The notes under the pieces are model-generated. The model was not told the origin of the DNA. It saw only the letters and a list, made by a program, of their open reading frames with translations, and did no database searches. The translations under genes were made by a program, and so were the position numbers. A stretch of DNA of 64,000 nucleotides from a virus (lineage: Duplodnaviria > Caudoviricetes). Location of the stretch: the IMG/VR virus record IMGVR_UViG_3300029915_001170, positions 1-64,000 of that record, one strand, 5' to 3'. Positions 1 through 64,000 of this stretch are shown one piece after another; position 1 is the stretch's first letter; every line of letters begins with the position of its first letter.

Positions 1-6
1 TCGGCT

Positions 7-1041
7 ATGAGTCCGAACGTCCCCGGCTGGCTGCAATATTTTGGCGACGGATCAAATGGCTCGAACACCAACGCCAGCGGCAACATGAGCGGCGAGTATA
101 ATTACACGACCTTCACCGTTCCTTATGGCAACACGGTGACGGTGAACTCTGCGGCAGGTTTGATCGTCCACGTATCCGGCGCCTGCACGATTGCAGGGAC
201 GATTGAAGCGAATGGCGCAATGGCTGGATATGGAAATGGCTACCCGATGGATAGCAGCGGTGGCGGTGGGTCGGGTGGTGGCACTGCTGCCGGTACTGCT
301 GGGCTACCCTATTACTACGCTACCAATATTGGTACGACTGGCGGTGGAGCGGCAGGAGCAGCAAACGGCGGAAACGGTGGAAATGGAGGTACGCTTTCCT
401 CCGGCCTTAAGCACAATTTCCTTGCCTTGGGAGCTGGGCTGGATGGCCTATATTCCTATGGCGGGGGTGGCAAGCAGGGAGGTAGCACAGGGGGAGCAGC
501 CGGAAATGGTGGAGCACCTGTCATCCTGATGTGCGCCTCGATAACGGGTACAGACGGCACTCACACGGGCATCATTGACGCGAGTGGAGGATACGGCGCA
601 CCTCCTGCTGCAAACTCTACAGGAGCAGGATCAGGTGGAGGCGGGGGTGTCGTAGTTCTTTCCTCGCAAGCTGCCGTTTCGACTTGGCCATCCATCTACA
701 CGGCTGGTGGTCCTGGGGGCCTGGTTACCGTGCCTGAGGCTGCGGCAACAAGCGGGACCTGCACGAGCCAGCCCAAAGCAACACTGGGCGTCACTTCCGG
801 GGCGCTGTCCAGTTGCACGGTGGTACAGGCTGGCGCAGGATGCGGCACAGGGACGAATGTAACTTTCAACATTCTGGGTGGCGGAGGGTCGGGCGGGACG
901 GTTACCCCGACGTGGAGCGGAGGCGCTTTGGCCTCTTGCACGGCGTCGGGCGGTTCCGGCTACACGGCGGCAACCTATACGACATCCGGAACGGGCGGAG
1001 ATGGCGGTGCTGGATGGAGCGCGGAGTTCCAAGGGTGGTAA
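7..1041 (+). CDS. Gly-rich tail-fibre/adhesin-like protein, probably 5'-truncated by the window edge
   Basis: Frame open from position 1; GGGGSGGG/GGNGGNGG runs; visibly more GC-rich than the downstream block. Confidence 0.6.
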   Translation: MSPNVPGWLQYFGDGSNGSNTNASGNMSGEYNYTTFTVPYGNTVTVNSAAGLIVHVSGACTIAGTIEANGAMAGYGNGYPMDSSGGGGSGGGTAAGTAGLPYYYATNIGTTGGGAAGAANGGNGGNGGTLSSGLKHNFLALGAGLDGLYSYGGGGKQGGSTGGAAGNGGAPVILMCASITGTDGTHTGIIDASGGYGAPPAANSTGAGSGGGGGVVVLSSQAAVSTWPSIYTAGGPGGLVTVPEAAATSGTCTSQPKATLGVTSGALSSCTVVQAGAGCGTGTNVTFNILGGGGSGGTVTPTWSGGALASCTASGGSGYTAATYTTSGTGGDGGAGWSAEFQGW

Positions 1042-1050
1042 GTTAACTCG

Positions 1051-1073
1051 GCGACACATGTACGGCGTGCCGC
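1051..1073 (+). promoter_or_regulatory. Conserved 5'-leader hairpin GCGACAC-N9-GTGCCGC, homologous to 23831-23853 (minus)
   Basis: Aligns by eye with GCGGCAC-N9-GTGACGC upstream of the paralogous start at 23817. Confidence 0.5.
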
Positions 1074-1089
1074 AAAAAAGGTTAAATAT

Positions 1090-4000
1090 ATGAAACGATT
1101 TCTCATAGCACTAGTATTCATGCTTCTTCCTTGTGTAGTCCACGCCCAAGCGTGGAGTGGACTACTTTATCCATATGGATCAGGAACTTGCACTGGCGCA
1201 ACCCCAACAGGATGCGCGGTTGATTGGAGCGTAGCAGGCATACCGGGAGGTATTCCTACAGCAACACAAGCAGGTAGCACCATTACATCTACAGGTAGTG
1301 ATCAAACCTCAGCTATAAACACGGCTTTAGCCGCTTGCGGTGGATCGGTAGGAGCCGAGAAATATGTTAATCTGGCTGCCGGTACTTTTGTGATCGCTGG
1401 TACATTAACGGTTCCAAGTTACTGCTACCTTAATGGGCAGGGCGCGAATTCAACAATTCTGAATTTTACAGGTTCAAGCGGCAATGGTGCGATTATCCTT
1501 GGCTCATCCTCATTCCCAAGTACAGCCAATGATACTGCGGTTACTAGCGGACTAACGGCCGGATCTACTAGTGTCACGGTAGCCAGTGCTACCAATATCT
1601 CAGTTGGTAAGTTACTCACAGTCACAGAATTAAACTCTCTTGGCAACAACGTAAATTCGACTGGTACTGAAGGCTTCTGCAACTTTTGCGATGTATATGG
1701 AGGTTATAGGTCAAGTGGGCAGACCGTTCTAGTAACCGGCGTGAGCGGGACCACAATCACCATTTCACCTGGGCTATACTGGACGTTTGGGTCCACGTTG
1801 CCTAGCTGGGCAACGTCGCATACATATTACCCTGGCGCGAACGTTACCAATGGTGGAAACATCTATCAGGAAACCGCGGCGCCTACAGGTTCAGGCGGTA
1901 ATGGACCTTATAATTGCACAAGCGGCACAGGGTCTTTTTCAACAACTTCCGACGGAACTTGTACCTGGACACTATACGGATCAGGAACAACTACCGCTCC
2001 CTTAGCAACACCATTTTCTCCGTCAGCAATACAAGCCGGAGTAGAGAATCTGCAAATATATACGACAAATGCAGGAACAACTACAAGCGTTGGTGTCGAT
2101 GTTCTTGGTTCGATGTGCGAAAATTGTTTTGTACACGGAGTCGAGGTAAATTACACCGATGCAGACTATTTTGATTTCCATTACAGCTACGGCGGAGAGG
2201 TTAGCAACAACTACTTCTCAAACGCTATTTTCCACCAGCCTGGTACTTACGATTCGACTGGTCAAATCGATTTCTACACCTCAAAAATGAAAATTGAAAA
2301 TAATATATGCGAAAGAGGACATGATTGCATAGTCATTGAACGAGGGCCATCTGGTAACGTAATCAGCTATAACTATACTCTAGGCGAATTTGATCAAAAT
2401 TCACCTAACTTTATGATAGGTGGTATCGATTTCCATGGAGCAAATCCAGAATTTAACTTGCTTGAAGGGAATGTGCTGACAACCATTGATCTCGACTCAA
2501 TTTGGGGATCTAGTACACGCAATACAGAATATCGTAACTGGGTAATCGGCAGTTCAGACAATGGGTATCCATTAGCAGCAGGGCGTAATACAGTTACCTC
2601 CGGAAGTACATTACAGGTTTGTAGCGCATTAACATCGGGACATACCTGTAATCCATTTCAGGGAGCTAGAGCATTTCAGGCTTCCACGCTTTCAATAGGA
2701 AATAATGCGTTAGGCAATGTAATCGGTGGCCCTGAGCAAGAAAATAATATTGGATATGGTCCTGGACCCGGAGTAGGCGTAACGCCTTATAATAGTGGTA
2801 CCGGACAAACCGACGCTGTACAATATCCTGTTAACAGAAGTTATGATAGCCTTGTATATGGATGGTCCTTCGGCTATTCTGAAGCGGCGGACGATGGGGT
2901 TACAGCACCGGGCAATGCGGCTGATTCGACACTGGCATACTCTAGTGCTACCTTACACGGAAACTACGGAAATATTTCTAGTGCAATCGTATGGAAAACT
3001 GGGCTTACACACACACTACCCGCGTCATTCTATTTGAGTGCTAAACCATCTTGGTGGGGTACGACACTTTCTTATCCGGCTATTGGACCGGATGTTACTG
3101 GCGGCAGTGGTCCTGGCGGCCATGCGGCTCTTATTCCTGCACAGGCCTGCTATGCAGCAATGGGCGGAACACCTGGTAATGCGGGATCTCCATTAACTTT
3201 TAACGCGGCATCTTGTTATAGTGCAGGCTTACCTGTTGCTGTCACCCCAACATTTTCACCGGTGGCGGGGACCTACACCAGTACCCAGAGTGTTGCTATT
3301 ACGTCAACCACTCCGGGAGCATCGATTTACTATACTACAGACGGAAGTACTCCAACAACAGCATCATCATTATACTCTACGCCTATTTCGGTATCAGTTT
3401 CCGAGACTATCCAAGCGCTTGCAGTAGCGTCTGGTTATACAAACAGTCCGGTAGGCTCGGCAGCCTTTGTTATTGGAACACCGGTGGCAGCATCGGCTAG
3501 TTTTTCTCCTGCAGCGGGAACATATACTTCTATTCAATTAGTTACAATTAGTAGTTCCACTACCGGTGCTACAATCTGGTATAATACAACCGGTACATTT
3601 ACTGGCTGCACTACCACAACTTGCACGGGTGCAACCCAAGTAACGGGTACGGTATCAGTTGCATCGTCGGAAACCCTCTATGCTATTGTTACCTACGCAG
3701 GATATACTAATTCTGCAATAACTTCCGCGGCCTATACAATTAACCTACCTGCGGCTGCTCTCCCAACATTAACCCCCGGAGCGGGAACATATGTTGGAAC
3801 ACAATCTGTTACTATTGCAAGTACAACCCCGGGGGCAATACTCTATTACACGACAGATGGTACAACCCCGACACCATCCTCAACTCTATACACGGGTGCT
3901 ATTTCGGTTACTGTATCAGAAACAGTAAAAGCAATTGCAATAGCTCCGGGATACTCAAATAGCGCGATAGCCACCGCCGCATATGTAATCAACCTACCTA

Positions 4001-4605
4001 CTGCGAGTGCGCCAACTTTTTCACCGGGAACAGCAACGTATACTTCGGTACAAACGGTGTCTATCTCTAGTGGAACATCTGGTGCTACAATCTGGTATAA
4101 TACAACCGGTACATTTACTGGATGCAATACCACAACTTGCACAGGAGCTACCCAAGTAACGGGTTCTGTTACCGTATCAACGACACAAACGTTGTATGCA
4201 ATTGCTACTAAAATTGGATACAATAACTCTTCAACGAGTTCGGCCGTCTATACTATTAACATCACGTCCACGACTGCAACTCCTATATTCAATCCAATAG
4301 CAGGCGTATATACTACTACACAAACAGTTATAATTACCGATTCAACTCCTGGCTCGATCATCTATTATACAACAGATGGCACGACGCCCACTACTAGTTC
4401 TACCGTTTATACGGGTGGTATTTTGGTGGGTACAACAAAAACCATTAATGCATTAGCGGCGGCTTCTGGATATAATAATTCCGCAATTGCCGCTGCCCCA
4501 TATATAATCACAACAACGCCGGGAAACTGTGCAATGACCTTAGGCGGGGGTGCAATAATTACATTAGGAATCAATGGCAGTATTACACTAAGCAATTGTC
4601 ATTAA
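1090..4605 (+). CDS. Secreted beta-helix (pectin-lyase-like) protein with five C-terminal Fn3-associated/chitobiase-C-terminal-like repeats
   Basis: Signal peptide MKRFLIALVFMLLPCVVHAQ; repeated PTFSPxAGTY...IYYTTDGxTPT units. Confidence 0.75.
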   Translation: MKRFLIALVFMLLPCVVHAQAWSGLLYPYGSGTCTGATPTGCAVDWSVAGIPGGIPTATQAGSTITSTGSDQTSAINTALAACGGSVGAEKYVNLAAGTFVIAGTLTVPSYCYLNGQGANSTILNFTGSSGNGAIILGSSSFPSTANDTAVTSGLTAGSTSVTVASATNISVGKLLTVTELNSLGNNVNSTGTEGFCNFCDVYGGYRSSGQTVLVTGVSGTTITISPGLYWTFGSTLPSWATSHTYYPGANVTNGGNIYQETAAPTGSGGNGPYNCTSGTGSFSTTSDGTCTWTLYGSGTTTAPLATPFSPSAIQAGVENLQIYTTNAGTTTSVGVDVLGSMCENCFVHGVEVNYTDADYFDFHYSYGGEVSNNYFSNAIFHQPGTYDSTGQIDFYTSKMKIENNICERGHDCIVIERGPSGNVISYNYTLGEFDQNSPNFMIGGIDFHGANPEFNLLEGNVLTTIDLDSIWGSSTRNTEYRNWVIGSSDNGYPLAAGRNTVTSGSTLQVCSALTSGHTCNPFQGARAFQASTLSIGNNALGNVIGGPEQENNIGYGPGPGVGVTPYNSGTGQTDAVQYPVNRSYDSLVYGWSFGYSEAADDGVTAPGNAADSTLAYSSATLHGNYGNISSAIVWKTGLTHTLPASFYLSAKPSWWGTTLSYPAIGPDVTGGSGPGGHAALIPAQACYAAMGGTPGNAGSPLTFNAASCYSAGLPVAVTPTFSPVAGTYTSTQSVAITSTTPGASIYYTTDGSTPTTASSLYSTPISVSVSETIQALAVASGYTNSPVGSAAFVIGTPVAASASFSPAAGTYTSIQLVTISSSTTGATIWYNTTGTFTGCTTTTCTGATQVTGTVSVASSETLYAIVTYAGYTNSAITSAAYTINLPAAALPTLTPGAGTYVGTQSVTIASTTPGAILYYTTDGTTPTPSSTLYTGAISVTVSETVKAIAIAPGYSNSAIATAAYVINLPTASAPTFSPGTATYTSVQTVSISSGTSGATIWYNTTGTFTGCNTTTCTGATQVTGSVTVSTTQTLYAIATKIGYNNSSTSSAVYTINITSTTATPIFNPIAGVYTTTQTVIITDSTPGSIIYYTTDGTTPTTSSTVYTGGILVGTTKTINALAAASGYNNSAIAAAPYIITTTPGNCAMTLGGGAIITLGINGSITLSNCH
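3565..4121 (+). repeat. 41-bp identical direct repeat (3565-3605 and 4081-4121) within duplicated Fn3-associated domains
   Basis: ggtgctacaatctggtataatacaaccggtacatttactgg occurs twice. Confidence 0.9.
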
Positions 4606-4613
4606 ACGATTGC

Positions 4614-4660
4614 TAGATAGAAAAGCAGTAAGAGTTAACCTCTTACTGCTTTTCTATCTA
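4614..4660. terminator. Bidirectional intrinsic terminator between convergent genes
   Basis: 21-bp perfect inverted repeat TAGATAGAAAAGCAGTAAGAG/CTCTTACTGCTTTTCTATCTA with a 5-nt loop. Confidence 0.8.
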
Positions 4661-4671
4661 ATAGTTTTCCT

Positions 4672-5772
4672 TTATATTTCAATATCTTCTCTGAAAGTAT
4701 CGGTTGATTTAGGTTCAATCAATTTCCAAATAGTTTCGGACACATCTTTACCATCGAGCAACCCAAATAAAATTGATGCATAATATTTGTGATCGGTCTG
4801 TAAGAAAAATGCAGCGATATCTTTTCGTGTACCTCCACTCGGTTTACGATCTAGAATTCGTTGAGCCACAAATAGTATTTTGTAGTAATCATTGGTTAAT
4901 TGTAAATTCCATTTATTCAACCAGGCCTTAAATTCGGTGGGGATAATTTCATCTGCTGCCCAAGCAAGAAGTTCTTCATTTTTTCCGTCTCGATGCATTT
5001 CCCAGATAGTATGCGGATTTAATCCCGTCAAAATTCGATGCAATTGGCAATAGGTTTCAAATTTAATTTTGACTTTGAACCCAGTTGAGTATGTTGCAAC
5101 ATATCCTTCCTGATTTCGAATATTTTCTGCTACGCAAGTTTTTAAGTCTTTAACGTGATCTTTAACCAACGGTAATTCATTCGCGATGCAGTATGATTTT
5201 AAATCCGAACGCGATAATTCCTTACCGGTTTCATTGTGAATTGCGCCTAGGGTTACAAGGCCTTCAAAATCGTATTGCACGACTATTCTATTTTCTGAAA
5301 AAATAACTTCGGTTAACAGAGTATAATCCCGCGGAAGTTTTAATCGGGGGTACTTTTTTTGCAGCCATTCGGTTGCCCAATGAGCCTGGTCTGATTCAAA
5401 TGAACCACGAGTTGCTACATAATTTTGGTTGTCCCACGAATACAGTATGCCTAACGATCCGTCCATTTTAGTCGTTAACAGGGGAACTCCAGGAGGAAGA
5501 TTAATCTCTAGAGTCTCGGGATGTCGTGCGTCATTTAAGTTCCAAAATTTCGCAAACGGTCTAGCAACAATTTCTGTCGTATCCGTACGGTAAATTAGAC
5601 CTCGGCAAGAATTCATTTCGGGACCCCAGACTAAATCCTTGCTAAATTGAGCGATCTGGGTATAATTCAAAATTGCCAGAGGAAATGTTGAATGAAATTT
5701 TCTCGAGATAAATCGATTCTTAATTAATTCTTCTAAGATATCGACATTCATAATTTGATCTAGTTTAACCAT
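4672..5772 (-). CDS. T4 Rnl1-like RNA ligase
   Basis: Motif I TKMDGSLG; CRGLI, VATRGSF, ENRIVV, EGYV, KVKIK. Confidence 0.9.
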   Translation of the reverse strand: MVKLDQIMNVDILEELIKNRFISRKFHSTFPLAILNYTQIAQFSKDLVWGPEMNSCRGLIYRTDTTEIVARPFAKFWNLNDARHPETLEINLPPGVPLLTTKMDGSLGILYSWDNQNYVATRGSFESDQAHWATEWLQKKYPRLKLPRDYTLLTEVIFSENRIVVQYDFEGLVTLGAIHNETGKELSRSDLKSYCIANELPLVKDHVKDLKTCVAENIRNQEGYVATYSTGFKVKIKFETYCQLHRILTGLNPHTIWEMHRDGKNEELLAWAADEIIPTEFKAWLNKWNLQLTNDYYKILFVAQRILDRKPSGGTRKDIAAFFLQTDHKYYASILFGLLDGKDVSETIWKLIEPKSTDTFREDIEI

Positions 5773-6136
5773 CGCAGTCGCTCTTTTCTATCGTTATGGT
5801 TTTATCTTCCATAATGACCGTTACCTTTAATTCCCCGTACATTAGCAATAACTCTTTAGCAAGAATACTTGCATGTTCGTAAATTTTTTCTGGTGTTGAT
5901 GGATACAAGGGATAATTAATTAAGCCTACGATAAATCCGGGTTCAAATCCATCTATATTTTTATCTGCCGAGCTAGTATAGATAAATTCCGTTGGTGTTA
6001 GCGATACGCATAAACCTTTTGAATCACAATAGTTATGCAAAATATCCCGAGCGGCATCCAATGTCTGAATCTTATCGGAATATGCCTCTCTGAGGCCAAC
6101 GAAAATATTTGCGGTAATTGAAGAACAAGTTTTCAT
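5765..6136 (-). CDS. Hypothetical phage protein
   Basis: Clean ORF, translationally coupled to the ligase gene. Confidence 0.7.
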   Translation of the reverse strand: MKTCSSITANIFVGLREAYSDKIQTLDAARDILHNYCDSKGLCVSLTPTEFIYTSSADKNIDGFEPGFIVGLINYPLYPSTPEKIYEHASILAKELLLMYGELKVTVIMEDKTITIEKSDCDG

Positions 6137-6151
6137 AGTTTTATTATAGCA

Positions 6152-6490
6152 TTATTCAGATAACTTTTCAAGCAAATTATGACCTAGTATTTCCTTTAAA
6201 ATTTCTGTCGCTTCATCCTGCCAATTCGGATTACTTACCCAAACGGTTGGCATTACTAATTCGTTATATCTATTTGGGTTAATAGTGATATGTTTTTCAG
6301 TGATCGATTCTATTATGCACACCTCAGAGACCTGCGTAAAGGTTGTTCCATAATTACCATCGTTTCCCCAGGTATATCCTAAAATTTTAAGTTTTAACCG
6401 CTGGTATTCGTCATAAATTATGGCAATTTCGTTTTCTATCTCTACACGATCGCGTATTGCAGCAAGAACTCGTTTTTCTAGTAAACACAT
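6152..6490 (-). CDS. Hypothetical protein, paralogue of 6716-7042, ends LLEKLSE
   Basis: Shared LGYTWG and ccccaggtatatcctaaa, WxSxxNW, C-terminal KLSE. Confidence 0.7.
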   Translation of the reverse strand: MCLLEKRVLAAIRDRVEIENEIAIIYDEYQRLKLKILGYTWGNDGNYGTTFTQVSEVCIIESITEKHITINPNRYNELVMPTVWVSNPNWQDEATEILKEILGHNLLEKLSE

Positions 6491-6706
6491 TTACACCAAA
6501 CTTTTTGAAAATTCCAGTGCATCCATTACCTGTTCGATTAACCCATATTCATTATTGCATGGGTATTCGACATAATCTCCATTCGGATCCATAAGATTAA
6601 CCCACCCAGAATCCCGTTCGACTTGTATGACTATGCGGTAGCCTTCGGGTAGTTCTTGAGCGCATCTCTGTAATTGTGCATCGAGTTGTAATGGGTCAAA
6701 AGTCAT
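6491..6706 (-). CDS. Hypothetical protein
   Basis: ORF with RBS in a tightly packed operon. Confidence 0.6.
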   Translation of the reverse strand: MTFDPLQLDAQLQRCAQELPEGYRIVIQVERDSGWVNLMDPNGDYVEYPCNNEYGLIEQVMDALEFSKSLV

Positions 6707-6715
6707 AATATTTTC

Positions 6716-7042
6716 CTATTCCGATAATTTTTCAATCAATACTAGATTTACTTCGTTGGTTATACCGAGCATCGCTTCAATTTTCCAATTTTCATCGCTT
6801 ATCCATCGAGTAGGAAAAATAAATTCACATCCCTGACCACTATTAACAGTGATAAATTTTAAATTCCATTTACGATTATATACTGGTCGAATAGTTGTAT
6901 CTTTTGAACGACGTCCAAACCCCCAGGTATATCCTAAATTTTTCAATTTAATTGCCTGCCATTCGGCGTAAATGTGTTCAATCTCTTTTTCGATTAACTC
7001 GGTATTTTCGGCAACAATTTTAACTACTTCTACGGGAATCAT
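6716..7042 (-). CDS. Hypothetical protein, ends LIEKLSE
   Basis: Paralogue of 6152-6490. Confidence 0.7.
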   Translation of the reverse strand: MIPVEVVKIVAENTELIEKEIEHIYAEWQAIKLKNLGYTWGFGRRSKDTTIRPVYNRKWNLKFITVNSGQGCEFIFPTRWISDENWKIEAMLGITNEVNLVLIEKLSE

Positions 7043-7044
7043 AC

Positions 7045-7377
7045 CTACTCCGACAATTTATCAATCAGTAATTTATTTTTCCGTCGTTTTAATTTCTTCC
7101 GAAGGCAATTTTTCCAATCCGGATTGTTAAGATAGGACACAGGAATTTTTAACGCACCTGATTTTCGAGCATTAATATAAATATCCGACTCTAATAATTC
7201 CATAGAAAGTACGTTTGCTTTTTGTTTTGAACTCCTGGCCCAAAAAGACGGTTTAACTAATCCAGTGCCTAGTTCTTCGATAAGTACATCTTGCCATTCA
7301 TCGTACAACGTTGCCGCATACGTCTTAATGGCAAGAAGATTTTTAATTGTTGTATTATATAAATCTTCAGAAATCAT
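7045..7377 (-). CDS. Hypothetical protein, ends LIDKLSE
   Basis: Distant paralogue (YDEWQ...NPDWK...KLSE). Confidence 0.65.
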   Translation of the reverse strand: MISEDLYNTTIKNLLAIKTYAATLYDEWQDVLIEELGTGLVKPSFWARSSKQKANVLSMELLESDIYINARKSGALKIPVSYLNNPDWKNCLRKKLKRRKNKLLIDKLSE

Positions 7378-8477
7378 TAGGACAGGTCCTCATCTGAAGA
7401 TTTATATTTTCGATTCAAAAATTTCAACGAAAGATTAAAACCACGGCGGGCGACTCTTGGCACTGCGGGAGTAATTACAATTCCCTCTCGAATATGCAAA
7501 CTTTTACCGGATACTGTTTCCATTCCGCCGCTTAGTTTTTCAAAAACACTGGGATCAAACGGTCCACGATATAAAATTGGCACCCAATACTTTTCAATAA
7601 ACGATTTACCGAACGTTGTTTCGATTTCATCAACCGATAACTCTCGTCCGTCGATTCGTATTCTAAAAAGTTTAATTGTCGGCTTATCTTGTCCGTACGA
7701 ATATCCAGGCTGACAAGGAATAACTTCCCCCACAAACTGAACATCAAAATTTTTAAGATCAATACTTTCGGGTTCTAATAGATCGCATTTTACTAGGTTG
7801 ATTAACCCAGAATTTTCTAATGCCTGCCAGTAAAGATTCTTTTCCGAGCGCTCTATTACTTGATCTCGCTCATTCATCCCCTTGCTAGTTACCCCGATTT
7901 CTCCTGTCTTTGAAAAATAGAAATTTCCCTGAGAACCGTGAATTTTTTCTGAAGTAATACAATCCTCACCAAATACAAATTCATCTGCAAACAGTCGAAA
8001 TTGTTCAACGTCGTGGTGGGCTGCTCGGGACCCGAAATTAACAGAGTCAAATGAATTAATAATTCCCGACATATTATATGGAATTACCGGCTGATATTTA
8101 TAGATTCCTAATTTTTCTGAAATATCCACATTAAGAGGGATATTCTCAACCGCATTCCATTCGGGGACGGTGGCAAGAACCCAATCAATTGGCAGAGTTA
8201 CTCCCTCACTTAATTCTCCACGCAGACGAACCTGTTTAACTCGATTATGTTCGGAACCGGTTAGATAACTAATACCGGTTGCTGAATTAACATATTCGCT
8301 TTTCAACGAATCCGGCAGAATTGCTCTCTCCGGCGCGAATACGATCACATCCCCATTTTGATATTGTCCCATACCAACAACAATTTGAAATTTGCCGGCT
8401 CGACCGATCTGCATACGATCTGCATTAGGGTGGGGCAGTAATTCAATCTTTGTCGCAAAGGTTTCCCAAATTGCCAT
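7377..8477 (-). CDS. Rnl2/DRB0094-family RNA ligase with N-terminal tRNA-binding OB-like domain
   Basis: PHPNADR N-terminus, RLRGELSEG, motif I SEKIHGS, GEV, REGIVI, LKFLN. Confidence 0.85.
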   Translation of the reverse strand: MAIWETFATKIELLPHPNADRMQIGRAGKFQIVVGMGQYQNGDVIVFAPERAILPDSLKSEYVNSATGISYLTGSEHNRVKQVRLRGELSEGVTLPIDWVLATVPEWNAVENIPLNVDISEKLGIYKYQPVIPYNMSGIINSFDSVNFGSRAAHHDVEQFRLFADEFVFGEDCITSEKIHGSQGNFYFSKTGEIGVTSKGMNERDQVIERSEKNLYWQALENSGLINLVKCDLLEPESIDLKNFDVQFVGEVIPCQPGYSYGQDKPTIKLFRIRIDGRELSVDEIETTFGKSFIEKYWVPILYRGPFDPSVFEKLSGGMETVSGKSLHIREGIVITPAVPRVARRGFNLSLKFLNRKYKSSDEDLS

Positions 8478-8541
8478 AAATACTCCTTATTTCTTAAATA
8501 CCATACTCGTCCGATTTCCAATTAATTAGCGGGTTTCTTAT

Positions 8542-9510
8542 TTAGAAATTTCCAATCGCGCCGCAATGTTCACAGGTTTTTTTCGAATCAACTCCCAAAT
8601 TTGGGCAGGTTAATGAATGATGAGGAGTTCCCCGAACAGGAATACACTTAATACCGTTGGCCCGCCATGCTTTTTCAACAACCTGATATCTGTCGTCGAT
8701 TGCCATTAGAATTTGTTCCTTTGACACAAGGCCGAGTAATTCGTTGAGAATTTCACTTTTTGCGATATAGTCATGTCTAGAATCCCAACCGTGCCGCATA
8801 AAGATATGATCAAATGGGATTTGATAAAAATTTAGCCAAGCAATAGTCGCGTCTCCGCATGTAGAATGTCTGCCTGATACAATTAAAATTGTATGATCTT
8901 TAGCTAATTCACGAACCCACGCAGCAATCAATGGATAAACTCTATCCTTCCCTACTGCATCTTCATCGTATGGACTACGGATTCCAGTAGAATTGGCAAG
9001 GGTACCGTCTACATCTACAAGCACAATCTTTTTATTGGGATCAAGTTGCAACCTGCCACTCTTAAGAAATTGGCGGCAAATTACAGCTCGGCCAACATGA
9101 GATTTACCGATACGGCCTTCATCATGCTGAATACAATCTTCAAGGCTTGTTTCCATTCGATGAATATACGAAGAAACTTTCATATTTGCAGCAATGTTTT
9201 GCAACCTTGAAACAGAACTTAAAGAAAGATGGGTATTGTCCAGCAAAACCGAATAGCCATTAGATAAAAAATGTCGAATTTGAAGCTCTTCAACGGCAGC
9301 AACATCTTTTTCCAACGAGGTATCGGATGAATGTAACATTGATCGAATATCATCTCGATTAATCCGCACAATTTTTCTTTCTCTGTGTTGGTCGATATAC
9401 TCACGCGCCCAAGTGCTCTTACCGCTTCCCGATTCTCCTTGAACGATGGTGAGAGTAACAGCCCCAGCAATGTGGGGATTGTTTGCGGCTGGCGATTTAT
9501 GTTGCTGCAT
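8542..9510 (-). CDS. pseT: Polynucleotide 5'-kinase/3'-phosphatase (T4 PseT-like)
   Basis: P-loop GESGSGKST plus NRDDIR; HAD motif DVDGTLA, VSGR, IDDR. Confidence 0.9.
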   Translation of the reverse strand: MQQHKSPAANNPHIAGAVTLTIVQGESGSGKSTWAREYIDQHRERKIVRINRDDIRSMLHSSDTSLEKDVAAVEELQIRHFLSNGYSVLLDNTHLSLSSVSRLQNIAANMKVSSYIHRMETSLEDCIQHDEGRIGKSHVGRAVICRQFLKSGRLQLDPNKKIVLVDVDGTLANSTGIRSPYDEDAVGKDRVYPLIAAWVRELAKDHTILIVSGRHSTCGDATIAWLNFYQIPFDHIFMRHGWDSRHDYIAKSEILNELLGLVSKEQILMAIDDRYQVVEKAWRANGIKCIPVRGTPHHSLTCPNLGVDSKKTCEHCGAIGNF

Positions 9511-9959
9511 ATTGTCTTAATTTCCTTTTCCGGAATAGTGAAAATCCTTCCGAAATCTAAATCGTTCTTTTTCTTACCGTTGCAAGTTGAGCACATTGTC
9601 TGTAAATTACCCAGAGCAGATGGCCCTCCCAATGATGCTGGAAAAATGTGATCCATAGTAAACAAAATTCCGTTCGCAGAATACACATTGAAATGGTATC
9701 CATTCGGAAGATTTGTTTTGTTGGTTTCTAGACTAGCATCCGTCGCAACGAGCCCACATTCACAACAAACGGGACTTCTTTTAATACATTGCAATCTGAT
9801 GGAACGTAATTTTCCACCATAATTTATGCCGTCGATATCGAAAATTTTACACCAATTTTTATGGGTTTGACCCTCGGTCGAATCCTTATCCATTAATGCA
9901 AATAATTCTTTCACAGGCATCTGAAGTGCAATCGAGGTAGTAACAAATTTTTTCCTCAC
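9219..9959 (-). CDS. HNH endonuclease
   Basis: CxxC and TMDHIFPASLGG...NLQTMCSTCNGKK; the 3' ~290 nt overlap the PNK gene out of frame. Confidence 0.8.
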   Translation of the reverse strand: MRKKFVTTSIALQMPVKELFALMDKDSTEGQTHKNWCKIFDIDGINYGGKLRSIRLQCIKRSPVCCECGLVATDASLETNKTNLPNGYHFNVYSANGILFTMDHIFPASLGGPSALGNLQTMCSTCNGKKKNDLDFGRIFTIPEKEIKTICSNINRQPQTIPTLLGLLLSPSFKENREAVRALGRVSISTNTEKEKLCGLIEMIFDQCYIHPIPRWKKMLLPLKSFKFDIFYLMAIRFCWTIPIFL

Positions 9960-10684
9960 AGCGTACCTTTCTGAACGACAGACAAAAGCCTGCTTATCTT
10001 ACCGTCTAACTGGCTATTTCCAAACCAACAAATATCATACTCCCCGCCGATTACCCAGTTGTGCGGATTTGCCCAAAATTTTACAAGTGAATATTGGCTG
10101 TTATCAGCCGTAACCGTTGCTGTAATATCACTTTCCTTAATAAAAGAACAAGAACAACCCACAACCGGCTGCATTATAGCAATTTTGATTCGGAGCTTAT
10201 TTGTAAGCTGATCAGGAAATAAAACGCTTAACGGCACACTTTTTTCGAGTAACTCATCGTAAGCTCGTTCATTAGATTCCTGCTCCATACGAGCATAATA
10301 CATATTCGGCAAAGACGCGATTAAGGCTAATGTTTTATCTCCCAATGGAATCTCAGTGAGTGTAGCGGCCGTGATCGCAGCTCGAATAAACTTACCGGCA
10401 TTATCTGAAAACACCAGATGAATTAACGAGCAAAAATAATCACGAATAATTTTTCCTTGTTCAAAATCATCCTCGGACACATCCGTCATGCCAGATTTTA
10501 TAAAAATCCGCATTAATGCGATATTTGTTAATTTATTGCTATTATCTGGATCGAGTTTACCCCAGTTATAAGGATCATACATGGTAAGACTAAGATGCCG
10601 TTTGACATATGCCCCGTTAATTCTCTGGGCAGCAACCGCCGCTGCCCAGATAATATTGCACGAAATTAGGGTAGTATCACTCAT
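9956..10684 (-). CDS. Hypothetical phage protein
   Basis: 242-aa ORF with GGGAG RBS. Confidence 0.7.
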   Translation of the reverse strand: MSDTTLISCNIIWAAAVAAQRINGAYVKRHLSLTMYDPYNWGKLDPDNSNKLTNIALMRIFIKSGMTDVSEDDFEQGKIIRDYFCSLIHLVFSDNAGKFIRAAITAATLTEIPLGDKTLALIASLPNMYYARMEQESNERAYDELLEKSVPLSVLFPDQLTNKLRIKIAIMQPVVGCSCSFIKESDITATVTADNSQYSLVKFWANPHNWVIGGEYDICWFGNSQLDGKISRLLSVVQKGTL

Positions 10685-10704
10685 TGCACGCTCCCAGAAA
10701 ATAA

Positions 10705-10884
10705 TTAATCGAACAAAATTGCGCGGTCTGAATCCGGATCTCGGTAATTAATAGTACCGTCTGGCCGCATTAGAATATGCGCGCCGGTTCCATACAATGC
10801 GTGGGCTTCACCCACAGTAATTTCGGTTTGCTTTGCCTTTTCAAACTCGCTCTTTGCAACAACTACCAAATTCGACTTCTTCAT
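10705..10884 (-). CDS. Small hypothetical protein (MKKSNLVVAKSEFEK...), not in the ORF track
   Basis: Translated by hand; AAAGGG RBS and promoter immediately upstream. Confidence 0.6.
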   Translation of the reverse strand: MKKSNLVVVAKSEFEKAKQTEITVGEAHALYGTGAHILMRPDGTINYRDPDSDRAILFD

Positions 10885-10905
10885 AATGATTTCCCTTTCA
10901 ATTAC

Positions 10906-10934
10906 AGTGTATCAGGTTAACTAGTGGTTGTCAA
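10906..10934 (-). promoter_or_regulatory. Sigma70-type promoter
   Basis: TTGACA-17-TACACT. Confidence 0.75.
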
Positions 10935-11098
10935 TCAAAAGTTGGTTTGAACAAAAATTACCATCGCCAGCATAAAGCAGATAGTTCTATGGCTTATCTG
11001 ATCCGGCACTAAAATGAGAGAGGCGCACAATACAAAGGTACATACGAGTGTTAGCAATTTAATACTCAGTTTACCGGCCGAGCGCGACATAACAGGTT

Positions 11099-11392
11099 TC
11101 AAATTGTCGATCTTTTTGGCGTAACGAAAACTTCATTTACGTAAGGATAGCGATTAACCGCCATAACGTGCATTTGCAGAACAGCCTTCATCATGGCAGA
11201 AAGTTTTTCGCCGACAATATTAGTTGCGGCATCCCAATCCGATTCCTGGCGCAGCGGACCCGGGTGAAAATTCCAGGTGTTATTGTCACCTAGATACATA
11301 CCAGCACCGGTGGTAAAAATAATGAAATCTCCCGGGGTGAACATCGTGGCAAAACTACCGGATCCGTTATTTACATATTCTTGCAGTGTCAT
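11099..11392 (-). CDS. Hypothetical protein (start MTLQEYV)
   Basis: GAAAGGA RBS before the internal ATG. Confidence 0.6.
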   Translation of the reverse strand: MTLQEYVNNGSGSFATMFTPGDFIIFTTGAGMYLGDNNTWNFHPGPLRQESDWDAATNIVGEKLSAMMKAVLQMHVMAVNRYPYVNEVFVTPKRSTI

Positions 11393-11406
11393 CGATTTCC
11401 TTTCAA

Positions 11407-11709
11407 TTACAGCCTTGTGTAGAGCCCAGTTTCTTCTGTAAAAATACCTTGCAGTTGGCCGGCGTAGACCGGAGAAATATCCCGAACAATTTGTTGCTTG
11501 AAACCATTTTTCGTATGACGGCAATTATACATCACCATCCGATAAGTATCCGAGTGAGTGAGTTCAATTTCAACATGCGTGATTTTGTTGCAAGCCTTAG
11601 TAATTTTGAAAGTCAGGGAATTTCCACGCGAGATAAAATTTCTCGCACCGGTCATTCCCACAAATCGATTACCACCGAGTTGTTCAAAAATCGTAGTTGC
11701 AATGCTCAT
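11407..11709 (-). CDS. Conserved-looking early phage protein (IFEQLGGNRFVGMTGA)
   Basis: GAGGG RBS and promoter upstream. Confidence 0.7.
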   Translation of the reverse strand: MSIATTIFEQLGGNRFVGMTGARNFISRGNSLTFKITKACNKITHVEIELTHSDTYRMVMYNCRHTKNGFKQQIVRDISPVYAGQLQGIFTEETGLYTRL

Positions 11710-11729
11710 TCGTTTCCCTCACTGAAATA

Positions 11730-11758
11730 ATTATAGCAAATTCTGAATCCGATTGCAA
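11730..11758 (-). promoter_or_regulatory. Sigma70-type promoter with extended -10
   Basis: TTGCAA-17-TATAAT, with TGc before the -10. Confidence 0.75.
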
Positions 11759-11761
11759 TAT

Positions 11762-11938
11762 CTAGATCCTGTATTTGCTAAATTTTTCATTTAACAGATC
11801 TTCCGCGTCCCATTTAGTCGAAGACATAAATGGCGCATTTTGCGCGATTTCTAGCAGTTTGTCAAACTCACCCACGAGAAACTCGGGAATCGAATACATA
11901 TGAAAATCGTCGTCTTTGCGTTTGCAGGTAGCAGCCAT
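11762..11938 (-). CDS. Small hypothetical protein (MAATCKRKDDDF...), not in the ORF track
   Basis: AAGGAG RBS; promoter upstream. Confidence 0.65.
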   Translation of the reverse strand: MAATCKRKDDDFHMYSIPEFLVGEFDKLLEIAQNAPFMSSTKWDAEDLLNEKFSKYRI

Positions 11939-11964
11939 GTTTTACTCTCCTTACCAACAAATAT

Positions 11965-11993
11965 AGTATAACAAATCTCGGTATCGAATGCAA
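11965..11993 (-). promoter_or_regulatory. Sigma70-type promoter
   Basis: TTGCAT-17-TATACT, with TGt before the -10. Confidence 0.7.
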
Positions 11994-12236
11994 GAGAAGA
12001 ATGGGGAAAACCCAGAAAAAACTGATCCCTTGAAAACAAAGGACTTAAATCGCCCCAATATGCCCCTGCTATTTTAGCCATACCCAGCCACGTCTAGCCC
12101 CCTTAAAGGGCCATACGGCGTCATATTCGTGAAATCGGGCCTTTGTTTTCAACAACCTACAAAGCTACTTTTGGGGCCTGAAAAACGAAAAGCCGAGCTG
12201 AAATCAGCTCGGCTTTTGTAGTTGAGTAGAGGTAGT

Positions 12237-12470
12237 TTACGCGAAAAGTCGTGCCTTGGAACCCCATACGTCCCGTGAACTAATCCAATATTTGGTCCGA
12301 CCATCCGTGGTCTTATCTGTATTGACTTGCAGACCAAGCTGGCGAAGCTCTGAAATACGCGCACGTAAATTTAAAATGCCAAAATAAGAACGCGCCTGAC
12401 GAGAGGTGAGAGAGCGACTGGTTCCGCGCAAGAAATCGTGAAGGAAAGAATTTTGAGAATTTTGAGACAT
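12237..12470 (-). CDS. Small winged-helix DNA-binding protein
   Basis: LTSRQARSYFGILNLRARISELRQLG helix-turn-helix pattern plus wing; AGGAGA RBS. Confidence 0.7.
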   Translation of the reverse strand: MSQNSQNSFLHDFLRGTSRSLTSRQARSYFGILNLRARISELRQLGLQVNTDKTTDGRTKYWISSRDVWGSKARLFA

Positions 12471-12509
12471 ATGTTTCTCCTATTTCCGATAAATATATCG
12501 GGGGTTAAT

Positions 12510-12641
12510 ATGATTGAAATTTTGGTTATTTTGGTTTCTCTTGCAATAATTGGAATTTTGCTAATTCCTGAAAAAATTAATTTACTCTGCAGAATAAAAA
12601 AATTTTATTATTCGGCCCTAACTTCCACCCGCAAGGGATAA
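12510..12641 (+). CDS. Small single-TM protein
   Basis: MIEILVILVSLAIIGILLIP; ATAAATA motif upstream at 12489-12495. Confidence 0.4.
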   Translation: MIEILVILVSLAIIGILLIPEKINLLCRIKKFYYSALTSTRKG

Positions 12642-12919
12642 TTCTGAAGTTGAGCATCTCGTAAAACCAACTCGGTAAGATGTGTTGCAATTTCTTTGGT
12701 GAGATTTTCGGCGGCTACACCGGAGCCCGTTGTACTAATTTCCTCAGTTAATACCGCAGCCGATTCGATATCAAAATTAAAAATTCTAATTAAAGTTTCG
12801 GCAACAAACACCGCACTAGTTTTTTCATCGTTTAGATAAACAACCGAATATAATGTTGGTGGAATAACCTTGGTATTAATTTTTGTTCGAGTTACAACAT
12901 TAGCAGAAGATTCTGGCAT
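12608..12919 (-). CDS. clpS: ATP-dependent Clp protease adaptor ClpS
   Basis: PPTLYSVVYLNDEKTSAVFV...G.GVA...EIA...YPLRV. Confidence 0.85.
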   Translation of the reverse strand: MPESSANVVTRTKINTKVIPPTLYSVVYLNDEKTSAVFVAETLIRIFNFDIESAAVLTEEISTTGSGVAAENLTKEIATHLTELVLRDAQLQNYPLRVEVRAE

Positions 12920-12969
12920 TATTTTTCCTTTTGAGTTAATTAGTGGGTGTTGATTGCTGCAGAATGGTT

Positions 12970-13113
12970 CTAAAGATATTCAGGTAATTTGTATGCAAGC
13001 TGAATCATTAGTTTGCCGGCATGAAATTCCGCTGATAGTACAGAAATGTAATCACATAATCCAAATGCTGGGCCAAATACGAACCAGGCATCGGGTACAT
13101 AAATATTACTCAT
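12970..13113 (-). pseudogene. Remnant of a small heat-shock protein (Hsp20 C-terminal part)
   Basis: 47-aa ORF with FGLCDYISVLSAEFHAGKLMIQLAYKLPE, resembling the alpha-crystallin C-terminus; AAGGAG RBS; lies between clpX and clpS. Confidence 0.5.
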
Positions 13114-13204
13114 TCTGCTTCTCCTTTTCAAGCGAGTGTTTTAATTTGACCTCGTAAGCATCAATGTAAGTATATTATTATATTAATTTGTTTTTATATA
13201 TTTG

Positions 13205-14461
13205 TCAAGACTTTTTTAATTTATTTTCGTATAATTCAATTTTTGGTGCGGTGTTATTAACAATACAGTTTTCATCAAAAATCATTTTATTAATATTACG
13301 AGTTTTATATTCCGGAATCAAATACATATGTTCTTGAATCACAGATTCGCATAAAGTACGAAGGCCTCGCGCTCCTGTCTTTTCTTTTTTTGCTAGTTCA
13401 GCAATTTTATGAATGAACCCGGGAGTAAAATCTAATTCGATGCCGTCAATATTAAAATAAAATTTAAATTCATTGAGAATGTTATTATCTAATACTGATA
13501 AAATTTTAACTAACTCGTCAATCGATAATTCCGTTGTTCTTGTTTTAAGAGGAAAGCGGCCAATAAATTCGGGTATAATACCAAAATTAATAAAGTCTTC
13601 GGTTGTATATTTAGAACCTAAATCTGTTGACGGAGTGACCGTATCTAAAAATCCCAACCCCTGTTTTGTTTTCATCCGTGACTTAACAATTTCATTCATT
13701 CCAAAAAATGCGCCGCCACAAATAAATAAAATGTTTTTTGTATTGACTTCAATCATTTGCGGCAATGTAGGCCGCTTTGAAGTTCCATTAAGAGGAATTC
13801 TAATAATTGATCCCTCCACCAGTTTTAATAGCGCCGATTGCACACCGGATACTCGATTATCGCTTGTTGACGTCCTATTTTTCCCTGTTGCAATTTTATC
13901 AATTTCATCTATAAATACAATTCCGCATTCGGCCTTATCGATATCTCCATCGGCTTCGATTACTAATCTAGAAATAATAGTATCTACATTTTCGCCAATA
14001 TACCCAGCTTCGGTTAAGGTAGTTGCATCTACTGTAATAAACGGAACATTAAGAAAATGAGCAATAGATCCAATGAGTAGACTTTTCCCGCTGCCGCTGG
14101 GACCGGTAATAATAAGATTGCTCTTGTTAATAATCGCGGATGAATTTTCACTATATAGCATTCGCTTATAATGATTTGCCACGCTTACACTAAGCGCAAT
14201 TTTAGCCGGTTCTTGCCCAACTACAAATTTATCTAAATATTGCCGAATTAAAATAGGATTTAGAAGCTCGTTTTCGATTACTGCCGCCGGTTCGACATCT
14301 GGGTTAATGGTATGAATCAAACTACTACATCGCTGAATGCAAGAATCGCATATAAAAAAATCACCGGTGCCGACCAACTTAACGCTTTCGGCTCTACTTT
14401 TACCACAAAATATGCAATTTGATTGTTCGTCGGATTTACAACTAGAAGTTTTTTTAGTCAT
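13205..14461 (-). CDS. clpX: ClpX ATPase
   Basis: C4 zinc finger CIFCG..CDSC, Walker A GPSGSGKS, DATTLTEAGYIGE, Walker B FIDEIDK, LGF loop, TGARGLR. Confidence 0.95.
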   Translation of the reverse strand: MTKKTSSCKSDEQSNCIFCGKSRAESVKLVGTGDFFICDSCIQRCSSLIHTINPDVEPAAVIENELLNPILIRQYLDKFVVGQEPAKIALSVSVANHYKRMLYSENSSAIINKSNLIITGPSGSGKSLLIGSIAHFLNVPFITVDATTLTEAGYIGENVDTIISRLVIEADGDIDKAECGIVFIDEIDKIATGKNRTSTSDNRVSGVQSALLKLVEGSIIRIPLNGTSKRPTLPQMIEVNTKNILFICGGAFFGMNEIVKSRMKTKQGLGFLDTVTPSTDLGSKYTTEDFINFGIIPEFIGRFPLKTRTTELSIDELVKILSVLDNNILNEFKFYFNIDGIELDFTPGFIHKIAELAKKEKTGARGLRTLCESVIQEHMYLIPEYKTRNINKMIFDENCIVNNTAPKIELYENKLKKS

Positions 14462-14464
14462 GAT

Positions 14465-14644
14465 TTAGAATTGATTAAATAGTTTCCTAAAAGATAAGAT
14501 GTTGTTTTTATTAGCGAAATATAGCCAGGTTATGGCCGCCCCGCTAAGAAGAAAGATTAGCAAAATATAATGGTTCGAAGATTCACACAAGAAAGATACT
14601 AGGAGAAAAAGTGAAATAGGTAGGTGTCTAAAAATTGTTATCAT
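14465..14644 (-). CDS. Small two-TM membrane protein, not in the ORF track
   Basis: MITIFRHLPISLFLLVSFLC...ILLIFLLSGAAITWLYF; CATAAATA upstream. Confidence 0.45.
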   Translation of the reverse strand: MITIFRHLPISLFLLVSFLCESSNHYILLIFLLSGAAITWLYFANKNNILSFRKLFNQF

Positions 14645-14695
14645 TGGTTAACGGTCTCGCATTTAAACTCAGTCTACTTACACTGTTATTTATGC

Positions 14696-15127
14696 CTACT
14701 CTTTAAAATGGCTATTCCATGAATATCTACATACTTTCCTAAAAATCGATAATGATATGAATTTACTTTGGTTAACAGCTATAATACCTATGCACTTTGC
14801 TTTAGGTGAAAATTTTTTAACGGCCTTAACAATTTCACATACGGTATTGCCGGAATCAATAAAATCATCTACAATAATATATCTTTTTGAATTGGAAAAT
14901 CCTTCAACGAGAGAGCCGCTGTGATTTTTATCGCCCTCTTTTCGAACCATAATAAGATTTTTCTTCATTCTAACGGCCAAGGTCGGTGCGCATAAGGCGC
15001 CACTCATACCGCGAAAGGCAATCGAATCAAAAATAAGAGGTAGCACTATTTTCTTTGATGATACCAATTTTGTGTTAAGACTTTTTGGGTCCAAATAGGA
15101 ATAAAGATATTGTGATTTAATCGACAT
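14696..15127 (-). CDS. Type I phosphoribosyltransferase-fold protein
   Basis: PRPP-binding motif IIVDDFIDSGNT; RGMSG; VRK. Confidence 0.85.
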   Translation of the reverse strand: MSIKSQYLYSYLDPKSLNTKLVSSKKIVLPLIFDSIAFRGMSGALCAPTLAVRMKKNLIMVRKEGDKNHSGSLVEGFSNSKRYIIVDDFIDSGNTVCEIVKAVKKFSPKAKCIGIIAVNQSKFISLSIFRKVCRYSWNSHFKE

Positions 15128-15146
15128 TTCTAATCCGTCCTAGGTC

Positions 15147-15899
15147 TTAGAGCCTGATTAAAATTGCAGTTGCATTGTCGTGGGAGCCAGCGCTAATCGC
15201 AGACTGAATTACATCATCGGCGGTTACCGAGTTTACATCAATAAGAGTAGCTAGATTATTAACTAATTGGTCGGTATTTTTATGACCCGGATCTAAGATG
15301 CCATCGGTGCCGCATAAAACCCAACTATTTTTAGCCAATGAAATTCTAAAAACTTCTGGTTCACGATTAAGAACAACATCCAAATCACGATCACCCAATG
15401 CTCTGCTCATCTGAAGTCCACCGCCATCTAGATTCCGAGCATCGAATAAATAGCCGTCAACAATTATACCGTCTTCACTGGCAGTAGCAGCGGCCGCTTC
15501 CGCAGCATTAGACCGTACGTTATGTTCTGGTGCGACCCAGATTTTACCATCCGCATCCTTAATAATTACAGGGCTATCGCCAATTACAGCGACGTTTGCA
15601 AATTTTTGTTTTTCGTTTAAGTGAACAATAGAAGCGGTAGTGCCTGTATATGAATGTCTTAGGTCGAAATTCAAAATATGAATTACTTCGGAAAGAATAT
15701 CTAATCCCGCAAAATTTGACCCAAACAAAAGTTCTCGAAAAATACGAGAACAATTTGCGGCAGCATACTCTGCCGCAATTTCTCCCCCGTGGCCGTCAAA
15801 CACTCCGAAAAATACATTTGAACTATCAAGATGATCAATAAAAAATCTATCCTCTTGATGCAATCTACGATTTTGTTTGGTATCTACTGTCATCTTCAT
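15147..15899 (-). CDS. PP2C-family Ser/Thr phosphatase
   Basis: RLHQED, GVFDGHGG, GTTA, IGDS, SRALGD, TDG, HDNATA. Confidence 0.92.
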   Translation of the reverse strand: MKMTVDTKQNRRLHQEDRFFIDHLDSSNVFFGVFDGHGGEIAAEYAAANCSRIFRELLFGSNFAGLDILSEVIHILNFDLRHSYTGTTASIVHLNEKQKFANVAVIGDSPVIIKDADGKIWVAPEHNVRSNAAEAAAATASEDGIIVDGYLFDARNLDGGGLQMSRALGDRDLDVVLNREPEVFRISLAKNSWVLCGTDGILDPGHKNTDQLVNNLATLIDVNSVTADDVIQSAISAGSHDNATAILIRL

Positions 15900-16033
15900 T
15901 GTTCTACAATCCCTTTTATATCGTTGCTTGTTATAATTTCTACTGTTAACCGAAGATGTTCTTAAAAATAAGGTAGGAAAATCTACCTAAGATATCCGGC
16001 CAAGAGAACCCAACTATAATTGAGTATAGAAAT

Positions 16034-16315
16034 CTACGCCGAAAAACTGATAATCATTAATAAATCTTCGGGATTGGGAATTTCGTGATAATGCTTCTTT
16101 TCTTTCTTTTGCCTAACAAATTCATCAAAAATATCTTCGGCTTCGTATTTGGATACCGGATTTTCGGTTTTTGTACCAAATTTTAGTGTTTTCCCTCGGC
16201 GGCCGTATTCAAATTGAACAAGATATTTTCCATTTTCCACCGAAACGAGTTGAAGATAATATACCTTATCGGATGTTCCAATATTATTGTGTAGACTAAC
16301 CGCTTTTACAATCAT
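16034..16315 (-). CDS. WGR-domain protein
   Basis: SDKVY...YGRRG...A..F...K..K.Y. Confidence 0.8.
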   Translation of the reverse strand: MIVKAVSLHNNIGTSDKVYYLQLVSVENGKYLVQFEYGRRGKTLKFGTKTENPVSKYEAEDIFDEFVRQKKEKKHYHEIPNPEDLLMIISFSA

Positions 16316-16335
16316 AATATCCTTTCACTGATATT

Positions 16336-16363
16336 ATTATACAGCAAAAATATGGGTTGTCAA
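16336..16363 (-). promoter_or_regulatory. Sigma70-type promoter
   Basis: TTGACA-16-TATAAT. Confidence 0.7.
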
Positions 16364-16511
16364 TAGCGATTCCAAAAATAAAATGCGATCCAAATTAAAT
16401 ATGGAATTACATAGGACCAAACCGACCAATGTAAATTTAAAAAATTGTTCGAAAAGATAATTATCGCACAATTAATGGTTGCAAACAATAGATACCGAAT
16501 CACGGCATTCC

Positions 16512-16733
16512 TTATTGCAAGCCCAGCGATAAAATTGCGTCGTCGGCGAGGCCCGCTAGAACATCTCCCCAAAATTGCACTGCATCTTTAAGAAACCATT
16601 CCCACATAAAACCTAGTTGAATCCAGTCCGAATTAATCGGAAAGTCGATTACGTTAAAGGCTCGCAGCCCCAGTACTACTACGGTGATCATCGACGCGAT
16701 TAGTAGTTGAATTCGTAACATTTTTGCAGTCAT
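16512..16733 (-). CDS. Small membrane protein
   Basis: N-terminal hydrophobic helix; AAGGA RBS. Confidence 0.55.
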   Translation of the reverse strand: MTAKMLRIQLLIASMITVVVLGLRAFNVIDFPINSDWIQLGFMWEWFLKDAVQFWGDVLAGLADDAILSLGLQ

Positions 16734-16741
16734 ATTTTCCT

Positions 16742-16963
16742 TTATTCTGATAAGACTAAAAGTAGAGATTCGTCTTTGGTTAATTTTCTGATTATTTCTG
16801 TGGACATAATCATACCCTTGCCTGTTAATGAGTCAAGAGTTGCGACGTAAGAATAGCATTCATACGCTTTCCGGCCATCATACACCGTGTTTTTCAATAT
16901 TCTAGCAACTCCGGTGTATCGAGACCAGTTAAATTCAATGAAATCGCCTATGCTGTATTCCAT
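16742..16963 (-). CDS. Small SH3-like hypothetical protein, ends LLLVLSE
   Basis: IGDFIEF...G.ARI pattern; coupled start/stop. Confidence 0.55.
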   Translation of the reverse strand: MEYSIGDFIEFNWSRYTGVARILKNTVYDGRKAYECYSYVATLDSLTGKGMIMSTEIIRKLTKDESLLLVLSE

Positions 16964-17241
16964 TATTGCTCCAATTCGTAAAGTAAGGCGTCATCCGGCA
17001 GCAGGCTTGCAATCGTATGCCAATGATCACCTAAAAATTCTTCAATTCGAACATATCGTTTTAACCAAGCAGTACCTAGATGTTCAAAATGCAATTCACA
17101 ATAGTTTGTCCCAACTAATTTTTTAAGTGACACTGGAAATAGTGCAATTTTTAATGTTGCACGTCTATGTGGGCTGTCTTTTTTGTAATATTTGCAAATC
17201 AGAACACTGAGTTCGTTAAGGCGTTCGGTAATATCCGGCAC
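16963..17241 (-). CDS. Hypothetical protein
   Basis: Coupled ORF in the operon. Confidence 0.55.
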   Translation of the reverse strand: MPDITERLNELSVLICKYYKKDSPHRRATLKIALFPVSLKKLVGTNYCELHFEHLGTAWLKRYVRIEEFLGDHWHTIASLLPDDALLYELEQ

Positions 17242-17855
17242 TAGTTTATTCCAGTTAGCATTTCTCGAATTAATTCGATTTGAATTTGCAGAACATGCTT
17301 GATATTTTGATACGCTGCTTCCTGTTCAGGAAAATTATTTCGTGCAACGTGCAGCATTGGAAGAATATAGGTTTCGGTTTCTTCGATATATGACTGTTGC
17401 TTCTCGAGTGAAAAGACCCCGTGCATCGATTGGTGATTATGCATCCGATCGATGCCTTTTGCGATACTTGCAATCGGATCGTAAGCCATAGCAGAATAAT
17501 ATACATGTAGTGGTTTTTTAACGCCGGAAACTTGATTGGTCATTAGCTCCGTGCTATACGCAATTCGAGAGCCGAACATTTCAGTAATAGTAGAAATGCT
17601 CACATCATAATCTTCGCATACATCATGTAACCAAATCGTTGCTAGGGTTTCTTCAGGAAAAGCATATTGATCGATCAGAGTACGCGCAAAATTTGCTTGC
17701 GATACCTGATGCTGAAATTCTGGGGTGACGGTATCTTTGCGTAATCCCGTGTGTTTGCTCTGAGCAAAATTCATGGCTCGAAGAGCAACATGATATCCAT
17801 GACCCAATTGCCAATATCGCATTGCGATCCGAATCTTTTCAAAATCTTGATGCAT
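17241..17855 (-). CDS. RelA/SpoT-type HD hydrolase (small alarmone hydrolase/Mesh1-like)
   Basis: FAQSKHTGLRKD..TPEFQH, WLHDVCED, KGIDRMHN. Confidence 0.8.
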   Translation of the reverse strand: MHQDFEKIRIAMRYWQLGHGYHVALRAMNFAQSKHTGLRKDTVTPEFQHQVSQANFARTLIDQYAFPEETLATIWLHDVCEDYDVSISTITEMFGSRIAYSTELMTNQVSGVKKPLHVYYSAMAYDPIASIAKGIDRMHNHQSMHGVFSLEKQQSYIEETETYILPMLHVARNNFPEQEAAYQNIKHVLQIQIELIREMLTGIN

Positions 17856-17956
17856 TTAATGCCGCTTTCTCATCTACAAATATAGTATATCATTTTCTTT
17901 GACGAAAGTCTAGTCTATTTTCAAAGTGTACTACAATATTTCAGTACGGGTTACCT

Positions 17957-18739
17957 CTAGTAAAGAAAATCCGCCGTCTCCGGAAAATATCTTCGATAAA
18001 AATCAGAGTGCACTTTAATTAAAAAGGCTTTACTATCGAACCACACTTCCCTGTTTTCTTTTGGTAAGTGCGATATTGTTGTCAGTTTGAATCCTCCGCT
18101 CTTGGGCCGCAAATATAAACTTAAAAGGGAGATAACATCCGATTCGGTGCTGCAAGAGGCTAAATCTTGGGCAAATTTAGGTGTAAATCTCCACGTCCAA
18201 CCATTACCTAGATGTTTTCTTTTATAAAAAATTTCTGATATTAGTTTTTTATATGTATCGCCAGAAATATTTTTGAGTTGTAAAAAGGAAGCAAACATCT
18301 CTATTGTATTGTTTCCCAAATTCTTATAAAATGTGTCCCACATATCCGAACCGGAACATACTCCGATTTTTGCTCCATCAAACGGCAAAACAAGATATGC
18401 ATTTCCGTAGCCGGAAGCATACCTTAGGCTAGTTGTCGCGATAATACTTTGATTTCTTTTTGGATATGAGGCCCAGCTCGGAAGATTACTGAATAACAAC
18501 GTATATTGATTGGTTGTATTCGCGCTCTTTCGAATTACTCGTTTCGGATCAGTAATTAGTACCGAAGATTCATACGAGAATTTATAGTCGAAGCCTTTAT
18601 ATATCGCGTGACCTTTTTTAAGCGCGGCCAACGCCTCTGGTGCAAATTTTATTATATTTGTATAAAGAGTTTTATCCTGCTTTCGAAAGAATTCTTTGGT
18701 GCGGGTATCGTTCTCTAAAATAATCTCATTTGTTTTCAT
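17957..18739 (-). CDS. Putative late, head-packaged protein, possibly ADP-ribosyltransferase-like
   Basis: MKTNEIILE N-terminus; TATAAATA directly upstream; IYKG...ATTS...ASGYG...REVW pattern. Confidence 0.5.
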   Translation of the reverse strand: MKTNEIILENDTRTKEFFRKQDKTLYTNIIKFAPEALAALKKGHAIYKGFDYKFSYESSVLITDPKRVIRKSANTTNQYTLLFSNLPSWASYPKRNQSIIATTSLRYASGYGNAYLVLPFDGAKIGVCSGSDMWDTFYKNLGNNTIEMFASFLQLKNISGDTYKKLISEIFYKRKHLGNGWTWRFTPKFAQDLASCSTESDVISLLSLYLRPKSGGFKLTTISHLPKENREVWFDSKAFLIKVHSDFYRRYFPETADFLY

Positions 18740-18744
18740 GTATA

Positions 18745-18752
18745 TATTTATA
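18745..18752 (-). promoter_or_regulatory. T4-type late promoter TATAAATA
   Basis: Exact match 5 nt upstream of the ATG at 18739; no SD. Confidence 0.6.
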
Positions 18753-18757
18753 TGCTT

Positions 18758-18952
18758 TTATCGATTCACATGTTCCCGAGAATTTAACAATTTCTTAAGT
18801 TTCCCTACATATTCGATATCTAGCTTTACAGTCTTTGGGCTATATCCCCAGCCATCACGGTAATAATATAATTCTACCCGGCGGGCCTTGTATAGAGCAA
18901 GTAATCTTGGGGTTGGCAATGCAGCTAATTGTTCATCGGATAAAATAATCAT
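18758..18952 (-). CDS. Small hypothetical protein
   Basis: GAGGA RBS. Confidence 0.6.
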   Translation of the reverse strand: MIILSDEQLAALPTPRLLALYKARRVELYYYRDGWGYSPKTVKLDIEYVGKLKKLLNSREHVNR

Positions 18953-18965
18953 AGAATCCTCTCAT

Positions 18966-19061
18966 TCAATTTGATAATTTGTCGATTACCGCAGTATTAT
19001 ATCGGCTAATAGAAATGCATGCCCACTGGATAGGCTTACTTTTCGCTCGATAAATTATCAT
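18966..19061 (-). CDS. 31-aa ORF or gene remnant ending VIDKLSN
   Basis: Translated by hand; same C-terminal motif as the KLSE family. Confidence 0.35.
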   Translation of the reverse strand: MIIYRAKSKPIQWACISISRYNTAVIDKLSN

Positions 19062-19560
19062 ATGCCGGTAATTCCTTTCTTCCTGACTTAATTTCGTGCC
19101 ATTCACGTTCATCGGTACAAATGTATACATCGGTTTCATTCCGATAGATAAATGGCGGCCAGTTAATATTTAACAAAACATCTACGCATCTACTGCAAAG
19201 ATTATATTTTTCACCTGGCCAATAGGGATGAATTGCGATATCATCTGTGATTCTTTTGCAACGATTACATTGCCCACCGGTAGCTAGTGAAACTTTGCAG
19301 CATAATTCGGGTCCCTCGATGAGATCAACCTTAGCAACCTTAAACATTTCGGGTAAAGATGTGTAATATTCAAGTAATTTAGCTAGTTCGGTTATTGATC
19401 CAAAAATTTCAATACTAGCTAACTCTGATTTTCCGAAAAGGCCGGCAGATCTACAGGTTTCGAGTTCTTTGTTGACAATGGGGTTAACAACTTCAATGAT
19501 CCAAGTCAATGAAGGAAATACTTCGGATGAAGAAAATAATTTTTTAACTTTTTCAGTCAT
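19036..19560 (-). CDS. Stand-alone C-terminal region of type 1 isoleucyl-tRNA synthetase (zf-FPG_IleRS-type zinc finger)
   Basis: VNKELETCRSAGLFGKSELA...LPEMFKVAKV...ATGGQCNRC...LCSRCVDVL; no catalytic domain. Confidence 0.75.
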   Translation of the reverse strand: MTEKVKKLFSSSEVFPSLTWIIEVVNPIVNKELETCRSAGLFGKSELASIEIFGSITELAKLLEYYTSLPEMFKVAKVDLIEGPELCCKVSLATGGQCNRCKRITDDIAIHPYWPGEKYNLCSRCVDVLLNINWPPFIYRNETDVYICTDEREWHEIKSGRKELPAYDNLSSEK

Positions 19561-19569
19561 ATTGTGCTT

Positions 19570-19902
19570 TTATACTTTCTTTTCAGGATTAATGTTTGAT
19601 GCATTACCGAGTGAGCGCCCGATCGTAGTAAGATCCGTCGTCACGAACCAAAATGCCCACCAAATCGAGGAATGCAGCATACCTAAACCAAACGCAAGTA
19701 AAAAGATAATGGTGAAGTATGGAAATAAGAAGAACGGCATCTTCTTCGTATTTTTAGCAACATAAATTGTATACTGATCGATTAGGAAAAATATAATTAG
19801 ATACCAATATGACAATGAAATAACATTTGCAAATTTCGCAAATAAAAAGAGTTCTCCTAAATACGGAAATGCAAAGCTAAGGTTTTTAAAAATATTTTTC
19901 AA
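19570..19902 (-). CDS. Membrane protein
   Basis: Several hydrophobic segments. Confidence 0.6.
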   Translation of the reverse strand: MKNIFKNLSFAFPYLGELFLFAKFANVISLSYWYLIIFFLIDQYTIYVAKNTKKMPFFLFPYFTIIFLLAFGLGMLHSSIWWAFWFVTTDLTTIGRSLGNASNINPEKKV

Positions 19903-20120
19903 TTTACCCTTTCTAAATGTTCCTCGGTAAAATAAAGAACATGACCTGCGCAGTGGTCCATTTCGATTTCATAGCAACCGTCTTCTGCGTAATAATTAGT
20001 AATCGTACCAGGCCCTTCCCCCGGTCCGTCCTTGAATACAAGATTCCCATTATAAAATAATGGTTTATAGTTAATGCAAACACGATCGCCTATTGAAAAC
20101 GTCATAACCATTCCTTTCAA
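19899..20120 (-). CDS. Small SH3-like hypothetical protein
   Basis: FSIGDRV...GTI...YEIEMD pattern. Confidence 0.6.
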   Translation of the reverse strand: MKGMVMTFSIGDRVCINYKPLFYNGNLVFKDGPGEGPGTITNYYAEDGCYEIEMDHCAGHVLYFTEEHLERVN

Positions 20121-20392
20121 TCCATTAATTTTTGTAAAAACAAATGATCTGTATATTTCTTGAGTATCTCTTCAAGTTCCCGAAGAGAGAAAATACTTAT
20201 GTTACCACCGGTCAGAAGTTGCCTACACACCAGTTCAATCACTAACCATTCGCCCGTAATATAATTAATTCCTGGTGGCAAGGTGGTCGGACGGCGGCGA
20301 GTTGGTGCCCAGGTAAGGCAGCCAATTAGCGAGTTTACCAAGGTACCCGCCCGTTCGCGCCGCTCGAATTTCGTGCTCATTGCGTATCTCAT
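20117..20392 (-). CDS. Hypothetical protein, ends LFLQKLMD
   Basis: Coupled ORF. Confidence 0.5.
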   Translation of the reverse strand: MRYAMSTKFERRERAGTLVNSLIGCLTWAPTRRRPTTLPPGINYITGEWLVIELVCRQLLTGGNISIFSLRELEEILKKYTDHLFLQKLMD

Positions 20393-20689
20393 TTAATCTG
20401 CCGGTACCCATCCGATTCCTGGAAGTTGATCCATTTTTCCGTGATCTCCGGCTAACAATCTCCAACTACCATCTTTAATGCGGATAACTTCTCCACCGGC
20501 AATTTCTTCGGCGGGATTTGTAATTTTACGCCATCCGCCGCAAGAACATGTAAAAGGAAAGAGTCGTTTGTTACATGGTGAAATACACCCGCCGACCATA
20601 ATACTTCCCTGCTTTATTAACCTTTGCGCTTCTCCACGCGAACGCGCCAGGTCCAACTCCAATTCCAATATCGCCTTGTCGAGTTTCAC
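20393..20689 (-). CDS. Stand-alone S4 RNA-binding domain (TyrRS C-terminal-like) with a Cys-rich insertion
   Basis: KLDKA...LARSRGEAQRLIKQGSIMVGG...KITNP...G.VIRI. Confidence 0.75.
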   Translation of the reverse strand: MKLDKAILELELDLARSRGEAQRLIKQGSIMVGGCISPCNKRLFPFTCSCGGWRKITNPAEEIAGGEVIRIKDGSWRLLAGDHGKMDQLPGIGWVPAD

Positions 20690-20701
20690 GCCTAGCCCTT
20701 T

Positions 20702-20944
20702 CTAGTCAGTTGGAATCAAATTGTCATCCTCATCGAAGTAGAAGTAACCGTAATACGGCAAATCCGCTTCGGCGTAATAGCGTTCGGTATGTCCATCTCG
20801 GTCAACGCCGTTTTCATCATACCCATAAGAATCGAATCCGTCATCGTCATATAGGGACGAATCATGGCCATAAAAAGTTTGCTCATATACCCTATTGTCG
20901 GGGTAGACGCATCGAATTGTCGGCGAATATTTTCCTACGCTCAT
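20702..20944 (-). CDS. Small acidic protein with (Y/F)D.DG repeats
   Basis: YDDDGFDSYGYDENGVDRDG; AAGGAGG RBS. Confidence 0.7.
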   Translation of the reverse strand: MSVGKYSPTIRCVYPDNRVYEQTFYGHDSSLYDDDGFDSYGYDENGVDRDGHTERYYAEADLPYYGYFYFDEDDNLIPTD

Positions 20945-20955
20945 AATATACCTCC

Positions 20956-21123
20956 TTATTGAATAACCAATTTCGTACCGTCTTCCATCACCAAAATAGC
21001 CGGTGGGTAACGATTACCAGCACGAAGACCTCGCAGTTCCATGAGCAAATTGGAGATCTCCAATCCTTCCGGATCCATATTCTTACGGAATTTGATAATC
21101 AGCTCGTTCAATCTGGTGTTCAT
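20956..21123 (-). CDS. Small hypothetical protein (start MNTRLNE)
   Basis: AAGGA RBS and promoter upstream. Confidence 0.6.
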   Translation of the reverse strand: MNTRLNELIIKFRKNMDPEGLEISNLLMELRGLRAGNRYPPAILVMEDGTKLVIQ

Positions 21124-21141
21124 ATTTTCCTTACTGTGATA

Positions 21142-21170
21142 AGTATAGCAAAATATGGCATACTTGTCAA
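21142..21170 (-). promoter_or_regulatory. Sigma70-type promoter with extended -10
   Basis: TTGACA-17-TATACT, with TGc before the -10. Confidence 0.8.
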
Positions 21171-21315
21171 CCGTATTGATTTTAAAGGGGTTATCGGCCA
21201 AAGGGATCCTAAAAATTAGGATCCCTTTGTATAATGGAGGCCGAGACCGAAATTGCATCGGTGTAAATGTGCTTTGCAGGCACACGCATAACTACTCTGC
21301 CACCCGGCCATTAAA

Positions 21316-22137
21316 TTATTTGCATTGCGCTTTCTTCGCTTTTTCGAAGGTGCCCAGATCAACTGGCCACAAAATCGTCGATTCTTTATAGTCAACAGGA
21401 AGTGGAAAATTAACATCGGCTTCGTCAGAAATATTATGCACAGTAGAAGTAACCGTTGTTAGGTCATTTCCATCAATTCCTGCCGCAGGAAAAATAAAGG
21501 GTAATACCTCATGTGTTTGCAGATCAACTACGATTTTATAAAAAGCATACGGAACATCTACCTGATCAATGCCAATTTTTTTATCAACATTTGTATGATA
21601 TAATGGACCAGCATAAATTAATAATGCATGATTTCGTTCATATGCCCAGGCTCGAACATCAGATTCAAGTAATTTCCAGGAGCCACGATTCAATTTTGCA
21701 GTTTGCGGTGTCATGTTTGTAAGAATAAAAGATTCCTGTTCAACCTTGGCATTCCACGACATATCTCCGTTATTCGCAATATGCCCTGTATCATACCCGG
21801 ATCCGGCATAATCTTTTGGGTCGGCTCTTTTATTGCTCGGCAGCGATTGGTCTGCGGCAAATGAATTTGATCGAGGCACGCAACCAATAGATCGACTCGG
21901 TGTTAATACATATGACACCCAAACCGGAATCTTAGCAATTGTATCCGATTCTAAGATATACGCATCTCGGCAAATCACTGTTCCATCTGGTTTATCCGGT
22001 AAATTAGGTTTAATATGACTCGGTTGCCCAAATGGAACAAATTGCGTGCATTGATTGGTAGATAACGGCCTTGGTTGTTGCCCATAAACTGAAATCGTCA
22101 TTACACTGCATAAGATTAAAAATATAGATTTTATCAT
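21316..22137 (-). CDS. Secreted DNA/RNA non-specific endonuclease (NucA/EndoG family)
   Basis: Signal peptide; DYAGSGYDTGHIA, ESFILTNMTPQ...LNRGSWKLLE, VPYAFYKIV. Confidence 0.9.
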   Translation of the reverse strand: MIKSIFLILCSVMTISVYGQQPRPLSTNQCTQFVPFGQPSHIKPNLPDKPDGTVICRDAYILESDTIAKIPVWVSYVLTPSRSIGCVPRSNSFAADQSLPSNKRADPKDYAGSGYDTGHIANNGDMSWNAKVEQESFILTNMTPQTAKLNRGSWKLLESDVRAWAYERNHALLIYAGPLYHTNVDKKIGIDQVDVPYAFYKIVVDLQTHEVLPFIFPAAGIDGNDLTTVTSTVHNISDEADVNFPLPVDYKESTILWPVDLGTFEKAKKAQCK

Positions 22138-22170
22138 TTAAATTGGTAGCACTCCAGATTTCTTCGAAAT

Positions 22171-22356
22171 TCATGCTTTATGACAAGAACCGCTTTTCCA
22201 ACGGTCATCGTCTTTGCTAAGTTTACTCACAGAATTTTTATTCCCGTGAACTTTAATAAACAATTCTTTTGCATCGCAACAAGGATTTTCATGCCGAATC
22301 AATCCGGGAAAATAGTGGCAAGCGCACTCGCAGGGTTGTTCTCGATTTTCAATCAT
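22171..22356 (-). CDS. Small Cys/His-rich protein
   Basis: CECACH...HENPCC; AAGGAG RBS. Confidence 0.55.
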   Translation of the reverse strand: MIENREQPCECACHYFPGLIRHENPCCDAKELFIKVHGNKNSVSKLSKDDDRWKSGSCHKA

Positions 22357-22378
22357 ATATTTGCTCCTTGTGGTGAAA

Positions 22379-22468
22379 TGGCGGAGTAGGAGAGATTTGA
22401 ACTCCCGATACCGTTTCCGGCATAATAGTTTTCGAAACTATCGGCTTAAGCCACTCGCCCACTACTCC
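22379..22468 (-). tRNA. tRNA-Ser(CGA), CCA encoded
   Basis: GGAGTAG/CTACTCC acceptor, ATAGT-TTCGAAA-ACTAT anticodon arm, long V arm, TTCAAAT T-loop, G73. Confidence 0.92.
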
Positions 22469-22481
22469 AAATTTTTAAAAC

Positions 22482-22571
22482 TGGCGGAAGGTAAGAGATT
22501 CGAACTCTTACTACCTGTTAAGGTAGATGGATTAGCAATCCATTGCAACGCTCCAACTTTGCCGACCTTCC
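22482..22571 (-). tRNA. tRNA-Ser(GCT), CCA encoded
   Basis: GGAAGGT/ACCTTCC acceptor, ATGGA-TTGCTAA-TCCAT anticodon arm, long V arm, TTCGAAT T-loop. Confidence 0.92.
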
Positions 22572-22582
22572 AATTCCTGTCA

Positions 22583-22786
22583 CTAGTTAAAAATACGTTG
22601 CCCCAATTTCAAATATGGCCCAGAATTTTTCAATCCATCAAAAAGATAAGTTCGGTCCTTATGAAATTGTGCCAACTCGTATTCGCGCATGTCGGCAAAA
22701 TTCTTTTCGCATTCGTGATGCCATTTTGCAAGATGGTCGATTTCTTCTCGGGTAATACCGATATCTAGTGTATTATTTTCTGACAT
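22583..22786 (-). CDS. Hypothetical protein
   Basis: AAGGA RBS. Confidence 0.55.
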   Translation of the reverse strand: MSENNTLDIGITREEIDHLAKWHHECEKNFADMREYELAQFHKDRTYLFDGLKNSGPYLKLGQRIFN

Positions 22787-22794
22787 ACAATCCT

Positions 22795-23079
22795 TTACTT
22801 GCGAACCTTATTACGCTCTCGATCGTAAACATCTACGCTGGTCGGTTCAATTTCATTCGTATGAATTAAAGTCAAGGCCCCACCAACATCATGACACTTT
22901 CTCCGAATCAACTCATTGTTAGATGCAACCTTGGCAAAAGATAAAAGATTTTTTTCCGATGTTAAAATTCGAAGTTCATTTTGAATGTCAGTGATTCTAT
23001 CATTTATCTGATCAATTCGAATTGATTGTGTAATTCCTAGAGCACAAAGATCGATAAGTGCCATATTTTCTAAATTCAT
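22795..23079 (-). CDS. Hypothetical coiled-coil protein
   Basis: 94-aa ORF downstream of the tRNA(CCA). Confidence 0.55.
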   Translation of the reverse strand: MNLENMALIDLCALGITQSIRIDQINDRITDIQNELRILTSEKNLLSFAKVASNNELIRRKCHDVGGALTLIHTNEIEPTSVDVYDRERNKVRK

Positions 23080-23145
23080 TTTTTCTTCTTTCTAGTACTG
23101 AATTCGTCCTTTACTTAATTTGAAAACCCAGATACCTTAAAAATT

Positions 23146-23237
23146 TGGCAGGAAATAAGGGACTCGAACCCTTGATGTTAAGTTTTCACTTATAGTGGGT
23201 TTGGAGTCCACTGCTGTCGCCACTGAGCCAATTTCCT
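23146..23237 (-). tRNA. tRNA with CCA anticodon (Trp) and an atypical 21-nt variable arm
   Basis: AGGAAAT/ATTTCCT-G-CCA acceptor; GTGGA-CTCCAAA-CCCAC anticodon arm; V region TATAAGTGAAAACTTAACATC; AAGGG-TTCGAGT-CCCTT T arm. Confidence 0.88.
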
Positions 23238-23239
23238 GT

Positions 23240-23279
23240 AAAGAAAATGTCCTGGATTATTAATAATCCAGGACATTTT
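23240..23279 (-). terminator. Attenuator terminator immediately upstream of the tRNA(CCA)
   Basis: 36-bp palindrome AAAATGTCCTGGATTATT/AATAATCCAGGACATTTT followed by CTTT on the minus strand. Confidence 0.8.
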
Positions 23280-23299
23280 GAAATTCAATACGAATTTCG

Positions 23300-23377
23300 T
23301 TATCTACCTGGATCCGTTGAAGAACAAGACCACCAACTGAATAGTGAACTCAACGAATTTGCTAAAACTTTTTTCAT
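23300..23377 (-). CDS. Trp attenuator leader peptide MKKVLANSLSSLFSWWSCSSTDPGR
   Basis: Translated by hand; TGG TGG at 23335-23330; purine-rich AAAGAAGG just upstream; not in the ORF track. Confidence 0.75.
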   Translation of the reverse strand: MKKVLANSLSSLFSWWSCSSTDPGR

Positions 23378-23463
23378 ACCTTCTTTATAAGTCTACAACT
23401 GGTTGTCCAATATAATCATTATGTTTTTACAACTGATTGTTTTCTTTACCAATCACTACATTA

Positions 23464-23492
23464 ATAGTACATTTTTATTTATGCCGTGTCAA
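23464..23492 (-). promoter_or_regulatory. Sigma70-type promoter for the leader/tRNA transcript, with CATAAATA in its spacer
   Basis: TTGACA-17-TACTAT. Confidence 0.75.
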
Positions 23493-23559
23493 GAGAAAAA
23501 TTAAGTATTTTTGAAAATTTTTCTTTAAACCTCAGCAACAAATATAGTTTAGCATATAC

Positions 23560-23817
23560 CTATTTAGAATGCAAGATTAATCTATCATTTAAATCGATTC
23601 GAGTACCGTGTGTTACAATGGCCAGCGCGGAGTTGATTGCCGAAACAGTTGCAGTAGATGTGAGACTTGCACAGTTAGTGGTGCGAGCGGGAATGCCACC
23701 CACGCCCGAGTTCGACCAGTTGATTGCCTGGCTGGAGTTGAGAATAGGCGACCACAACTGAGCGTAGCCCATGCATGGAAGAATTACGAACAATAAGGCT
23801 ACGAAAATCCGCTTCAT
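23560..23817 (-). pseudogene. Truncated paralogue of the 1090-4605 gene; homology breaks at about 23620
   Basis: MKRIFVALLFVILPCMGYAQLWS..INWSNSGV-GGIP...SAINSALA vs MKRFLIALVFMLLPCVVHAQAWS..VDWSVAGIPGGIP...SAINTALA. Confidence 0.75.
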
Positions 23818-23898
23818 ACTTTCACCTTTTGCGTCACTCCATACATGTGCCGCCGTTCTCTTGCTGCTCAGGCACCGCAGTGCATACAGTATAGTTGC

Positions 23899-26800
23899 CT
23901 AGAACACCGTTACGTTGTAGGCCAGACTTGGCGGCGTTCCGGTCCCGCAGACATAGACCGTCACTGTATTTGTTGCCGTCACTGATGCCCGAAGATTAAA
24001 CGCTCCTCCCACATCAGCGCCCGTTGTGCTGCTAACTACTACTGGATGCCCGACCACTGCACCCGTCACGCTTGCCGTGCCTGAATCGCAGGTTGCCGTT
24101 AGAGCCGTTCCGGTGATCGTGCCCGTCGTGCCAGAAAGCGCAAGCTGCACATACCCCGCCGCTGGACCCTGATAGCCGAGAGCCGTCGAAGGGATTACGG
24201 TAACCGCGCCCCGTACTTGGTATGATCCTTTAATGTCGAGGTTGCCATATGGATCTAAGATCAAGTCGTTGAAGCTGTTAGTGGGATCATGCACTAATAG
24301 ACTGTATGCAGCACCCACTCCTGAGCCAATAGACAAACTCGTCGCCGCAGGAGAATTTAGGCTTGGAGCAACAAGACCGCCGCCTATACTTGTACTAACA
24401 GACCCGGTCCCGCACAGAACCTGGCTTGCATTATTTTGAATTCCGATGTTTATTGAATACATGCCGGAATTGAAATTGCATGTTCCGGAGGTATCATTTC
24501 CAACTACACTCGCGGTGTTCACATTGATAAGGTCTACTCCATTGACAGAGGAAGGGGCGTTGATATAATTTCCAGAGACGGTAATCTGGGCTGCGGCCTG
24601 TCCATTTGTACCGGCTTGGATGTTTACCGTTCCAAGACTTGCTTCAAAGAAGTTTTGGGATACATCCGTATTAACGCTGGCCCCCAAGAAGATGTGACCG
24701 CTGAGTGTAGCTGCGGTGCCATTGCCCTCGAACGCGATTCCTCCATCGTAAGTGTTGGAAAAGGTCGATCCGGTTGCCGTATTGTCAGCATAATCGTCGA
24801 AGATTCCCCAGAGTGAATTGGCTTCAATCGTTCCACCGCTGATGTGGATTGCGTTTGATGCCGTCCCGGTGGGGGTGTAACCGACTTCCCACACGCCATA
24901 TTTGTTGCCGTAAGAGTTCAGATTCAAGACGGTTGACACTCCCGATCCGTGGAAGTAGACACCCGCACCGCCGGGGAAATTCTTGGTTGTGACGTTAGTT
25001 AGGTTTGACCCGTAGAATCCCCGCAGCTCAATCCCATTAGAACCGCTTGTCGATGATATTCCGTCAATCACGCAATTAGTTACGGTGAATCCTAAGTCTT
25101 GCAATATAGCGTTCCCGGTTGCCAGAATCGCAGAGCCGCTTCCTTGCCAATTCAGGACCGTACCGGGATCGCAAACTAATGCGTACTTTTCATTGCTGGC
25201 AGTGAGAGCAAACGCAGCTTGTGTTGTGAAGACATAAGTCCCAAGGGGAACGGACACAGTTCCGCCGCTGGGCAATCCAGCTACGGAGGTATTGATTTTC
25301 GCGCCTATATCTGCGCCGGTTTGCAGAGCCGCATTCACTACTCCGTTCACAGCGCCAGCCGCGACGGTGCCTGAGAACATCGCATTTCCTGAATCGTCAA
25401 TCTTCCACATATAAGCACTGTTGCTGCTGTTCGCTCCATATACTTCTGCTCGCGTGTCATTGGCGGCAGGAACAATAGCGATAGCAGTCTGTGTGAGGCT
25501 AGGATACAAAGTAAGTGCATTAGCCTGTAAAGTATAGAAATTAAACGCATCGCTCGAATAATTCTGAATATAATCTGCCCCGAGCGTATCTATGCTTGTT
25601 CCATTTAATAGTCCTTGTACCCAGTTCACGTTTACTCTTCCGGAAACCGAACTTGACGGCACATACCAGGAATATGCCGAATCGTAAATATTGAAATTGA
25701 ACGTGTTGGCATCAATATTCGCAGTAGCGGTCGTAGTTGTTGTGGCAGATATTCCAATAGATGAAGGGGTTCCATTTCCTTCAAAAAACCCCTCAAATGT
25801 ATTCGCCTCGATTTGTTTTCCTGCATTTAAAAGAGTGATCCCAGTGGCGGGAATTGAGGTAGATACGGCAAGAAAAGTCAGGCCCTTAAACTCATTTGCG
25901 TTAATCCAACCACCATTCGAGGTTGAAAGAACCAATGGCCGCAAAACGCCGTTAGTGTACATTCCATTGACATGGGTATACGCCGCGCCATAGTTCAAAG
26001 TTGGGCAGTTAATAAGTAGTCCTATTCCTGGCGCTGAAGTTGCTCCATCAATAGATAAATTATCAATTTCAGGCCCTATAATTGGCCCCCCGGTGGTGCA
26101 GGTAAAACTTACCGCACTTCCAGAATACGTGATTGGATAATTCCCCAGCCCAACATGAAGTCCTTTGAGAATACTCCCTCCCACTACATGCACCACGTCT
26201 GATGACACTGCTGCGGGAATAATTGTCGTTGCATCCGAGAAATCAAGCTCTTGGCCAGCAGTTAGGGAAATCGTCCCGGCAAGAACCTGCGTAGTAGTTC
26301 CAAGGCAACTTGCATCTACCTTACCCAGAGACAATGGGAGTGATGCAAAGGCATTCGCTATTTTCACATCGGCAGTCGAGCCTGAAAAATAACAGGCTGA
26401 CACACCGTTATTGACCAAAGGGGATGTAATCGCAGCGCCCGCCGTGACGGTGCCTGGGAATGTGCAAACTTGCGATGATCCTGTACCAACGCAAGAGATT
26501 CCACTAGGAAGTGATCCTGTTACCCATGCAGTACCATTCCAGTACAGCTGAGTCTGATTGGTAACACTCCAGTAAGTGCCGCCAACAGGATAAGTAAGAA
26601 TTGCTTCCACATTTGCATAACCATACGCTCCAGCGATCGCATTGAAGCGTGGGGCTAGGATGTTTGCATCTACGAGAGTTGAAATATTCTGCGAGACTCC
26701 AGAAATAGGTGTTGTTGTGATACCGCATTTTGACTGCGCTAACGGACACACAGTGAACTGCCACTGGCTTCCTACAGGAGTTATTTTGCTGTTATCATAG

Positions 26801-27054
26801 ACAGAAAGTGAAAAAGAACTTGTTCCATCTAAAGTAACAGGTCCTTGATTCAATATCGATGGAGAAAGAGGTGCTCCATTAATATTGTAGATGCTGATAT
26901 TTGGTTGAGCAGAATTAGGTACGAACTGTACCGTGACCGAGCCATTTGACCAAAGCGTTCCATCGCTATCTGTGACTGTTGCGGTTACGTTAGTTGTCTG
27001 AGCCGCTGTAATAGTGGCAAAAAGAAAAAAGAAACATGCAAACTTCTTCAACAT
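23899..27054 (-). CDS. Modular tailspike/receptor-binding-like protein with two beta-helix modules and an N-terminal signal-peptide-like sequence
   Basis: AAGGAG RBS before MLKKFACFFFLFATITAAQ; two (A)D.(GA)KI.....LP..G.V module starts. Confidence 0.7.
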   Translation of the reverse strand: MLKKFACFFFLFATITAAQTTNVTATVTDSDGTLWSNGSVTVQFVPNSAQPNISIYNINGAPLSPSILNQGPVTLDGTSSFSLSVYDNSKITPVGSQWQFTVCPLAQSKCGITTTPISGVSQNISTLVDANILAPRFNAIAGAYGYANVEAILTYPVGGTYWSVTNQTQLYWNGTAWVTGSLPSGISCVGTGSSQVCTFPGTVTAGAAITSPLVNNGVSACYFSGSTADVKIANAFASLPLSLGKVDASCLGTTTQVLAGTISLTAGQELDFSDATTIIPAAVSSDVVHVVGGSILKGLHVGLGNYPITYSGSAVSFTCTTGGPIIGPEIDNLSIDGATSAPGIGLLINCPTLNYGAAYTHVNGMYTNGVLRPLVLSTSNGGWINANEFKGLTFLAVSTSIPATGITLLNAGKQIEANTFEGFFEGNGTPSSIGISATTTTTATANIDANTFNFNIYDSAYSWYVPSSSVSGRVNVNWVQGLLNGTSIDTLGADYIQNYSSDAFNFYTLQANALTLYPSLTQTAIAIVPAANDTRAEVYGANSSNSAYMWKIDDSGNAMFSGTVAAGAVNGVVNAALQTGADIGAKINTSVAGLPSGGTVSVPLGTYVFTTQAAFALTASNEKYALVCDPGTVLNWQGSGSAILATGNAILQDLGFTVTNCVIDGISSTSGSNGIELRGFYGSNLTNVTTKNFPGGAGVYFHGSGVSTVLNLNSYGNKYGVWEVGYTPTGTASNAIHISGGTIEANSLWGIFDDYADNTATGSTFSNTYDGGIAFEGNGTAATLSGHIFLGASVNTDVSQNFFEASLGTVNIQAGTNGQAAAQITVSGNYINAPSSVNGVDLINVNTASVVGNDTSGTCNFNSGMYSINIGIQNNASQVLCGTGSVSTSIGGGLVAPSLNSPAATSLSIGSGVGAAYSLLVHDPTNSFNDLILDPYGNLDIKGSYQVRGAVTVIPSTALGYQGPAAGYVQLALSGTTGTITGTALTATCDSGTASVTGAVVGHPVVVSSTTGADVGGAFNLRASVTATNTVTVYVCGTGTPPSLAYNVTVF

Positions 27055-27064
27055 AAAAATCTCC

Positions 27065-28372
27065 TTACAACCAACTGTTAGTTTCAAGAAACTGGTATCT
27101 CTTGAGAGTTGATTTGGTAATGTCTGTGCGATATTGCATGTTTGGGATGTTGATACGACCGATTCTTCTATCACAAGAGCTTGAGGCTTCTTCGATGGAA
27201 GAGCCGACTCCAATGGGAGCGCAGATATACCCATAGTTGCCGCTTGTTATGAGTTTCTTGCCATCTTTTGCAAGCTTTACATCGAACAAATACGTGTTTA
27301 CAAGCTGCTCAAGATCCTCAGGATCAAGCCCTTCTACTGGTACATCTTTCGCTTTTGGAAGCCGTAGCTCTGTCGGATACGGCGGTATTGAGAGCGTAAC
27401 AGATACTCCGAACGGAGCAGTCCATTTAATCTCCGGCGTCTTTCCAGCGGCGATATTTTGAAGAAGTTTCGCATATCCATGTCCATACATCGTTGCAATT
27501 GTGGGACAGCACAAGTAACCAAAGCGAGGAGTCCATTCTAGAGCATAGAGCTTATCTTCGGTTACGATAGAGTTGAGATCGAGAATTCCTCTAAAGCCAA
27601 CAGCTTGCAAGAATGGGATCGCTTTCTTCAATCCCTCCCTGTAGATTCTTGATTCATCCGAGAGTGCAAAAATGAGATTTCCAGAACAACCTGTGTTTGG
27701 ACCTTTGTTTTCATTCATGAACTTTTTTTCTTCCAACGTGCCAGTTAGAAGATAAAAATCAGTCCCATTAAAAAACCCTTCTATCCCAATCTCCTGCCCT
27801 TTGACAAACTCTTGCAGGATAAAAGGAGCATGTTTAGCAGCATTCCACAAAGTGTCGATATACTCAATAAGATCAGCCGCGCTTTTTGCAACGTAGGTGG
27901 TGGCTGTGTCCTGAGTCTGGCCTCCTTCTGTAAAAGGCTTAAATACATACGGTCTGTCATTCTTTCGTAGAAAAGCCTTAGCCTCAGTGGGCGTGTTAAA
28001 TCTGGTATATGGGGGTACATTGATTCCGCAGTCCTCCATGGCTTTAAGGCCAGCTTCTCTGTCGTCCTCGAGCAAATGCTCGAAAGAACCGTCACCGAGT
28101 GTGGCTGCTTGCATCCTTGAAGCATCAGCTTGTTTCGCTTTGCCGGTAAGATCAAACAGCGATAAATCATATCCAGCATAATCAGGATATCCAAATCCTG
28201 CCACTGTACGCCGATGATCTAGCGATAGCTTCTTGGGGGGTGGTATTAGCCCCCCAAGAACATCCACGTAGTCAGATTTGGATAGGTAGTAATCTACATC
28301 GTGGCCTTCTGCAAGGAGCCGAAGTACAAACCACGCTCCCAAGCCTGTATACGAGGACATTGCTATTTTCAT
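27065..28372 (-). CDS. PurD-like ATP-grasp ligase
   Basis: LEDDR..G, GINVP, YVFKP, FILQEFVKGQE, KKFMNENKGPNTG, LEWTPRFG. Confidence 0.8.
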   Translation of the reverse strand: MKIAMSSYTGLGAWFVLRLLAEGHDVDYYLSKSDYVDVLGGLIPPPKKLSLDHRRTVAGFGYPDYAGYDLSLFDLTGKAKQADASRMQAATLGDGSFEHLLEDDREAGLKAMEDCGINVPPYTRFNTPTEAKAFLRKNDRPYVFKPFTEGGQTQDTATTYVAKSAADLIEYIDTLWNAAKHAPFILQEFVKGQEIGIEGFFNGTDFYLLTGTLEEKKFMNENKGPNTGCSGNLIFALSDESRIYREGLKKAIPFLQAVGFRGILDLNSIVTEDKLYALEWTPRFGYLCCPTIATMYGHGYAKLLQNIAAGKTPEIKWTAPFGVSVTLSIPPYPTELRLPKAKDVPVEGLDPEDLEQLVNTYLFDVKLAKDGKKLITSGNYGYICAPIGVGSSIEEASSSCDRRIGRINIPNMQYRTDITKSTLKRYQFLETNSWL

Positions 28373-28384
28373 CGAAGCTGCTCC

Positions 28385-28534
28385 TTACCCCTGATGCTTT
28401 GCTTTACGGTGGATACTATCGCCGCTGCTTGTTTTGTGTTCGCCTTTACAAGCGGCTTGAGAGCCAGCAGCCTGCACACGTTCTTGCATAGCCTTGGCTT
28501 CCTTCAAAGAAAGATGCGCACTTTGACCAGACAT
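28385..28534 (-). CDS. 49-aa peptide (MSGQSAHLSLKEAK...KAKHQG), not in the ORF track
   Basis: AAGGAGGT RBS; fills the gap between two genes. Confidence 0.6.
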   Translation of the reverse strand: MSGQSAHLSLKEAKAMQERVQAAGSQAACKGEHKTSSGDSIHRKAKHQG

Positions 28535-28550
28535 AGGATTACCTCCTTGG

Positions 28551-30407
28551 TTATTGATTGATTGTTTTAGCAGGGAATAGCTGGTTAGCTATAATATTAC
28601 CTGCTCCTGGAACTGTTTGTTGAAGAACATCCTTAGCAAGCGGTTTGATGTTATGCTTGCCAGTCTGAGTAGACTTCGTTGTGAGGTTGATAGTATCTTG
28701 AGCAGTACGTACAGCATCTCCAGCAATCGGACCCATTAAAGCAAGTGCGAGTCTGTCACCATGAGCAGCCCCAATAAAGGAGTGCATGATGCCCCAAGAA
28801 CCGAAGTATGAAAGCATATCAAGATACTCCGAACTAAACTGTGCCAGATCCTCTGGATGTTGCAGTCGCTGATAGTCTTCTTTCAAACCTTGGCCAGCTT
28901 GTTTTGGATTCGCAGTTCGTGCAAAAACCTCGGCGGCTTTAAGCATCGGTGCAATGGTAGGAAACATTAAACCAATAGTACCAGCATAGCGAGCAATACC
29001 AACATAATCTCCACCTTCGAGTTTCTTCTGAAGTTCTCGTCGCATAAAGCGTTGCTGACTTGACACATATCCATGAAACATGGTAAGCATTCGTGTCCAT
29101 GGATTACGCGTAGCGTTCAACGAGCGATCAAAAGGTCGAGAGATAAATGCGCGATTGTTTGTGAAGTGGTAGATCGCTTTGACTTTTTCTTCTCGTGTAA
29201 GTTGACCTCCACGTTTTACAATCTCACCAACATCTAAGCCGAGATCCTTTAATTCGATCCCAGCCATTTTATCACCTTGAGCAGCTTTCTCCGCCCAGTA
29301 CTGCGCAGCATGATAACCCATTGTGGCGGCAGCTTTCAATTGCACATTGCGGATGAAATTGAAACCTGGATTATGAAAGATTTGATTGTACAATCTTCCG
29401 ACTTCAGGCTGACCGATTTTCGTAACAAGTGGATTTTTCTCGCTTGACATGTCATCAAGAAGCATATGAAAATGTTGTGATGTAAATACTGCTGCGGCAT
29501 CGGTAAGCTCTTTGATTTCGCCATTTTCCATGCCCATCATAGATTTGTAGATGCTAGCTAGTGGCGTTGCTGAAAGAGGATTAAAAAACGTACTCATGTG
29601 ATTGACCGCAATCATAGGAGCAAGAAAGATTCTAGCCCGCTTTGAGGCAAACTGTTCTATTGCATTAGAGCGTTCGTGCACACTAGCGGTGTCGAGTTTC
29701 TTTAGGTCAATATGAAGAGGTTCCTGGCCTTGGGCTTGTCGAAACTTATTCTCAAGCATCAACGCATTTTTCATATTAAGTTTAGTTCTAGATTGATCCA
29801 CGCCAGAAGCTGAGACACCTTCTGAGCCAATTTCCAAAGGTCTAGTAGAGTCGTGGAACTGGTTCGAGGCAATATCAAGTAATGCTTGTGCATGTGCCTC
29901 AGAGAAAGGATCGCCTTTCTCGTAAAGTGGCATTATATCACCTATGAGATTGGCATGGTTTTCTCCCATGACTTGCTGCTGTGCAAGCAAGCGTGCTTGA
30001 GAACCAAGCTTAATCGTATAGTCTTGCAATGTCATATCCGCATTTGCAGGATCAAGAGCGATGATTTTTGCTGCTTGAGAAGCTGCGGGGTGGTTTTGAA
30101 CTTTGAGATCTGAATGAACCTTTCCAAGAGTAGAATGAAGCTGCGTAGGATCATTTTTAATAACCTCATGCACAGCATCCGCAGGCTTGAGAAGGTCACC
30201 TAAAATCTGCTGGCGTCGAAAATCATAATCAACCAGCCGCGTACCGACTTTCATTCCTTCTGGAGAACGCTTGAATTCCTCAGCTTGCGCTAGAAAAGTC
30301 TCACGTCCGAGCTTGGCTGTACCAGATTTCTCTGCGCTTTCACCAAGTTTAGAGTAAGCATCTTTAGCAAGACTTCCTAAAGCATCTGCTGCACCGCCAA
30401 TTCCCAT
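28551..30407 (-). CDS. Probable internal virion/ejection protein
   Basis: Large helical protein positioned after the tail genes. Confidence 0.55.
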   Translation of the reverse strand: MGIGGAADALGSLAKDAYSKLGESAEKSGTAKLGRETFLAQAEEFKRSPEGMKVGTRLVDYDFRRQQILGDLLKPADAVHEVIKNDPTQLHSTLGKVHSDLKVQNHPAASQAAKIIALDPANADMTLQDYTIKLGSQARLLAQQQVMGENHANLIGDIMPLYEKGDPFSEAHAQALLDIASNQFHDSTRPLEIGSEGVSASGVDQSRTKLNMKNALMLENKFRQAQGQEPLHIDLKKLDTASVHERSNAIEQFASKRARIFLAPMIAVNHMSTFFNPLSATPLASIYKSMMGMENGEIKELTDAAAVFTSQHFHMLLDDMSSEKNPLVTKIGQPEVGRLYNQIFHNPGFNFIRNVQLKAAATMGYHAAQYWAEKAAQGDKMAGIELKDLGLDVGEIVKRGGQLTREEKVKAIYHFTNNRAFISRPFDRSLNATRNPWTRMLTMFHGYVSSQQRFMRRELQKKLEGGDYVGIARYAGTIGLMFPTIAPMLKAAEVFARTANPKQAGQGLKEDYQRLQHPEDLAQFSSEYLDMLSYFGSWGIMHSFIGAAHGDRLALALMGPIAGDAVRTAQDTINLTTKSTQTGKHNIKPLAKDVLQQTVPGAGNIIANQLFPAKTINQ

Positions 30408-32911
30408 TACTGACCTCCTGCTTGAGCCAGTGTCTCACGTACTCGTTTCATGATTTTTGTTACTTCGGTCGAGTTGCCTTTGAGGTATGCAGCTGTTTCA
30501 CGTTCATGTAAGAGCGTAAGCGTATTCTGATATCTCGACCTAGCTTCTACGGCAGCTTTGGAACGGCCAGGGAAGAAAGTTTTTACTTGCTTCAAATCAT
30601 ATTGCTGTGCGCTTTCTATGAGTTTCTTATCTCGTTGCCAAGGAGAAAGCGAGTCTGAACCTTTTATTCCAGGTTGTGTGGAGCGGAAAGCATTGCGTTG
30701 GCCAAGTTCTTTGTACCATTTCGAACGTGTGAAAATATCGATATGATTTTGGATTGCTTGTGAAAATTCTTCAATACCTGCTGTTGTTGTCTTACGACCT
30801 AGAAGCGTTCTCATCTTAGGACTGTTCATAAGAACATCTTCCAGTTTCCTTGCTACAGGTTTTGGAAGTCTGTCCTTGTAGGAGTACATGTATGCTAAAA
30901 AGTTAGTCCAGTCTCCACCTTCAGCATTGGATTTCTCAAACTGGATACCGGACTCTTTGAGGGGATTGAAGTACTCTCGCAAATCCTCTGCTAGAGCATG
31001 TGCAGCACTCACATCATCATCTGTCTTTCCAGCAAGTGTATCTACATATTCTTGCCAGAATTTTGGAGAATTCTTTCCACCTTTTGCAGTAGCAGCCTTG
31101 TCTGCGGCAACTTTCCAGTTAAAAGAAATAGCCATTTGATAACCAGTGACTTTGCCTGATTTATCATAGTCATAACGAGAGTCAGTGTGTTGAGACGCCG
31201 TTTTTATAGAGGGCGCTTTTGGTTGATTCTTCGCAACGTTCTCTGGCCCAGTTACAGTCCTGGCTTCTGCCGCCTTCTTCACAGCTTCTACTCGCCGCTT
31301 GAGCATCGCAGCTTTAGCAACCACCGGCGCTTTCTCAGCACCACCAGGATGATTTTTGAATACTTCTTGTGCTTTTGCAAGTTCTTGTTTCCATTCTGCT
31401 TGTCCTTCTGGGGTTTTCATATACTCATCTACAAGTTCCTGCCCTTTCATTTGCTGAACTTGCGGCACATCAGAATCCATTCTCGATGCCGCTTTGTCAA
31501 GCTGTCCATCAAGAAACCCGCGAAGATCACCCCACCTAGCATCATCAGGTTTGAACTCTGAAATTTTCCATCCCTGCCGGTCAAGAAACTGACGAATGAT
31601 TCTCATATTAGAGAATACTGTCTTCCACTTCACAGGATCCTTGTCGCTCATATCCTGATGAAATTTAAGCCTGTCAAGTTCCTCCATCGGAGCTTTTTCT
31701 TCCATTGTAACATGAGCAAGAGCCTCTTCAATAATGGAAGATGCCGCCGGCCTACCACCCGCCGCCATTACAGAAGCCATGTGAGTCTGATATTGTTCCA
31801 AGTACTCTTCTGATGTAGCGCTACGTTTTCCTTGAGCACCTAGATCGGCCTCATGCTCTGCGGCGGCCATAGCATCTTTCTCGACTCCTTCAGGGAGATG
31901 ATCGACAAGCTTAGCCGCACCTTTTCCAGCCATAGAAAAGAGAGTGCCCATAGCTGCAAATTGAAGTCCCATTTTCCAAGCATCTTTTTTGTCTTCTGAG
32001 TCTAGCGTCAGTTCTCCAAAAGCCAACCCCTCTGTACCATAAGTAAGCATCTTCGCCGCGGTCTGGCCTACCTTTGATGCGCCGAGAGTCTCCGTGAGAT
32101 TGGCTAGCATCGGTACGCCTTCAGCAGTGGTTTTTGCAAGTCCAATTCCCAATTCGGTAGCTTTTCCAATACCGCTAAACAGCGGCAGCAGCATGGCATT
32201 CTCCACTACAAACGAAGAGGCTTTCTCGGTAAAGGTTCTAGCAGGTGTTACACCAGACCAGAAGTCCTCTTGAGATGCTATGTCATGCATCCACTTTGAA
32301 CCCCCAGTAGGATTTCGTTCGCCTGTGTCTTCGATTGCTTTGGCTATCCCGGTAACAAGTCCACTCTCTTTTACTCGATTGTGCATATTCAAATAAAGAT
32401 TTTGCCATCCAACAAGACCTGTAAAGTCTCCGCTGCGAATGGAGTCTTCCATAGCTACTATAGGAAGACCGGTAATATTTGTGATTGTACGAAGCGCATT
32501 TGCAGTTTCTCCAATAGCACTGTCTAAGCCTTCGAGAGCGCCTTTAACCATTGGATTTCTATAGGCTTGTGCTGGATCATAAGACAGCCCAGATTTCCAA
32601 GCGTTACGAAGCCATAAATCCCTTGATAACGGTGCAGCACCCATCTTCTGATACAGCGGCGCTAGAGCCTCATCGTAGTATCTTGAGGCGAGAGCGAGCT
32701 TTTCTGAGTCGGTTTTTCCTGCAAACTTCGGTGCTTCTTGTGACCAGCGACTCAAACTGTTTGCAAGTCCATCATAAGGATCATCAAACAAGAAAGGATT
32801 CAGGCTGGTATCCTTCACAGCTTGTATCTTCTCTTTGGATTGCAGAGAGTTGATACTGTGATACTGCTGTTTGATCTCAGCAACCTTCGACTGTTGGATA
32901 AAATCAGCCAT
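30407..32911 (-). CDS. Probable internal virion/ejection protein (likely start MADFIQQ)
   Basis: Position and size; the upstream ORF extension overlaps the preceding gene. Confidence 0.55.
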   Translation of the reverse strand: MADFIQQSKVAEIKQQYHSINSLQSKEKIQAVKDTSLNPFLFDDPYDGLANSLSRWSQEAPKFAGKTDSEKLALASRYYDEALAPLYQKMGAAPLSRDLWLRNAWKSGLSYDPAQAYRNPMVKGALEGLDSAIGETANALRTITNITGLPIVAMEDSIRSGDFTGLVGWQNLYLNMHNRVKESGLVTGIAKAIEDTGERNPTGGSKWMHDIASQEDFWSGVTPARTFTEKASSFVVENAMLLPLFSGIGKATELGIGLAKTTAEGVPMLANLTETLGASKVGQTAAKMLTYGTEGLAFGELTLDSEDKKDAWKMGLQFAAMGTLFSMAGKGAAKLVDHLPEGVEKDAMAAAEHEADLGAQGKRSATSEEYLEQYQTHMASVMAAGGRPAASSIIEEALAHVTMEEKAPMEELDRLKFHQDMSDKDPVKWKTVFSNMRIIRQFLDRQGWKISEFKPDDARWGDLRGFLDGQLDKAASRMDSDVPQVQQMKGQELVDEYMKTPEGQAEWKQELAKAQEVFKNHPGGAEKAPVVAKAAMLKRRVEAVKKAAEARTVTGPENVAKNQPKAPSIKTASQHTDSRYDYDKSGKVTGYQMAISFNWKVAADKAATAKGGKNSPKFWQEYVDTLAGKTDDDVSAAHALAEDLREYFNPLKESGIQFEKSNAEGGDWTNFLAYMYSYKDRLPKPVARKLEDVLMNSPKMRTLLGRKTTTAGIEEFSQAIQNHIDIFTRSKWYKELGQRNAFRSTQPGIKGSDSLSPWQRDKKLIESAQQYDLKQVKTFFPGRSKAAVEARSRYQNTLTLLHERETAAYLKGNSTEVTKIMKRVRETLAQAGGQ

Positions 32912-32936
32912 GCCTTCTTGCAATGCGAAACGAAGG

Positions 32937-34397
32937 TTAGTCTGAGGCTGGCTTATCTGGATCGAAGAACCGCTTGATTTTCCTGGCGCCTTGATTGATT
33001 GTGTCGATGGTCTGCTCGGCATCATGGCTGATGATACCCGCGCCGTAGTGGCCTTTAATAAGGAGTCTGTCTGCTGTTGAAACGCTTGACTTCCAGGGCT
33101 TGCCTGTTCTTGGATCGAGGTCGGCACTGCTCCCTGTGCCGGTGCTTGTGGTTGCGCTTCCTGTGCTTGTGCCATTTCCTGCTCCATCTCCTACATGTAC
33201 AGTAGGAACTTGTAAACGAGAATCATCAACTTTGAGACCGAGACCTTTGGCGATCACATTGCGATTAAGCAAAAAGGCATTTTTTGCCTGCTCGTCGATA
33301 GCGTCAATGGATTGAAGCTGTCGCCGAATCTCAGCCTGTCTGCTAGAAGATGGACCTTTATCAAGTTCGGCATTTAATGCTTGACGACTTTTTTGATTCT
33401 CAGTAGCGGATGTTCCATAGTTTTTCTGAGCTTCGTTAAAAGCTTTTAGAACTTCGATTGGATTTCCCTGTTTGAGATTCTCCAGTGCGACTTGTGTACC
33501 AGCTCTGTAACGTTCCAACGCAGCTGCGGCAGCGTTATCCTTGTCTGCCTGTTTATTTTTGAGTATCTGCTCGTCAAGTTTGGTTCCAGAGTCAATAGCA
33601 GCTTTTCTTAGCTCAGTCGCAGCTTCAATATTCTTAACATCCAATGCACCTCGAGCTTTTAGCTGAGCAGCGAAAATTGGTCCCATAGCCTTAACCGTCT
33701 CAAGCTGTTCTTTTCGTTGCGCCAAAGCGGCCTGATACTGGGCCTGGGCTTGTACATTTGGACCCATCTGAGTAGGTGTCTTTTGCTGGAACTGCTCGGC
33801 ATAGTCAAGATGCTGTTGAGCCATTTGCTTACCTTGAGCTACACCTTGATGCTCCAGAGTTTTGTTTGCTTGAGGATCAGTAAAGTCAATGTTAAAGCCC
33901 TTTGCGATTTGCTTCCTGAGCTTATCGTTTGAAAGTATACCATTCATTACAGCTTTGTTTCGCTCTGCCGCTGCCTTGGCATCTGCATTGTTTGGATCTT
34001 GCTTTAGTACTTGCTGCGCTTGGTCCATACCCTGCTGAGCCACAAGCAATTGCTGTGTAGCAGAAGCGACTTCTACTTTCTGCTTGTTCTGCTTTTCCGT
34101 CTCCGCAGTAGCCAGCATGTGCGTGACTCCGCGAATTGTATTTCCGATTCCCTGCACTTGTGCATTGTGCCTTCCAACAACCTCTCGATTGTCCATATGC
34201 ATAGGTGCAAGTTGCGTTTGCGGTTGCATCATAGAAGACGGCACCTGCCCAGCATGGCCACCTGCTACAGGTGTTGCAGCCTTCACAGCAAGCGACTGGA
34301 GATTCTCTTTATTTCCACCTAGAATCTGCTCCAGCACCTGCGCTGGATTGAAACTTGATCCTTGATTTACGCTCGTTGGTACTGTCGAGTCAGGCAT
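32937..34397 (-). CDS. Probable ejection/pilot protein, Q/A-rich coiled coil
   Basis: AGGAG RBS; composition; position. Confidence 0.55.
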   Translation of the reverse strand: MPDSTVPTSVNQGSSFNPAQVLEQILGGNKENLQSLAVKAATPVAGGHAGQVPSSMMQPQTQLAPMHMDNREVVGRHNAQVQGIGNTIRGVTHMLATAETEKQNKQKVEVASATQQLLVAQQGMDQAQQVLKQDPNNADAKAAAERNKAVMNGILSNDKLRKQIAKGFNIDFTDPQANKTLEHQGVAQGKQMAQQHLDYAEQFQQKTPTQMGPNVQAQAQYQAALAQRKEQLETVKAMGPIFAAQLKARGALDVKNIEAATELRKAAIDSGTKLDEQILKNKQADKDNAAAAALERYRAGTQVALENLKQGNPIEVLKAFNEAQKNYGTSATENQKSRQALNAELDKGPSSSRQAEIRRQLQSIDAIDEQAKNAFLLNRNVIAKGLGLKVDDSRLQVPTVHVGDGAGNGTSTGSATTSTGTGSSADLDPRTGKPWKSSVSTADRLLIKGHYGAGIISHDAEQTIDTINQGARKIKRFFDPDKPASD

Positions 34398-34405
34398 ATC
34401 TTCTC

Positions 34406-35278
34406 CTATTCAAACGCATCCTCAGAATCACCAATTACAGAACCCCAGTCTGTGTTGTCAGCTACCATTGCCGAGGTATCTACTCCTGCAATCTGAGAGT
34501 TTCCGGCCGCCGCAGTAGAAGCAACCGAAGAATTTGATGGAACTGAAGCTGCTCCAGCATTTCCTGTGTTTGTAGCTCCACTGCTACCGTGTATAACAGC
34601 TCCCACATCTTGTGAAATATCACCCACCACATTTCCAAGCGTGCTCCATGCACTTGTGGCAGTTTCAGCTGCTGCTTTGTTTTCCATACCACTAAGCAGA
34701 GAGGCTGTTAGCTGCTCCTGTGACTGTGTAAGATTAGCACTCTCACCAGCAACTGCGGCTGTTTCTTGAGATTGTAGATTTGAATCTGCGATAGCTGCAA
34801 CACTGCTGTTCGCTGAAACTCCACCTGCGCCAAGAGCAGCGTTTGTATTAGCTTGAGCTGTTGCCATTTGAGGCTGGAGAGATTGGATATACTCTTGGAG
34901 AATAGTAGAGTCTGTGCCGCTCATACCATTAAGAAGAGAATAAAGAGATCCTCCAACGCCAGAACCGTAGATATCATCAAGTTGCTTCTGAAGAGCATTC
35001 TGACCATTAGGGTTGTTTGCATTTGTGATAAATCCATTCGTCGATGAAGAAGCAGAGGTGCTCGTTGCGGGAACCGCACTACCTGTAGTCGAAGCCTGTG
35101 CTGTGTTAACACCGCCAAGATTAGGTGCAGAAGGAACGAGTGGATTCGATCCTGTGGGTGTCGTAGGACTTCCAGGAATCCCTTTTCCAATAATAGACTG
35201 CATAGTTCCGCCAGTCTTTGGAGTGGTCTGGTTATTCCCAGCTGGATTAGAATAAGGCACCATGTTATTCGTTGCCAT
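34406..35278 (-). CDS. Probable DNA transfer/pilot protein
   Basis: S/A/G/Q-rich; first gene after the tail tubular genes. Confidence 0.5.
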   Translation of the reverse strand: MATNNMVPYSNPAGNNQTTPKTGGTMQSIIGKGIPGSPTTPTGSNPLVPSAPNLGGVNTAQASTTGSAVPATSTSASSSTNGFITNANNPNGQNALQKQLDDIYGSGVGGSLYSLLNGMSGTDSTILQEYIQSLQPQMATAQANTNAALGAGGVSANSSVAAIADSNLQSQETAAVAGESANLTQSQEQLTASLLSGMENKAAAETATSAWSTLGNVVGDISQDVGAVIHGSSGATNTGNAGAASVPSNSSVASTAAAGNSQIAGVDTSAMVADNTDWGSVIGDSEDAFE

Positions 35279-36024
35279 TAAACACTTCCCTTCCGCAGTC
35301 TCATCCTGCGAGTTGTAGTAACTTGATCTCGGTTACGCTGAGAAGTGCGTTGGAAAATAAGCCCCGGCGCACCTTCAATACCACCGCTGGTTTGGAACTT
35401 CTGATCTCCATAGAGCGAGGAATGGAGTTCTTGCTTTTTATTTGCGAGATTAAGTTGCGGCGCAAGCCTAATTGCTACTGCATACTCTAGAATCTCCTGC
35501 CATTCATCAGCCATCAAGATTGGAGTGTCTTCAGCAAAACCATTAGGTGTCTCAGTTAGCGGATGCTGCTTTTGATAACGCATATAGCAAGCATAGCTGT
35601 TATTTGGCATTGAGCCAATCAAAATCTGATTGTTATTCCGACTCCAGTAAAGTGGCAGTCCAGGAATATTGAGAAGCACTTCGATTGAGTCAAAGCTTCT
35701 GAACTTTAGATCATACCCTGCGTTAGTTTCGTTGTTTGTCGCACTCGGCACCACAAAAGGATCGTTATAAATAAAGAACGAATTCACCTTTGTGACATCC
35801 AAAGGTGCATCAGCAGTGGCTAGAAAGTAACTGGGCGCATAGCTATTCTGATAAGCAACGAAGTTTGTCAGCGGCCCTGTGACTTCTAGCAGTGGGTGCT
35901 TGTAATCCGTTGTAAGCTCTAGCATAGCTTTTCGGATAGCCTCATTAACTGTTCCCGTAGCCACAGGCCTATTCATCAACAAACCTTGAATACCCACATA
36001 ACAATCACCGGCTTGAAAACTCAT
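35278..36024 (-). CDS. Head-tail adaptor/tail tubular protein
   Basis: GLPLYW...IGSMP...Y...W.EILEYAVA pattern typical of adaptors. Confidence 0.55.
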   Translation of the reverse strand: MSFQAGDCYVGIQGLLMNRPVATGTVNEAIRKAMLELTTDYKHPLLEVTGPLTNFVAYQNSYAPSYFLATADAPLDVTKVNSFFIYNDPFVVPSATNNETNAGYDLKFRSFDSIEVLLNIPGLPLYWSRNNNQILIGSMPNNSYACYMRYQKQHPLTETPNGFAEDTPILMADEWQEILEYAVAIRLAPQLNLANKKQELHSSLYGDQKFQTSGGIEGAPGLIFQRTSQRNRDQVTTTRRMRLRKGSV

Positions 36025-36035
36025 TTTGAGACTCC

Positions 36036-36425
36036 TTAGAACACATACACAGTAGCATTTACTGTTGCATCACTCGGTGCGAGATAGATATAGGTTGCTG
36101 TTGCTGTAGTTGGTTGCCATACTTGAAGTTGCTTATCCGAGTTTACAAGATGTACTCCGATTGGCTGCCGCTGAAGACCGTGATTGACTGCAATCGCTGT
36201 ACCGGTAGTTGTCCATTTATTAGCTTGCGTAGAAGACGCTGCTCCAATCCGTATCAATACACCTGAGCTATTTCCCTGTCCAAACTCGCTCCAGTTTCCA
36301 GTAGCATCTTTTCCAGTTGGAATACCCATATCCACATTACCATTGAGTGTTTGATGCACACTCTGCGCCCATCGAAGAGTATCTCCAGAAACACCAGCTG
36401 ATACAGGATTCTGTGTCTTTGCCAT
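36036..36425 (-). CDS. Small tail/structural protein
   Basis: VNHGLQRQP motif; position. Confidence 0.5.
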   Translation of the reverse strand: MAKTQNPVSAGVSGDTLRWAQSVHQTLNGNVDMGIPTGKDATGNWSEFGQGNSSGVLIRIGAASSTQANKWTTTGTAIAVNHGLQRQPIGVHLVNSDKQLQVWQPTTATATYIYLAPSDATVNATVYVF

Positions 36426-38566
36426 TATACCGGCCTCTGTGAAGGATCAAAGGATGCGTACATTTGGATCTTCGAAAAGCGAATCTGCGCAGTATCAGAA
36501 TTTCCAAAAGGTTGTATCTGAATCTGCAACTGAGGAGAATGCACTGTGAAAGCTCCCGCCGTGGTCGTTGTTTGTGGATATATCTGCACCTCGATTGGAT
36601 TACCAGAAAGGGTATTATAGGTTGCTGGCTGCAAAATAAGCGTAGAAAATATAATACCGTTGATGTAAAACGTCACTGTAGTATCTGCTGTGACATTTGC
36701 CCATAGCGCAATGTACAAAGCATCAACTGTGATATCTCTGCCAAAAAGAAGCTCCTCTTGAGGAAATGTAACAAATGGTGCAATTGATCTTGAGTTAACA
36801 TTGGCCAATCCTTCAGTTAAACTAATAGCAACTAAAGAAGTCGGACGACCTTCCTGAAATACCAGTACCGGCGAGTAGGCTGTGAGATTGGCTACTCCTT
36901 GATCAAAAGCAAGAATATCGCAAAAGATTTCGTTTCCAGTGGGAGTACCAGTGTATGAGAACACTTGCCAAGTGTTGTTGGAAGTATTATATAAAAACGT
37001 ACTTCCACCAATCATAAATAAAATAACTGGCCAGGTATCTCCACCGATTGTAACTGCACATGCAACGCTTCCAGTAAGGGCAGCTTGAGATTGAAGAAGA
37101 CTGAAAAACAACGCCTTGATTTTATTACCAATCGGACTTATCGTACTAGAAAGCTGAAAAATATTCGTGTTTCCAACATATGCACCAGTTTGATCATATG
37201 CACACACAAGTTGCGAATCCTGCGCACCTTCTCCAGAGTCACCAAGTCCAATATGCGAAAACTGAAATGGATCAGCACCGCTTCCTAGAGCAGTTGCATA
37301 AGACAATCCCTCAGAGCGAATGATGAAAGCGGTATTGTTTGAAACTACCAGACCAGTTAAAGAATCTCCAATATCTGCAAGTTGTGTAAAGCCAGCTCCA
37401 GTAATATTCCCAGAGCCGTCTTCAGGTGACCACTCATCTAAATCTTCTGCTGCACTCCATGAAAAAATCATACTCGTATCTTGTACAACGTTATTAAGCG
37501 CTGGAATATTTCCAAGACCAATCAAAGAACCTGCGAACTTTCGAAGTATTTGAACCCCGGCATAAAGTGACGAAACTTTGAACAAACCGGGACCAGCATA
37601 CTTTAAGATCATCGGTCCAAGGCCGGCCATGTATAGAGTACCGCCTACCGAGGCAGTAGAAATATTTGACGACTTAAATACAGGTTGAGTAGTATAAGCA
37701 TCTGTTCCACCTTGGAGATTCGTAGGTCCGAAAGTCACAGGAGCGGCGGGAAAATAGTACGGTATTCCGCGACTAGTACTACCATTTGTTGAAGCATCTG
37801 CCACTTGATAATTGTTTCCTGCTGCTCCATTAGCAGAAGAATCGGCATTGGCAGTTATTACAATACCAAGACCATCAGTTGATGCAGAAGCAAAGACAGC
37901 ATCGAAACCAGGCGCGCCGTTGAAAACTGTGTTAAACTGTGTAACAAATGCTGCTACGACCTCCGCTACTGTTTGGGGCGCACCAACAGCTATCGAGACA
38001 GTAGCAATAAGCCCACCTGATAGATACACACCAAGTGCCAAGGTTCCATAATAGTATGCTTTATCTCCCAAGAGAGCTATTGGACCCAGTGGACTGAGTA
38101 TTGGTAGCGTAATCGAAGCCACTGTCGGTGGAAATATAGGAGGTAAAAACCGTACTGAAAAAGTATCGTTTCCGATAAGTGCCGGTGCTCCATATGTATT
38201 ATAATTCCACGAGGTCATATAGAAGGTATAGACTATCCCATTAAGAGTAGATCCATCTGGGGCCTCAGCAAATCCAAGAGCATAATTTAACTGCCCAAGT
38301 GGAGAACTGTAAAACGTTCCTACTTTAAGTAACGTGACTCCCATTGTACCAGACCAAAGAGTAGGGAATACCACCGACTGCCAGTTAGCAACGCATAGCT
38401 TGTTATCTACAACTACAAAACCATCCGAGGCAGCAAAACATTTACCATCGATATAAGCTGGCGGCGCAGACGTATCCACGCCGCCAAAAGGAGCTTCAAG
38501 ACCGCCATAGGTAATTTCGACTCCTAAATTACCATTTGCGAGTTTTTCTGTTTTCGCGTGTCCCAT
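36425..38566 (-). CDS. Tail nozzle/stabilisation protein (P22 gp10-like beta-propeller)
   Basis: PFGGVD..P N-terminus, FSWSAAEDLDEW...GAG, IGNKI, YNTSNNTW. Confidence 0.6.
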   Translation of the reverse strand: MGHAKTEKLANGNLGVEITYGGLEAPFGGVDTSAPPAYIDGKCFAASDGFVVVDNKLCVANWQSVVFPTLWSGTMGVTLLKVGTFYSSPLGQLNYALGFAEAPDGSTLNGIVYTFYMTSWNYNTYGAPALIGNDTFSVRFLPPIFPPTVASITLPILSPLGPIALLGDKAYYYGTLALGVYLSGGLIATVSIAVGAPQTVAEVVAAFVTQFNTVFNGAPGFDAVFASASTDGLGIVITANADSSANGAAGNNYQVADASTNGSTSRGIPYYFPAAPVTFGPTNLQGGTDAYTTQPVFKSSNISTASVGGTLYMAGLGPMILKYAGPGLFKVSSLYAGVQILRKFAGSLIGLGNIPALNNVVQDTSMIFSWSAAEDLDEWSPEDGSGNITGAGFTQLADIGDSLTGLVVSNNTAFIIRSEGLSYATALGSGADPFQFSHIGLGDSGEGAQDSQLVCAYDQTGAYVGNTNIFQLSSTISPIGNKIKALFFSLLQSQAALTGSVACAVTIGGDTWPVILFMIGGSTFLYNTSNNTWQVFSYTGTPTGNEIFCDILAFDQGVANLTAYSPVLVFQEGRPTSLVAISLTEGLANVNSRSIAPFVTFPQEELLFGRDITVDALYIALWANVTADTTVTFYINGIIFSTLILQPATYNTLSGNPIEVQIYPQTTTTAGAFTVHSPQLQIQIQPFGNSDTAQIRFSKIQMYASFDPSQRPV

Positions 38567-38589
38567 GGAAACTCCTAAGCTTTGCCCGC

Positions 38590-38865
38590 TTACTTTGTTC
38601 CGAGGTACAGATTAACTTCTCCAGTGAAGGTACCGCTAAACGTAAGCGGCCCGCTCATCCAGCCAAGTTCTTGAAAGTTTACAGCACTTCCATCAGCCGG
38701 AAAAGTCCATTGAAATGCGCGACCAGCTACATCTGTGATGATAAATGTCTGAGCCGCTACCGCACCGGTCCAAGTACCACCTTTAAACTTTACATTTGCT
38801 GTTCCAAAAGGAGTGGTGCCAGCACCAGTAATCTTCCAGATACGGCCTGAGTAATCATTTGCCAT
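38590..38865 (-). CDS. Small structural protein
   Basis: AAGGAG RBS; position. Confidence 0.55.
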   Translation of the reverse strand: MANDYSGRIWKITGAGTTPFGTANVKFKGGTWTGAVAAQTFIITDVAGRAFQWTFPADGSAVNFQELGWMSGPLTFSGTFTGEVNLYLGTK

Positions 38866-38878
38866 CTGCTACTCCTTT

Positions 38879-39571
38879 CTAGTTCCAGTTAAAGTGGCAC
38901 TTGATTACCACACCATAAAATGAAACTGTACCACCAGCTCCCGCAGTAAGGTTAACGTTTAAGACAAGCTCTGAATCCGCGGAAATGATCATAGCAGGAG
39001 AGGCGATCGGCACATTGATAACTTTCACCTGACCTGCCGTGTTTGTGGTAGTTGTAAGTCCATTTGCACCAAGAGCAATCAAATTCGATACTACTGGCGC
39101 AGCGGCATTGGAGAAGACTGTCTTAGTTAGCCCAATCGTTGCTACTGTGGCAGCCGCAGCATAGACTCCATAAATTACATCGATACTATCAATCTGTGTT
39201 CCCTTGGGTACTGGCCCACTCTGCGGTCCGATGAGGGTCGCCATAGCAGAAGCCAACGTAGGTGGAAATCCTGTAATACCTTCTGGACCGCTTGTACCTG
39301 CTACTGTCGAAGGCCCAGGAACCGAAGCAGCAGTTCCATACTGCTCCTGATCATATGCAGTTGTAGCATAAACTCCTGTGCGAATAAAAGCTTCCAGATT
39401 CGCAAAGAAAGTTCCAGCTTGAGTAGCTGCAAGGTTAAGTGAGAAGAGTCCCGCTCCTGCCGATCCTCTAGCAGCCAGGCTGGCAGTATCAAAGAACTCC
39501 GATGCACCGATAAAAAACTGACCGTCAGGAACCGAAACATCCTGAGTCCAGCGTCCGTCTGTCTGACTCAT
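38879..39571 (-). CDS. Structural/decoration protein
   Basis: Beta-rich; downstream of the capsid gene. Confidence 0.55.
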   Translation of the reverse strand: MSQTDGRWTQDVSVPDGQFFIGASEFFDTASLAARGSAGAGLFSLNLAATQAGTFFANLEAFIRTGVYATTAYDQEQYGTAASVPGPSTVAGTSGPEGITGFPPTLASAMATLIGPQSGPVPKGTQIDSIDVIYGVYAAAATVATIGLTKTVFSNAAAPVVSNLIALGANGLTTTTNTAGQVKVINVPIASPAMIISADSELVLNVNLTAGAGGTVSFYGVVIKCHFNWN

Positions 39572-39599
39572 TTGAAACTCCTTCAGCGCCTTGGCGCTT

Positions 39600-39887
39600 T
39601 TAGACTAGAAAATCTTCCACTTCTTCTGCAAAATCTGGTTGTCGTACCTTCTCTACCGGAACAAGCTCTTCTTTACCGTCTGTGAGAACCTGTGCAATTC
39701 GCACATCTCGCTCACCTAGAAGTCCTGGTCCACGACGAGAGTTTGAATCTTGACAATGAATGCAAAGCAGCAATCCCCGTTCCCATTTCATCTGTGCAAT
39801 TTTTGTTTTCCTGTCACATCTTGCACAGTAGCGCCAAGGGCCTCGCCAGAGAGTGTGTTTCAAACCGGATTCAGCAAAGAAACTCAT
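39600..39887 (-). CDS. Small zinc-finger protein
   Basis: CARCD...GLLLCIHCQD. Confidence 0.6.
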   Translation of the reverse strand: MSFFAESGLKHTLWRGPWRYCARCDRKTKIAQMKWERGLLLCIHCQDSNSRRGPGLLGERDVRIAQVLTDGKEELVPVEKVRQPDFAEEVEDFLV

Positions 39888-39975
39888 TTTAAACTCCTTT
39901 TAGTAGACGGAGAGCGGGGAGCAGGATCCGCTCTCCCCATCTACCTTGCAACGATGGATTGTTGCAAACTTGAGG

Positions 39976-40935
39976 CTACGGTCCCTGAGTACCCCACACT
40001 CCCTGCCAACGAGGGCACCATGCAGCAACACGCATACGAGTTTTCTGCTTGATCGCATCCGTATCGAAGTCGTCGTCAAAGTCCGTGGAGGGTGCTTCGC
40101 GGTTGATAACCTCCAAAGCATGGTCCTGCTTCTCTGCAACCAAGAACCAAGCGCTAGGATTATTGAGCCAAGGAACTTCGATGTTCTTGTAATCCTCGGG
40201 CAGCAGAGAGTTGATGGTGTTGTCTGCTGTGTAAGGTTTACCCGAAGAACCAAGAATCTCACGAACAAGGAACCGAAGCTCAGGAGGCGTGATCAGATTG
40301 ACCCAGCGAAGTCGAATCGGAAAGCCCATGTTATCAATCATCCGAGAAGCATGATTGGTAGCAAGCTGTAATCCAGCAACGCTGAAGTCCACGTCCACCG
40401 GGGGCCGATTAGGATATGTGCCAGGCGCACTAATAACACCCGCCGCTCCAGGAGCAATCTGGGTAGCATAAGCACCACCGAGAAGAGCATGCTGATTGTA
40501 GAACAGCGGATTGCCGTCGAATGTGGTGACGGCACTGGTAAAGCCCTGGTTGAATACATTCCACGCAATCATCTCTTTGGTAAAGGCAGCAGAACGAGCA
40601 AGCATAGTCGGTCCCTTTTTACCTACCAACCCATACTTATCATCGTCATACAATTCCTTCGAGGTACGAATACCCAAAGAGTATGTCAGAGGTTCAACAC
40701 GCTTAGAAGCACCCTGCTTCATTTCTGTGTAAGCAGTTGAGGCGTTTTCGGGCTTTTCCTGTAGAATAGAAACGCCCGCCATTTCCAGCTCTTGTTCGTA
40801 CTCAGAATCCGAATCAACTTCGTGAAACACCTTCGGATAATCTGAAGCTTTGAGCTGGCTATCGAGGCTATCGAAGTAGATTTTACGAAGCCCCGGCTGC
40901 ATAAGTTGTGGAAATTTCGCTCGTACTTGAGGCAT
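39976..40935 (-). CDS. Major capsid protein (Mu gpT-like family)
   Basis: L.PGL, S..EYE, KPE, Y.LG...KE..DD.Y, DG.PLF...H, LITPPEL, AWFL. Confidence 0.85.
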   Translation of the reverse strand: MPQVRAKFPQLMQPGLRKIYFDSLDSQLKASDYPKVFHEVDSDSEYEQELEMAGVSILQEKPENASTAYTEMKQGASKRVEPLTYSLGIRTSKELYDDDKYGLVGKKGPTMLARSAAFTKEMIAWNVFNQGFTSAVTTFDGNPLFYNQHALLGGAYATQIAPGAAGVISAPGTYPNRPPVDVDFSVAGLQLATNHASRMIDNMGFPIRLRWVNLITPPELRFLVREILGSSGKPYTADNTINSLLPEDYKNIEVPWLNNPSAWFLVAEKQDHALEVINREAPSTDFDDDFDTDAIKQKTRMRVAAWCPRWQGVWGTQGP

Positions 40936-40951
40936 AGAAAATCTCCTTCGA

Positions 40952-41572
40952 TTAAGCTACCTGAATGGCAGCGGTGAGAAAAACAAAGTTAACTGGTGCG
41001 TTGACATAGGAACCAAGAGGAAGAGCAATAATCTGTACAACTGCGGAGCCACCGGTCTTGGACTTGTCCACGTACCAGTAACCGTTAGCATCCTTGGTAA
41101 GACCGTAGGTAAGACCAATAGATGCCTGCACAGGAGTGTAATCAGCAGAAACACTACCAGTCGCATTATCAAACAGCGCCTGGAAAATGTTATCCTGGTT
41201 CGGTTCCATATACAACGTGCGTCCATCAGAAACCGGTGTGCCAATAGCAATGTTTACACCGAGAGGCTGATTGACTACAGAACCGTAGGTTTGGATAGCA
41301 ATAGTGCCAGTAACTCCACCAAACGGCGGCACCGGAGCACCAGTTCCAACAGCTGCTAGGTTAAGGCCGAAAGATTCTGCTACTCCTAGAATCCCAGCCG
41401 ATACAGTTGTGCCATCCCACTGTTGAACATAGCCGGAGCCGTTCAGTTGCACTGGGACGCCAGTAAGAAAAGTTTGCCCGGCCGCTTCAGGTTGAGAGCT
41501 AGTATAAGGTGTAGTGTTCGCCTTATTCTGTACCTGGAGAATCGGCAGATGCGTGGTAAGATTTGCTGGCAT
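40952..41572 (-). CDS. Capsid decoration/cement protein
   Basis: EAAGQTF..G.PV...G...ILGVA; lies before the major capsid gene. Confidence 0.55.
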   Translation of the reverse strand: MPANLTTHLPILQVQNKANTTPYTSSQPEAAGQTFLTGVPVQLNGSGYVQQWDGTTVSAGILGVAESFGLNLAAVGTGAPVPPFGGVTGTIAIQTYGSVVNQPLGVNIAIGTPVSDGRTLYMEPNQDNIFQALFDNATGSVSADYTPVQASIGLTYGLTKDANGYWYVDKSKTGGSAVVQIIALPLGSYVNAPVNFVFLTAAIQVA

Positions 41573-41625
41573 GTGCTTTACCTCATCTGAAAATGTTTAG
41601 GCGGCTCCTGCTACCGCGGTTGATG

Positions 41626-42225
41626 TTAAGCTTCCGGCTCGTAGAAGGTAGAGAATCTATCTAGCATCGGAGCCTCTCCAAGTTCAAAAGTGCCGACGAT
41701 TTTAGAAGTCGGAGGTCTGTGGTTGTTACCGAGTTGACGTTTTGAAAGTTCAAGTCCCCTACGACGCTTGCCATAGAGAATTCGTTTATGAACACGCATA
41801 CAGACCACATCCTGATAAGTGTAGCGTTCTTCAGAATCGAAGAGCAACGGCACCTTAAACGTAGGCTCTACATGCTCAGGCTTGAGAAACTCATAACCCT
41901 CTGCAAGAAGCTGACCAAGCCTACGCTGATCTGTAGAAGCCCAAACAATCTCATATTCGGTATCTTTGAGTTTCATGTTCATATAATCTGGAATCTCATG
42001 ATCGATCACAGGAATATTGATGCGTGTATCGTACGCATCCTGCTCCTTGAGATTCTTCCAGTCCGGCTCCTTCGGAGCAGCAGCTTCTGCACGTTCTTTT
42101 TTGATGTTTGAAAGAACCTTCTTGATCTGCTCCTCAAGCTCTGTATTGTTAAGCTTTGGATCTGCAATAGCTTGTGCAACCTGTGCAGCCTGAGCGGTTT
42201 CTGTTTTATGCTCTATCGTAGGCAT
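41626..42225 (-). CDS. Head-module hypothetical protein
   Basis: Y..VW...EGYEF...DVVCMR; position. Confidence 0.55.
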   Translation of the reverse strand: MPTIEHKTETAQAAQVAQAIADPKLNNTELEEQIKKVLSNIKKERAEAAAPKEPDWKNLKEQDAYDTRINIPVIDHEIPDYMNMKLKDTEYEIVWASTDQRRLGQLLAEGYEFLKPEHVEPTFKVPLLFDSEERYTYQDVVCMRVHKRILYGKRRRGLELSKRQLGNNHRPPTSKIVGTFELGEAPMLDRFSTFYEPEA

Positions 42226-42944
42226 TAGTATCCCACCCCTTCTTTATCAAGCATCTCTGCATAATCCTCAGCAGTAAAACCAAGAAGCTTGGCCGCTTTA
42301 CGAACTTCGTCTGTGGGGGTTTTGCGTTCGTGAGTACCAGAGCCAGTGTCTCCAGCAGAGCCGCCGCTTGTACCACGAGAACCGTTGTCAGAAGAGGCGA
42401 AGCGACTCTTGATCTTGCCTTCGAGAAGTTCATCGGTATGGTTACCCAGAACTGTCTTATAGCAATTTTCAACCACAGAGGCATCATTCTTGGCTTGAAT
42501 GCTCTGTGCGGCAATAAGAGCATCTACCTCGCGCTTGATGTCACCGTGGTAGTATTTGAATTTCTGCTCATCCTCAAAGACCTCACGCTTAACGCGATCA
42601 GCGCGAAGAAGTAGAACCTCGTTTGTCACAGGTTGATTTGCCAAAGCAAGAGCTTGCTTGGTCTTGCCTTCGAGCATCAGAGCTTCGATCTGCTCTTCCA
42701 ATGTACCTTCTGCTTCTTGACGAGAAGAAACAGCGGCTCGTGCAGCAGCGGCGTCGTCCTTTTTCTTTTGCTCTGCTGAAGCGGTCACTTGAATGTTTTT
42801 AAGCTCTTCAAGCATTTCCCGAATCTTTGGAAGCTCTGCGGAGGCCGCAGCACCATCGTCGATCTTTTTCTGAAGATCGTCAGGAAGCGTAAACCCCTCC
42901 TGTCCATCTTCAGCTACCTTTTTCTGCCAGTTAAGAAATGTCAT
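42225..42944 (-). CDS. Capsid scaffolding protein
   Basis: Charged coiled coil ending PTDEVRKAAKLLGFTAEDYA. Confidence 0.65.
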   Translation of the reverse strand: MTFLNWQKKVAEDGQEGFTLPDDLQKKIDDGAAASAELPKIREMLEELKNIQVTASAEQKKKDDAAAARAAVSSRQEAEGTLEEQIEALMLEGKTKQALALANQPVTNEVLLLRADRVKREVFEDEQKFKYYHGDIKREVDALIAAQSIQAKNDASVVENCYKTVLGNHTDELLEGKIKSRFASSDNGSRGTSGGSAGDTGSGTHERKTPTDEVRKAAKLLGFTAEDYAEMLDKEGVGY

Positions 42945-43261
42945 TAGAGATTACTCCCTTCCTGTGAAGATTTGAAAGTGGTTACTTTCCTACTCTGAGC
43001 TTCGATGTTCTCTTCAATTTCTTCAACGACTTCTGGAAGTTGAAGAAGCATATTTGCAAGGTTAAGCTGTGTTTTTAGAATCGCTATGTGAGTCTTGACC
43101 TCTTCTGCTGACTTCTGTAGATTGAGTATCCTCACACCATCAATAGCCTCTTGCTTGAGGCTATTGAGCAGTCCCAGCACCGGCTGGAACTCCTCCCTGC
43201 CCCACAATTCCTTGAGGAACTGTCGATACGGGATTAGGTCTCCCACTTTGTTGATTTCCAT
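42944..43261 (-). CDS. Small protein following the portal (start MEINKVG)
   Basis: AGGAGCAGGA RBS inside the portal gene's 3' end. Confidence 0.6.
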   Translation of the reverse strand: MEINKVGDLIPYRQFLKELWGREEFQPVLGLLNSLKQEAIDGVRILNLQKSAEEVKTHIAILKTQLNLANMLLQLPEVVEEIEENIEAQSRKVTTFKSSQEGSNL

Positions 43262-45116
43262 TTCCTGCTCCTGCTCCCGCAGCTTGCGCTGCTTGTTGCA
43301 TTGCGGCTTCGATAATGTTTGAGACATTCGGTAGAAGCGTCTCAGTATTATCTTTGTTAAAATCACGCAACAGAGTCTGACCCATCACTCGTGTCGCAAG
43401 AAGCATTTCAAGATAGTACTGCTTGAGATCTTGTGGAATTTGTGGCTGAGCGATTGCTTGAATAACCTGGGCCTGGGAGTTGTATAGCCGCTCCATGCGA
43501 TCGCTCAACAGAATATCATTCTGGCGTTCAAGCTCCTTGTTCATAGAAGCTGAGGCTGGCCGAAGTCTCAGGCCAAGCACGCCAGCTTTATACTGATCGA
43601 GAGCTTTTTTGAGCCTCTCTGCCTGTGTACCATACTTTTCAAGTCTCGAGCCGATACCATAGTTTGAGTACATTGTCAGAAACTTTAATCCAAGTTTTAC
43701 ATGTGCTGAGCGCATATCACCAGTGCGCAAGTTGTTTCGGTTATTCTGCTGCATCATAACCATGGAAGTGCCGGCAGCACTGTAGATGCCACGCTTTTGA
43801 TTTACAATTCCACCGCCAGTTCCACCAGTCGCCGGATCTACTCCAGTACGTTCCTTTGCAATAGCCATGTGAAACTGATCTGGCCCATCGCTATATCCAA
43901 GGTCCGCTGCTGATTTAATATGCTCAAGCTCTCCTTCTTTCGCTGGAAGTACAACACCAGGAAAAATATCAAGCATCGAGGTAAGCTTGGATTCCGGATC
44001 TGCTCTCCAGACACCAAGCATAGCCATGTTACGATTATTTGTGCGCCAGTTGTTATTGTTAGAAAGCTCCGTCTGGATCATATGAATCATCTCAGCAAAG
44101 CCGGTGCCGAGATAGGATTCATCGTCATATGCAAGTTTCATGTCCTGGTATGGAAGCATGTTCTTTGGATAGTTGTTAAAGGCTATCCAAAGAATCTTCC
44201 GGCTCTTCTTGTGATACTTTGCTTGGAAAGAGTAGGTCTTTCTTTGAACATCAAACTTAAAGAACAACGTGTAAATGTACCATCGCGCCGCTCCGGCATC
44301 TACGCCAGTGGATTCAATCCCAAACTGCTCGTTAACTTCACGCTCCATTTCAGTTTCTTGAACTGCATCTGGAGATGCGAGAAGCTTGTCAATGTCTGAC
44401 TGCTTGTAATATGGACTTTTAGACTTCAAATCCTGTAAAGCCCACATATCCAGAGAGTCGATATGGCCCATCAACTTCATGTTCTCAAGCTTTGGAACAG
44501 ATGGATCAAAGATAAACCTGTTGAGCGGCAGCAGCTCTGGATGAGGACCATCTCGCTTTACAAAAACCCTGGACTCAGATCTAACCGGATTACCATCCTC
44601 TAAACCACCATCAAGATATACTCGTTCGACCTCACTCTCGTATTCATATGGTGTATAGATAATCCCTGTGCCATATTTGATAGCGCTGTGAAAAGCACTT
44701 TGCTCAACGCGGTATAAGTCCAGCTCATCTGGATCATATGCCATGTCCATAAGGAAGCTTTGCACAATTTGCTTTAACTCTTCTCCATCTTTCGAGGGAA
44801 GATCACCACTCATCGTGGCTGCCCAGAGTGGATCGTACATATAAATGCCACCCATAATACGGGCTAGCAACTCGTCACAAGCAGTGCCGATTATGGGAAT
44901 GACTAGATTTGCTGCGCCAGGCCACGGCCAATCAGCAGATTGATTCTTTGGCCGAGCTTTATACAAGCGCACATACTCTGGCAGTTTCTCCGTGCGAAAT
45001 GTCTGGAGCCGCCGGTCAAGATGCTCAACTTTTTCCTTGATGAACTCGCACAGCTTTTTGTAGTTGTCCGGTCCAAACTCTTTCTCGGTAACTTCTGTAG
45101 GTGGCTGATATGGCAT
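43161..45116 (-). CDS. Portal protein
   Basis: 651 aa; WPWPGAANL, AIKYGTG, FIFDP, LGTGFAE...Q..L, ERTGV; Q/A-rich tail. Confidence 0.8.
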   Translation of the reverse strand: MPYQPPTEVTEKEFGPDNYKKLCEFIKEKVEHLDRRLQTFRTEKLPEYVRLYKARPKNQSADWPWPGAANLVIPIIGTACDELLARIMGGIYMYDPLWAATMSGDLPSKDGEELKQIVQSFLMDMAYDPDELDLYRVEQSAFHSAIKYGTGIIYTPYEYESEVERVYLDGGLEDGNPVRSESRVFVKRDGPHPELLPLNRFIFDPSVPKLENMKLMGHIDSLDMWALQDLKSKSPYYKQSDIDKLLASPDAVQETEMEREVNEQFGIESTGVDAGAARWYIYTLFFKFDVQRKTYSFQAKYHKKSRKILWIAFNNYPKNMLPYQDMKLAYDDESYLGTGFAEMIHMIQTELSNNNNWRTNNRNMAMLGVWRADPESKLTSMLDIFPGVVLPAKEGELEHIKSAADLGYSDGPDQFHMAIAKERTGVDPATGGTGGGIVNQKRGIYSAAGTSMVMMQQNNRNNLRTGDMRSAHVKLGLKFLTMYSNYGIGSRLEKYGTQAERLKKALDQYKAGVLGLRLRPASASMNKELERQNDILLSDRMERLYNSQAQVIQAIAQPQIPQDLKQYYLEMLLATRVMGQTLLRDFNKDNTETLLPNVSNIIEAAMQQAAQAAGAGAGNGNQQSGRPNPVSTVPQGIVGQGGVPAGAGTAQ

Positions 45117-45445
45117 TAGAGGGCACTCGAAATGATTGTAGCATTTGTTCCAGCAACCATATTAGCTAAAGCCACTGGATCGGCCACTGTCTTTGTAACG
45201 TTAGAGGTGATTGTTTCCGTGGCACTCGTGCTTCCAGGCACCTGCGGCGCCGAGAGAGTGTACTGAAACTGTGGCATCGGCATTTGCGCACTGAAAGTCT
45301 TAAAGTCCGCTGTTAACAAGTTTACAAACTTATAGAAAAACTGGTACACTACATTTCCATTTGGTGCAGGTAAAGCCTGCACCAAAGCCGATGCAGCTTG
45401 ATTGGCAATGTAGAATAACATAAGTTGCTGCGGATCAATTGTCAT
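45116..45445 (-). CDS. Holin-like/membrane protein
   Basis: SALVQALPAP...YQFFYKFVNLL. Confidence 0.45.
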   Translation of the reverse strand: MTIDPQQLMLFYIANQAASALVQALPAPNGNVVYQFFYKFVNLLTADFKTFSAQMPMPQFQYTLSAPQVPGSTSATETITSNVTKTVADPVALANMVAGTNATIISSAL

Positions 45446-45453
45446 GCTTGCTC

Positions 45454-45702
45454 CTAACTACGTTGATGTGCCTGAGCGCCATGATCGTAGAGAGCTTTTG
45501 CCGTGGCATAACCACTCTGAAAAGCACTTATCTTTCCAAGCTCCACTGAGTGAGCATTCAGTTCTTTTGAGTGATCCTCTAGCTGAATGTCATGCTCATC
45601 CAATCGCTTTGAGTGAGTTGACTGGTTCGAATACAAAACCCCAGCAAAAAAGATACAAGTAACAATACTTACAATTGTTGGTCCCCAGGCTGCCCAATCC
45701 AT
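45454..45702 (-). CDS. Single-TM plus coiled-coil protein (holin-like)
   Basis: TIVSIVTCIFFAGVLY followed by heptad repeats. Confidence 0.5.
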   Translation of the reverse strand: MDWAAWGPTIVSIVTCIFFAGVLYSNQSTHSKRLDEHDIQLEDHSKELNAHSVELGKISAFQSGYATAKALYDHGAQAHQRS

Positions 45703-45710
45703 GCTGTCTC

Positions 45711-47582
45711 CTAAGCTACCGCAGAAGCTACGCGGCGACGATATTGCGCCATTTGTTTAGCAAGAAATTCATTGATCTTTTCTTCAGAGACTGTATCAAA
45801 CTTCCATACCTGCGGCCCGTAGGAGAGAACATCTAGAAGATCAATCAAACCTTTGCGCTGGCCGTACTGCTCTGCTTCTTCTTTGGTTTCGATGCAATTG
45901 TTAGCATCAAGCCAGAGTTCGTGGCGCTCGACAATTGGAATGAAGTTCTCAATGCGCTCAGCTTTGGCATTTGCATTCTGTGGAGTTTTCAAAGGCAGAA
46001 ACTGAATTCCAGCAATCTCTGGGTGAGTATGCTTGTGCTCTTCTACGAAGTAGTTCAGATGATAGAGGAGGAACTTTTGTGCGGCGACTGCTTCCACATA
46101 GACGACGCGAAGCTTCCACTTGATTGCAAAGAAGAAAATCTTTTTTACAAACTCATCAATCGGAGCGGCTTTTGCCCATTGATCGAGGAGATAGATTCTA
46201 CGGGGACTGCGACTTATACCAGTCACAGCGATAGCGTGGCGGCAGCGTCCATCCTTACCGACCTCTTGGCCCATGTGTGCACCGCCGTGGTTTGGATCAA
46301 CAACCATGTAACGGTCAAGGTTTCGTGGGAAGATGTCTTTTTCTACATCGCCGGCGGCAACATGGTGTCGCACCACGATACGATATTGCTGAGGTTGCGT
46401 AGTTTCGAAGAGCCGAGACATTGTCTCAGATTCTTTTGGTATAGCCAGAGCACCAGTTACCTTCTCGAAATGGAAGTAGCGAAAATCCGCCATGTTAAAC
46501 TTAGCCTTAGACGGATCAATAGGATAATTAAGAAACTGACAGGAGAAGTGATAGCTACCCAAACGACGCTTCCAGCGAAGGAGTTTTTCTCTTGTGAAAG
46601 CTTCCGGAAAAATCGGCTGGCCAAAAGAGTGCAAAGCACAGCAGCCACCAAGAGCACTATGCGTAGTCCAACTGAAGTATGGCTCTTCTTGGCGAATGTG
46701 CGAGTTGAGATCATCATGACTCCAGCGATTTCCTACTACTATCTCATCAAAGTCTCTACCAGGATTATTCGGGTCATTGTCTGTTGCGCCTACGAGGATT
46801 TGGTGGTAGTCAATGGTATCAGCCATGACAATCGAACTCTTACGGGCTTCTCTTCCAACAAGATCATCCTGTACGACGACGTTGTAGTGCCGCGACTGAA
46901 GAGCAGCACCGACACCAATGAAGTCAAAGGTTCCTTCACCTTGACCACGGCCAATGGGAGTGCGCCGCTGATGGAGAGACTCATTTGTCCACGTCTCCTT
47001 TTCTGTTGGCATAATCTCAGGAAAGAGATGGCGAAAGAAGGCGTTGTTCTCGTAATGGTTTGAGATACGGATGCCGAGCTTAATGGCGTTCTTGATGGTT
47101 TCTGAGACAAGTAGAATGCGAATGTCTTGTGAATGTGTACGGCGCATCCACTCAATATAGAGGTCGGTGTAGCCAACACTGGTAAAGAAGTCTTCCTCAC
47201 GGTGGCCGAAGGGCAAAGCGCGCCAGATTGGAAAGCACTCAGAGTATACTGTGGACTTGAAGTGATCGCGCGGTATCTCAATGCCTTCTTTGAGGCCATC
47301 CTTCATGACCGTGAGACACATTTGATAATGCAGATTGTGAGCTTTATCCGGATTCTTTGAAAATCGGTCCTTGCCCATTACGATAGTGCTGAAATAGTAC
47401 AAGTCCATCAAAGAATTCGCACGATAGATTTGCTTTTTCTCTGTCGGAGATTTTGCAATTTCTGTAGGTATGAGATTATATCCGAGAACTGTAGACCGCG
47501 GCACAAAGGTATCTCCGATCTCTCCTACCTCAAGAGACCGGAGTATATCCCGCACACGTTGGTTTGTTTCTCGTTCGCTCAA
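45711..47582 (-). CDS. terL: Terminase large subunit
   Basis: Walker A variant PRDHFKST, SRHY...QDDLVG, GNRW..DD, FSCQFLNYP, VVDP, VEAVAAQ, DLLDVLS. Confidence 0.9.
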   Translation of the reverse strand: MSERETNQRVRDILRSLEVGEIGDTFVPRSTVLGYNLIPTEIAKSPTEKKQIYRANSLMDLYYFSTIVMGKDRFSKNPDKAHNLHYQMCLTVMKDGLKEGIEIPRDHFKSTVYSECFPIWRALPFGHREEDFFTSVGYTDLYIEWMRRTHSQDIRILLVSETIKNAIKLGIRISNHYENNAFFRHLFPEIMPTEKETWTNESLHQRRTPIGRGQGEGTFDFIGVGAALQSRHYNVVVQDDLVGREARKSSIVMADTIDYHQILVGATDNDPNNPGRDFDEIVVGNRWSHDDLNSHIRQEEPYFSWTTHSALGGCCALHSFGQPIFPEAFTREKLLRWKRRLGSYHFSCQFLNYPIDPSKAKFNMADFRYFHFEKVTGALAIPKESETMSRLFETTQPQQYRIVVRHHVAAGDVEKDIFPRNLDRYMVVDPNHGGAHMGQEVGKDGRCRHAIAVTGISRSPRRIYLLDQWAKAAPIDEFVKKIFFFAIKWKLRVVYVEAVAAQKFLLYHLNYFVEEHKHTHPEIAGIQFLPLKTPQNANAKAERIENFIPIVERHELWLDANNCIETKEEAEQYGQRKGLIDLLDVLSYGPQVWKFDTVSEEKINEFLAKQMAQYRRRVASAVA

Positions 47583-47597
47583 GCAGAAACCGCTTTC

Positions 47598-48032
47598 TTA
47601 GAGAGCTGAAGAGGTAATAGGTGTAGACACAGTGGAAGCAGAGACTTTATTTGCTACTGTCGATGCTGCTGTTCCTGTGGTGGTTGATGCCGGAATCGCA
47701 TTCAGCGTTGCTACTACAGCATTTGCCCAAGCTGTCACATTGGCAGGCGTAGCAGAAATGCCGGCTGATTTTGCATAATCAGCATAATCAGATTCAATTG
47801 AGGCCACAACCAAGGCCAGTTTCTGTGCGCCGCTACCGCTTTGTGCACCTGCAGCGATTGCAGCATTCTCTGCATTGATAGCAGCGGTGACAGTGAGGTT
47901 ATACAGTGAGGCGATACCAGGAAAAGCCACGTCTACAATTGGCTCTGCAACCTGAGCTACCTTGGTGGCTCCTGTGAAGAACACCTCGAAAGCATGTCCA
48001 ACTTCTGAGAGAATCGTGTTAATGTTTGCCAT
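47598..48032 (-). CDS. Ala-rich protein, LL-H holin-like motif
   Basis: AE......GSGAQKLALV. Confidence 0.4.
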   Translation of the reverse strand: MANINTILSEVGHAFEVFFTGATKVAQVAEPIVDVAFPGIASLYNLTVTAAINAENAAIAAGAQSGSGAQKLALVVASIESDYADYAKSAGISATPANVTAWANAVVATLNAIPASTTTGTAASTVANKVSASTVSTPITSSAL

Positions 48033-48213
48033 CTCTACTCCTTGCGCAAACGCTATGGGGTTTGCAGTCGGTGAGTCCTGCGTTAGAACTGAATTGCGCG
48101 GTATTAGGGTATGTCTGTTGTCATTACTTCAGCCCAGTATGGCCACTCAAAACAATGAGAACCAAAAACCGGACTGAAAACATCACGTCGATGTTTCATC
48201 GAAAGGCCCATTC

Positions 48214-49023
48214 TTAATTCACTGGTCCTTCCATAGAAAGTGCTTCTAGCATCGCTGCTTCGGCTTCTAGCTTATCGAGAGCTGATTGTTGATCTACCTG
48301 TGAGAGCGTGTGGGAGTTTGAGAACTCGTTGTTTACTTCTACTGCGGCGGCCGCATGGATTGGCGTAGCAGGTGCTGCGATGCCACGAATGGTGTTAATG
48401 ATACTACGAGAAGCTTCGTCCATCCGCTCAAAATCAAACGCATCAACAGGCTTGATCTCTGCACGAGATACCTTGGCGAATGTTCCTTCGCGATCCATGA
48501 TATCACGAGCAACATCAACCTGATGCTTACGCTCTGTGATTGTGGTTGCTTTCGCGTTGAGTTCATTCGCCAAAACTTGAAAAGCCGATGGGAGAAGTTG
48601 TGCTAGCATCTCCTTACGCTGGCTTTTTATGAGATCAAGCTGTGATTCGGCATCTATGATGATGCCGTGGGTGATTTGCATTCGGACTTTGAGATAGTCG
48701 GGAGAGGATTTTATGCTTTGGAGTCGCCGCAGAGAGATTGTAAGCATTGCGGCGGCAGCAATCTCGGGAATGCCAGCATTTTCCAGACGCGCCATAGTTT
48801 CGAGGCGCTTTAGAGTACGAAAGTGATGTTTAGCATCTGGCTTCCGTGCGAGCCTGTTTGTGGATGAGAGTGCGCCGCCATAGTGTAAGGTGGTCGTTGT
48901 TGAGGAAACTGGACCGGCCGGCGCCGCCGCAGACACAGTAGATGCGCTGCTCGTGGTAGCTGAGGCACTTACGGCGGCCGCGCCGCTGGCTTTTGAGAAG
49001 TTTAGTTTACTTACAAGCGTCAT
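48214..49023 (-). CDS. Probable terminase small subunit
   Basis: HTH-like segment plus VARDIMDREG; upstream of terL. Confidence 0.55.
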   Translation of the reverse strand: MTLVSKLNFSKASGAAAVSASATTSSASTVSAAAPAGPVSSTTTTLHYGGALSSTNRLARKPDAKHHFRTLKRLETMARLENAGIPEIAAAAMLTISLRRLQSIKSSPDYLKVRMQITHGIIIDAESQLDLIKSQRKEMLAQLLPSAFQVLANELNAKATTITERKHQVDVARDIMDREGTFAKVSRAEIKPVDAFDFERMDEASRSIINTIRGIAAPATPIHAAAAVEVNNEFSNSHTLSQVDQQSALDKLEAEAAMLEALSMEGPVN

Positions 49024-49230
49024 CTAAATATCATCCTTTTGTGCCACCGCCAGCGCGGCGCTAGCGCCTCCGGCGCTTCTCGCAGACCCAAAGGGCGACG
49101 GAGCCGCCGCTGTGAGCACGCCTGGCTGATTCTCAAAGTACCGTCTCAGCATACGCCGAAGCGGACTTCTATCAGTACGCTCGGAGCATGTATACACTTC
49201 TGCTGCGACGCCGCTGTTGGGATTGCTCAT
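49024..49230 (-). CDS. Small hypothetical protein, likely leaderless
   Basis: ATG 6 nt below the -10 box. Confidence 0.45.
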   Translation of the reverse strand: MSNPNSGVAAEVYTCSERTDRSPLRRMLRRYFENQPGVLTAAAPSPFGSARSAGGASAALAVAQKDDI

Positions 49231-49236
49231 GCTTCA

Positions 49237-49265
49237 AGGTTACACCTACTGCACGGCGCTGTCAA
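49237..49265 (-). promoter_or_regulatory. Leftward sigma70-type promoter
   Basis: TTGACA-17-TAACCT. Confidence 0.6.
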
Positions 49266-49579
49266 GCTCGAAAGTGGTATTTTCAAGGCCAAAATTACCT
49301 ACTCTGTGGCAGCATACACCCACCGGCCACCGGTCCCGGCGCTCCGCCACTACTGCTGCTGTAGCCGTTGCTTGCTGCTACCGCTGCTTCGCCGCCGCTA
49401 CCGCTGCTGCCGCTTGCTGCTGCTCAGCACCTTGAGAATATTCTTATAATGTACATTGCTATTTTCAAAAAAGTTGAAAAAATTAGTAGCGGTGTCCCCC
49501 TCGTTTTCTATTCGCGTTTGAGATTTTTTAGGCGGAGCCTGTATAGACAACTAGAGGGATGGACAACTAGGGCACAAGC

Positions 49580-49609
49580 GTTATAGCATAGGCGGCTTGC
49601 GGCTGTCAA
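49580..49609 (-). promoter_or_regulatory. Leftward sigma70-type promoter
   Basis: TTGACA-18-TATAAC, with TGc extension. Confidence 0.5.
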
Positions 49610-50053
49610 GTAGCATAGGCGTTAATAGCAAAGTAGTACATTCAAGAAAGCATAACAGGGACTATGAAAGAGTGTAGAGTGCAAGTTGTTGATAGCATTG
49701 GAGTTAGCATGAGCAAGCGTACAGATGTGCGTAGGCGCATATGTTATTGCGTAGGCGCGCCTGTGAATAAGCTGTGCATAACCTAAGCGGCTGTTGATTC
49801 TAAAAGACTTAGGGCGGCCATGCCGCCGCGCGGAGTTTGGCACGTTAATTGCTATATATAGGATGTAAGGCCAAGGCCATACGGAACACACAGAGAACCT
49901 GAGTATTTGACAATTGATTCACAAGTGTAGAGTATGGCAGGGTTAGCAGTATCGCTTAGGCCGTCAGAGCTACACGCACAGTGAGTAACCCTGTGCAAGC
50001 TGTATTCAGTGTATGGCTTGCACAGGGTTAACCCTGTAAAGGAGAAACATCCA

Positions 50054-50590
50054 ATGAGTAACAACACAATCGCCGATCAATTGAGCAACACAGCCGTAAC
50101 AGCAACAGCAACAGCGGTCAAGGCTCCAACCGCGCCGGTAACACCAGCAACGTTTAATCCTATGGACACACTGAGTGAGCGGCAGCGTATAGCGCTCGCG
50201 GGCAAGTGGGCAGCAATGAAGGAATCAGAACGTGACCTTTACGCTGAGCATATTGCCACCGGCATTACAGACAGCGCTACGCTGTACTGCATTGCCACAA
50301 TCACCACTGAAGCAAACAATCGGATTTTCAGCGAGAGTCGCCCGATATACCTTGCGACGTTGCTGCAATGGTATCTGGCACTCACGTCCACCGAGGATGC
50401 AATTAAGAAGTTTGCACAGCAACAACTTCAGAAGCTAGGAGACGAGACAAGTGGTTCACAGCAACTAACGCTGCTTTCCGCCGTAAAAAGCCGCCTTCTG
50501 GAGAAACGTACATTCCTGCCAGAAGCAACAGACAAGGCATTCCGCGCGCTGTGCAGGTTCTACGGGTTTGATGCAAACATGGTGAAGTAA
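50054..50590 (+). CDS. Early hypothetical protein
   Basis: AAGGAG RBS before MSNNTIA. Confidence 0.7.
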   Translation: MSNNTIADQLSNTAVTATATAVKAPTAPVTPATFNPMDTLSERQRIALAGKWAAMKESERDLYAEHIATGITDSATLYCIATITTEANNRIFSESRPIYLATLLQWYLALTSTEDAIKKFAQQQLQKLGDETSGSQQLTLLSAVKSRLLEKRTFLPEATDKAFRALCRFYGFDANMVK

Positions 50591-50611
50591 GCGGCTCCGC
50601 CGCGAAGCGCC

Positions 50612-50651
50612 AAAGCAGCATAGAGCAGCATTCTTGCTCTATGCTGCTTTT
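50612..50651 (+). terminator. Intrinsic terminator
   Basis: AAAGCAGCATAGAGCA/TGCTCTATGCTGCTTT(T). Confidence 0.7.
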
Positions 50652-51133
50652 GCACGTTTGTTTCTTGGCGTGCAGTGCTATTTGTGGACTCTCTCTAGGA
50701 CACTTCTCTCTCTCGGCGGAGGCATGGGGCCTGGGAAGAGCTAGCCCTTGGGGATGCGCTTTGTTTTCAGACACTTACGGGTTGGTTAGGTAGTGCTATG
50801 CAAGTGACAACGCCCCCGGAGGCAAGGCTTCGCGCCGCGAGGCAGGCCACTCATGCACGTCCAAAGAACATGCTTTCACGTAGCGCGAGCGAAGCTTGTA
50901 GTAGTATATTTTTATATATAATTCTCTCTTTGTTGTGTTGTTGATTAAAATATATATAATCTTATGAAGGGTGCGTATGTACCGAGAAGTGAAGAAAGTT
51001 ATGCTTTGGATGTGCAAGGGCGGCGGCACAGTCGCAGGCAGGCGCCCGGCACGGTGGGTGGTGACATTTGGGTATGACTACCCAACCATGCCGTAAGTCG
51101 TTGAAAACATGCGACATGTCGCAAGGCTGAAAC

Positions 51134-51162
51134 TTGACAGGCCCCATGCCTAGGTGTATCAT
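51134..51162 (+). promoter_or_regulatory. Sigma70-type promoter
   Basis: TTGACA-17-TATCAT. Confidence 0.75.
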
Positions 51163-51195
51163 ATCCCTAGTGACCAAAAGAAGGGCGAGAAAACA

Positions 51196-51678
51196 ATGAG
51201 TTTTGGAAAAGCAATACAAAACACAAATGCAACGGCGCTAGGTGAGTTTTCTCTAGCGTCGATTGAATTTAGAGCAGCATGTAAGAGATTTACAAACATA
51301 CGTTTGATGATGGATAGACCAGATGCATCAGATGCTGAGCTAGCAACGTATGATCGTGCACGTAGGGTATACAAGGTAGCATGTAAAGTCTACAATGCGG
51401 CGCGAGGAAAGTATATCTCTGCGATTCGACAGGTAACAATTGAGGCTCCGAATCCAACAAATGAAGAACTGTACTTGTTGGCTTCAGAGACAAATCGGCA
51501 GTCGTTAGCAGAAGCAGCTAAAACAGCTCTCATTGCTGATAGCATCACCAAAGAAGAATGGGAAGAAGCAGAGAAATTCAAGCGTGAGCGCGAAGAACGT
51601 GCAAGCGCAAAACGAGAGTTTCTCGCCAACTCAGAAGATCCTACGTTTGGAGATTTTGAACCTTTAGGAGACAGCTGA
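51196..51678 (+). CDS. Early hypothetical protein
   Basis: ORF below the promoter. Confidence 0.65.
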   Translation: MSFGKAIQNTNATALGEFSLASIEFRAACKRFTNIRLMMDRPDASDAELATYDRARRVYKVACKVYNAARGKYISAIRQVTIEAPNPTNEELYLLASETNRQSLAEAAKTALIADSITKEEWEEAEKFKREREERASAKREFLANSEDPTFGDFEPLGDS

Positions 51679-51868
51679 TGCAGAATCAAAAAAGGTGCTT
51701 GTGTGGTATCAATCAGCATTCTTTAGCAACCGGCAGACTTGCTCTGCCATAGCCGCTCGGATATTAGAGCCGGATAAAGACCTGATCTTTGCAGTGTGGT
51801 CACACCTCGCGAAGATTGACCGGATGAGCGGCTATGGGAGCGCAAGATGCTCCAGATTCGAGGAATCA

Positions 51869-52087
51869 ATGACAATTGTGAAGCTGAAAACCACGCCTGA
51901 GACGCACAAGAGGCTGCACGAGTTTGGCACCACAATCGTGCAGCTTCTGCTCGACGAGCTTGAGCAGATGCAAATCAAGGAAGATGCGCTGTTAGAGACG
52001 CTGAAATCCGTAGCAAACTGCATAAACGAGCGCGAGGATGTTCGGCTTGCCGATAAACTCATCCGCGAAATTGAGGAATCACGATGA
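51869..52087 (+). CDS. Small hypothetical protein
   Basis: GAGGA RBS before MTIVKLK. Confidence 0.55.
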   Translation: MTIVKLKTTPETHKRLHEFGTTIVQLLLDELEQMQIKEDALLETLKSVANCINEREDVRLADKLIREIEESR

Positions 52088-52418
52088 TGCTTTATAGCTT
52101 TGTACTATATCTGCTTCTCACATTCACCGGCGGCGGCGTAGCCGCAGGCGGGCACTTGAATCGGTTACAGCATCTTCCACGGCCGATTGCACATCCAATT
52201 GTGTCGGTGGGGCAGCGGTAACCAACAGCCGACGACAACAGCAACAATCAGCGTAGCTGCTGGTACGTACGCGAGAGCTTTTTATGCTCTCTAGGAAGCA
52301 TCGGTAAGCCATAGCTTACTGCGCTAGTATTGAGGATATAAAGTTCCAATGCGCTATCCTTCGATGCTTCCTAGAGAGTGTAAGCAGCAAAATTAACACT
52401 CTATAAGGAGAACACACA

Positions 52419-53144
52419 ATGGCCAGATGGTTGTACAAATTGACAGACCAGAATGGGAATACCTTTGGTGACACCCACTGGGAAGAAGGAACCAAACACT
52501 CAATCGAACCAGAGCTTAGAGATACCTCTAAACCTCTTTGCACCAAGCATTATCTTCATGCTTACGAAAACCCTTTTGTAGCTGTGTTCAGAAATTCAGC
52601 AGATGCAAATATCAAGGACCCAATTCTATGGCGTGCGTCTGGTTGGGTATCGAAACGCGCAGGGCAACTCAAATGCGGGTGCTTCTCTCTGATAACGCAT
52701 GAGAAGCTTGAACTTCCAATACTCACAGTTGAACAGAGAATCGCAATAGCGATCTATTGTGCCTTGGAAACTTACCTAGAGCAGGAGTTTGTTAGCTGGG
52801 CTAAGAGATGGTTAAGTGGCGAAGACAGAACTGCTGATGCTGCTGATGCTGCTGCTTATGCTGCTTATACTGCTGCTGCTGCTGCTGCTGATGCTGCTGA
52901 TGCTTATGCTGCTTATACTGCTGCTGATATTGCTGCTGGTGCTGCTGATGCTGCTGCTTATGCTGCTTATGCTGCTTCTGCTGCTACTTATGCTGCTGAT
53001 GCTAATGCTGCTTATGCTGCTTATACTACTTATGCTGTTGCTACTGCTGCTTGTGCTGCTTATGCTGCTTCTCTCGACCTTATCAAAATCATCAACAAAG
53101 TCCTAAAGACGAAAAACCTCTCTTTTTGTAAGGAGAACACATAA
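52419..53144 (+). CDS. Hypothetical phage protein with an Ala/Tyr/Asp low-complexity tract
   Basis: AAGGAG RBS; LC..YLHAY..P, WAKRWLSGEDR. Confidence 0.75.
   Translation: MARWLYKLTDQNGNTFGDTHWEEGTKHSIEPELRDTSKPLCTKHYLHAYENPFVAVFRNSADANIKDPILWRASGWVSKRAGQLKCGCFSLITHEKLELPILTVEQRIAIAIYCALETYLEQEFVSWAKRWLSGEDRTADAADAAAYAAYTAAAAAADAADAYAAYTAADIAAGAADAAAYAAYAASAATYAADANAAYAAYTTYAVATAACAAYAASLDLIKIINKVLKTKNLSFCKENT
52830..53070 (+). repeat. GCT/GAT/TAT codon microsatellite
   Basis: About 80 consecutive codons, all ending in T. Confidence 0.85.
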
Positions 53145-53332
53145 TGCCGACACCGGGATATAGTTTCCTTGAAGACTCAGACCTACACCAGCGACGGAAT
53201 GAGTTTTGCACTCTCACCTCGCTGTCAGCAAGAAACGAGGAGCTTCTAGACATGCTTCTTCAGCTAGTGTATGTTTGCGGACAAGCAAAAGCAATCACAA
53301 CACTCAGAAAGGATTTCGCACAATATGAATAA
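53144..53332 (+). CDS. Small hypothetical protein
   Basis: AAGGAG RBS. Confidence 0.6.
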   Translation: MPTPGYSFLEDSDLHQRRNEFCTLTSLSARNEELLDMLLQLVYVCGQAKAITTLRKDFAQYE

Positions 53333-53546
53333 CTCAGCTTCCCCAGAACCTCTCGCTAACTCCGCAATGCCATACACCGCAGGAGTACGAAAGCGCGCTT
53401 CGAGCTTAGCTCTTCTACGACCGCTTTCTTTGGAGCACCGCAATGCCTACATCGAAAGCATTCACGGAAACCTTATCCGGCGGTATGCTAAAACCTCCAA
53501 GCGCGCACGAAAACAAGCTGCTGTCGCAGCGCGAAAGGCGGCATAG
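53325..53546 (+). CDS. Small basic hypothetical protein
   Basis: Overlapping start; AAGGA upstream. Confidence 0.45.
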   Translation: MNNSASPEPLANSAMPYTAGVRKRASSLALLRPLSLEHRNAYIESIHGNLIRRYAKTSKRARKQAAVAARKAA

Positions 53547-53547
53547 C

Positions 53548-53658
53548 ATGTTCCATCTCGATGAGGACACAATCGAGGAGCTGCAAGACTTCGCAATCGG
53601 CGCAGTGGCAATTGCGTGCAGTTTTATTGTGGGGCTGCTGCTTCTCGTAATGTTCTAG
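53548..53658 (+). CDS. Small C-terminally anchored membrane protein
   Basis: MFHLDEDTIEELQDFAIGAVAIACSFIVGLLLLVMF. Confidence 0.5.
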   Translation: MFHLDEDTIEELQDFAIGAVAIACSFIVGLLLLVMF

Positions 53659-53932
53659 CCGGCGGCTTCACCGTCACCAAAGGTTTATAAAAGGAACCGC
53701 GGAGCCATACACGTTACGTACTTCCTACAACTCCGTGGTTCCTATATAACCTTTGCACGCGGCGGTCTTGCCGCCGGCCTGTACACGAGTAGAGTCTTAG
53801 TATAGAGAACGCGGGTTCTTTTAGCTGCTGTTAGATTGGTGACTGTGAAGGCAGTCTTAATGAGGAACGCCAATCAGCAGCAGCTAAAAGAACCAACGCT
53901 CTAACAGCAACACCATACAAGGAGAAACCAAA

Positions 53933-54511
53933 ATGCAAGATGAGAAATCCACCTCCACCAGAGGGCCTGAAAACATGCCAACAATCGCAGAAGCTTTCAA
54001 GCCTTCAAGCTTTAACACACTCAACAGTAACGGTCGCATGATTCATGCGATGGATGACATTTCAAATGCAATGGTCGAGTATCTAGAAAAAAGCAAGTCT
54101 CTTCTCTCTGACGAGTCAAGCTTCGATAAGGAAGAAATTGCGAAAATCTACTATCTCACAGGAGTTGAGCATGCAACTTCAATCATTGTGCGATACATGC
54201 TCAGCGAGTTAGCCTCACCAAAAACCTGCAATCCGCTAGAACAACTCACCATAGCCACACCTTCCGAAAATCGTTTCGTAAACGCTGGTATCGTAGCGTT
54301 GAATGCGCTTCTCACGTACCACAACGCTGCGCACTTATGCTTAGGCATTGGGACTAGCGAGGACTTTTTTGATTGGCCTGACGAGAAAGTAGTAGCCTTT
54401 CTTGAACAGCACTGTCACGCTACAGAGGATGTACTTGCTAAGCTATACAAGTACATTCCAGAGGTCGTGCCTACCACGTCCACCGATGCTACTCCAGACA
54501 CCGTAAACTAA
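53933..54511 (+). CDS. Hypothetical protein
   Basis: AAGGAG RBS. Confidence 0.7.
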   Translation: MQDEKSTSTRGPENMPTIAEAFKPSSFNTLNSNGRMIHAMDDISNAMVEYLEKSKSLLSDESSFDKEEIAKIYYLTGVEHATSIIVRYMLSELASPKTCNPLEQLTIATPSENRFVNAGIVALNALLTYHNAAHLCLGIGTSEDFFDWPDEKVVAFLEQHCHATEDVLAKLYKYIPEVVPTTSTDATPDTVN

Positions 54512-54554
54512 CCGAAAAACCGCTCTAAGAGGTTGAATTTGGGCCTCTTAGGGC

Positions 54555-54583
54555 TTGACATCCCGGCATCGCCGGTGTATCCT
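54555..54583 (+). promoter_or_regulatory. Sigma70-type promoter
   Basis: TTGACA-17-TATCCT. Confidence 0.7.
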
Positions 54584-54604
54584 AAGACTAGGAGAACCAG
54601 TCCA

Positions 54605-54865
54605 ATGGCCATACAAACAACGCCCATCGCTACTTTAAGCTTCCCACGAGAAGTTGAAATAACAATTACACTTCGCTTGAAGATTCGAGATCAAGAAGAA
54701 CTAGATGCATGGGTTGATCCGACCACCAACACACTATCTCTCGGTGCTAAAGCCGATCTTTTCAGCATTATTGAAGATGCTACAAACGCGGAGATTTTAG
54801 CTGTTAATGGCGCAACAAAGGAACAGCTTCAACTCGCTCTCTCCATAGTAGCCGACCACTACTAA
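54605..54865 (+). CDS. Hypothetical protein
   Basis: AGGAG RBS before MAIQTTP. Confidence 0.6.
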   Translation: MAIQTTPIATLSFPREVEITITLRLKIRDQEELDAWVDPTTNTLSLGAKADLFSIIEDATNAEILAVNGATKEQLQLALSIVADHY

Positions 54866-55119
54866 CTTGCACAGAAACTTCGCCGCATAGAGCCTCCACA
54901 GCATTTTTCGCAAGCTAGACTTGCGGTGCGCTCTATAGGATAGCTCGAAGCAGGGACTCTTGGAGTATGGTTTTCTGGCGATCGCCATACTCATTCTCCT
55001 CCCTTTCCGAGCTATCCTATAGAGTACATGCGCCACCTCGGCGCTATCCCATCGGGAATACTCAACCCCTCCGTCAAGGAGAGAATGCAACACGCGCTAG
55101 CGCGCAAAAGGAGCACCAA

Positions 55120-55689
55120 ATGGCAAATGAAGTGGAGCAGGCTGGAACGATTAGCACTGAGAAGTCAACCTATCGTTCCTATGTGAAGTACGAGTCCGAT
55201 GCAAGCGGCAAAACCATTGTGAAGGAGATTCAGACCAAAGCCGGCGCGCAAAAGCTGGACAAGGACACTGGCCTTCCCACCAATTGGGCAGAACTGGAAA
55301 AGGCTGGATATACGCTTTTCAACGAGAATGAATTCATCCGTTATACGGTGAAGAGCATCGAAGCGGCACAGTTGCTTGTACCGGACGAAACCCAGTTCAT
55401 CTACATCTTCCAGAGCGGTTTGAACTATCTTCAGAATGCAAAGTCCAATGCCTTCATGAAGTCTCAGAAGGAAGGCGAGCCGGAGCCGACGCCGGAGTAC
55501 AATCAGGATGTCATCGACCTGAAGGATGCAATCAACGAGCCTCCCACTCGCAAGTCTCTGTCGGATATTGAAAAGCTTGTCCGGCAACTTACTGCTATGG
55601 GCATTCCGGCAGACCGGCAGGAAGCTGTGCTGGCTGCGTTGCTTGCTTCTAGTCCGGTGGCGGAAGCGGAAGATCTGACCGAGGGGTAA
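55120..55689 (+). CDS. Hypothetical protein, probably highly expressed
   Basis: AAGGAG RBS before MANEVEQ; codon usage biased to C/G-ending codons. Confidence 0.75.
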   Translation: MANEVEQAGTISTEKSTYRSYVKYESDASGKTIVKEIQTKAGAQKLDKDTGLPTNWAELEKAGYTLFNENEFIRYTVKSIEAAQLLVPDETQFIYIFQSGLNYLQNAKSNAFMKSQKEGEPEPTPEYNQDVIDLKDAINEPPTRKSLSDIEKLVRQLTAMGIPADRQEAVLAALLASSPVAEAEDLTEG

Positions 55690-55876
55690 GGCGACTCTGC
55701 TATAGCATCAATCAATGTGAGTATGTGCAAACCAGCCATGCTCACACGGCTCCATAGACAAGCCTTTTCGTGGCGGAGCTATCAAGCATCGAAGCAACAA
55801 GAATCGTACTGCTATGATGCCTACTAATTGTCTATCGCGCGTCGCCACTGTAGGCGACCTCGACTGAAAACGGGAT

Positions 55877-55918
55877 GGGCAACCAGCAAAAGCGGATCGG
55901 CTGGTTGCCCGATTTTTT
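55877..55918 (+). terminator. Intrinsic terminator
   Basis: GGGCAACCAGC/GCTGGTTGCCC followed by GATTTTTT. Confidence 0.6.
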
Positions 55919-55968
55919 CCTTCACAGACGATCTGCACAACCAAACCAATATAAAGGAGAAAACCAAA

Positions 55969-56220
55969 ATGCCACAGCCTAGCGAAACAATGAAGCTAAT
56001 GCGAGGACTCAATAACACTGAAAAGCGCGCTGTCAAAGCATACAGAATACTGACACATGCTTTTTATACAAGCAGAGGAGAAGCTTTGTTTCTTACGATG
56101 CGTTATGAGCTTTTTAAAAATTTGAAAGCTACCAGCAGAGCTTATACAGTAGCCTCTAAGATTGAGAGCCTAAACTGGCAGCGTTGGTGCGATGAAGCAA
56201 GAGCAGCAGGACTTCGGTAG
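55969..56220 (+). CDS. Small basic hypothetical protein
   Basis: AAGGAG RBS. Confidence 0.6.
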   Translation: MPQPSETMKLMRGLNNTEKRAVKAYRILTHAFYTSRGEALFLTMRYELFKNLKATSRAYTVASKIESLNWQRWCDEARAAGLR

Positions 56221-56300
56221 TAACAGCACCAACAGCCACAATCATCCAACACACCCATAAACATTCCAAATGCGGCGTTGCCGCGGGGAAGGTAGCAGAC

Positions 56301-56873
56301 GTGTACGTATACTACGAACAACACCGTGATGCAGCTGGCGCTACTGTACTTCTTGAGCTTCGTCTCTCGTCGTACAGCGACGGCAGACTCGCAATTGCAT
56401 TTAGCACCAACCTTGAGAAGGTTCTTTTTGACCTTTGCAAAACCACACTCAAAGAGCCACCAATTGGTCTTCGAAGTTACGACGATAGTACAAAGTGTTG
56501 GAGCTATCTAGGAAATTGTGGCGTTGCTGTACTTGATCGCCTGCGACAAATTACCGCCGCAATGGGACACGAAGTACAGTGTGTTGAGGTAGAAGACCTT
56601 ACTTCTCAAGCAGCAAACAACCGCATTGACCTTTCTGGCAAACGCGCACGTGCGCCAAGACCAGAGGATTTTTTCTACCAGCAAAGCGCTCCAGCAAAAA
56701 CTCCAGCTTTGACCAAGGAAACTGTTGCTGCGAAGCTTTCTGATCTTATGGGACCGGTGCTAGACAAGCGCGCTTACCGTCAAGCGGCGCTGCGATACCA
56801 TCCAGACCGTAACAACGGCGACGGTAGCAAAATGTCCGAGCTTAACATGCTCTGGAGTGTGTACAATGGCTAA
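56301..56873 (+). CDS. Protein with a C-terminal DnaJ J-domain
   Basis: KRAYRQAALRYHPDRNNGDGSKMSELN. Confidence 0.8.
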   Translation: MYVYYEQHRDAAGATVLLELRLSSYSDGRLAIAFSTNLEKVLFDLCKTTLKEPPIGLRSYDDSTKCWSYLGNCGVAVLDRLRQITAAMGHEVQCVEVEDLTSQAANNRIDLSGKRARAPRPEDFFYQQSAPAKTPALTKETVAAKLSDLMGPVLDKRAYRQAALRYHPDRNNGDGSKMSELNMLWSVYNG

Positions 56874-57048
56874 AGAACCTCCTTTTTCAATCTTGAAAGC
56901 TGTTTGCACTTTAAGAAAAGAATCTGACCTCTCTTTTGAAGTAGCTCTTGACAAAGCTATAAAATTTTTTCAAGCGAGAGACTGGAGAATACCAGAATCA
57001 ATTTTAACCATGTACGATAGGAGAAAACCAAAATGCCCTTCCAAATAG
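56866..57048 (+). CDS. Small hypothetical protein
   Basis: GGAG RBS; overlapping start. Confidence 0.5.
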   Translation: MAKEPPFSILKAVCTLRKESDLSFEVALDKAIKFFQARDWRIPESILTMYDRRKPKCPSK

Positions 57049-57824
57049 GTAGCTACAAACCACCCTCTTCGGTGGACGCAAAAGCCGCCGCTATCGCTGC
57101 CGCAAAAGCAGCTAGTGGCGCCAAGCCGGATGCGCTTGTACGCTATATCTCGCCAGATAAGTGTACAGATCGCATCCGTGTTGTATTTGATGATAGCGGT
57201 AGCATGGATAGCCAAATCGGCAACGCCAAAGAAGGTGTTGTAGAGTTTCTACGAAACTGCATCCCCAACCAGACTGCTGTTGCTGTGCATTTTATGAATA
57301 CTCACAACCAGCTTCAGAGTCTCCGCAGCGATTTGCCGCAGCTTGGACTAGATATCAAAGAAGCTGACCTCTCCAGCGGTGGCACACCGTTCTTTAACAC
57401 ACTCAAAAATGCGTTAAATGCCACTCCCACACTTACTCGACTTGTAGCTTTCACCGACGGTTCTCCTACAGACCACCTGCAAGCAGAAGATGATGAAAAA
57501 GCTTCGATAGAAGACTACTACAGTGGCCAAATCGATGCTTGGAAATCCTCAGCGGATGTAATCATCAAGATCGCACACGCTGTAGCGCCAGCCAGCGGCT
57601 GTATCCCCATCGACACGGTGTACTTTGGACGTGGTTCTGATTATAAGCATCATCAGATGGACCTGCTTCGCTATCTCAGCGAGCAAACCGGCGGATACTT
57701 CCTACACTTTGATCCGGCGAAGGTAAACTTTCGTACAGCGTTCAAGTACCTTGCGCCAATCAACCGGCTGATGCTTTCTAGCGGCAGTTTCCGTGCAGCG
57801 GTAGAAAGTGGGGAGAAAGCATGA
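57033..57824 (+). CDS. von Willebrand factor A domain protein
   Basis: MIDAS VVFDDSGSM, GGTP, AFTDGSP, IDTVYFG, LSEQTGG. Confidence 0.9.
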   Translation: MPFQIGSYKPPSSVDAKAAAIAAAKAASGAKPDALVRYISPDKCTDRIRVVFDDSGSMDSQIGNAKEGVVEFLRNCIPNQTAVAVHFMNTHNQLQSLRSDLPQLGLDIKEADLSSGGTPFFNTLKNALNATPTLTRLVAFTDGSPTDHLQAEDDEKASIEDYYSGQIDAWKSSADVIIKIAHAVAPASGCIPIDTVYFGRGSDYKHHQMDLLRYLSEQTGGYFLHFDPAKVNFRTAFKYLAPINRLMLSSGSFRAAVESGEKA

Positions 57825-58102
57825 GCAAGAAACGCGGCCCAAAGCCCGGTCAACCACGGCTAAATTCTGTAAAGACTCTCGCTCAAATCGCAGCTGAGCT
57901 TCAAATTTCCGAGCACACGGTAGCTACAGACTACAAAAACGCAATCAAGAAGCTCAAGCAAATCCCTGGAGCTTTTGAAGTACTTTCTTTTGTAATTTGC
58001 AGACTTGTAGAAGATGACAAAGATGTTTTCCAAGCAAACTCCGTAGAATGTAACTGTGCTGTCCGTGAGCTGTTCTCCGATGGAGGTTCGAAAGATGACT
58101 GA
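57821..58102 (+). CDS. Sigma-region-4-like HTH protein
   Basis: KTLAQIAAELQISEHTV...AIKKLK. Confidence 0.7.
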   Translation: MSKKRGPKPGQPRLNSVKTLAQIAAELQISEHTVATDYKNAIKKLKQIPGAFEVLSFVICRLVEDDKDVFQANSVECNCAVRELFSDGGSKDD

Positions 58103-58217
58103 GTTTATAGTTTTCTTTTTAATTCTTCTTGGAACATTTGGTCTGATTAAACTCTACGAGCTTGCTCTGCGTTTATGGAAAGAGCTTGTAGAACACTTCT
58201 GGGAAGGGGAGGAATAG
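58095..58217 (+). CDS. Small single-TM protein, not in the ORF track
   Basis: GGAGG RBS; MTEFIVFFLILLGTFGLIKL. Confidence 0.6.
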   Translation: MTEFIVFFLILLGTFGLIKLYELALRLWKELVEHFWEGEE

Positions 58218-58218
58218 T

Positions 58219-58365
58219 ATGAAAAGACTTCTAATAACCATTTTCTTGGCTTTTCTTGTCGGTTTTGCAATACTTTGGACAGATGATTTTCATGAAGCTT
58301 TAGTCGGCTTTGTAACAGGAGCCGGTGCTTATGTTATTTTCATGCTAGGAAGGTATTCTCGATGA
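58219..58365 (+). CDS. Small two-TM protein coupled to FtsK, not in the ORF track
   Basis: GGAGG RBS; MKRLLITIFLAFLVGFAILW...; ATGA overlap with the FtsK gene. Confidence 0.6.
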   Translation: MKRLLITIFLAFLVGFAILWTDDFHEALVGFVTGAGAYVIFMLGRYSR

Positions 58366-59570
58366 GGCTTCCTTCTGAAACCGCCCGCGCACAAGCCGCT
58401 CTTCTAGCATCCTACTCACCGCTAGTACAGAAACAAGTTTCTGTCCTAACACGTAAGATGCTAGTACTCGGCTTCGGCGCGGTTTTTACACGTCTGGTAG
58501 AAGGCCCAGTTGTACGTACCTTTTACTTCCAACCTGTCGGCGAGCCGAAGTTTTCTTCCGTGCTAAACAAAGAAGAAGAAATTGCAGGCTCTCTCGCCGT
58601 GGAAAGCGTTTCCGTTGACCGCGCTCTCGGCGAAATCTCAATTGCGGTGCCACGTGAGGATAGGCAAACTATACATTTCGATGCCTGTCTCCATAAAATG
58701 ATGACTTCTACCGAAACCGCTGGAATGGCTTTGCCACTGTTGCTCGGCCAATCCACTACAGGAGAACATCTATATGCGGATCTGGCGACTCAACCTCACC
58801 TACTCATTGCGGGCGCAACGAATTCAGGTAAATCTGTCTTCACGGCCCAGCTTATATGTTCGCTTGCTTTATTTCGCAGCCCAGAAGAGCTGGAGTTTAT
58901 ACTCGTGGACACAAAAAACCTTGATCTCGTACTATTCAGGGGACTATCTCATGTTAAATATGTCCTCAACAACATCAGCGACCTCAGAGCAAGCCTCGTC
59001 CAGTTACTTGAAGAAGTTAGACTGAGAAACATGCAAATGAGTGGGCTGGTGAGGAACATTCGGGAGTGGAATCAAATGAATGAGGGCTATTACAATCCTG
59101 ACAGACCAGAGCTTATTGATTCTCACAGAATGAAGTACAAAATCCTCATCGTAGATGAACTCGCGGATGTTTTTATGCAAGATGAAGCAGAGCTTATGCA
59201 GATGGAAAAGAAGCTTCGTTCACCGAGTATAGAATTTCTGCTTCAACAAATCAGCCAAATCTCTCGTGCTGCCGGAGTACATCTTATTCTGGCCACACAA
59301 CGACCCTCGGTAGATGTTCTCCCCGGCACAATCAAAAACAACTTTCCAGCTCGCGTGTGTTTCAAAGTCCCGGCACGTGTAGACAGTCGTGTTGTGCTGG
59401 ATGCTGACGGCGCACAGAATCTTCTCGGTATGGGAGATTACCTGTACAAGATAGCTGGCAACGACGTTGTACGGCGAGCGCATAGTGCGTTCGTTAGCAT
59501 CACAGACATTGCAACTCTCATTGAGCAAAACGAACAAATAAGGAGGCAATATGCCGCAATCCCGCGATGA
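58362..59570 (+). CDS. FtsK/SpoIIIE motor domain, lacking the membrane and gamma domains
   Basis: EGPVV, PHLLIAGATNSGKS, LVDTK, IVDELAD, RAAGVHLILATQRPSVDV, GAQNLLGMGD. Confidence 0.92.
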   Translation: MRLPSETARAQAALLASYSPLVQKQVSVLTRKMLVLGFGAVFTRLVEGPVVRTFYFQPVGEPKFSSVLNKEEEIAGSLAVESVSVDRALGEISIAVPREDRQTIHFDACLHKMMTSTETAGMALPLLLGQSTTGEHLYADLATQPHLLIAGATNSGKSVFTAQLICSLALFRSPEELEFILVDTKNLDLVLFRGLSHVKYVLNNISDLRASLVQLLEEVRLRNMQMSGLVRNIREWNQMNEGYYNPDRPELIDSHRMKYKILIVDELADVFMQDEAELMQMEKKLRSPSIEFLLQQISQISRAAGVHLILATQRPSVDVLPGTIKNNFPARVCFKVPARVDSRVVLDADGAQNLLGMGDYLYKIAGNDVVRRAHSAFVSITDIATLIEQNEQIRRQYAAIPR

Positions 59571-59748
59571 AGCAGAACGTCTAATGGAACGTCAGCATCT
59601 TGGAACTGGTGATTATGAGCCAGCGTTCCAAGCCCACGAGCAAGACGAACCCTTCGATGAAGATGTGTATGAAGATGATGACTGGAAGGATGATATTCCA
59701 GAGGACTGGTCTGACACAGAAGACAGGCCGATTGAGACTGAAAGTTGA
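59551..59748 (+). CDS. Small, very acidic protein
   Basis: AAGGAGG RBS; D/E-rich. Confidence 0.6.
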   Translation: MPQSRDEAERLMERQHLGTGDYEPAFQAHEQDEPFDEDVYEDDDWKDDIPEDWSDTEDRPIETES

Positions 59749-59863
59749 TGCTACGGCTTGCGCCGGGGTCGCCCTTGGAGGCGGGGCGGTCCTGGCGGGT
59801 CGGAGGGATGCCAACCCTTTGTTTTCAACGTCTTGCGGCATTTCATGGCCGTATGCACCCCTC

Positions 59864-59893
59864 TTGACAGGCGGAACTTTGCGGCTGTATACT
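59864..59893 (+). promoter_or_regulatory. Sigma70-type promoter
   Basis: TTGACA-18-TATACT. Confidence 0.7.
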
Positions 59894-59938
59894 AGGGGAG
59901 TCGCCTTGGGAAAGGCAACCCTACCGCATCGAGGTACT

Positions 59939-60166
59939 ATGAGCCAGTCCGAAAGTACCACAGCAACCACAATGCGAATCCTCAAGTCACAAGCAGAAGC
60001 TCTAAAGAAAGAAGGAGCTTCTGCTTCTGCTTTGATACGAGTACTATTGCATTTGTACTTTGAAGGCAGGATTCCAGAAGCAAGGCTTCTTTTGCCGGCG
60101 GAAAAGCACCGAGCAGAGGAAGCGCTACGAAAATCCCAATTTGGGCAGTCCACGCGAGAAGCGTAA
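59939..60166 (+). CDS. Ribbon-helix-helix-like regulator
   Basis: GAGGT RBS; TTMRI...AEALKK...SASALIRVLL. Confidence 0.55.
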   Translation: MSQSESTTATTMRILKSQAEALKKEGASASALIRVLLHLYFEGRIPEARLLLPAEKHRAEEALRKSQFGQSTREA

Positions 60167-60174
60167 GGAGCAAC

Positions 60175-60927
60175 ATGCCAGAAGAAGAACAAGAGTTATT
60201 TCCAGCCGATGAGTCAGAAGATTCTGCACTTGAGGAACCCGTGCAAGAAGTATTCTTTGCACCAACAGACGAGCCGGAGGAAATCTCCGCGGAGGAAGCA
60301 ATAGCTACGGATATTCCATTAGAAGCTACTCCGGTAGAAGAAGCGCATCTAACATCCACAGTGTGTGATGTGTGTTTGGAGTTGAATCTCACAACCAAGA
60401 CCTGCATTTGCTGTGCACGGTGCGGCCAAGCATTCTGCTTGCACTTTGCTTCTTCGGTGGATGCGCAGTATTGCGTCAACTGCCTTAGCGACATTTCAAT
60501 GTCCAAGAGTACAATCACAAAGACCTACGAACACAAGAACGACGAAACCGGCACAACGACTTTCTACCGTCGTAAAGCGCGTGAGATCAAGATCGATGGT
60601 CTGGATTGGCTTTTCAGTCAGCGTAAGATTGTAGAACTTTCAGACATGGAGCTTGATCTTTCGATAGAATACCATCGGAACATCCTTAGCTTGATGATCG
60701 CTGAGCAGGAACGCAAACGTACAGAGTATATGCACCGATATGCTGGAGTGAAGATACATATTCCAACGCCAGCAACAACAACTGTGCATGATTCTACAAC
60801 CACGACCGTGAAGAAAACTCGCACGGTTAGTAAAAACAAGCAGCAAGAGCAGCTTGCGGCGATGTTAAAGCAGATGCAAGCTAAGGGCTTGGGGTTGAAT
60901 GATATTATGAAGCTAATCAAGAAATAA
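60175..60927 (+). CDS. Zinc-finger protein with an acidic N-terminus
   Basis: CDVC...CARCGQAFCLH...YCVNC. Confidence 0.7.
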   Translation: MPEEEQELFPADESEDSALEEPVQEVFFAPTDEPEEISAEEAIATDIPLEATPVEEAHLTSTVCDVCLELNLTTKTCICCARCGQAFCLHFASSVDAQYCVNCLSDISMSKSTITKTYEHKNDETGTTTFYRRKAREIKIDGLDWLFSQRKIVELSDMELDLSIEYHRNILSLMIAEQERKRTEYMHRYAGVKIHIPTPATTTVHDSTTTTVKKTRTVSKNKQQEQLAAMLKQMQAKGLGLNDIMKLIKK

Positions 60928-60937
60928 GGAGAAGCCG

Positions 60938-61213
60938 ATGAAAGCATTTGCACTAAGAGATAAGGTAACCGGATTGTATCTTCCTCATGGAAAGAGAGGA
61001 AAAGTGAACTCTTATAGAGACTTCACAGCAAAAAACGATCCAAGGTTATTCTCTCGCAGAAGTGCCGCCTCAAATACTTTGAATGCCTGGAAAGCCGGTA
61101 AATGGGGATGGCGAGGCTGTGGAGAGGATGTTGATCTTGAGCCACGTTCAGTTCCAGGACGCAGATCTCAAGAAATTGAGATTGTCGAATTTGAATTGAT
61201 AGAGAAAGGGTGA
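60938..61213 (+). CDS. Hypothetical protein
   Basis: AAGGAG RBS. Confidence 0.65.
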   Translation: MKAFALRDKVTGLYLPHGKRGKVNSYRDFTAKNDPRLFSRRSAASNTLNAWKAGKWGWRGCGEDVDLEPRSVPGRRSQEIEIVEFELIEKG

Positions 61214-61220
61214 AACCAGA

Positions 61221-61541
61221 ATGCCAAGAGGAGTGTACCTAAGACCAGCAAAAAAGGTAGAGCAGGCTTCGCATGTTAAGCCGCTGCCTTTTGTGGAAAG
61301 TGTGCTTGCAGAGCGTAGAAAGAAATACGGAAAGTTCTCAGACCACGCACAAATAGCGCAGAGTCTAAAGGCTGATATGCACGTTTGTTTTAACTGGCAT
61401 AATCTTAGCCCAGACATGAGAGAAGCTCTGGACATGATACAGCATAAGATAGCACGTATTCTTAATGGCGACCCAACCTACAAAGACTCCTGGGTTGACA
61501 TCGAAGGCTACGCGCATCTTATCTCAGAAAGGTTGTCCTAA
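61221..61541 (+). CDS. DUF6378-like (nucleotide-modification-associated) protein
   Basis: ER...YG.F...MIQHKIARILNGD....DSWVDIEGYA. Confidence 0.75.
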   Translation: MPRGVYLRPAKKVEQASHVKPLPFVESVLAERRKKYGKFSDHAQIAQSLKADMHVCFNWHNLSPDMREALDMIQHKIARILNGDPTYKDSWVDIEGYAHLISERLS

Positions 61542-61542
61542 C

Positions 61543-62598
61543 ATGAAACCGAGCGTCGAGCTTTTAGAGTTTCTAACTCGGAATCCACTACCGTGGATGT
61601 ACTGGGATGAGCAAAAGCAAAAGCTTATTGTGGTAGTAGACAATCACCTTTTGCAAACTTATAGAAATTGTTCTCAGCATTTCGTGTACGGGAATGTATT
61701 TGGTTTGCAGAAGAAAGGCATACGTGTTGAGGGCGAACGTCAACGTAGCTGGTACTTAGACTTTGGTATCCTTCTACACAAGATGTTTGAAATCTACTAC
61801 CAAGACTTTCGCAAACCTGGCTTTGATCTATGGCCGTGGGCGACTGATAGAGCGGTTGCTGAGTGGCACGAAGCAAAAATGGACGAGCACTGTGAGCACA
61901 AGGAGTACAAGCTCATCGGCGGTATGCATGGGTTTGTTGGACTGCTTGCGCAGTATGGTACAGTGATGACGCCACAGAATGAGAAGCTTCGCATTCTTGG
62001 CGCTGAGGTATCTTTTGGGCGCAATGGTGAAGTTCCACTTTACATCGGCGAGGAGATTGAGATTTATCTCGCTGGACGGATGGACTTGATTGTGGATGAT
62101 GGCTACTTCATTTGTCCCATGGATCATAAAACCATGGGCACTTTCCGCGGCGATCCTGGGTTACAATTTGAAACCGAGGAAGGCCCAGTCGGATACATCT
62201 TCGCACTCTCGAAGATTCTCCCAACACTTGTACCAGAGGAGCAGCTTCTAAAACGTGATTGCTCGAAGATTCTGATGAACCTCATTCAGAAGAAACCCAC
62301 AACCAATCCAGAAGAACGTTTTAAGCGTGTACCAATCAGAAAGTCTGCTGAGCAGCTTGAGGCATACAGAAACAGAATGATAAACACTGTACATCATCTT
62401 GTGGATGATATGGAGCTTGTAGCTGCACAGATGCCAGTCCCACGTAACACAACTGCATGTGTAAACTGGCATTACGGTGTATGTGACTACCGTGATGTAT
62501 GTCGGCAAGGCTCCACCGATGGTGAGCTTGCCACACTCAAAAATGGTTTTGTACAGCTACCAATCTGGAACACAGAAGAAGTAGCACCTAACACATAG
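61543..62598 (+). CDS. PD-(D/E)XK exonuclease, Cas4/AddB-like with probable Fe-S cysteines
   Basis: YRNC, FG..LH, E...GRMDL...DHKT, C......CDYRDVC. Confidence 0.85.
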   Translation: MKPSVELLEFLTRNPLPWMYWDEQKQKLIVVVDNHLLQTYRNCSQHFVYGNVFGLQKKGIRVEGERQRSWYLDFGILLHKMFEIYYQDFRKPGFDLWPWATDRAVAEWHEAKMDEHCEHKEYKLIGGMHGFVGLLAQYGTVMTPQNEKLRILGAEVSFGRNGEVPLYIGEEIEIYLAGRMDLIVDDGYFICPMDHKTMGTFRGDPGLQFETEEGPVGYIFALSKILPTLVPEEQLLKRDCSKILMNLIQKKPTTNPEERFKRVPIRKSAEQLEAYRNRMINTVHHLVDDMELVAAQMPVPRNTTACVNWHYGVCDYRDVCRQGSTDGELATLKNGFVQLPIWNTEEVAPNT

Positions 62599-62618
62599 GA
62601 GCAGGAGAAAGAATTAAA

Positions 62619-62963
62619 ATGTCAACCACAAAAACTTACGCAGACCTTGGGCCAGACAGTGGCACAGGAGTACCAATCGGTAAATGCTCTGGGCTTCTAC
62701 CAAACCATATGCAATGCTGGAGAGCCGGAGATGTGCTTGTGTCAGCAGTTACACAAACTACGGTGCCAGCGCACACAGTAAATGAAACAGAGATTCCAGA
62801 AGCAGTGGATGAGTCTGTTACTTCTTATCAACTCTGTCGGCGTCACGCTACAATCGAGCAAGACAGAGATGCAAAACTTGCTGCGGCGGAAGCGACGTTA
62901 GCAGCAGCAGAAGTCGAAGTAGCAACGGACACACCAGTGGATGCGCCAGTAGTTGTAACATAA
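62619..62963 (+). CDS. Hypothetical Cys/His protein
   Basis: C......H.QC...LCRRH. Confidence 0.6.
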   Translation: MSTTKTYADLGPDSGTGVPIGKCSGLLPNHMQCWRAGDVLVSAVTQTTVPAHTVNETEIPEAVDESVTSYQLCRRHATIEQDRDAKLAAAEATLAAAEVEVATDTPVDAPVVVT

Positions 62964-62990
62964 AAGAAGTAACTCTCCAAGGAGCAGGAA

Positions 62991-63800
62991 ATGTCCACTA
63001 CACCAAATCCTTTCGCTAATATGAAAGGAATACGCTCCGAGACGATCGTAGCCTCGGAGCGTCTCAAGATAGCAATCATGGGGCGTCCAAAAAGTGGCAA
63101 ATCCTGGCTTGCATCCACTGCTCCCGGTCCGATCAGATACTATGACTTCGATGATCGTGCCGAGTCGCTGGAAGGCAAGCCGAATTTGCTGGTGCTGTCC
63201 AATCCAACAATGCTAGACGTGGAATCTGATTTATCTGTCATGAAAGCAAACAAGATAAAAAAGGTTCCGCTTCCGGCGACGATAGTTTTTGATTCTGTTA
63301 CCTTTATGGTACGAGCGCTTGAGGATGAGATTCGTCGGCAGTCTCCGGGGCTTTTCAAAGGTATCAAAGTCGGAAACTCAACAACAGTCTACAAAGGAAA
63401 GGATTGGGATGTTGTCGTTAGTATCCAACGCTACGTTGAGTATCTGGTTTCCGAGCTAACCGGCCTTGGTGTTAATCTCATTTTTGTCTTTCACGAGAGA
63501 GATGAAAAAGATGCCGCAGAGTCTACATCAGAAAAGACAGCTTATACTGGACAGGTAACAGTCAATCCGCAGTATCTTGCAAACTGTCTCAGCTTGTTCA
63601 ACGAAGTTTATCGTATCACAGTCAACGCACTGAGGCCAAATCAGATAACCTACACAGTGACATGTAGGCCATCAAACGATGTAATGGCTTCTACAACTAT
63701 GATGCTTGATGCTACCGAAGAACCAGACATTATGGCGATGATTGAAAAACACCGTCAAAGGCGAGCAGCGTTAGCTAAGAACGCGCTTGTAAAAGCTTAA
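62991..63800 (+). CDS. Sak4-like AAA ATPase/recombinase
   Basis: GRPKSGKS, DFD, TIVFDS, FVFHE; lies between the exonuclease and SSB genes. Confidence 0.8.
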   Translation: MSTTPNPFANMKGIRSETIVASERLKIAIMGRPKSGKSWLASTAPGPIRYYDFDDRAESLEGKPNLLVLSNPTMLDVESDLSVMKANKIKKVPLPATIVFDSVTFMVRALEDEIRRQSPGLFKGIKVGNSTTVYKGKDWDVVVSIQRYVEYLVSELTGLGVNLIFVFHERDEKDAAESTSEKTAYTGQVTVNPQYLANCLSLFNEVYRITVNALRPNQITYTVTCRPSNDVMASTTMMLDATEEPDIMAMIEKHRQRRAALAKNALVKA

Positions 63801-63842
63801 CAGCGGCGCTGCCGCACAAACACAAACAAAGGAGCAGTTCAA

Positions 63843-64000
63843 ATGCCATTCCAAATGAACTTCAGCAGAGAAGAGTTTTCCGGTTCAACACCAGCACCTG
63901 ATGGCTGGTACACTTTGCAGATCAAGGGCTTTCGTCCACGCGCTGCAAAGAACGGCGAGTCCGTCTCACTCAATGCCGAGCTTGCGATCATCGGCGGCAC
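63843..64000 (+). CDS. Probable ssDNA-binding protein (DUF669-like), partial
   Basis: AAGGAG RBS; PAPDGWYTLQI...KNG; synteny with Sak4. Confidence 0.6.
   Translation, partial: MPFQMNFSREEFSGSTPAPDGWYTLQIKGFRPRAAKNGESVSLNAELAIIGG

Follow-up and report, generated by a model that had tools for sequence, protein, structure and literature searches.

A phage tRNA(CCA) gene with an additional hairpin arm in the variable region, and the class of long-arm tRNAs to which it belongs

A genuine tRNA gene with the anticodon CCA and an additional hairpin arm in its variable region was found on the minus strand of the genome of a phage from peat soil, which confirms the observation from which this analysis started. 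To judge from its sequence features, the tRNA would read UGG and is most likely charged with Trp by the host TrpRS; a probability of roughly 0.6 is given to this reading. Its arm is part of a wider habit that crosses isotypes. Long-arm tRNA(CCA) genes form a large, diverse and widespread class in phages and mobile tRNA arrays that is apparently undescribed.

The tRNA(CCA) gene and its fold

The window, i.e. the whole stretch of 64,000 nucleotides that was analysed, corresponds to the first 64 kb of an IMG/VR virus record with a length of 99,640 bp. The gene and its parts were located as follows.

23146..23237, minus strand: tRNA(CCA) gene, 92 nt, CCA end encoded; recognized by ARAGORN as tRNA-Trp(cca), by Rfam and by our own models
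23202-23204, minus strand: anticodon of the tRNA(CCA) gene
23174..23194, minus strand: variable region, 21 nt, UAUAAGUGAAAACUUAACAUC, consisting of UA, the hairpin UAAGU-GAAA-ACUUA and ACAUC
23179-23192, minus strand: arm hairpin with a 5-bp stem (UAAGU/ACUUA) and a GAAA cap

The gene scored 49.9 bits on Rfam RF00005 (gathering score 29); the Rfam tRNA model put about 17 additional nt into the variable region, and non-standard pairs were flagged in its alignment at 13-22 and 31-39. The acceptor stem (AGGAAAU/AUUUCCU) is made up of A1-U72, G2-C71, G3-C70, three A-U pairs and U7-A66, and the discriminator is G73. The D stem has 3 bp (GCU/AGC) plus a C13xC22 mismatch, the anticodon stem (GUGGA/CCCAC) contains an A31.C39 mismatch and carries the 7-nt loop CUCCAAA with U33 and A37, and the T arm reads AAGGG-UUCGAGU-CCCUU. 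Acceptor and T stems are perfect, G18G19, U33, A37 and the CCA end are all intact, and the acceptor/T branch is of the 7/5 type; G30-C40 and C11-G24 were both found. The initial annotation had listed the 21-nt variable region with its hairpin, G73, the three first acceptor pairs and the A31-C39 mismatch, and all of these are present on the minus strand.

The arm is laid out as 2 nt, 5 bp, a 4-nt loop and 5 unpaired 3′ nt. The hairpin exceeds chance expectation (minimum free energy (MFE) of the variable region −2.7 kcal/mol; among 2000 shuffled versions of these 21 nt, 0.95% fold as stably). A reading of the arm as a spare anticodon arm was rejected; its loop is GAAA, and an anticodon-like 7-nt loop is absent.

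Genome and accessory module

Four tRNA genes were called by ARAGORN in the window, namely Cys, Ser(CGA), Ser(GCU) and Trp(cca), each of them on the minus strand. The whole record contains 24 tRNA genes, or 25 if one includes a tRNA-like gene of 137 nt that has a 61-nt insert, and the gene at 23146-23237 is the sole tRNA-Trp of this 25-tRNA set. Two ordinary tRNA-Ser genes were used for internal comparison, and three genes for tRNA repair were identified by Pfam searches.

22379-22468, minus strand: class II tRNA-Ser(CGA), ordinary, internal comparison
22482-22571, minus strand: class II tRNA-Ser(GCU), ordinary, internal comparison
4672-5772, minus strand: Rnl1-type RNA ligase (PF09511, 1.4e-16)
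7377-8477, minus strand: second RNA ligase (PF09414, 8.4e-15, with PF21189)
8542-9510, minus strand: polynucleotide kinase-phosphatase (PNKP; PF25109, 1.3e-28, with PF13671)

The tRNA-repair gene set (4672..9510) sits in the accessory module of the tRNAs. The phage core shared with DNA-polymerase relatives comprises only 25.6-70.1 kb of the record; these relatives (43 loci) are phages whose genomes measure about 46-50 kb and carry terminal repeats, and in one of them (G008) both ends of the shared core are joined directly. The remaining ~55 kb form an accessory block of lower G+C, which contains all tRNAs and is flanked by two fibre-like paralogues; it also encodes a PP2C phosphatase, an HD_4 protein, a ClpX-like ATPase, a non-specific endonuclease and a small S4-domain protein. 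RF00005 was detected in 2/43 of the DNA-polymerase relatives, which were set aside as an aid for the tRNA question because they are nearly without tRNAs. Synthetase cores of the TrpRS/TyrRS or SerRS type were not found in the record. TGG accounts for 351 of 25,147 codons in the phage genes and the standard code fits; recoding was rejected, since reading TGA, TAG or TAA as sense gives no longer mean ORF.

A class of long-arm tRNA(CCA) genes

The class was searched with a pattern consisting of a Trp-type anticodon loop, a gap forcing a variable region of at least 10 nt, a standard T loop and a CCUG end. Matches were obtained at 83 stretches of viral contigs; ARAGORN, run on the 80 viral loci that were read, returned 75 tRNA(cca) calls, 66 of them of at least 80 nt. 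One genome each of 185,579 species gave 75 stretches and 43 tRNA(cca) calls, most of which lie in dense arrays of 7-20 tRNAs within 8 kb. When the CCUG constraint was lifted, at least 27 more distinct long-arm tRNA(CCA) were obtained, and among the 27 matches listed G73 was present in 22 and U72 in 17 (G1.U72 in 9, A1-U72 in 7). Pooled from viral contigs and MAG tRNA arrays, with membership set at a variable region of at least 9 nt, the class counts at least 109 distinct long-arm tRNA(CCA).

An MFE hairpin was predicted in 92/109 pooled variable regions and was better than 95% of the region's own shuffles in 65/109. Tetraloop caps occur in 65 hairpins, and 44 of these 65 are GNRA against an expected 1 in 32. 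Stems are 3-4 bp long in 64/92 and the unpaired 3′ tail measures 3-4 nt in 58/92 of the hairpins; arm sequence and length vary widely across the class. The 3′ tails of tRNA-Ser arms in the same loci are 0-1 nt in 51/80 and never exceed 3 nt, those of tRNA-Leu are mostly 2 nt and those of tRNA-Tyr are 3 nt in 16/32; because of these tail lengths the class arm layout is Tyr-like, not Ser-like. With its 5-nt tail, the arm of the 23146-23237 tRNA falls outside the tRNA-Ser range (0-3, n=80).

The 13-22 pair is formed in 517/668 short-loop tRNAs as against 29/65 long-arm Trp tRNAs (Fisher 1e-7) and 19/40 other long-arm class I tRNAs (Fisher 8e-5). The loosened pair in long-arm tRNAs is a class II habit and represents structural co-adaptation. 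The C13xC22 mismatch is common to the nearest subfamily (L094, L101 and L112), where pair 12-23 covaries, and some class members have Ser/Leu/Tyr-type D arms. In three loci (L063, L065 and L146) a canonical and a long-arm tRNA-Trp are both present. The tRNA studied here is class-like in its GAAA-capped 5-bp hairpin, its ACAUC tail, C13xC22 and its isotype-typical acceptor end. Relatives with GGACUCCAAAUCC have A31-U39, as opposed to A31.C39 in the 23146-23237 tRNA. The A31.C39 mismatch could lower the function of the tRNA.

Of five long-arm Trp queries run against isolated phages, one matched 68-76-nt tRNA-Trp only and four matched nothing. A full-text literature search returned no long-arm tRNA-Trp and no long-arm class I phage tRNAs within the portions of text that it covered; the supplement lists of PMC5389517 might hold some.

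Arms on other isotypes

Further arms were found within the same phage. Its tRNA-His(GUG) has 89 nt with a GUUC-AAAA-GAAC arm (4 bp), an AUC tail and C73, and its tRNA-Gly(UCC) has 84 nt with a UGUC-GUAA-GACA arm (4 bp) and U73; tRNA-Val and tRNA-Asp have enlarged variable regions in which no hairpin was predicted. The discriminators of these His, Gly, Val and Asp tRNAs (C, U, A and G) are those usual for the isotype.

Long-arm versions of at least 14 other isotypes occur in the class loci, and their discriminators were A73 for Lys (15/15), G73 for Asn (8/8), U73 for Cys (6/6), A73 for Ile (5/5), C73 for His (4/5) and A73 for Met (4/4). In loci chosen for canonical tRNA-Trp, 18/558 tRNAs of class I isotypes were at least 82 nt long (~3%), and about 56 distinct long-arm class I tRNAs were found in other loci. 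Because long-arm isotypes keep their own discriminators, the arm looks like an add-on rather than a serine switch; had it marked a change to Ser identity, arms on many isotypes, each with its own discriminator, would not be expected.

Trp or Ser identity

According to the identity rules given by Giege and Eriani 2023 (PMC9976931) and in PMC5370408, a tRNA is recognized by bacterial TrpRS through its anticodon, through G73 and through the pairs at the start of the acceptor stem, and by SerRS through the long arm with its geometry, G73 and acceptor pairs, not through the anticodon. Determinants given for B. subtilis TrpRS are G2-C71, G3-C70, G4-C69 and G5-C68, and those for Ser include the long arm, G73, G2-C71 and G30-C40 (PMC9976931, in part). 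The tRNA(CCA) has G-C at 2-71 and 3-70 and A-U, not G-C, at 4-69 and 5-68. Its first pair is A1-U72, as against the G1-C72 that is normal in an alignment of phage tRNA-Ser (n=78). C11-G24 is a further Ser determinant. In place of the 4-5-nt variable loop of class I the tRNA has 21 nt with a hairpin; the features of allo-tRNA and tRNA-Sec (8/4, 9/3 or 8/5 branch, long D stem) are absent, and Ser arm geometry, with few unpaired nt at the arm base, is not that of the present tRNA with its 5 nt on the 3′ side.

Covariance models were built from 62 canonical phage tRNA-Trp (R1), 78 phage tRNA-Ser (R2) and 78 long-arm tRNA(CCA), the 23146-23237 tRNA being left out of the last (R3). The tRNA(CCA) scored 47.3 bits on R1, 53.7 bits on R2 and 65.4 bits on R3, and was the top score of the region on the canonical Trp model. 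The phage's own Ser tRNAs reached 29.3 and 29.2 bits on R1, 81.4 and 66.4 bits on R2 and 55.3 and 47.2 bits on R3, and its tRNA-Cys 38.6, 35.0 and 27.2 bits on R1, R2 and R3. Model preference was reciprocal, the tRNA(CCA) going to R3 and the phage Ser tRNAs to R2, on which they exceed the tRNA(CCA) by 13-28 bits. Some of the 11.7-bit edge of R3, and perhaps much of it, is built in, because its training set was selected on the invariant CUCCAAA loop and partly on the CCUG end. Isotype scoring as proposed in the initial annotation, carried out here with home-made models, favours long-arm Trp (65.4 bits versus 53.7 for Ser), with a Ser score that is not low. With anticodon and arm left out, the best Trp neighbour was identical at 49/65 and the best Ser neighbour at 48/65, which is weakly informative. 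The full major Trp set is present but just a part of the Ser set, the first pair and the arm geometry being wrong for Ser, and this suggests a Trp-charged UGG decoder.

Upstream region

Three elements were noted upstream of the gene.

23244..23279, minus strand: perfect 36-nt palindrome, terminator-like; 16-bp hairpin, −21 kcal/mol, followed by a UUUUCUUU-type U-rich tail
23300..23377, minus strand: candidate leader ORF, MKKVLANSLSSLFSWWSCSSTDPGR and stop, 25 codons; tandem UGG at 23330-23335; GAAGG ribosome-binding site
23464..23492, minus strand: promoter-like site TTGACA-17-TACTAT upstream of the leader; 10/12 matches in the consensus scan, weak

The terminator-like hairpin stops 6 nt before the tRNA(CCA) and was not flagged by a consensus terminator scan. 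Pairing is possible between the last codons of the leader ORF and the hairpin's 5′ arm (−13.0 kcal/mol, equalled by 1.2% of 1000 shuffles). Promoter-like sites numbered 3, compared with 4.7 expected in shuffles. The leader region changes fast, one strain showing 18 differences and 5 gaps over 485 nt, and a difference at 23380 that is common to two strains weakens the ribosome-binding site. The geometry is compatible with classical ribosome-mediated attenuation, for which an antiterminator is possible and the elements are candidates. The initial annotation had the tRNA induced by an upstream WW attenuator; a leader, a terminator and a possible antiterminator do exist, but WW mini-ORFs were not enriched upstream of tRNA(CCA) genes (4/122, 3.3%) as compared with other tRNAs (38/1122, 3.4%). 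Such an attenuator would suit a simple circuit for the supply of Trp-tRNA no less than a Ser model.

Strains, metagenomes and continuity of the record

The region 20500-28500 was present at half of its words or more in at least 15 DNA runs, 14 of which are peat metagenomes. An 11-kb contig from an independent peat metagenome (X6) showed 0 differences over 20500-23273, and a contig of a diverged strain (X15) showed 12 differences over 22028-23273 with 0 in the three tRNA genes (chance probability of the change-free tRNA genes, P ~0.05). Contigs of two runs end exactly at the 36-nt palindrome at 23244-23279, as would be expected of de Bruijn assemblers; among the public contigs of these runs that were mapped to the region, none spans 23250-23273. 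Depth on either side of the palindrome was equal (13.8 / 14.4 in one run, 11.5 / 9.6 in the other), and continuity across it rests on a 24-nt overlap, equal depth and the source record. Metatranscriptome contigs (2 runs) cover parts of 20588-23064 and 24235-24708, not the tRNA; contigs do not reveal whether a small structured RNA is expressed.

A scan of viral contigs with the exact arm pattern gave 0 matches, no relatives were found for the neighbouring 1111-aa protein and nuclease, and a metagenome scan yielded 3 further long-arm tRNA(CCA), none close to the 23146-23237 gene. Against isolated phages, megablast of 21000-25000 found no match and the tRNA(CCA) query matched T-arm pieces of tRNA-Gln only. 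Because no close homologue was found, conservation of the 23146-23237 tRNA amounts to strain-level identity only.

Proposed explanation and alternatives

The tRNA is best described as a normal bacterial tRNA-Trp body to which a compact GNRA-capped hairpin would have been added in the variable region, with the D stem loosened to 3 bp. The host TrpRS would charge it, the phage being without a synthetase of its own, and class I isotypes, Trp above all, would carry the add-on arm with their identity unchanged. For the gene to be expressed, transcription would have to pass through the strong hairpin that ends 6 nt before it, perhaps under the control of the WW leader.

A tentative extension, to which a rather low probability is given, is that the arm is kept as a shield against enzymes of the host by which tRNAs are bound or attacked on the side of the variable loop. 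Protection may be suspected because the phage has 25 tRNAs, PNKP and two ligases and because variable-loop nucleases are known for tRNA-Tyr. Across the long-arm records the protection idea has no general support. Rnl1 (PF09511) was found in 4/44 long-arm-Trp and 3/44 canonical-Trp records of similar total size, and S4 domains in 1/44 and 1/44, so that neither shows an association; the comparison used 44 long-arm loci out of 80, each tRNA family being represented once, and, from 80 control records, the 44 of greatest size. Local tblastn placed ligase, endonuclease or HD homologues near long-arm tRNA-Trp in several loci, an uncontrolled observation. The nuclease-evading tRNA-Trp offered by the initial annotation holds as far as its Trp identity set and the long-arm class are concerned, PNKP and the two RNA ligases fit it, and the evasion itself is what we infer. 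An improbable further step would be a self-sensing rescue circuit with an armoured tRNA-Trp, capped arms being a general marking or protection strategy of phages. In such a circuit host tRNA-Trp would be cut or uncharged, ribosomes would stall at the two leader UGG, an antiterminator would form and read-through into the tRNA would follow, the arm repelling host tRNA-directed enzymes while TrpRS could still charge the tRNA.

Unlikely, but still a serious rival, is the view that the same Trp-charging core functions with an arm that brings no benefit, long arms being occasional tolerated insertions in the variable loop of which only compact, stably capped hairpins survive because they leave the core undisturbed. 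The low rate of long arms over many isotypes (18/558 in canonical-Trp loci, ~56 distinct elsewhere), the lack of a link to Rnl1 or S4-domain genes and the widely differing arm sequences and lengths agree with a neutral arm, but GNRA caps in 44/65 tetraloops, the shift to a 3-bp D stem and recurrence in many unrelated bodies point to selection on structure, and canonical and long-arm tRNA-Trp are both kept in L063, L065 and L146. A gene in decay, i.e. a copy drifting from use with two helix mismatches and an inserted hairpin, is quite improbable. C13xC22 and A31.C39, the strong hairpin 6 nt upstream, which leaves no space for a promoter of its own, and the failure to find a close homologue would fit such a copy; however, C13xC22 recurs in L094, L101 and L112 alongside covariation at 12-23 and is a usual trait of long-arm tRNAs, the acceptor and T stems are perfect with CCA end, G18G19, U33 and A37 intact, the tRNA is identical in a strain with 12 flanking differences, and it is the only tRNA-Trp among the phage's 25 tRNAs. 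Still less probable is a tRNA-shaped RNA with a non-decoding role, as a decoy for a host tRNA nuclease or toxin or as a regulator. The odd body, the terminator hairpin as a control element and the three other loci in which a long-arm and a canonical tRNA-Trp coexist would allow for a second function, but all charging and decoding features are kept without a pointer to a specific partner, and the nearby S4-domain gene shows no class association (1/44 vs 1/44).

Charging with Ser, alone or in addition to Trp, by a SerRS that recognizes the long arm and G73 would place Ser at Trp codons; to this, too, little probability is given. The tRNA has the long arm, G73, G2-C71 and G30-C40 (PMC9976931, in part), scores higher on R2 than on R1 (53.7 versus 47.3 bits) and belongs to a class with Ser/Leu/Tyr-type D arms in some members. 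Its 3-bp D stem and C11-G24 point the same way. Mischarged class II tRNAs with foreign anticodons are also known from nematodes (PMC3333845, in part). Against Ser stand the first pair, which is A1-U72 and not G1-C72, an arm followed on its 3′ side by 5 unpaired nt as against 0-3 in 80 phage tRNA-Ser, and the 13-28 bits by which the phage's own Ser tRNAs exceed it on R2. Long arms are equally found on A73, U73 or C73 tRNAs, long-arm tRNA(CCA) have U72 in 17/27 and G73 in 22/27 of the matches listed without the CCUG constraint, and 351 TGG codons of the phage itself would be affected. The arms on other isotypes, the 5-nt tail, A1-U72 and the 351 TGG codons disfavour the Ser-chargeable UGG decoder of the initial annotation.

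Comparison with known tRNAs

The tRNA resembles canonical bacterial and phage tRNA-Trp(CCA) in its CUCCAAA loop, G73, A1-U72, G2-C71, G3-C70, 7/5 branch and encoded CCA. It differs from them in its variable region, which has 21 nt and a 5-bp hairpin where theirs has 4-5 nt, in the 3-bp D stem, in A-U at 4-69 and 5-68 and in A31.C39. The long arm and loosened 13-22 pair are shared with class II tRNAs (tRNA-Tyr and tRNA-Ser), and the layout of the class (1 nt, 3-4 bp, loop, ~3 nt) is closer to phage tRNA-Tyr than to tRNA-Ser; unlike class II tRNA-Tyr and tRNA-Ser, the tRNA has a CCA anticodon, A1-U72 and a 5-nt 3′ tail longer than in any of 80 Ser tRNAs. Non-canonical V-arm tRNAs of eukaryotes were reportedly the subject of a 2016 study by Hamashima. 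Such tRNAs and the nev-tRNAs of nematodes likewise combine a class II shape with a non-Leu/Ser/Tyr anticodon, but nev-tRNAs are Leu-type bodies charged with Leu, whereas body and acceptor end of the tRNA(CCA) match its own anticodon (PMC3333845, in part).

G73 is given as an antideterminant for TyrRS and LeuRS (PMC9976931, in part). The arm of tRNA-Tyr is bound by an S4-like domain of TyrRS, the sister enzyme of TrpRS (PMC5370408, in part); TrpRS, unlike TyrRS, is without this domain. Allo-tRNAs and the (8/4) tRNA-Ser/His of bacteria and phages, known also from metagenomes, are predicted Ser acceptors (Mukai et al., PMC5389517, in part). They too are non-standard long-arm tRNAs, some with anticodons of other amino acids, but have 8/4 or 9/3 branches and Sec-like D arms, in contrast to the 7/5 branch and Trp-type acceptor end found here (PMC5389517, in part).

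Phage tRNAs that escape tRNA-cleaving defences have been described (PMC11555353, in part), and Septu and Retron-Eco7 cut the variable loop of tRNA-Tyr (PMC13096335, PMC12673091, both in part). Like escape tRNAs, the tRNA(CCA) diverges from the host in a region recognized by defences, and its phage also carries tRNA repair enzymes. Escape of a tRNA by means of an added arm was not described in the portions of the literature covered by the search. We know of no nuclease aimed at the variable loop of tRNA-Trp.

Meaning for phage tRNAs

By textbook account, only Leu, Ser, Tyr and Sec tRNAs have the long variable arm in bacteria; yet Trp, His, Gly, Lys, Asn, Cys, Ile and Met tRNAs of phage arrays carry such an arm and keep the marks of their own identity. 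Provided that their charging is correct, an arm added to a class I tRNA is accepted by synthetases, EF-Tu and the ribosome much more broadly than has been assumed, and so wide a tolerance would be useful for tRNA engineering. For the conflict between phage and host over tRNAs, the arms raise the question whether defence nucleases or toxins are blocked by them. If some long-arm tRNAs are serylated, they would be natural missense decoders in phages.

Genomic context of the tRNA genes

Every tRNA gene of the record lies in about 55 kb of accessory DNA of lower G+C (window 1-25600 together with G000:C1:70100-99640, G000:C1 being the whole 99,640-bp record), which is flanked by two fibre-like paralogues:

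23899-27234, fibre-like paralogue, 1111 aa
70602-74201, fibre-like paralogue, 1199 aa

Relatives of 46-50 kb carry a direct join at the points that bound this DNA. The reference behind the CheckV assignment of '100% complete' to the record may have been these small relatives.

Protein genes of the tRNA-bearing module

The following products were assigned in the window:

4672-9510, minus strand, T4-like set for tRNA repair (Rnl1-type ligase, second RNA ligase with PHA02142 OB fold, PNKP)
13205-18739, minus strand, ClpX-like AAA ATPase with zinc finger, PRTase-domain protein, PP2C phosphatase and HD_4 (RelA/SpoT-type hydrolase) protein
20393-20689, minus strand, S4 RNA-binding domain protein, 98 aa (26 bits)
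21316-22137, minus strand, non-specific DNA/RNA endonuclease (PF01223), flanked by tRNA genes

The genes for the ClpX-like ATPase and the PRTase-domain, PP2C and HD_4 proteins belong to the same module as the other accessory genes. S4 is the domain type by which TyrRS binds the arm of tRNA-Tyr, as described in PMC5370408; it was not associated with long-arm tRNA-Trp, being found in 1 of 44 records with long-arm tRNA-Trp and in 1 of 44 control records with canonical tRNA-Trp. An unrelated 178-kb viral contig that carries a long-arm tRNA-Trp also encodes a homologue of the PF01223 endonuclease (L062:7018-7797; 52% identity), at a distance of approximately 350 nt from that tRNA gene.

Other unusual tRNAs of the same phage

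Four further tRNAs and a tRNA-like gene were recorded on the minus strand of locus L002, which is taken from the same record:

G000:C1:81640-81728 (L002:1640-1728), tRNA-His(GUG), 89 nt, 4-bp arm GUUC-AAAA-GAAC with AUC tail
G000:C1:84838-84921, tRNA-Gly(UCC), 84 nt, arm UGUC-GUAA-GACA
G000:C1:89197-89276, tRNA-Val(UAC), 80 nt, enlarged variable region
G000:C1:94275-94355, tRNA-Asp(GUC), 81 nt, enlarged variable region
G000:C1:99498-99634 (L002:19498-19634), tRNA-like gene at the record's end, 137 nt, called tRNA-Lys(UUU)

The tRNA-His has discriminator C73 and, since position -1 is U and not G, lacks an encoded G-1. A hairpin was predicted in the variable region of neither tRNA-Val nor tRNA-Asp. 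The tRNA-like gene scored 52.7 bits across 134 nt with the Rfam tRNA model, and its anticodon loop holds a 61-nt insert with a T-arm-like hairpin inside.

Long-arm tRNAs in other loci

Among loci L051-L280 and L313-L392, long-arm class I tRNAs comprised Lys (15), Asn (8), Cys (6), Ile (5), His (5), Met (4) and others; most arms were capped hairpins, and those of tRNA-Ile(UAU) had in common a 7-nt loop, CCAGAUU/CAGAUUA. Two tRNA(CCA) calls of 93-95 nt (L229:497-547 and L242:10781-10831; discriminator A or U) contained a far longer insert. Three loci (L063, L065 and L146) each contain tRNA-Trp in two forms, canonical (72-76 nt) and long-arm (83-88 nt), and in L063 the two adjoin each other.
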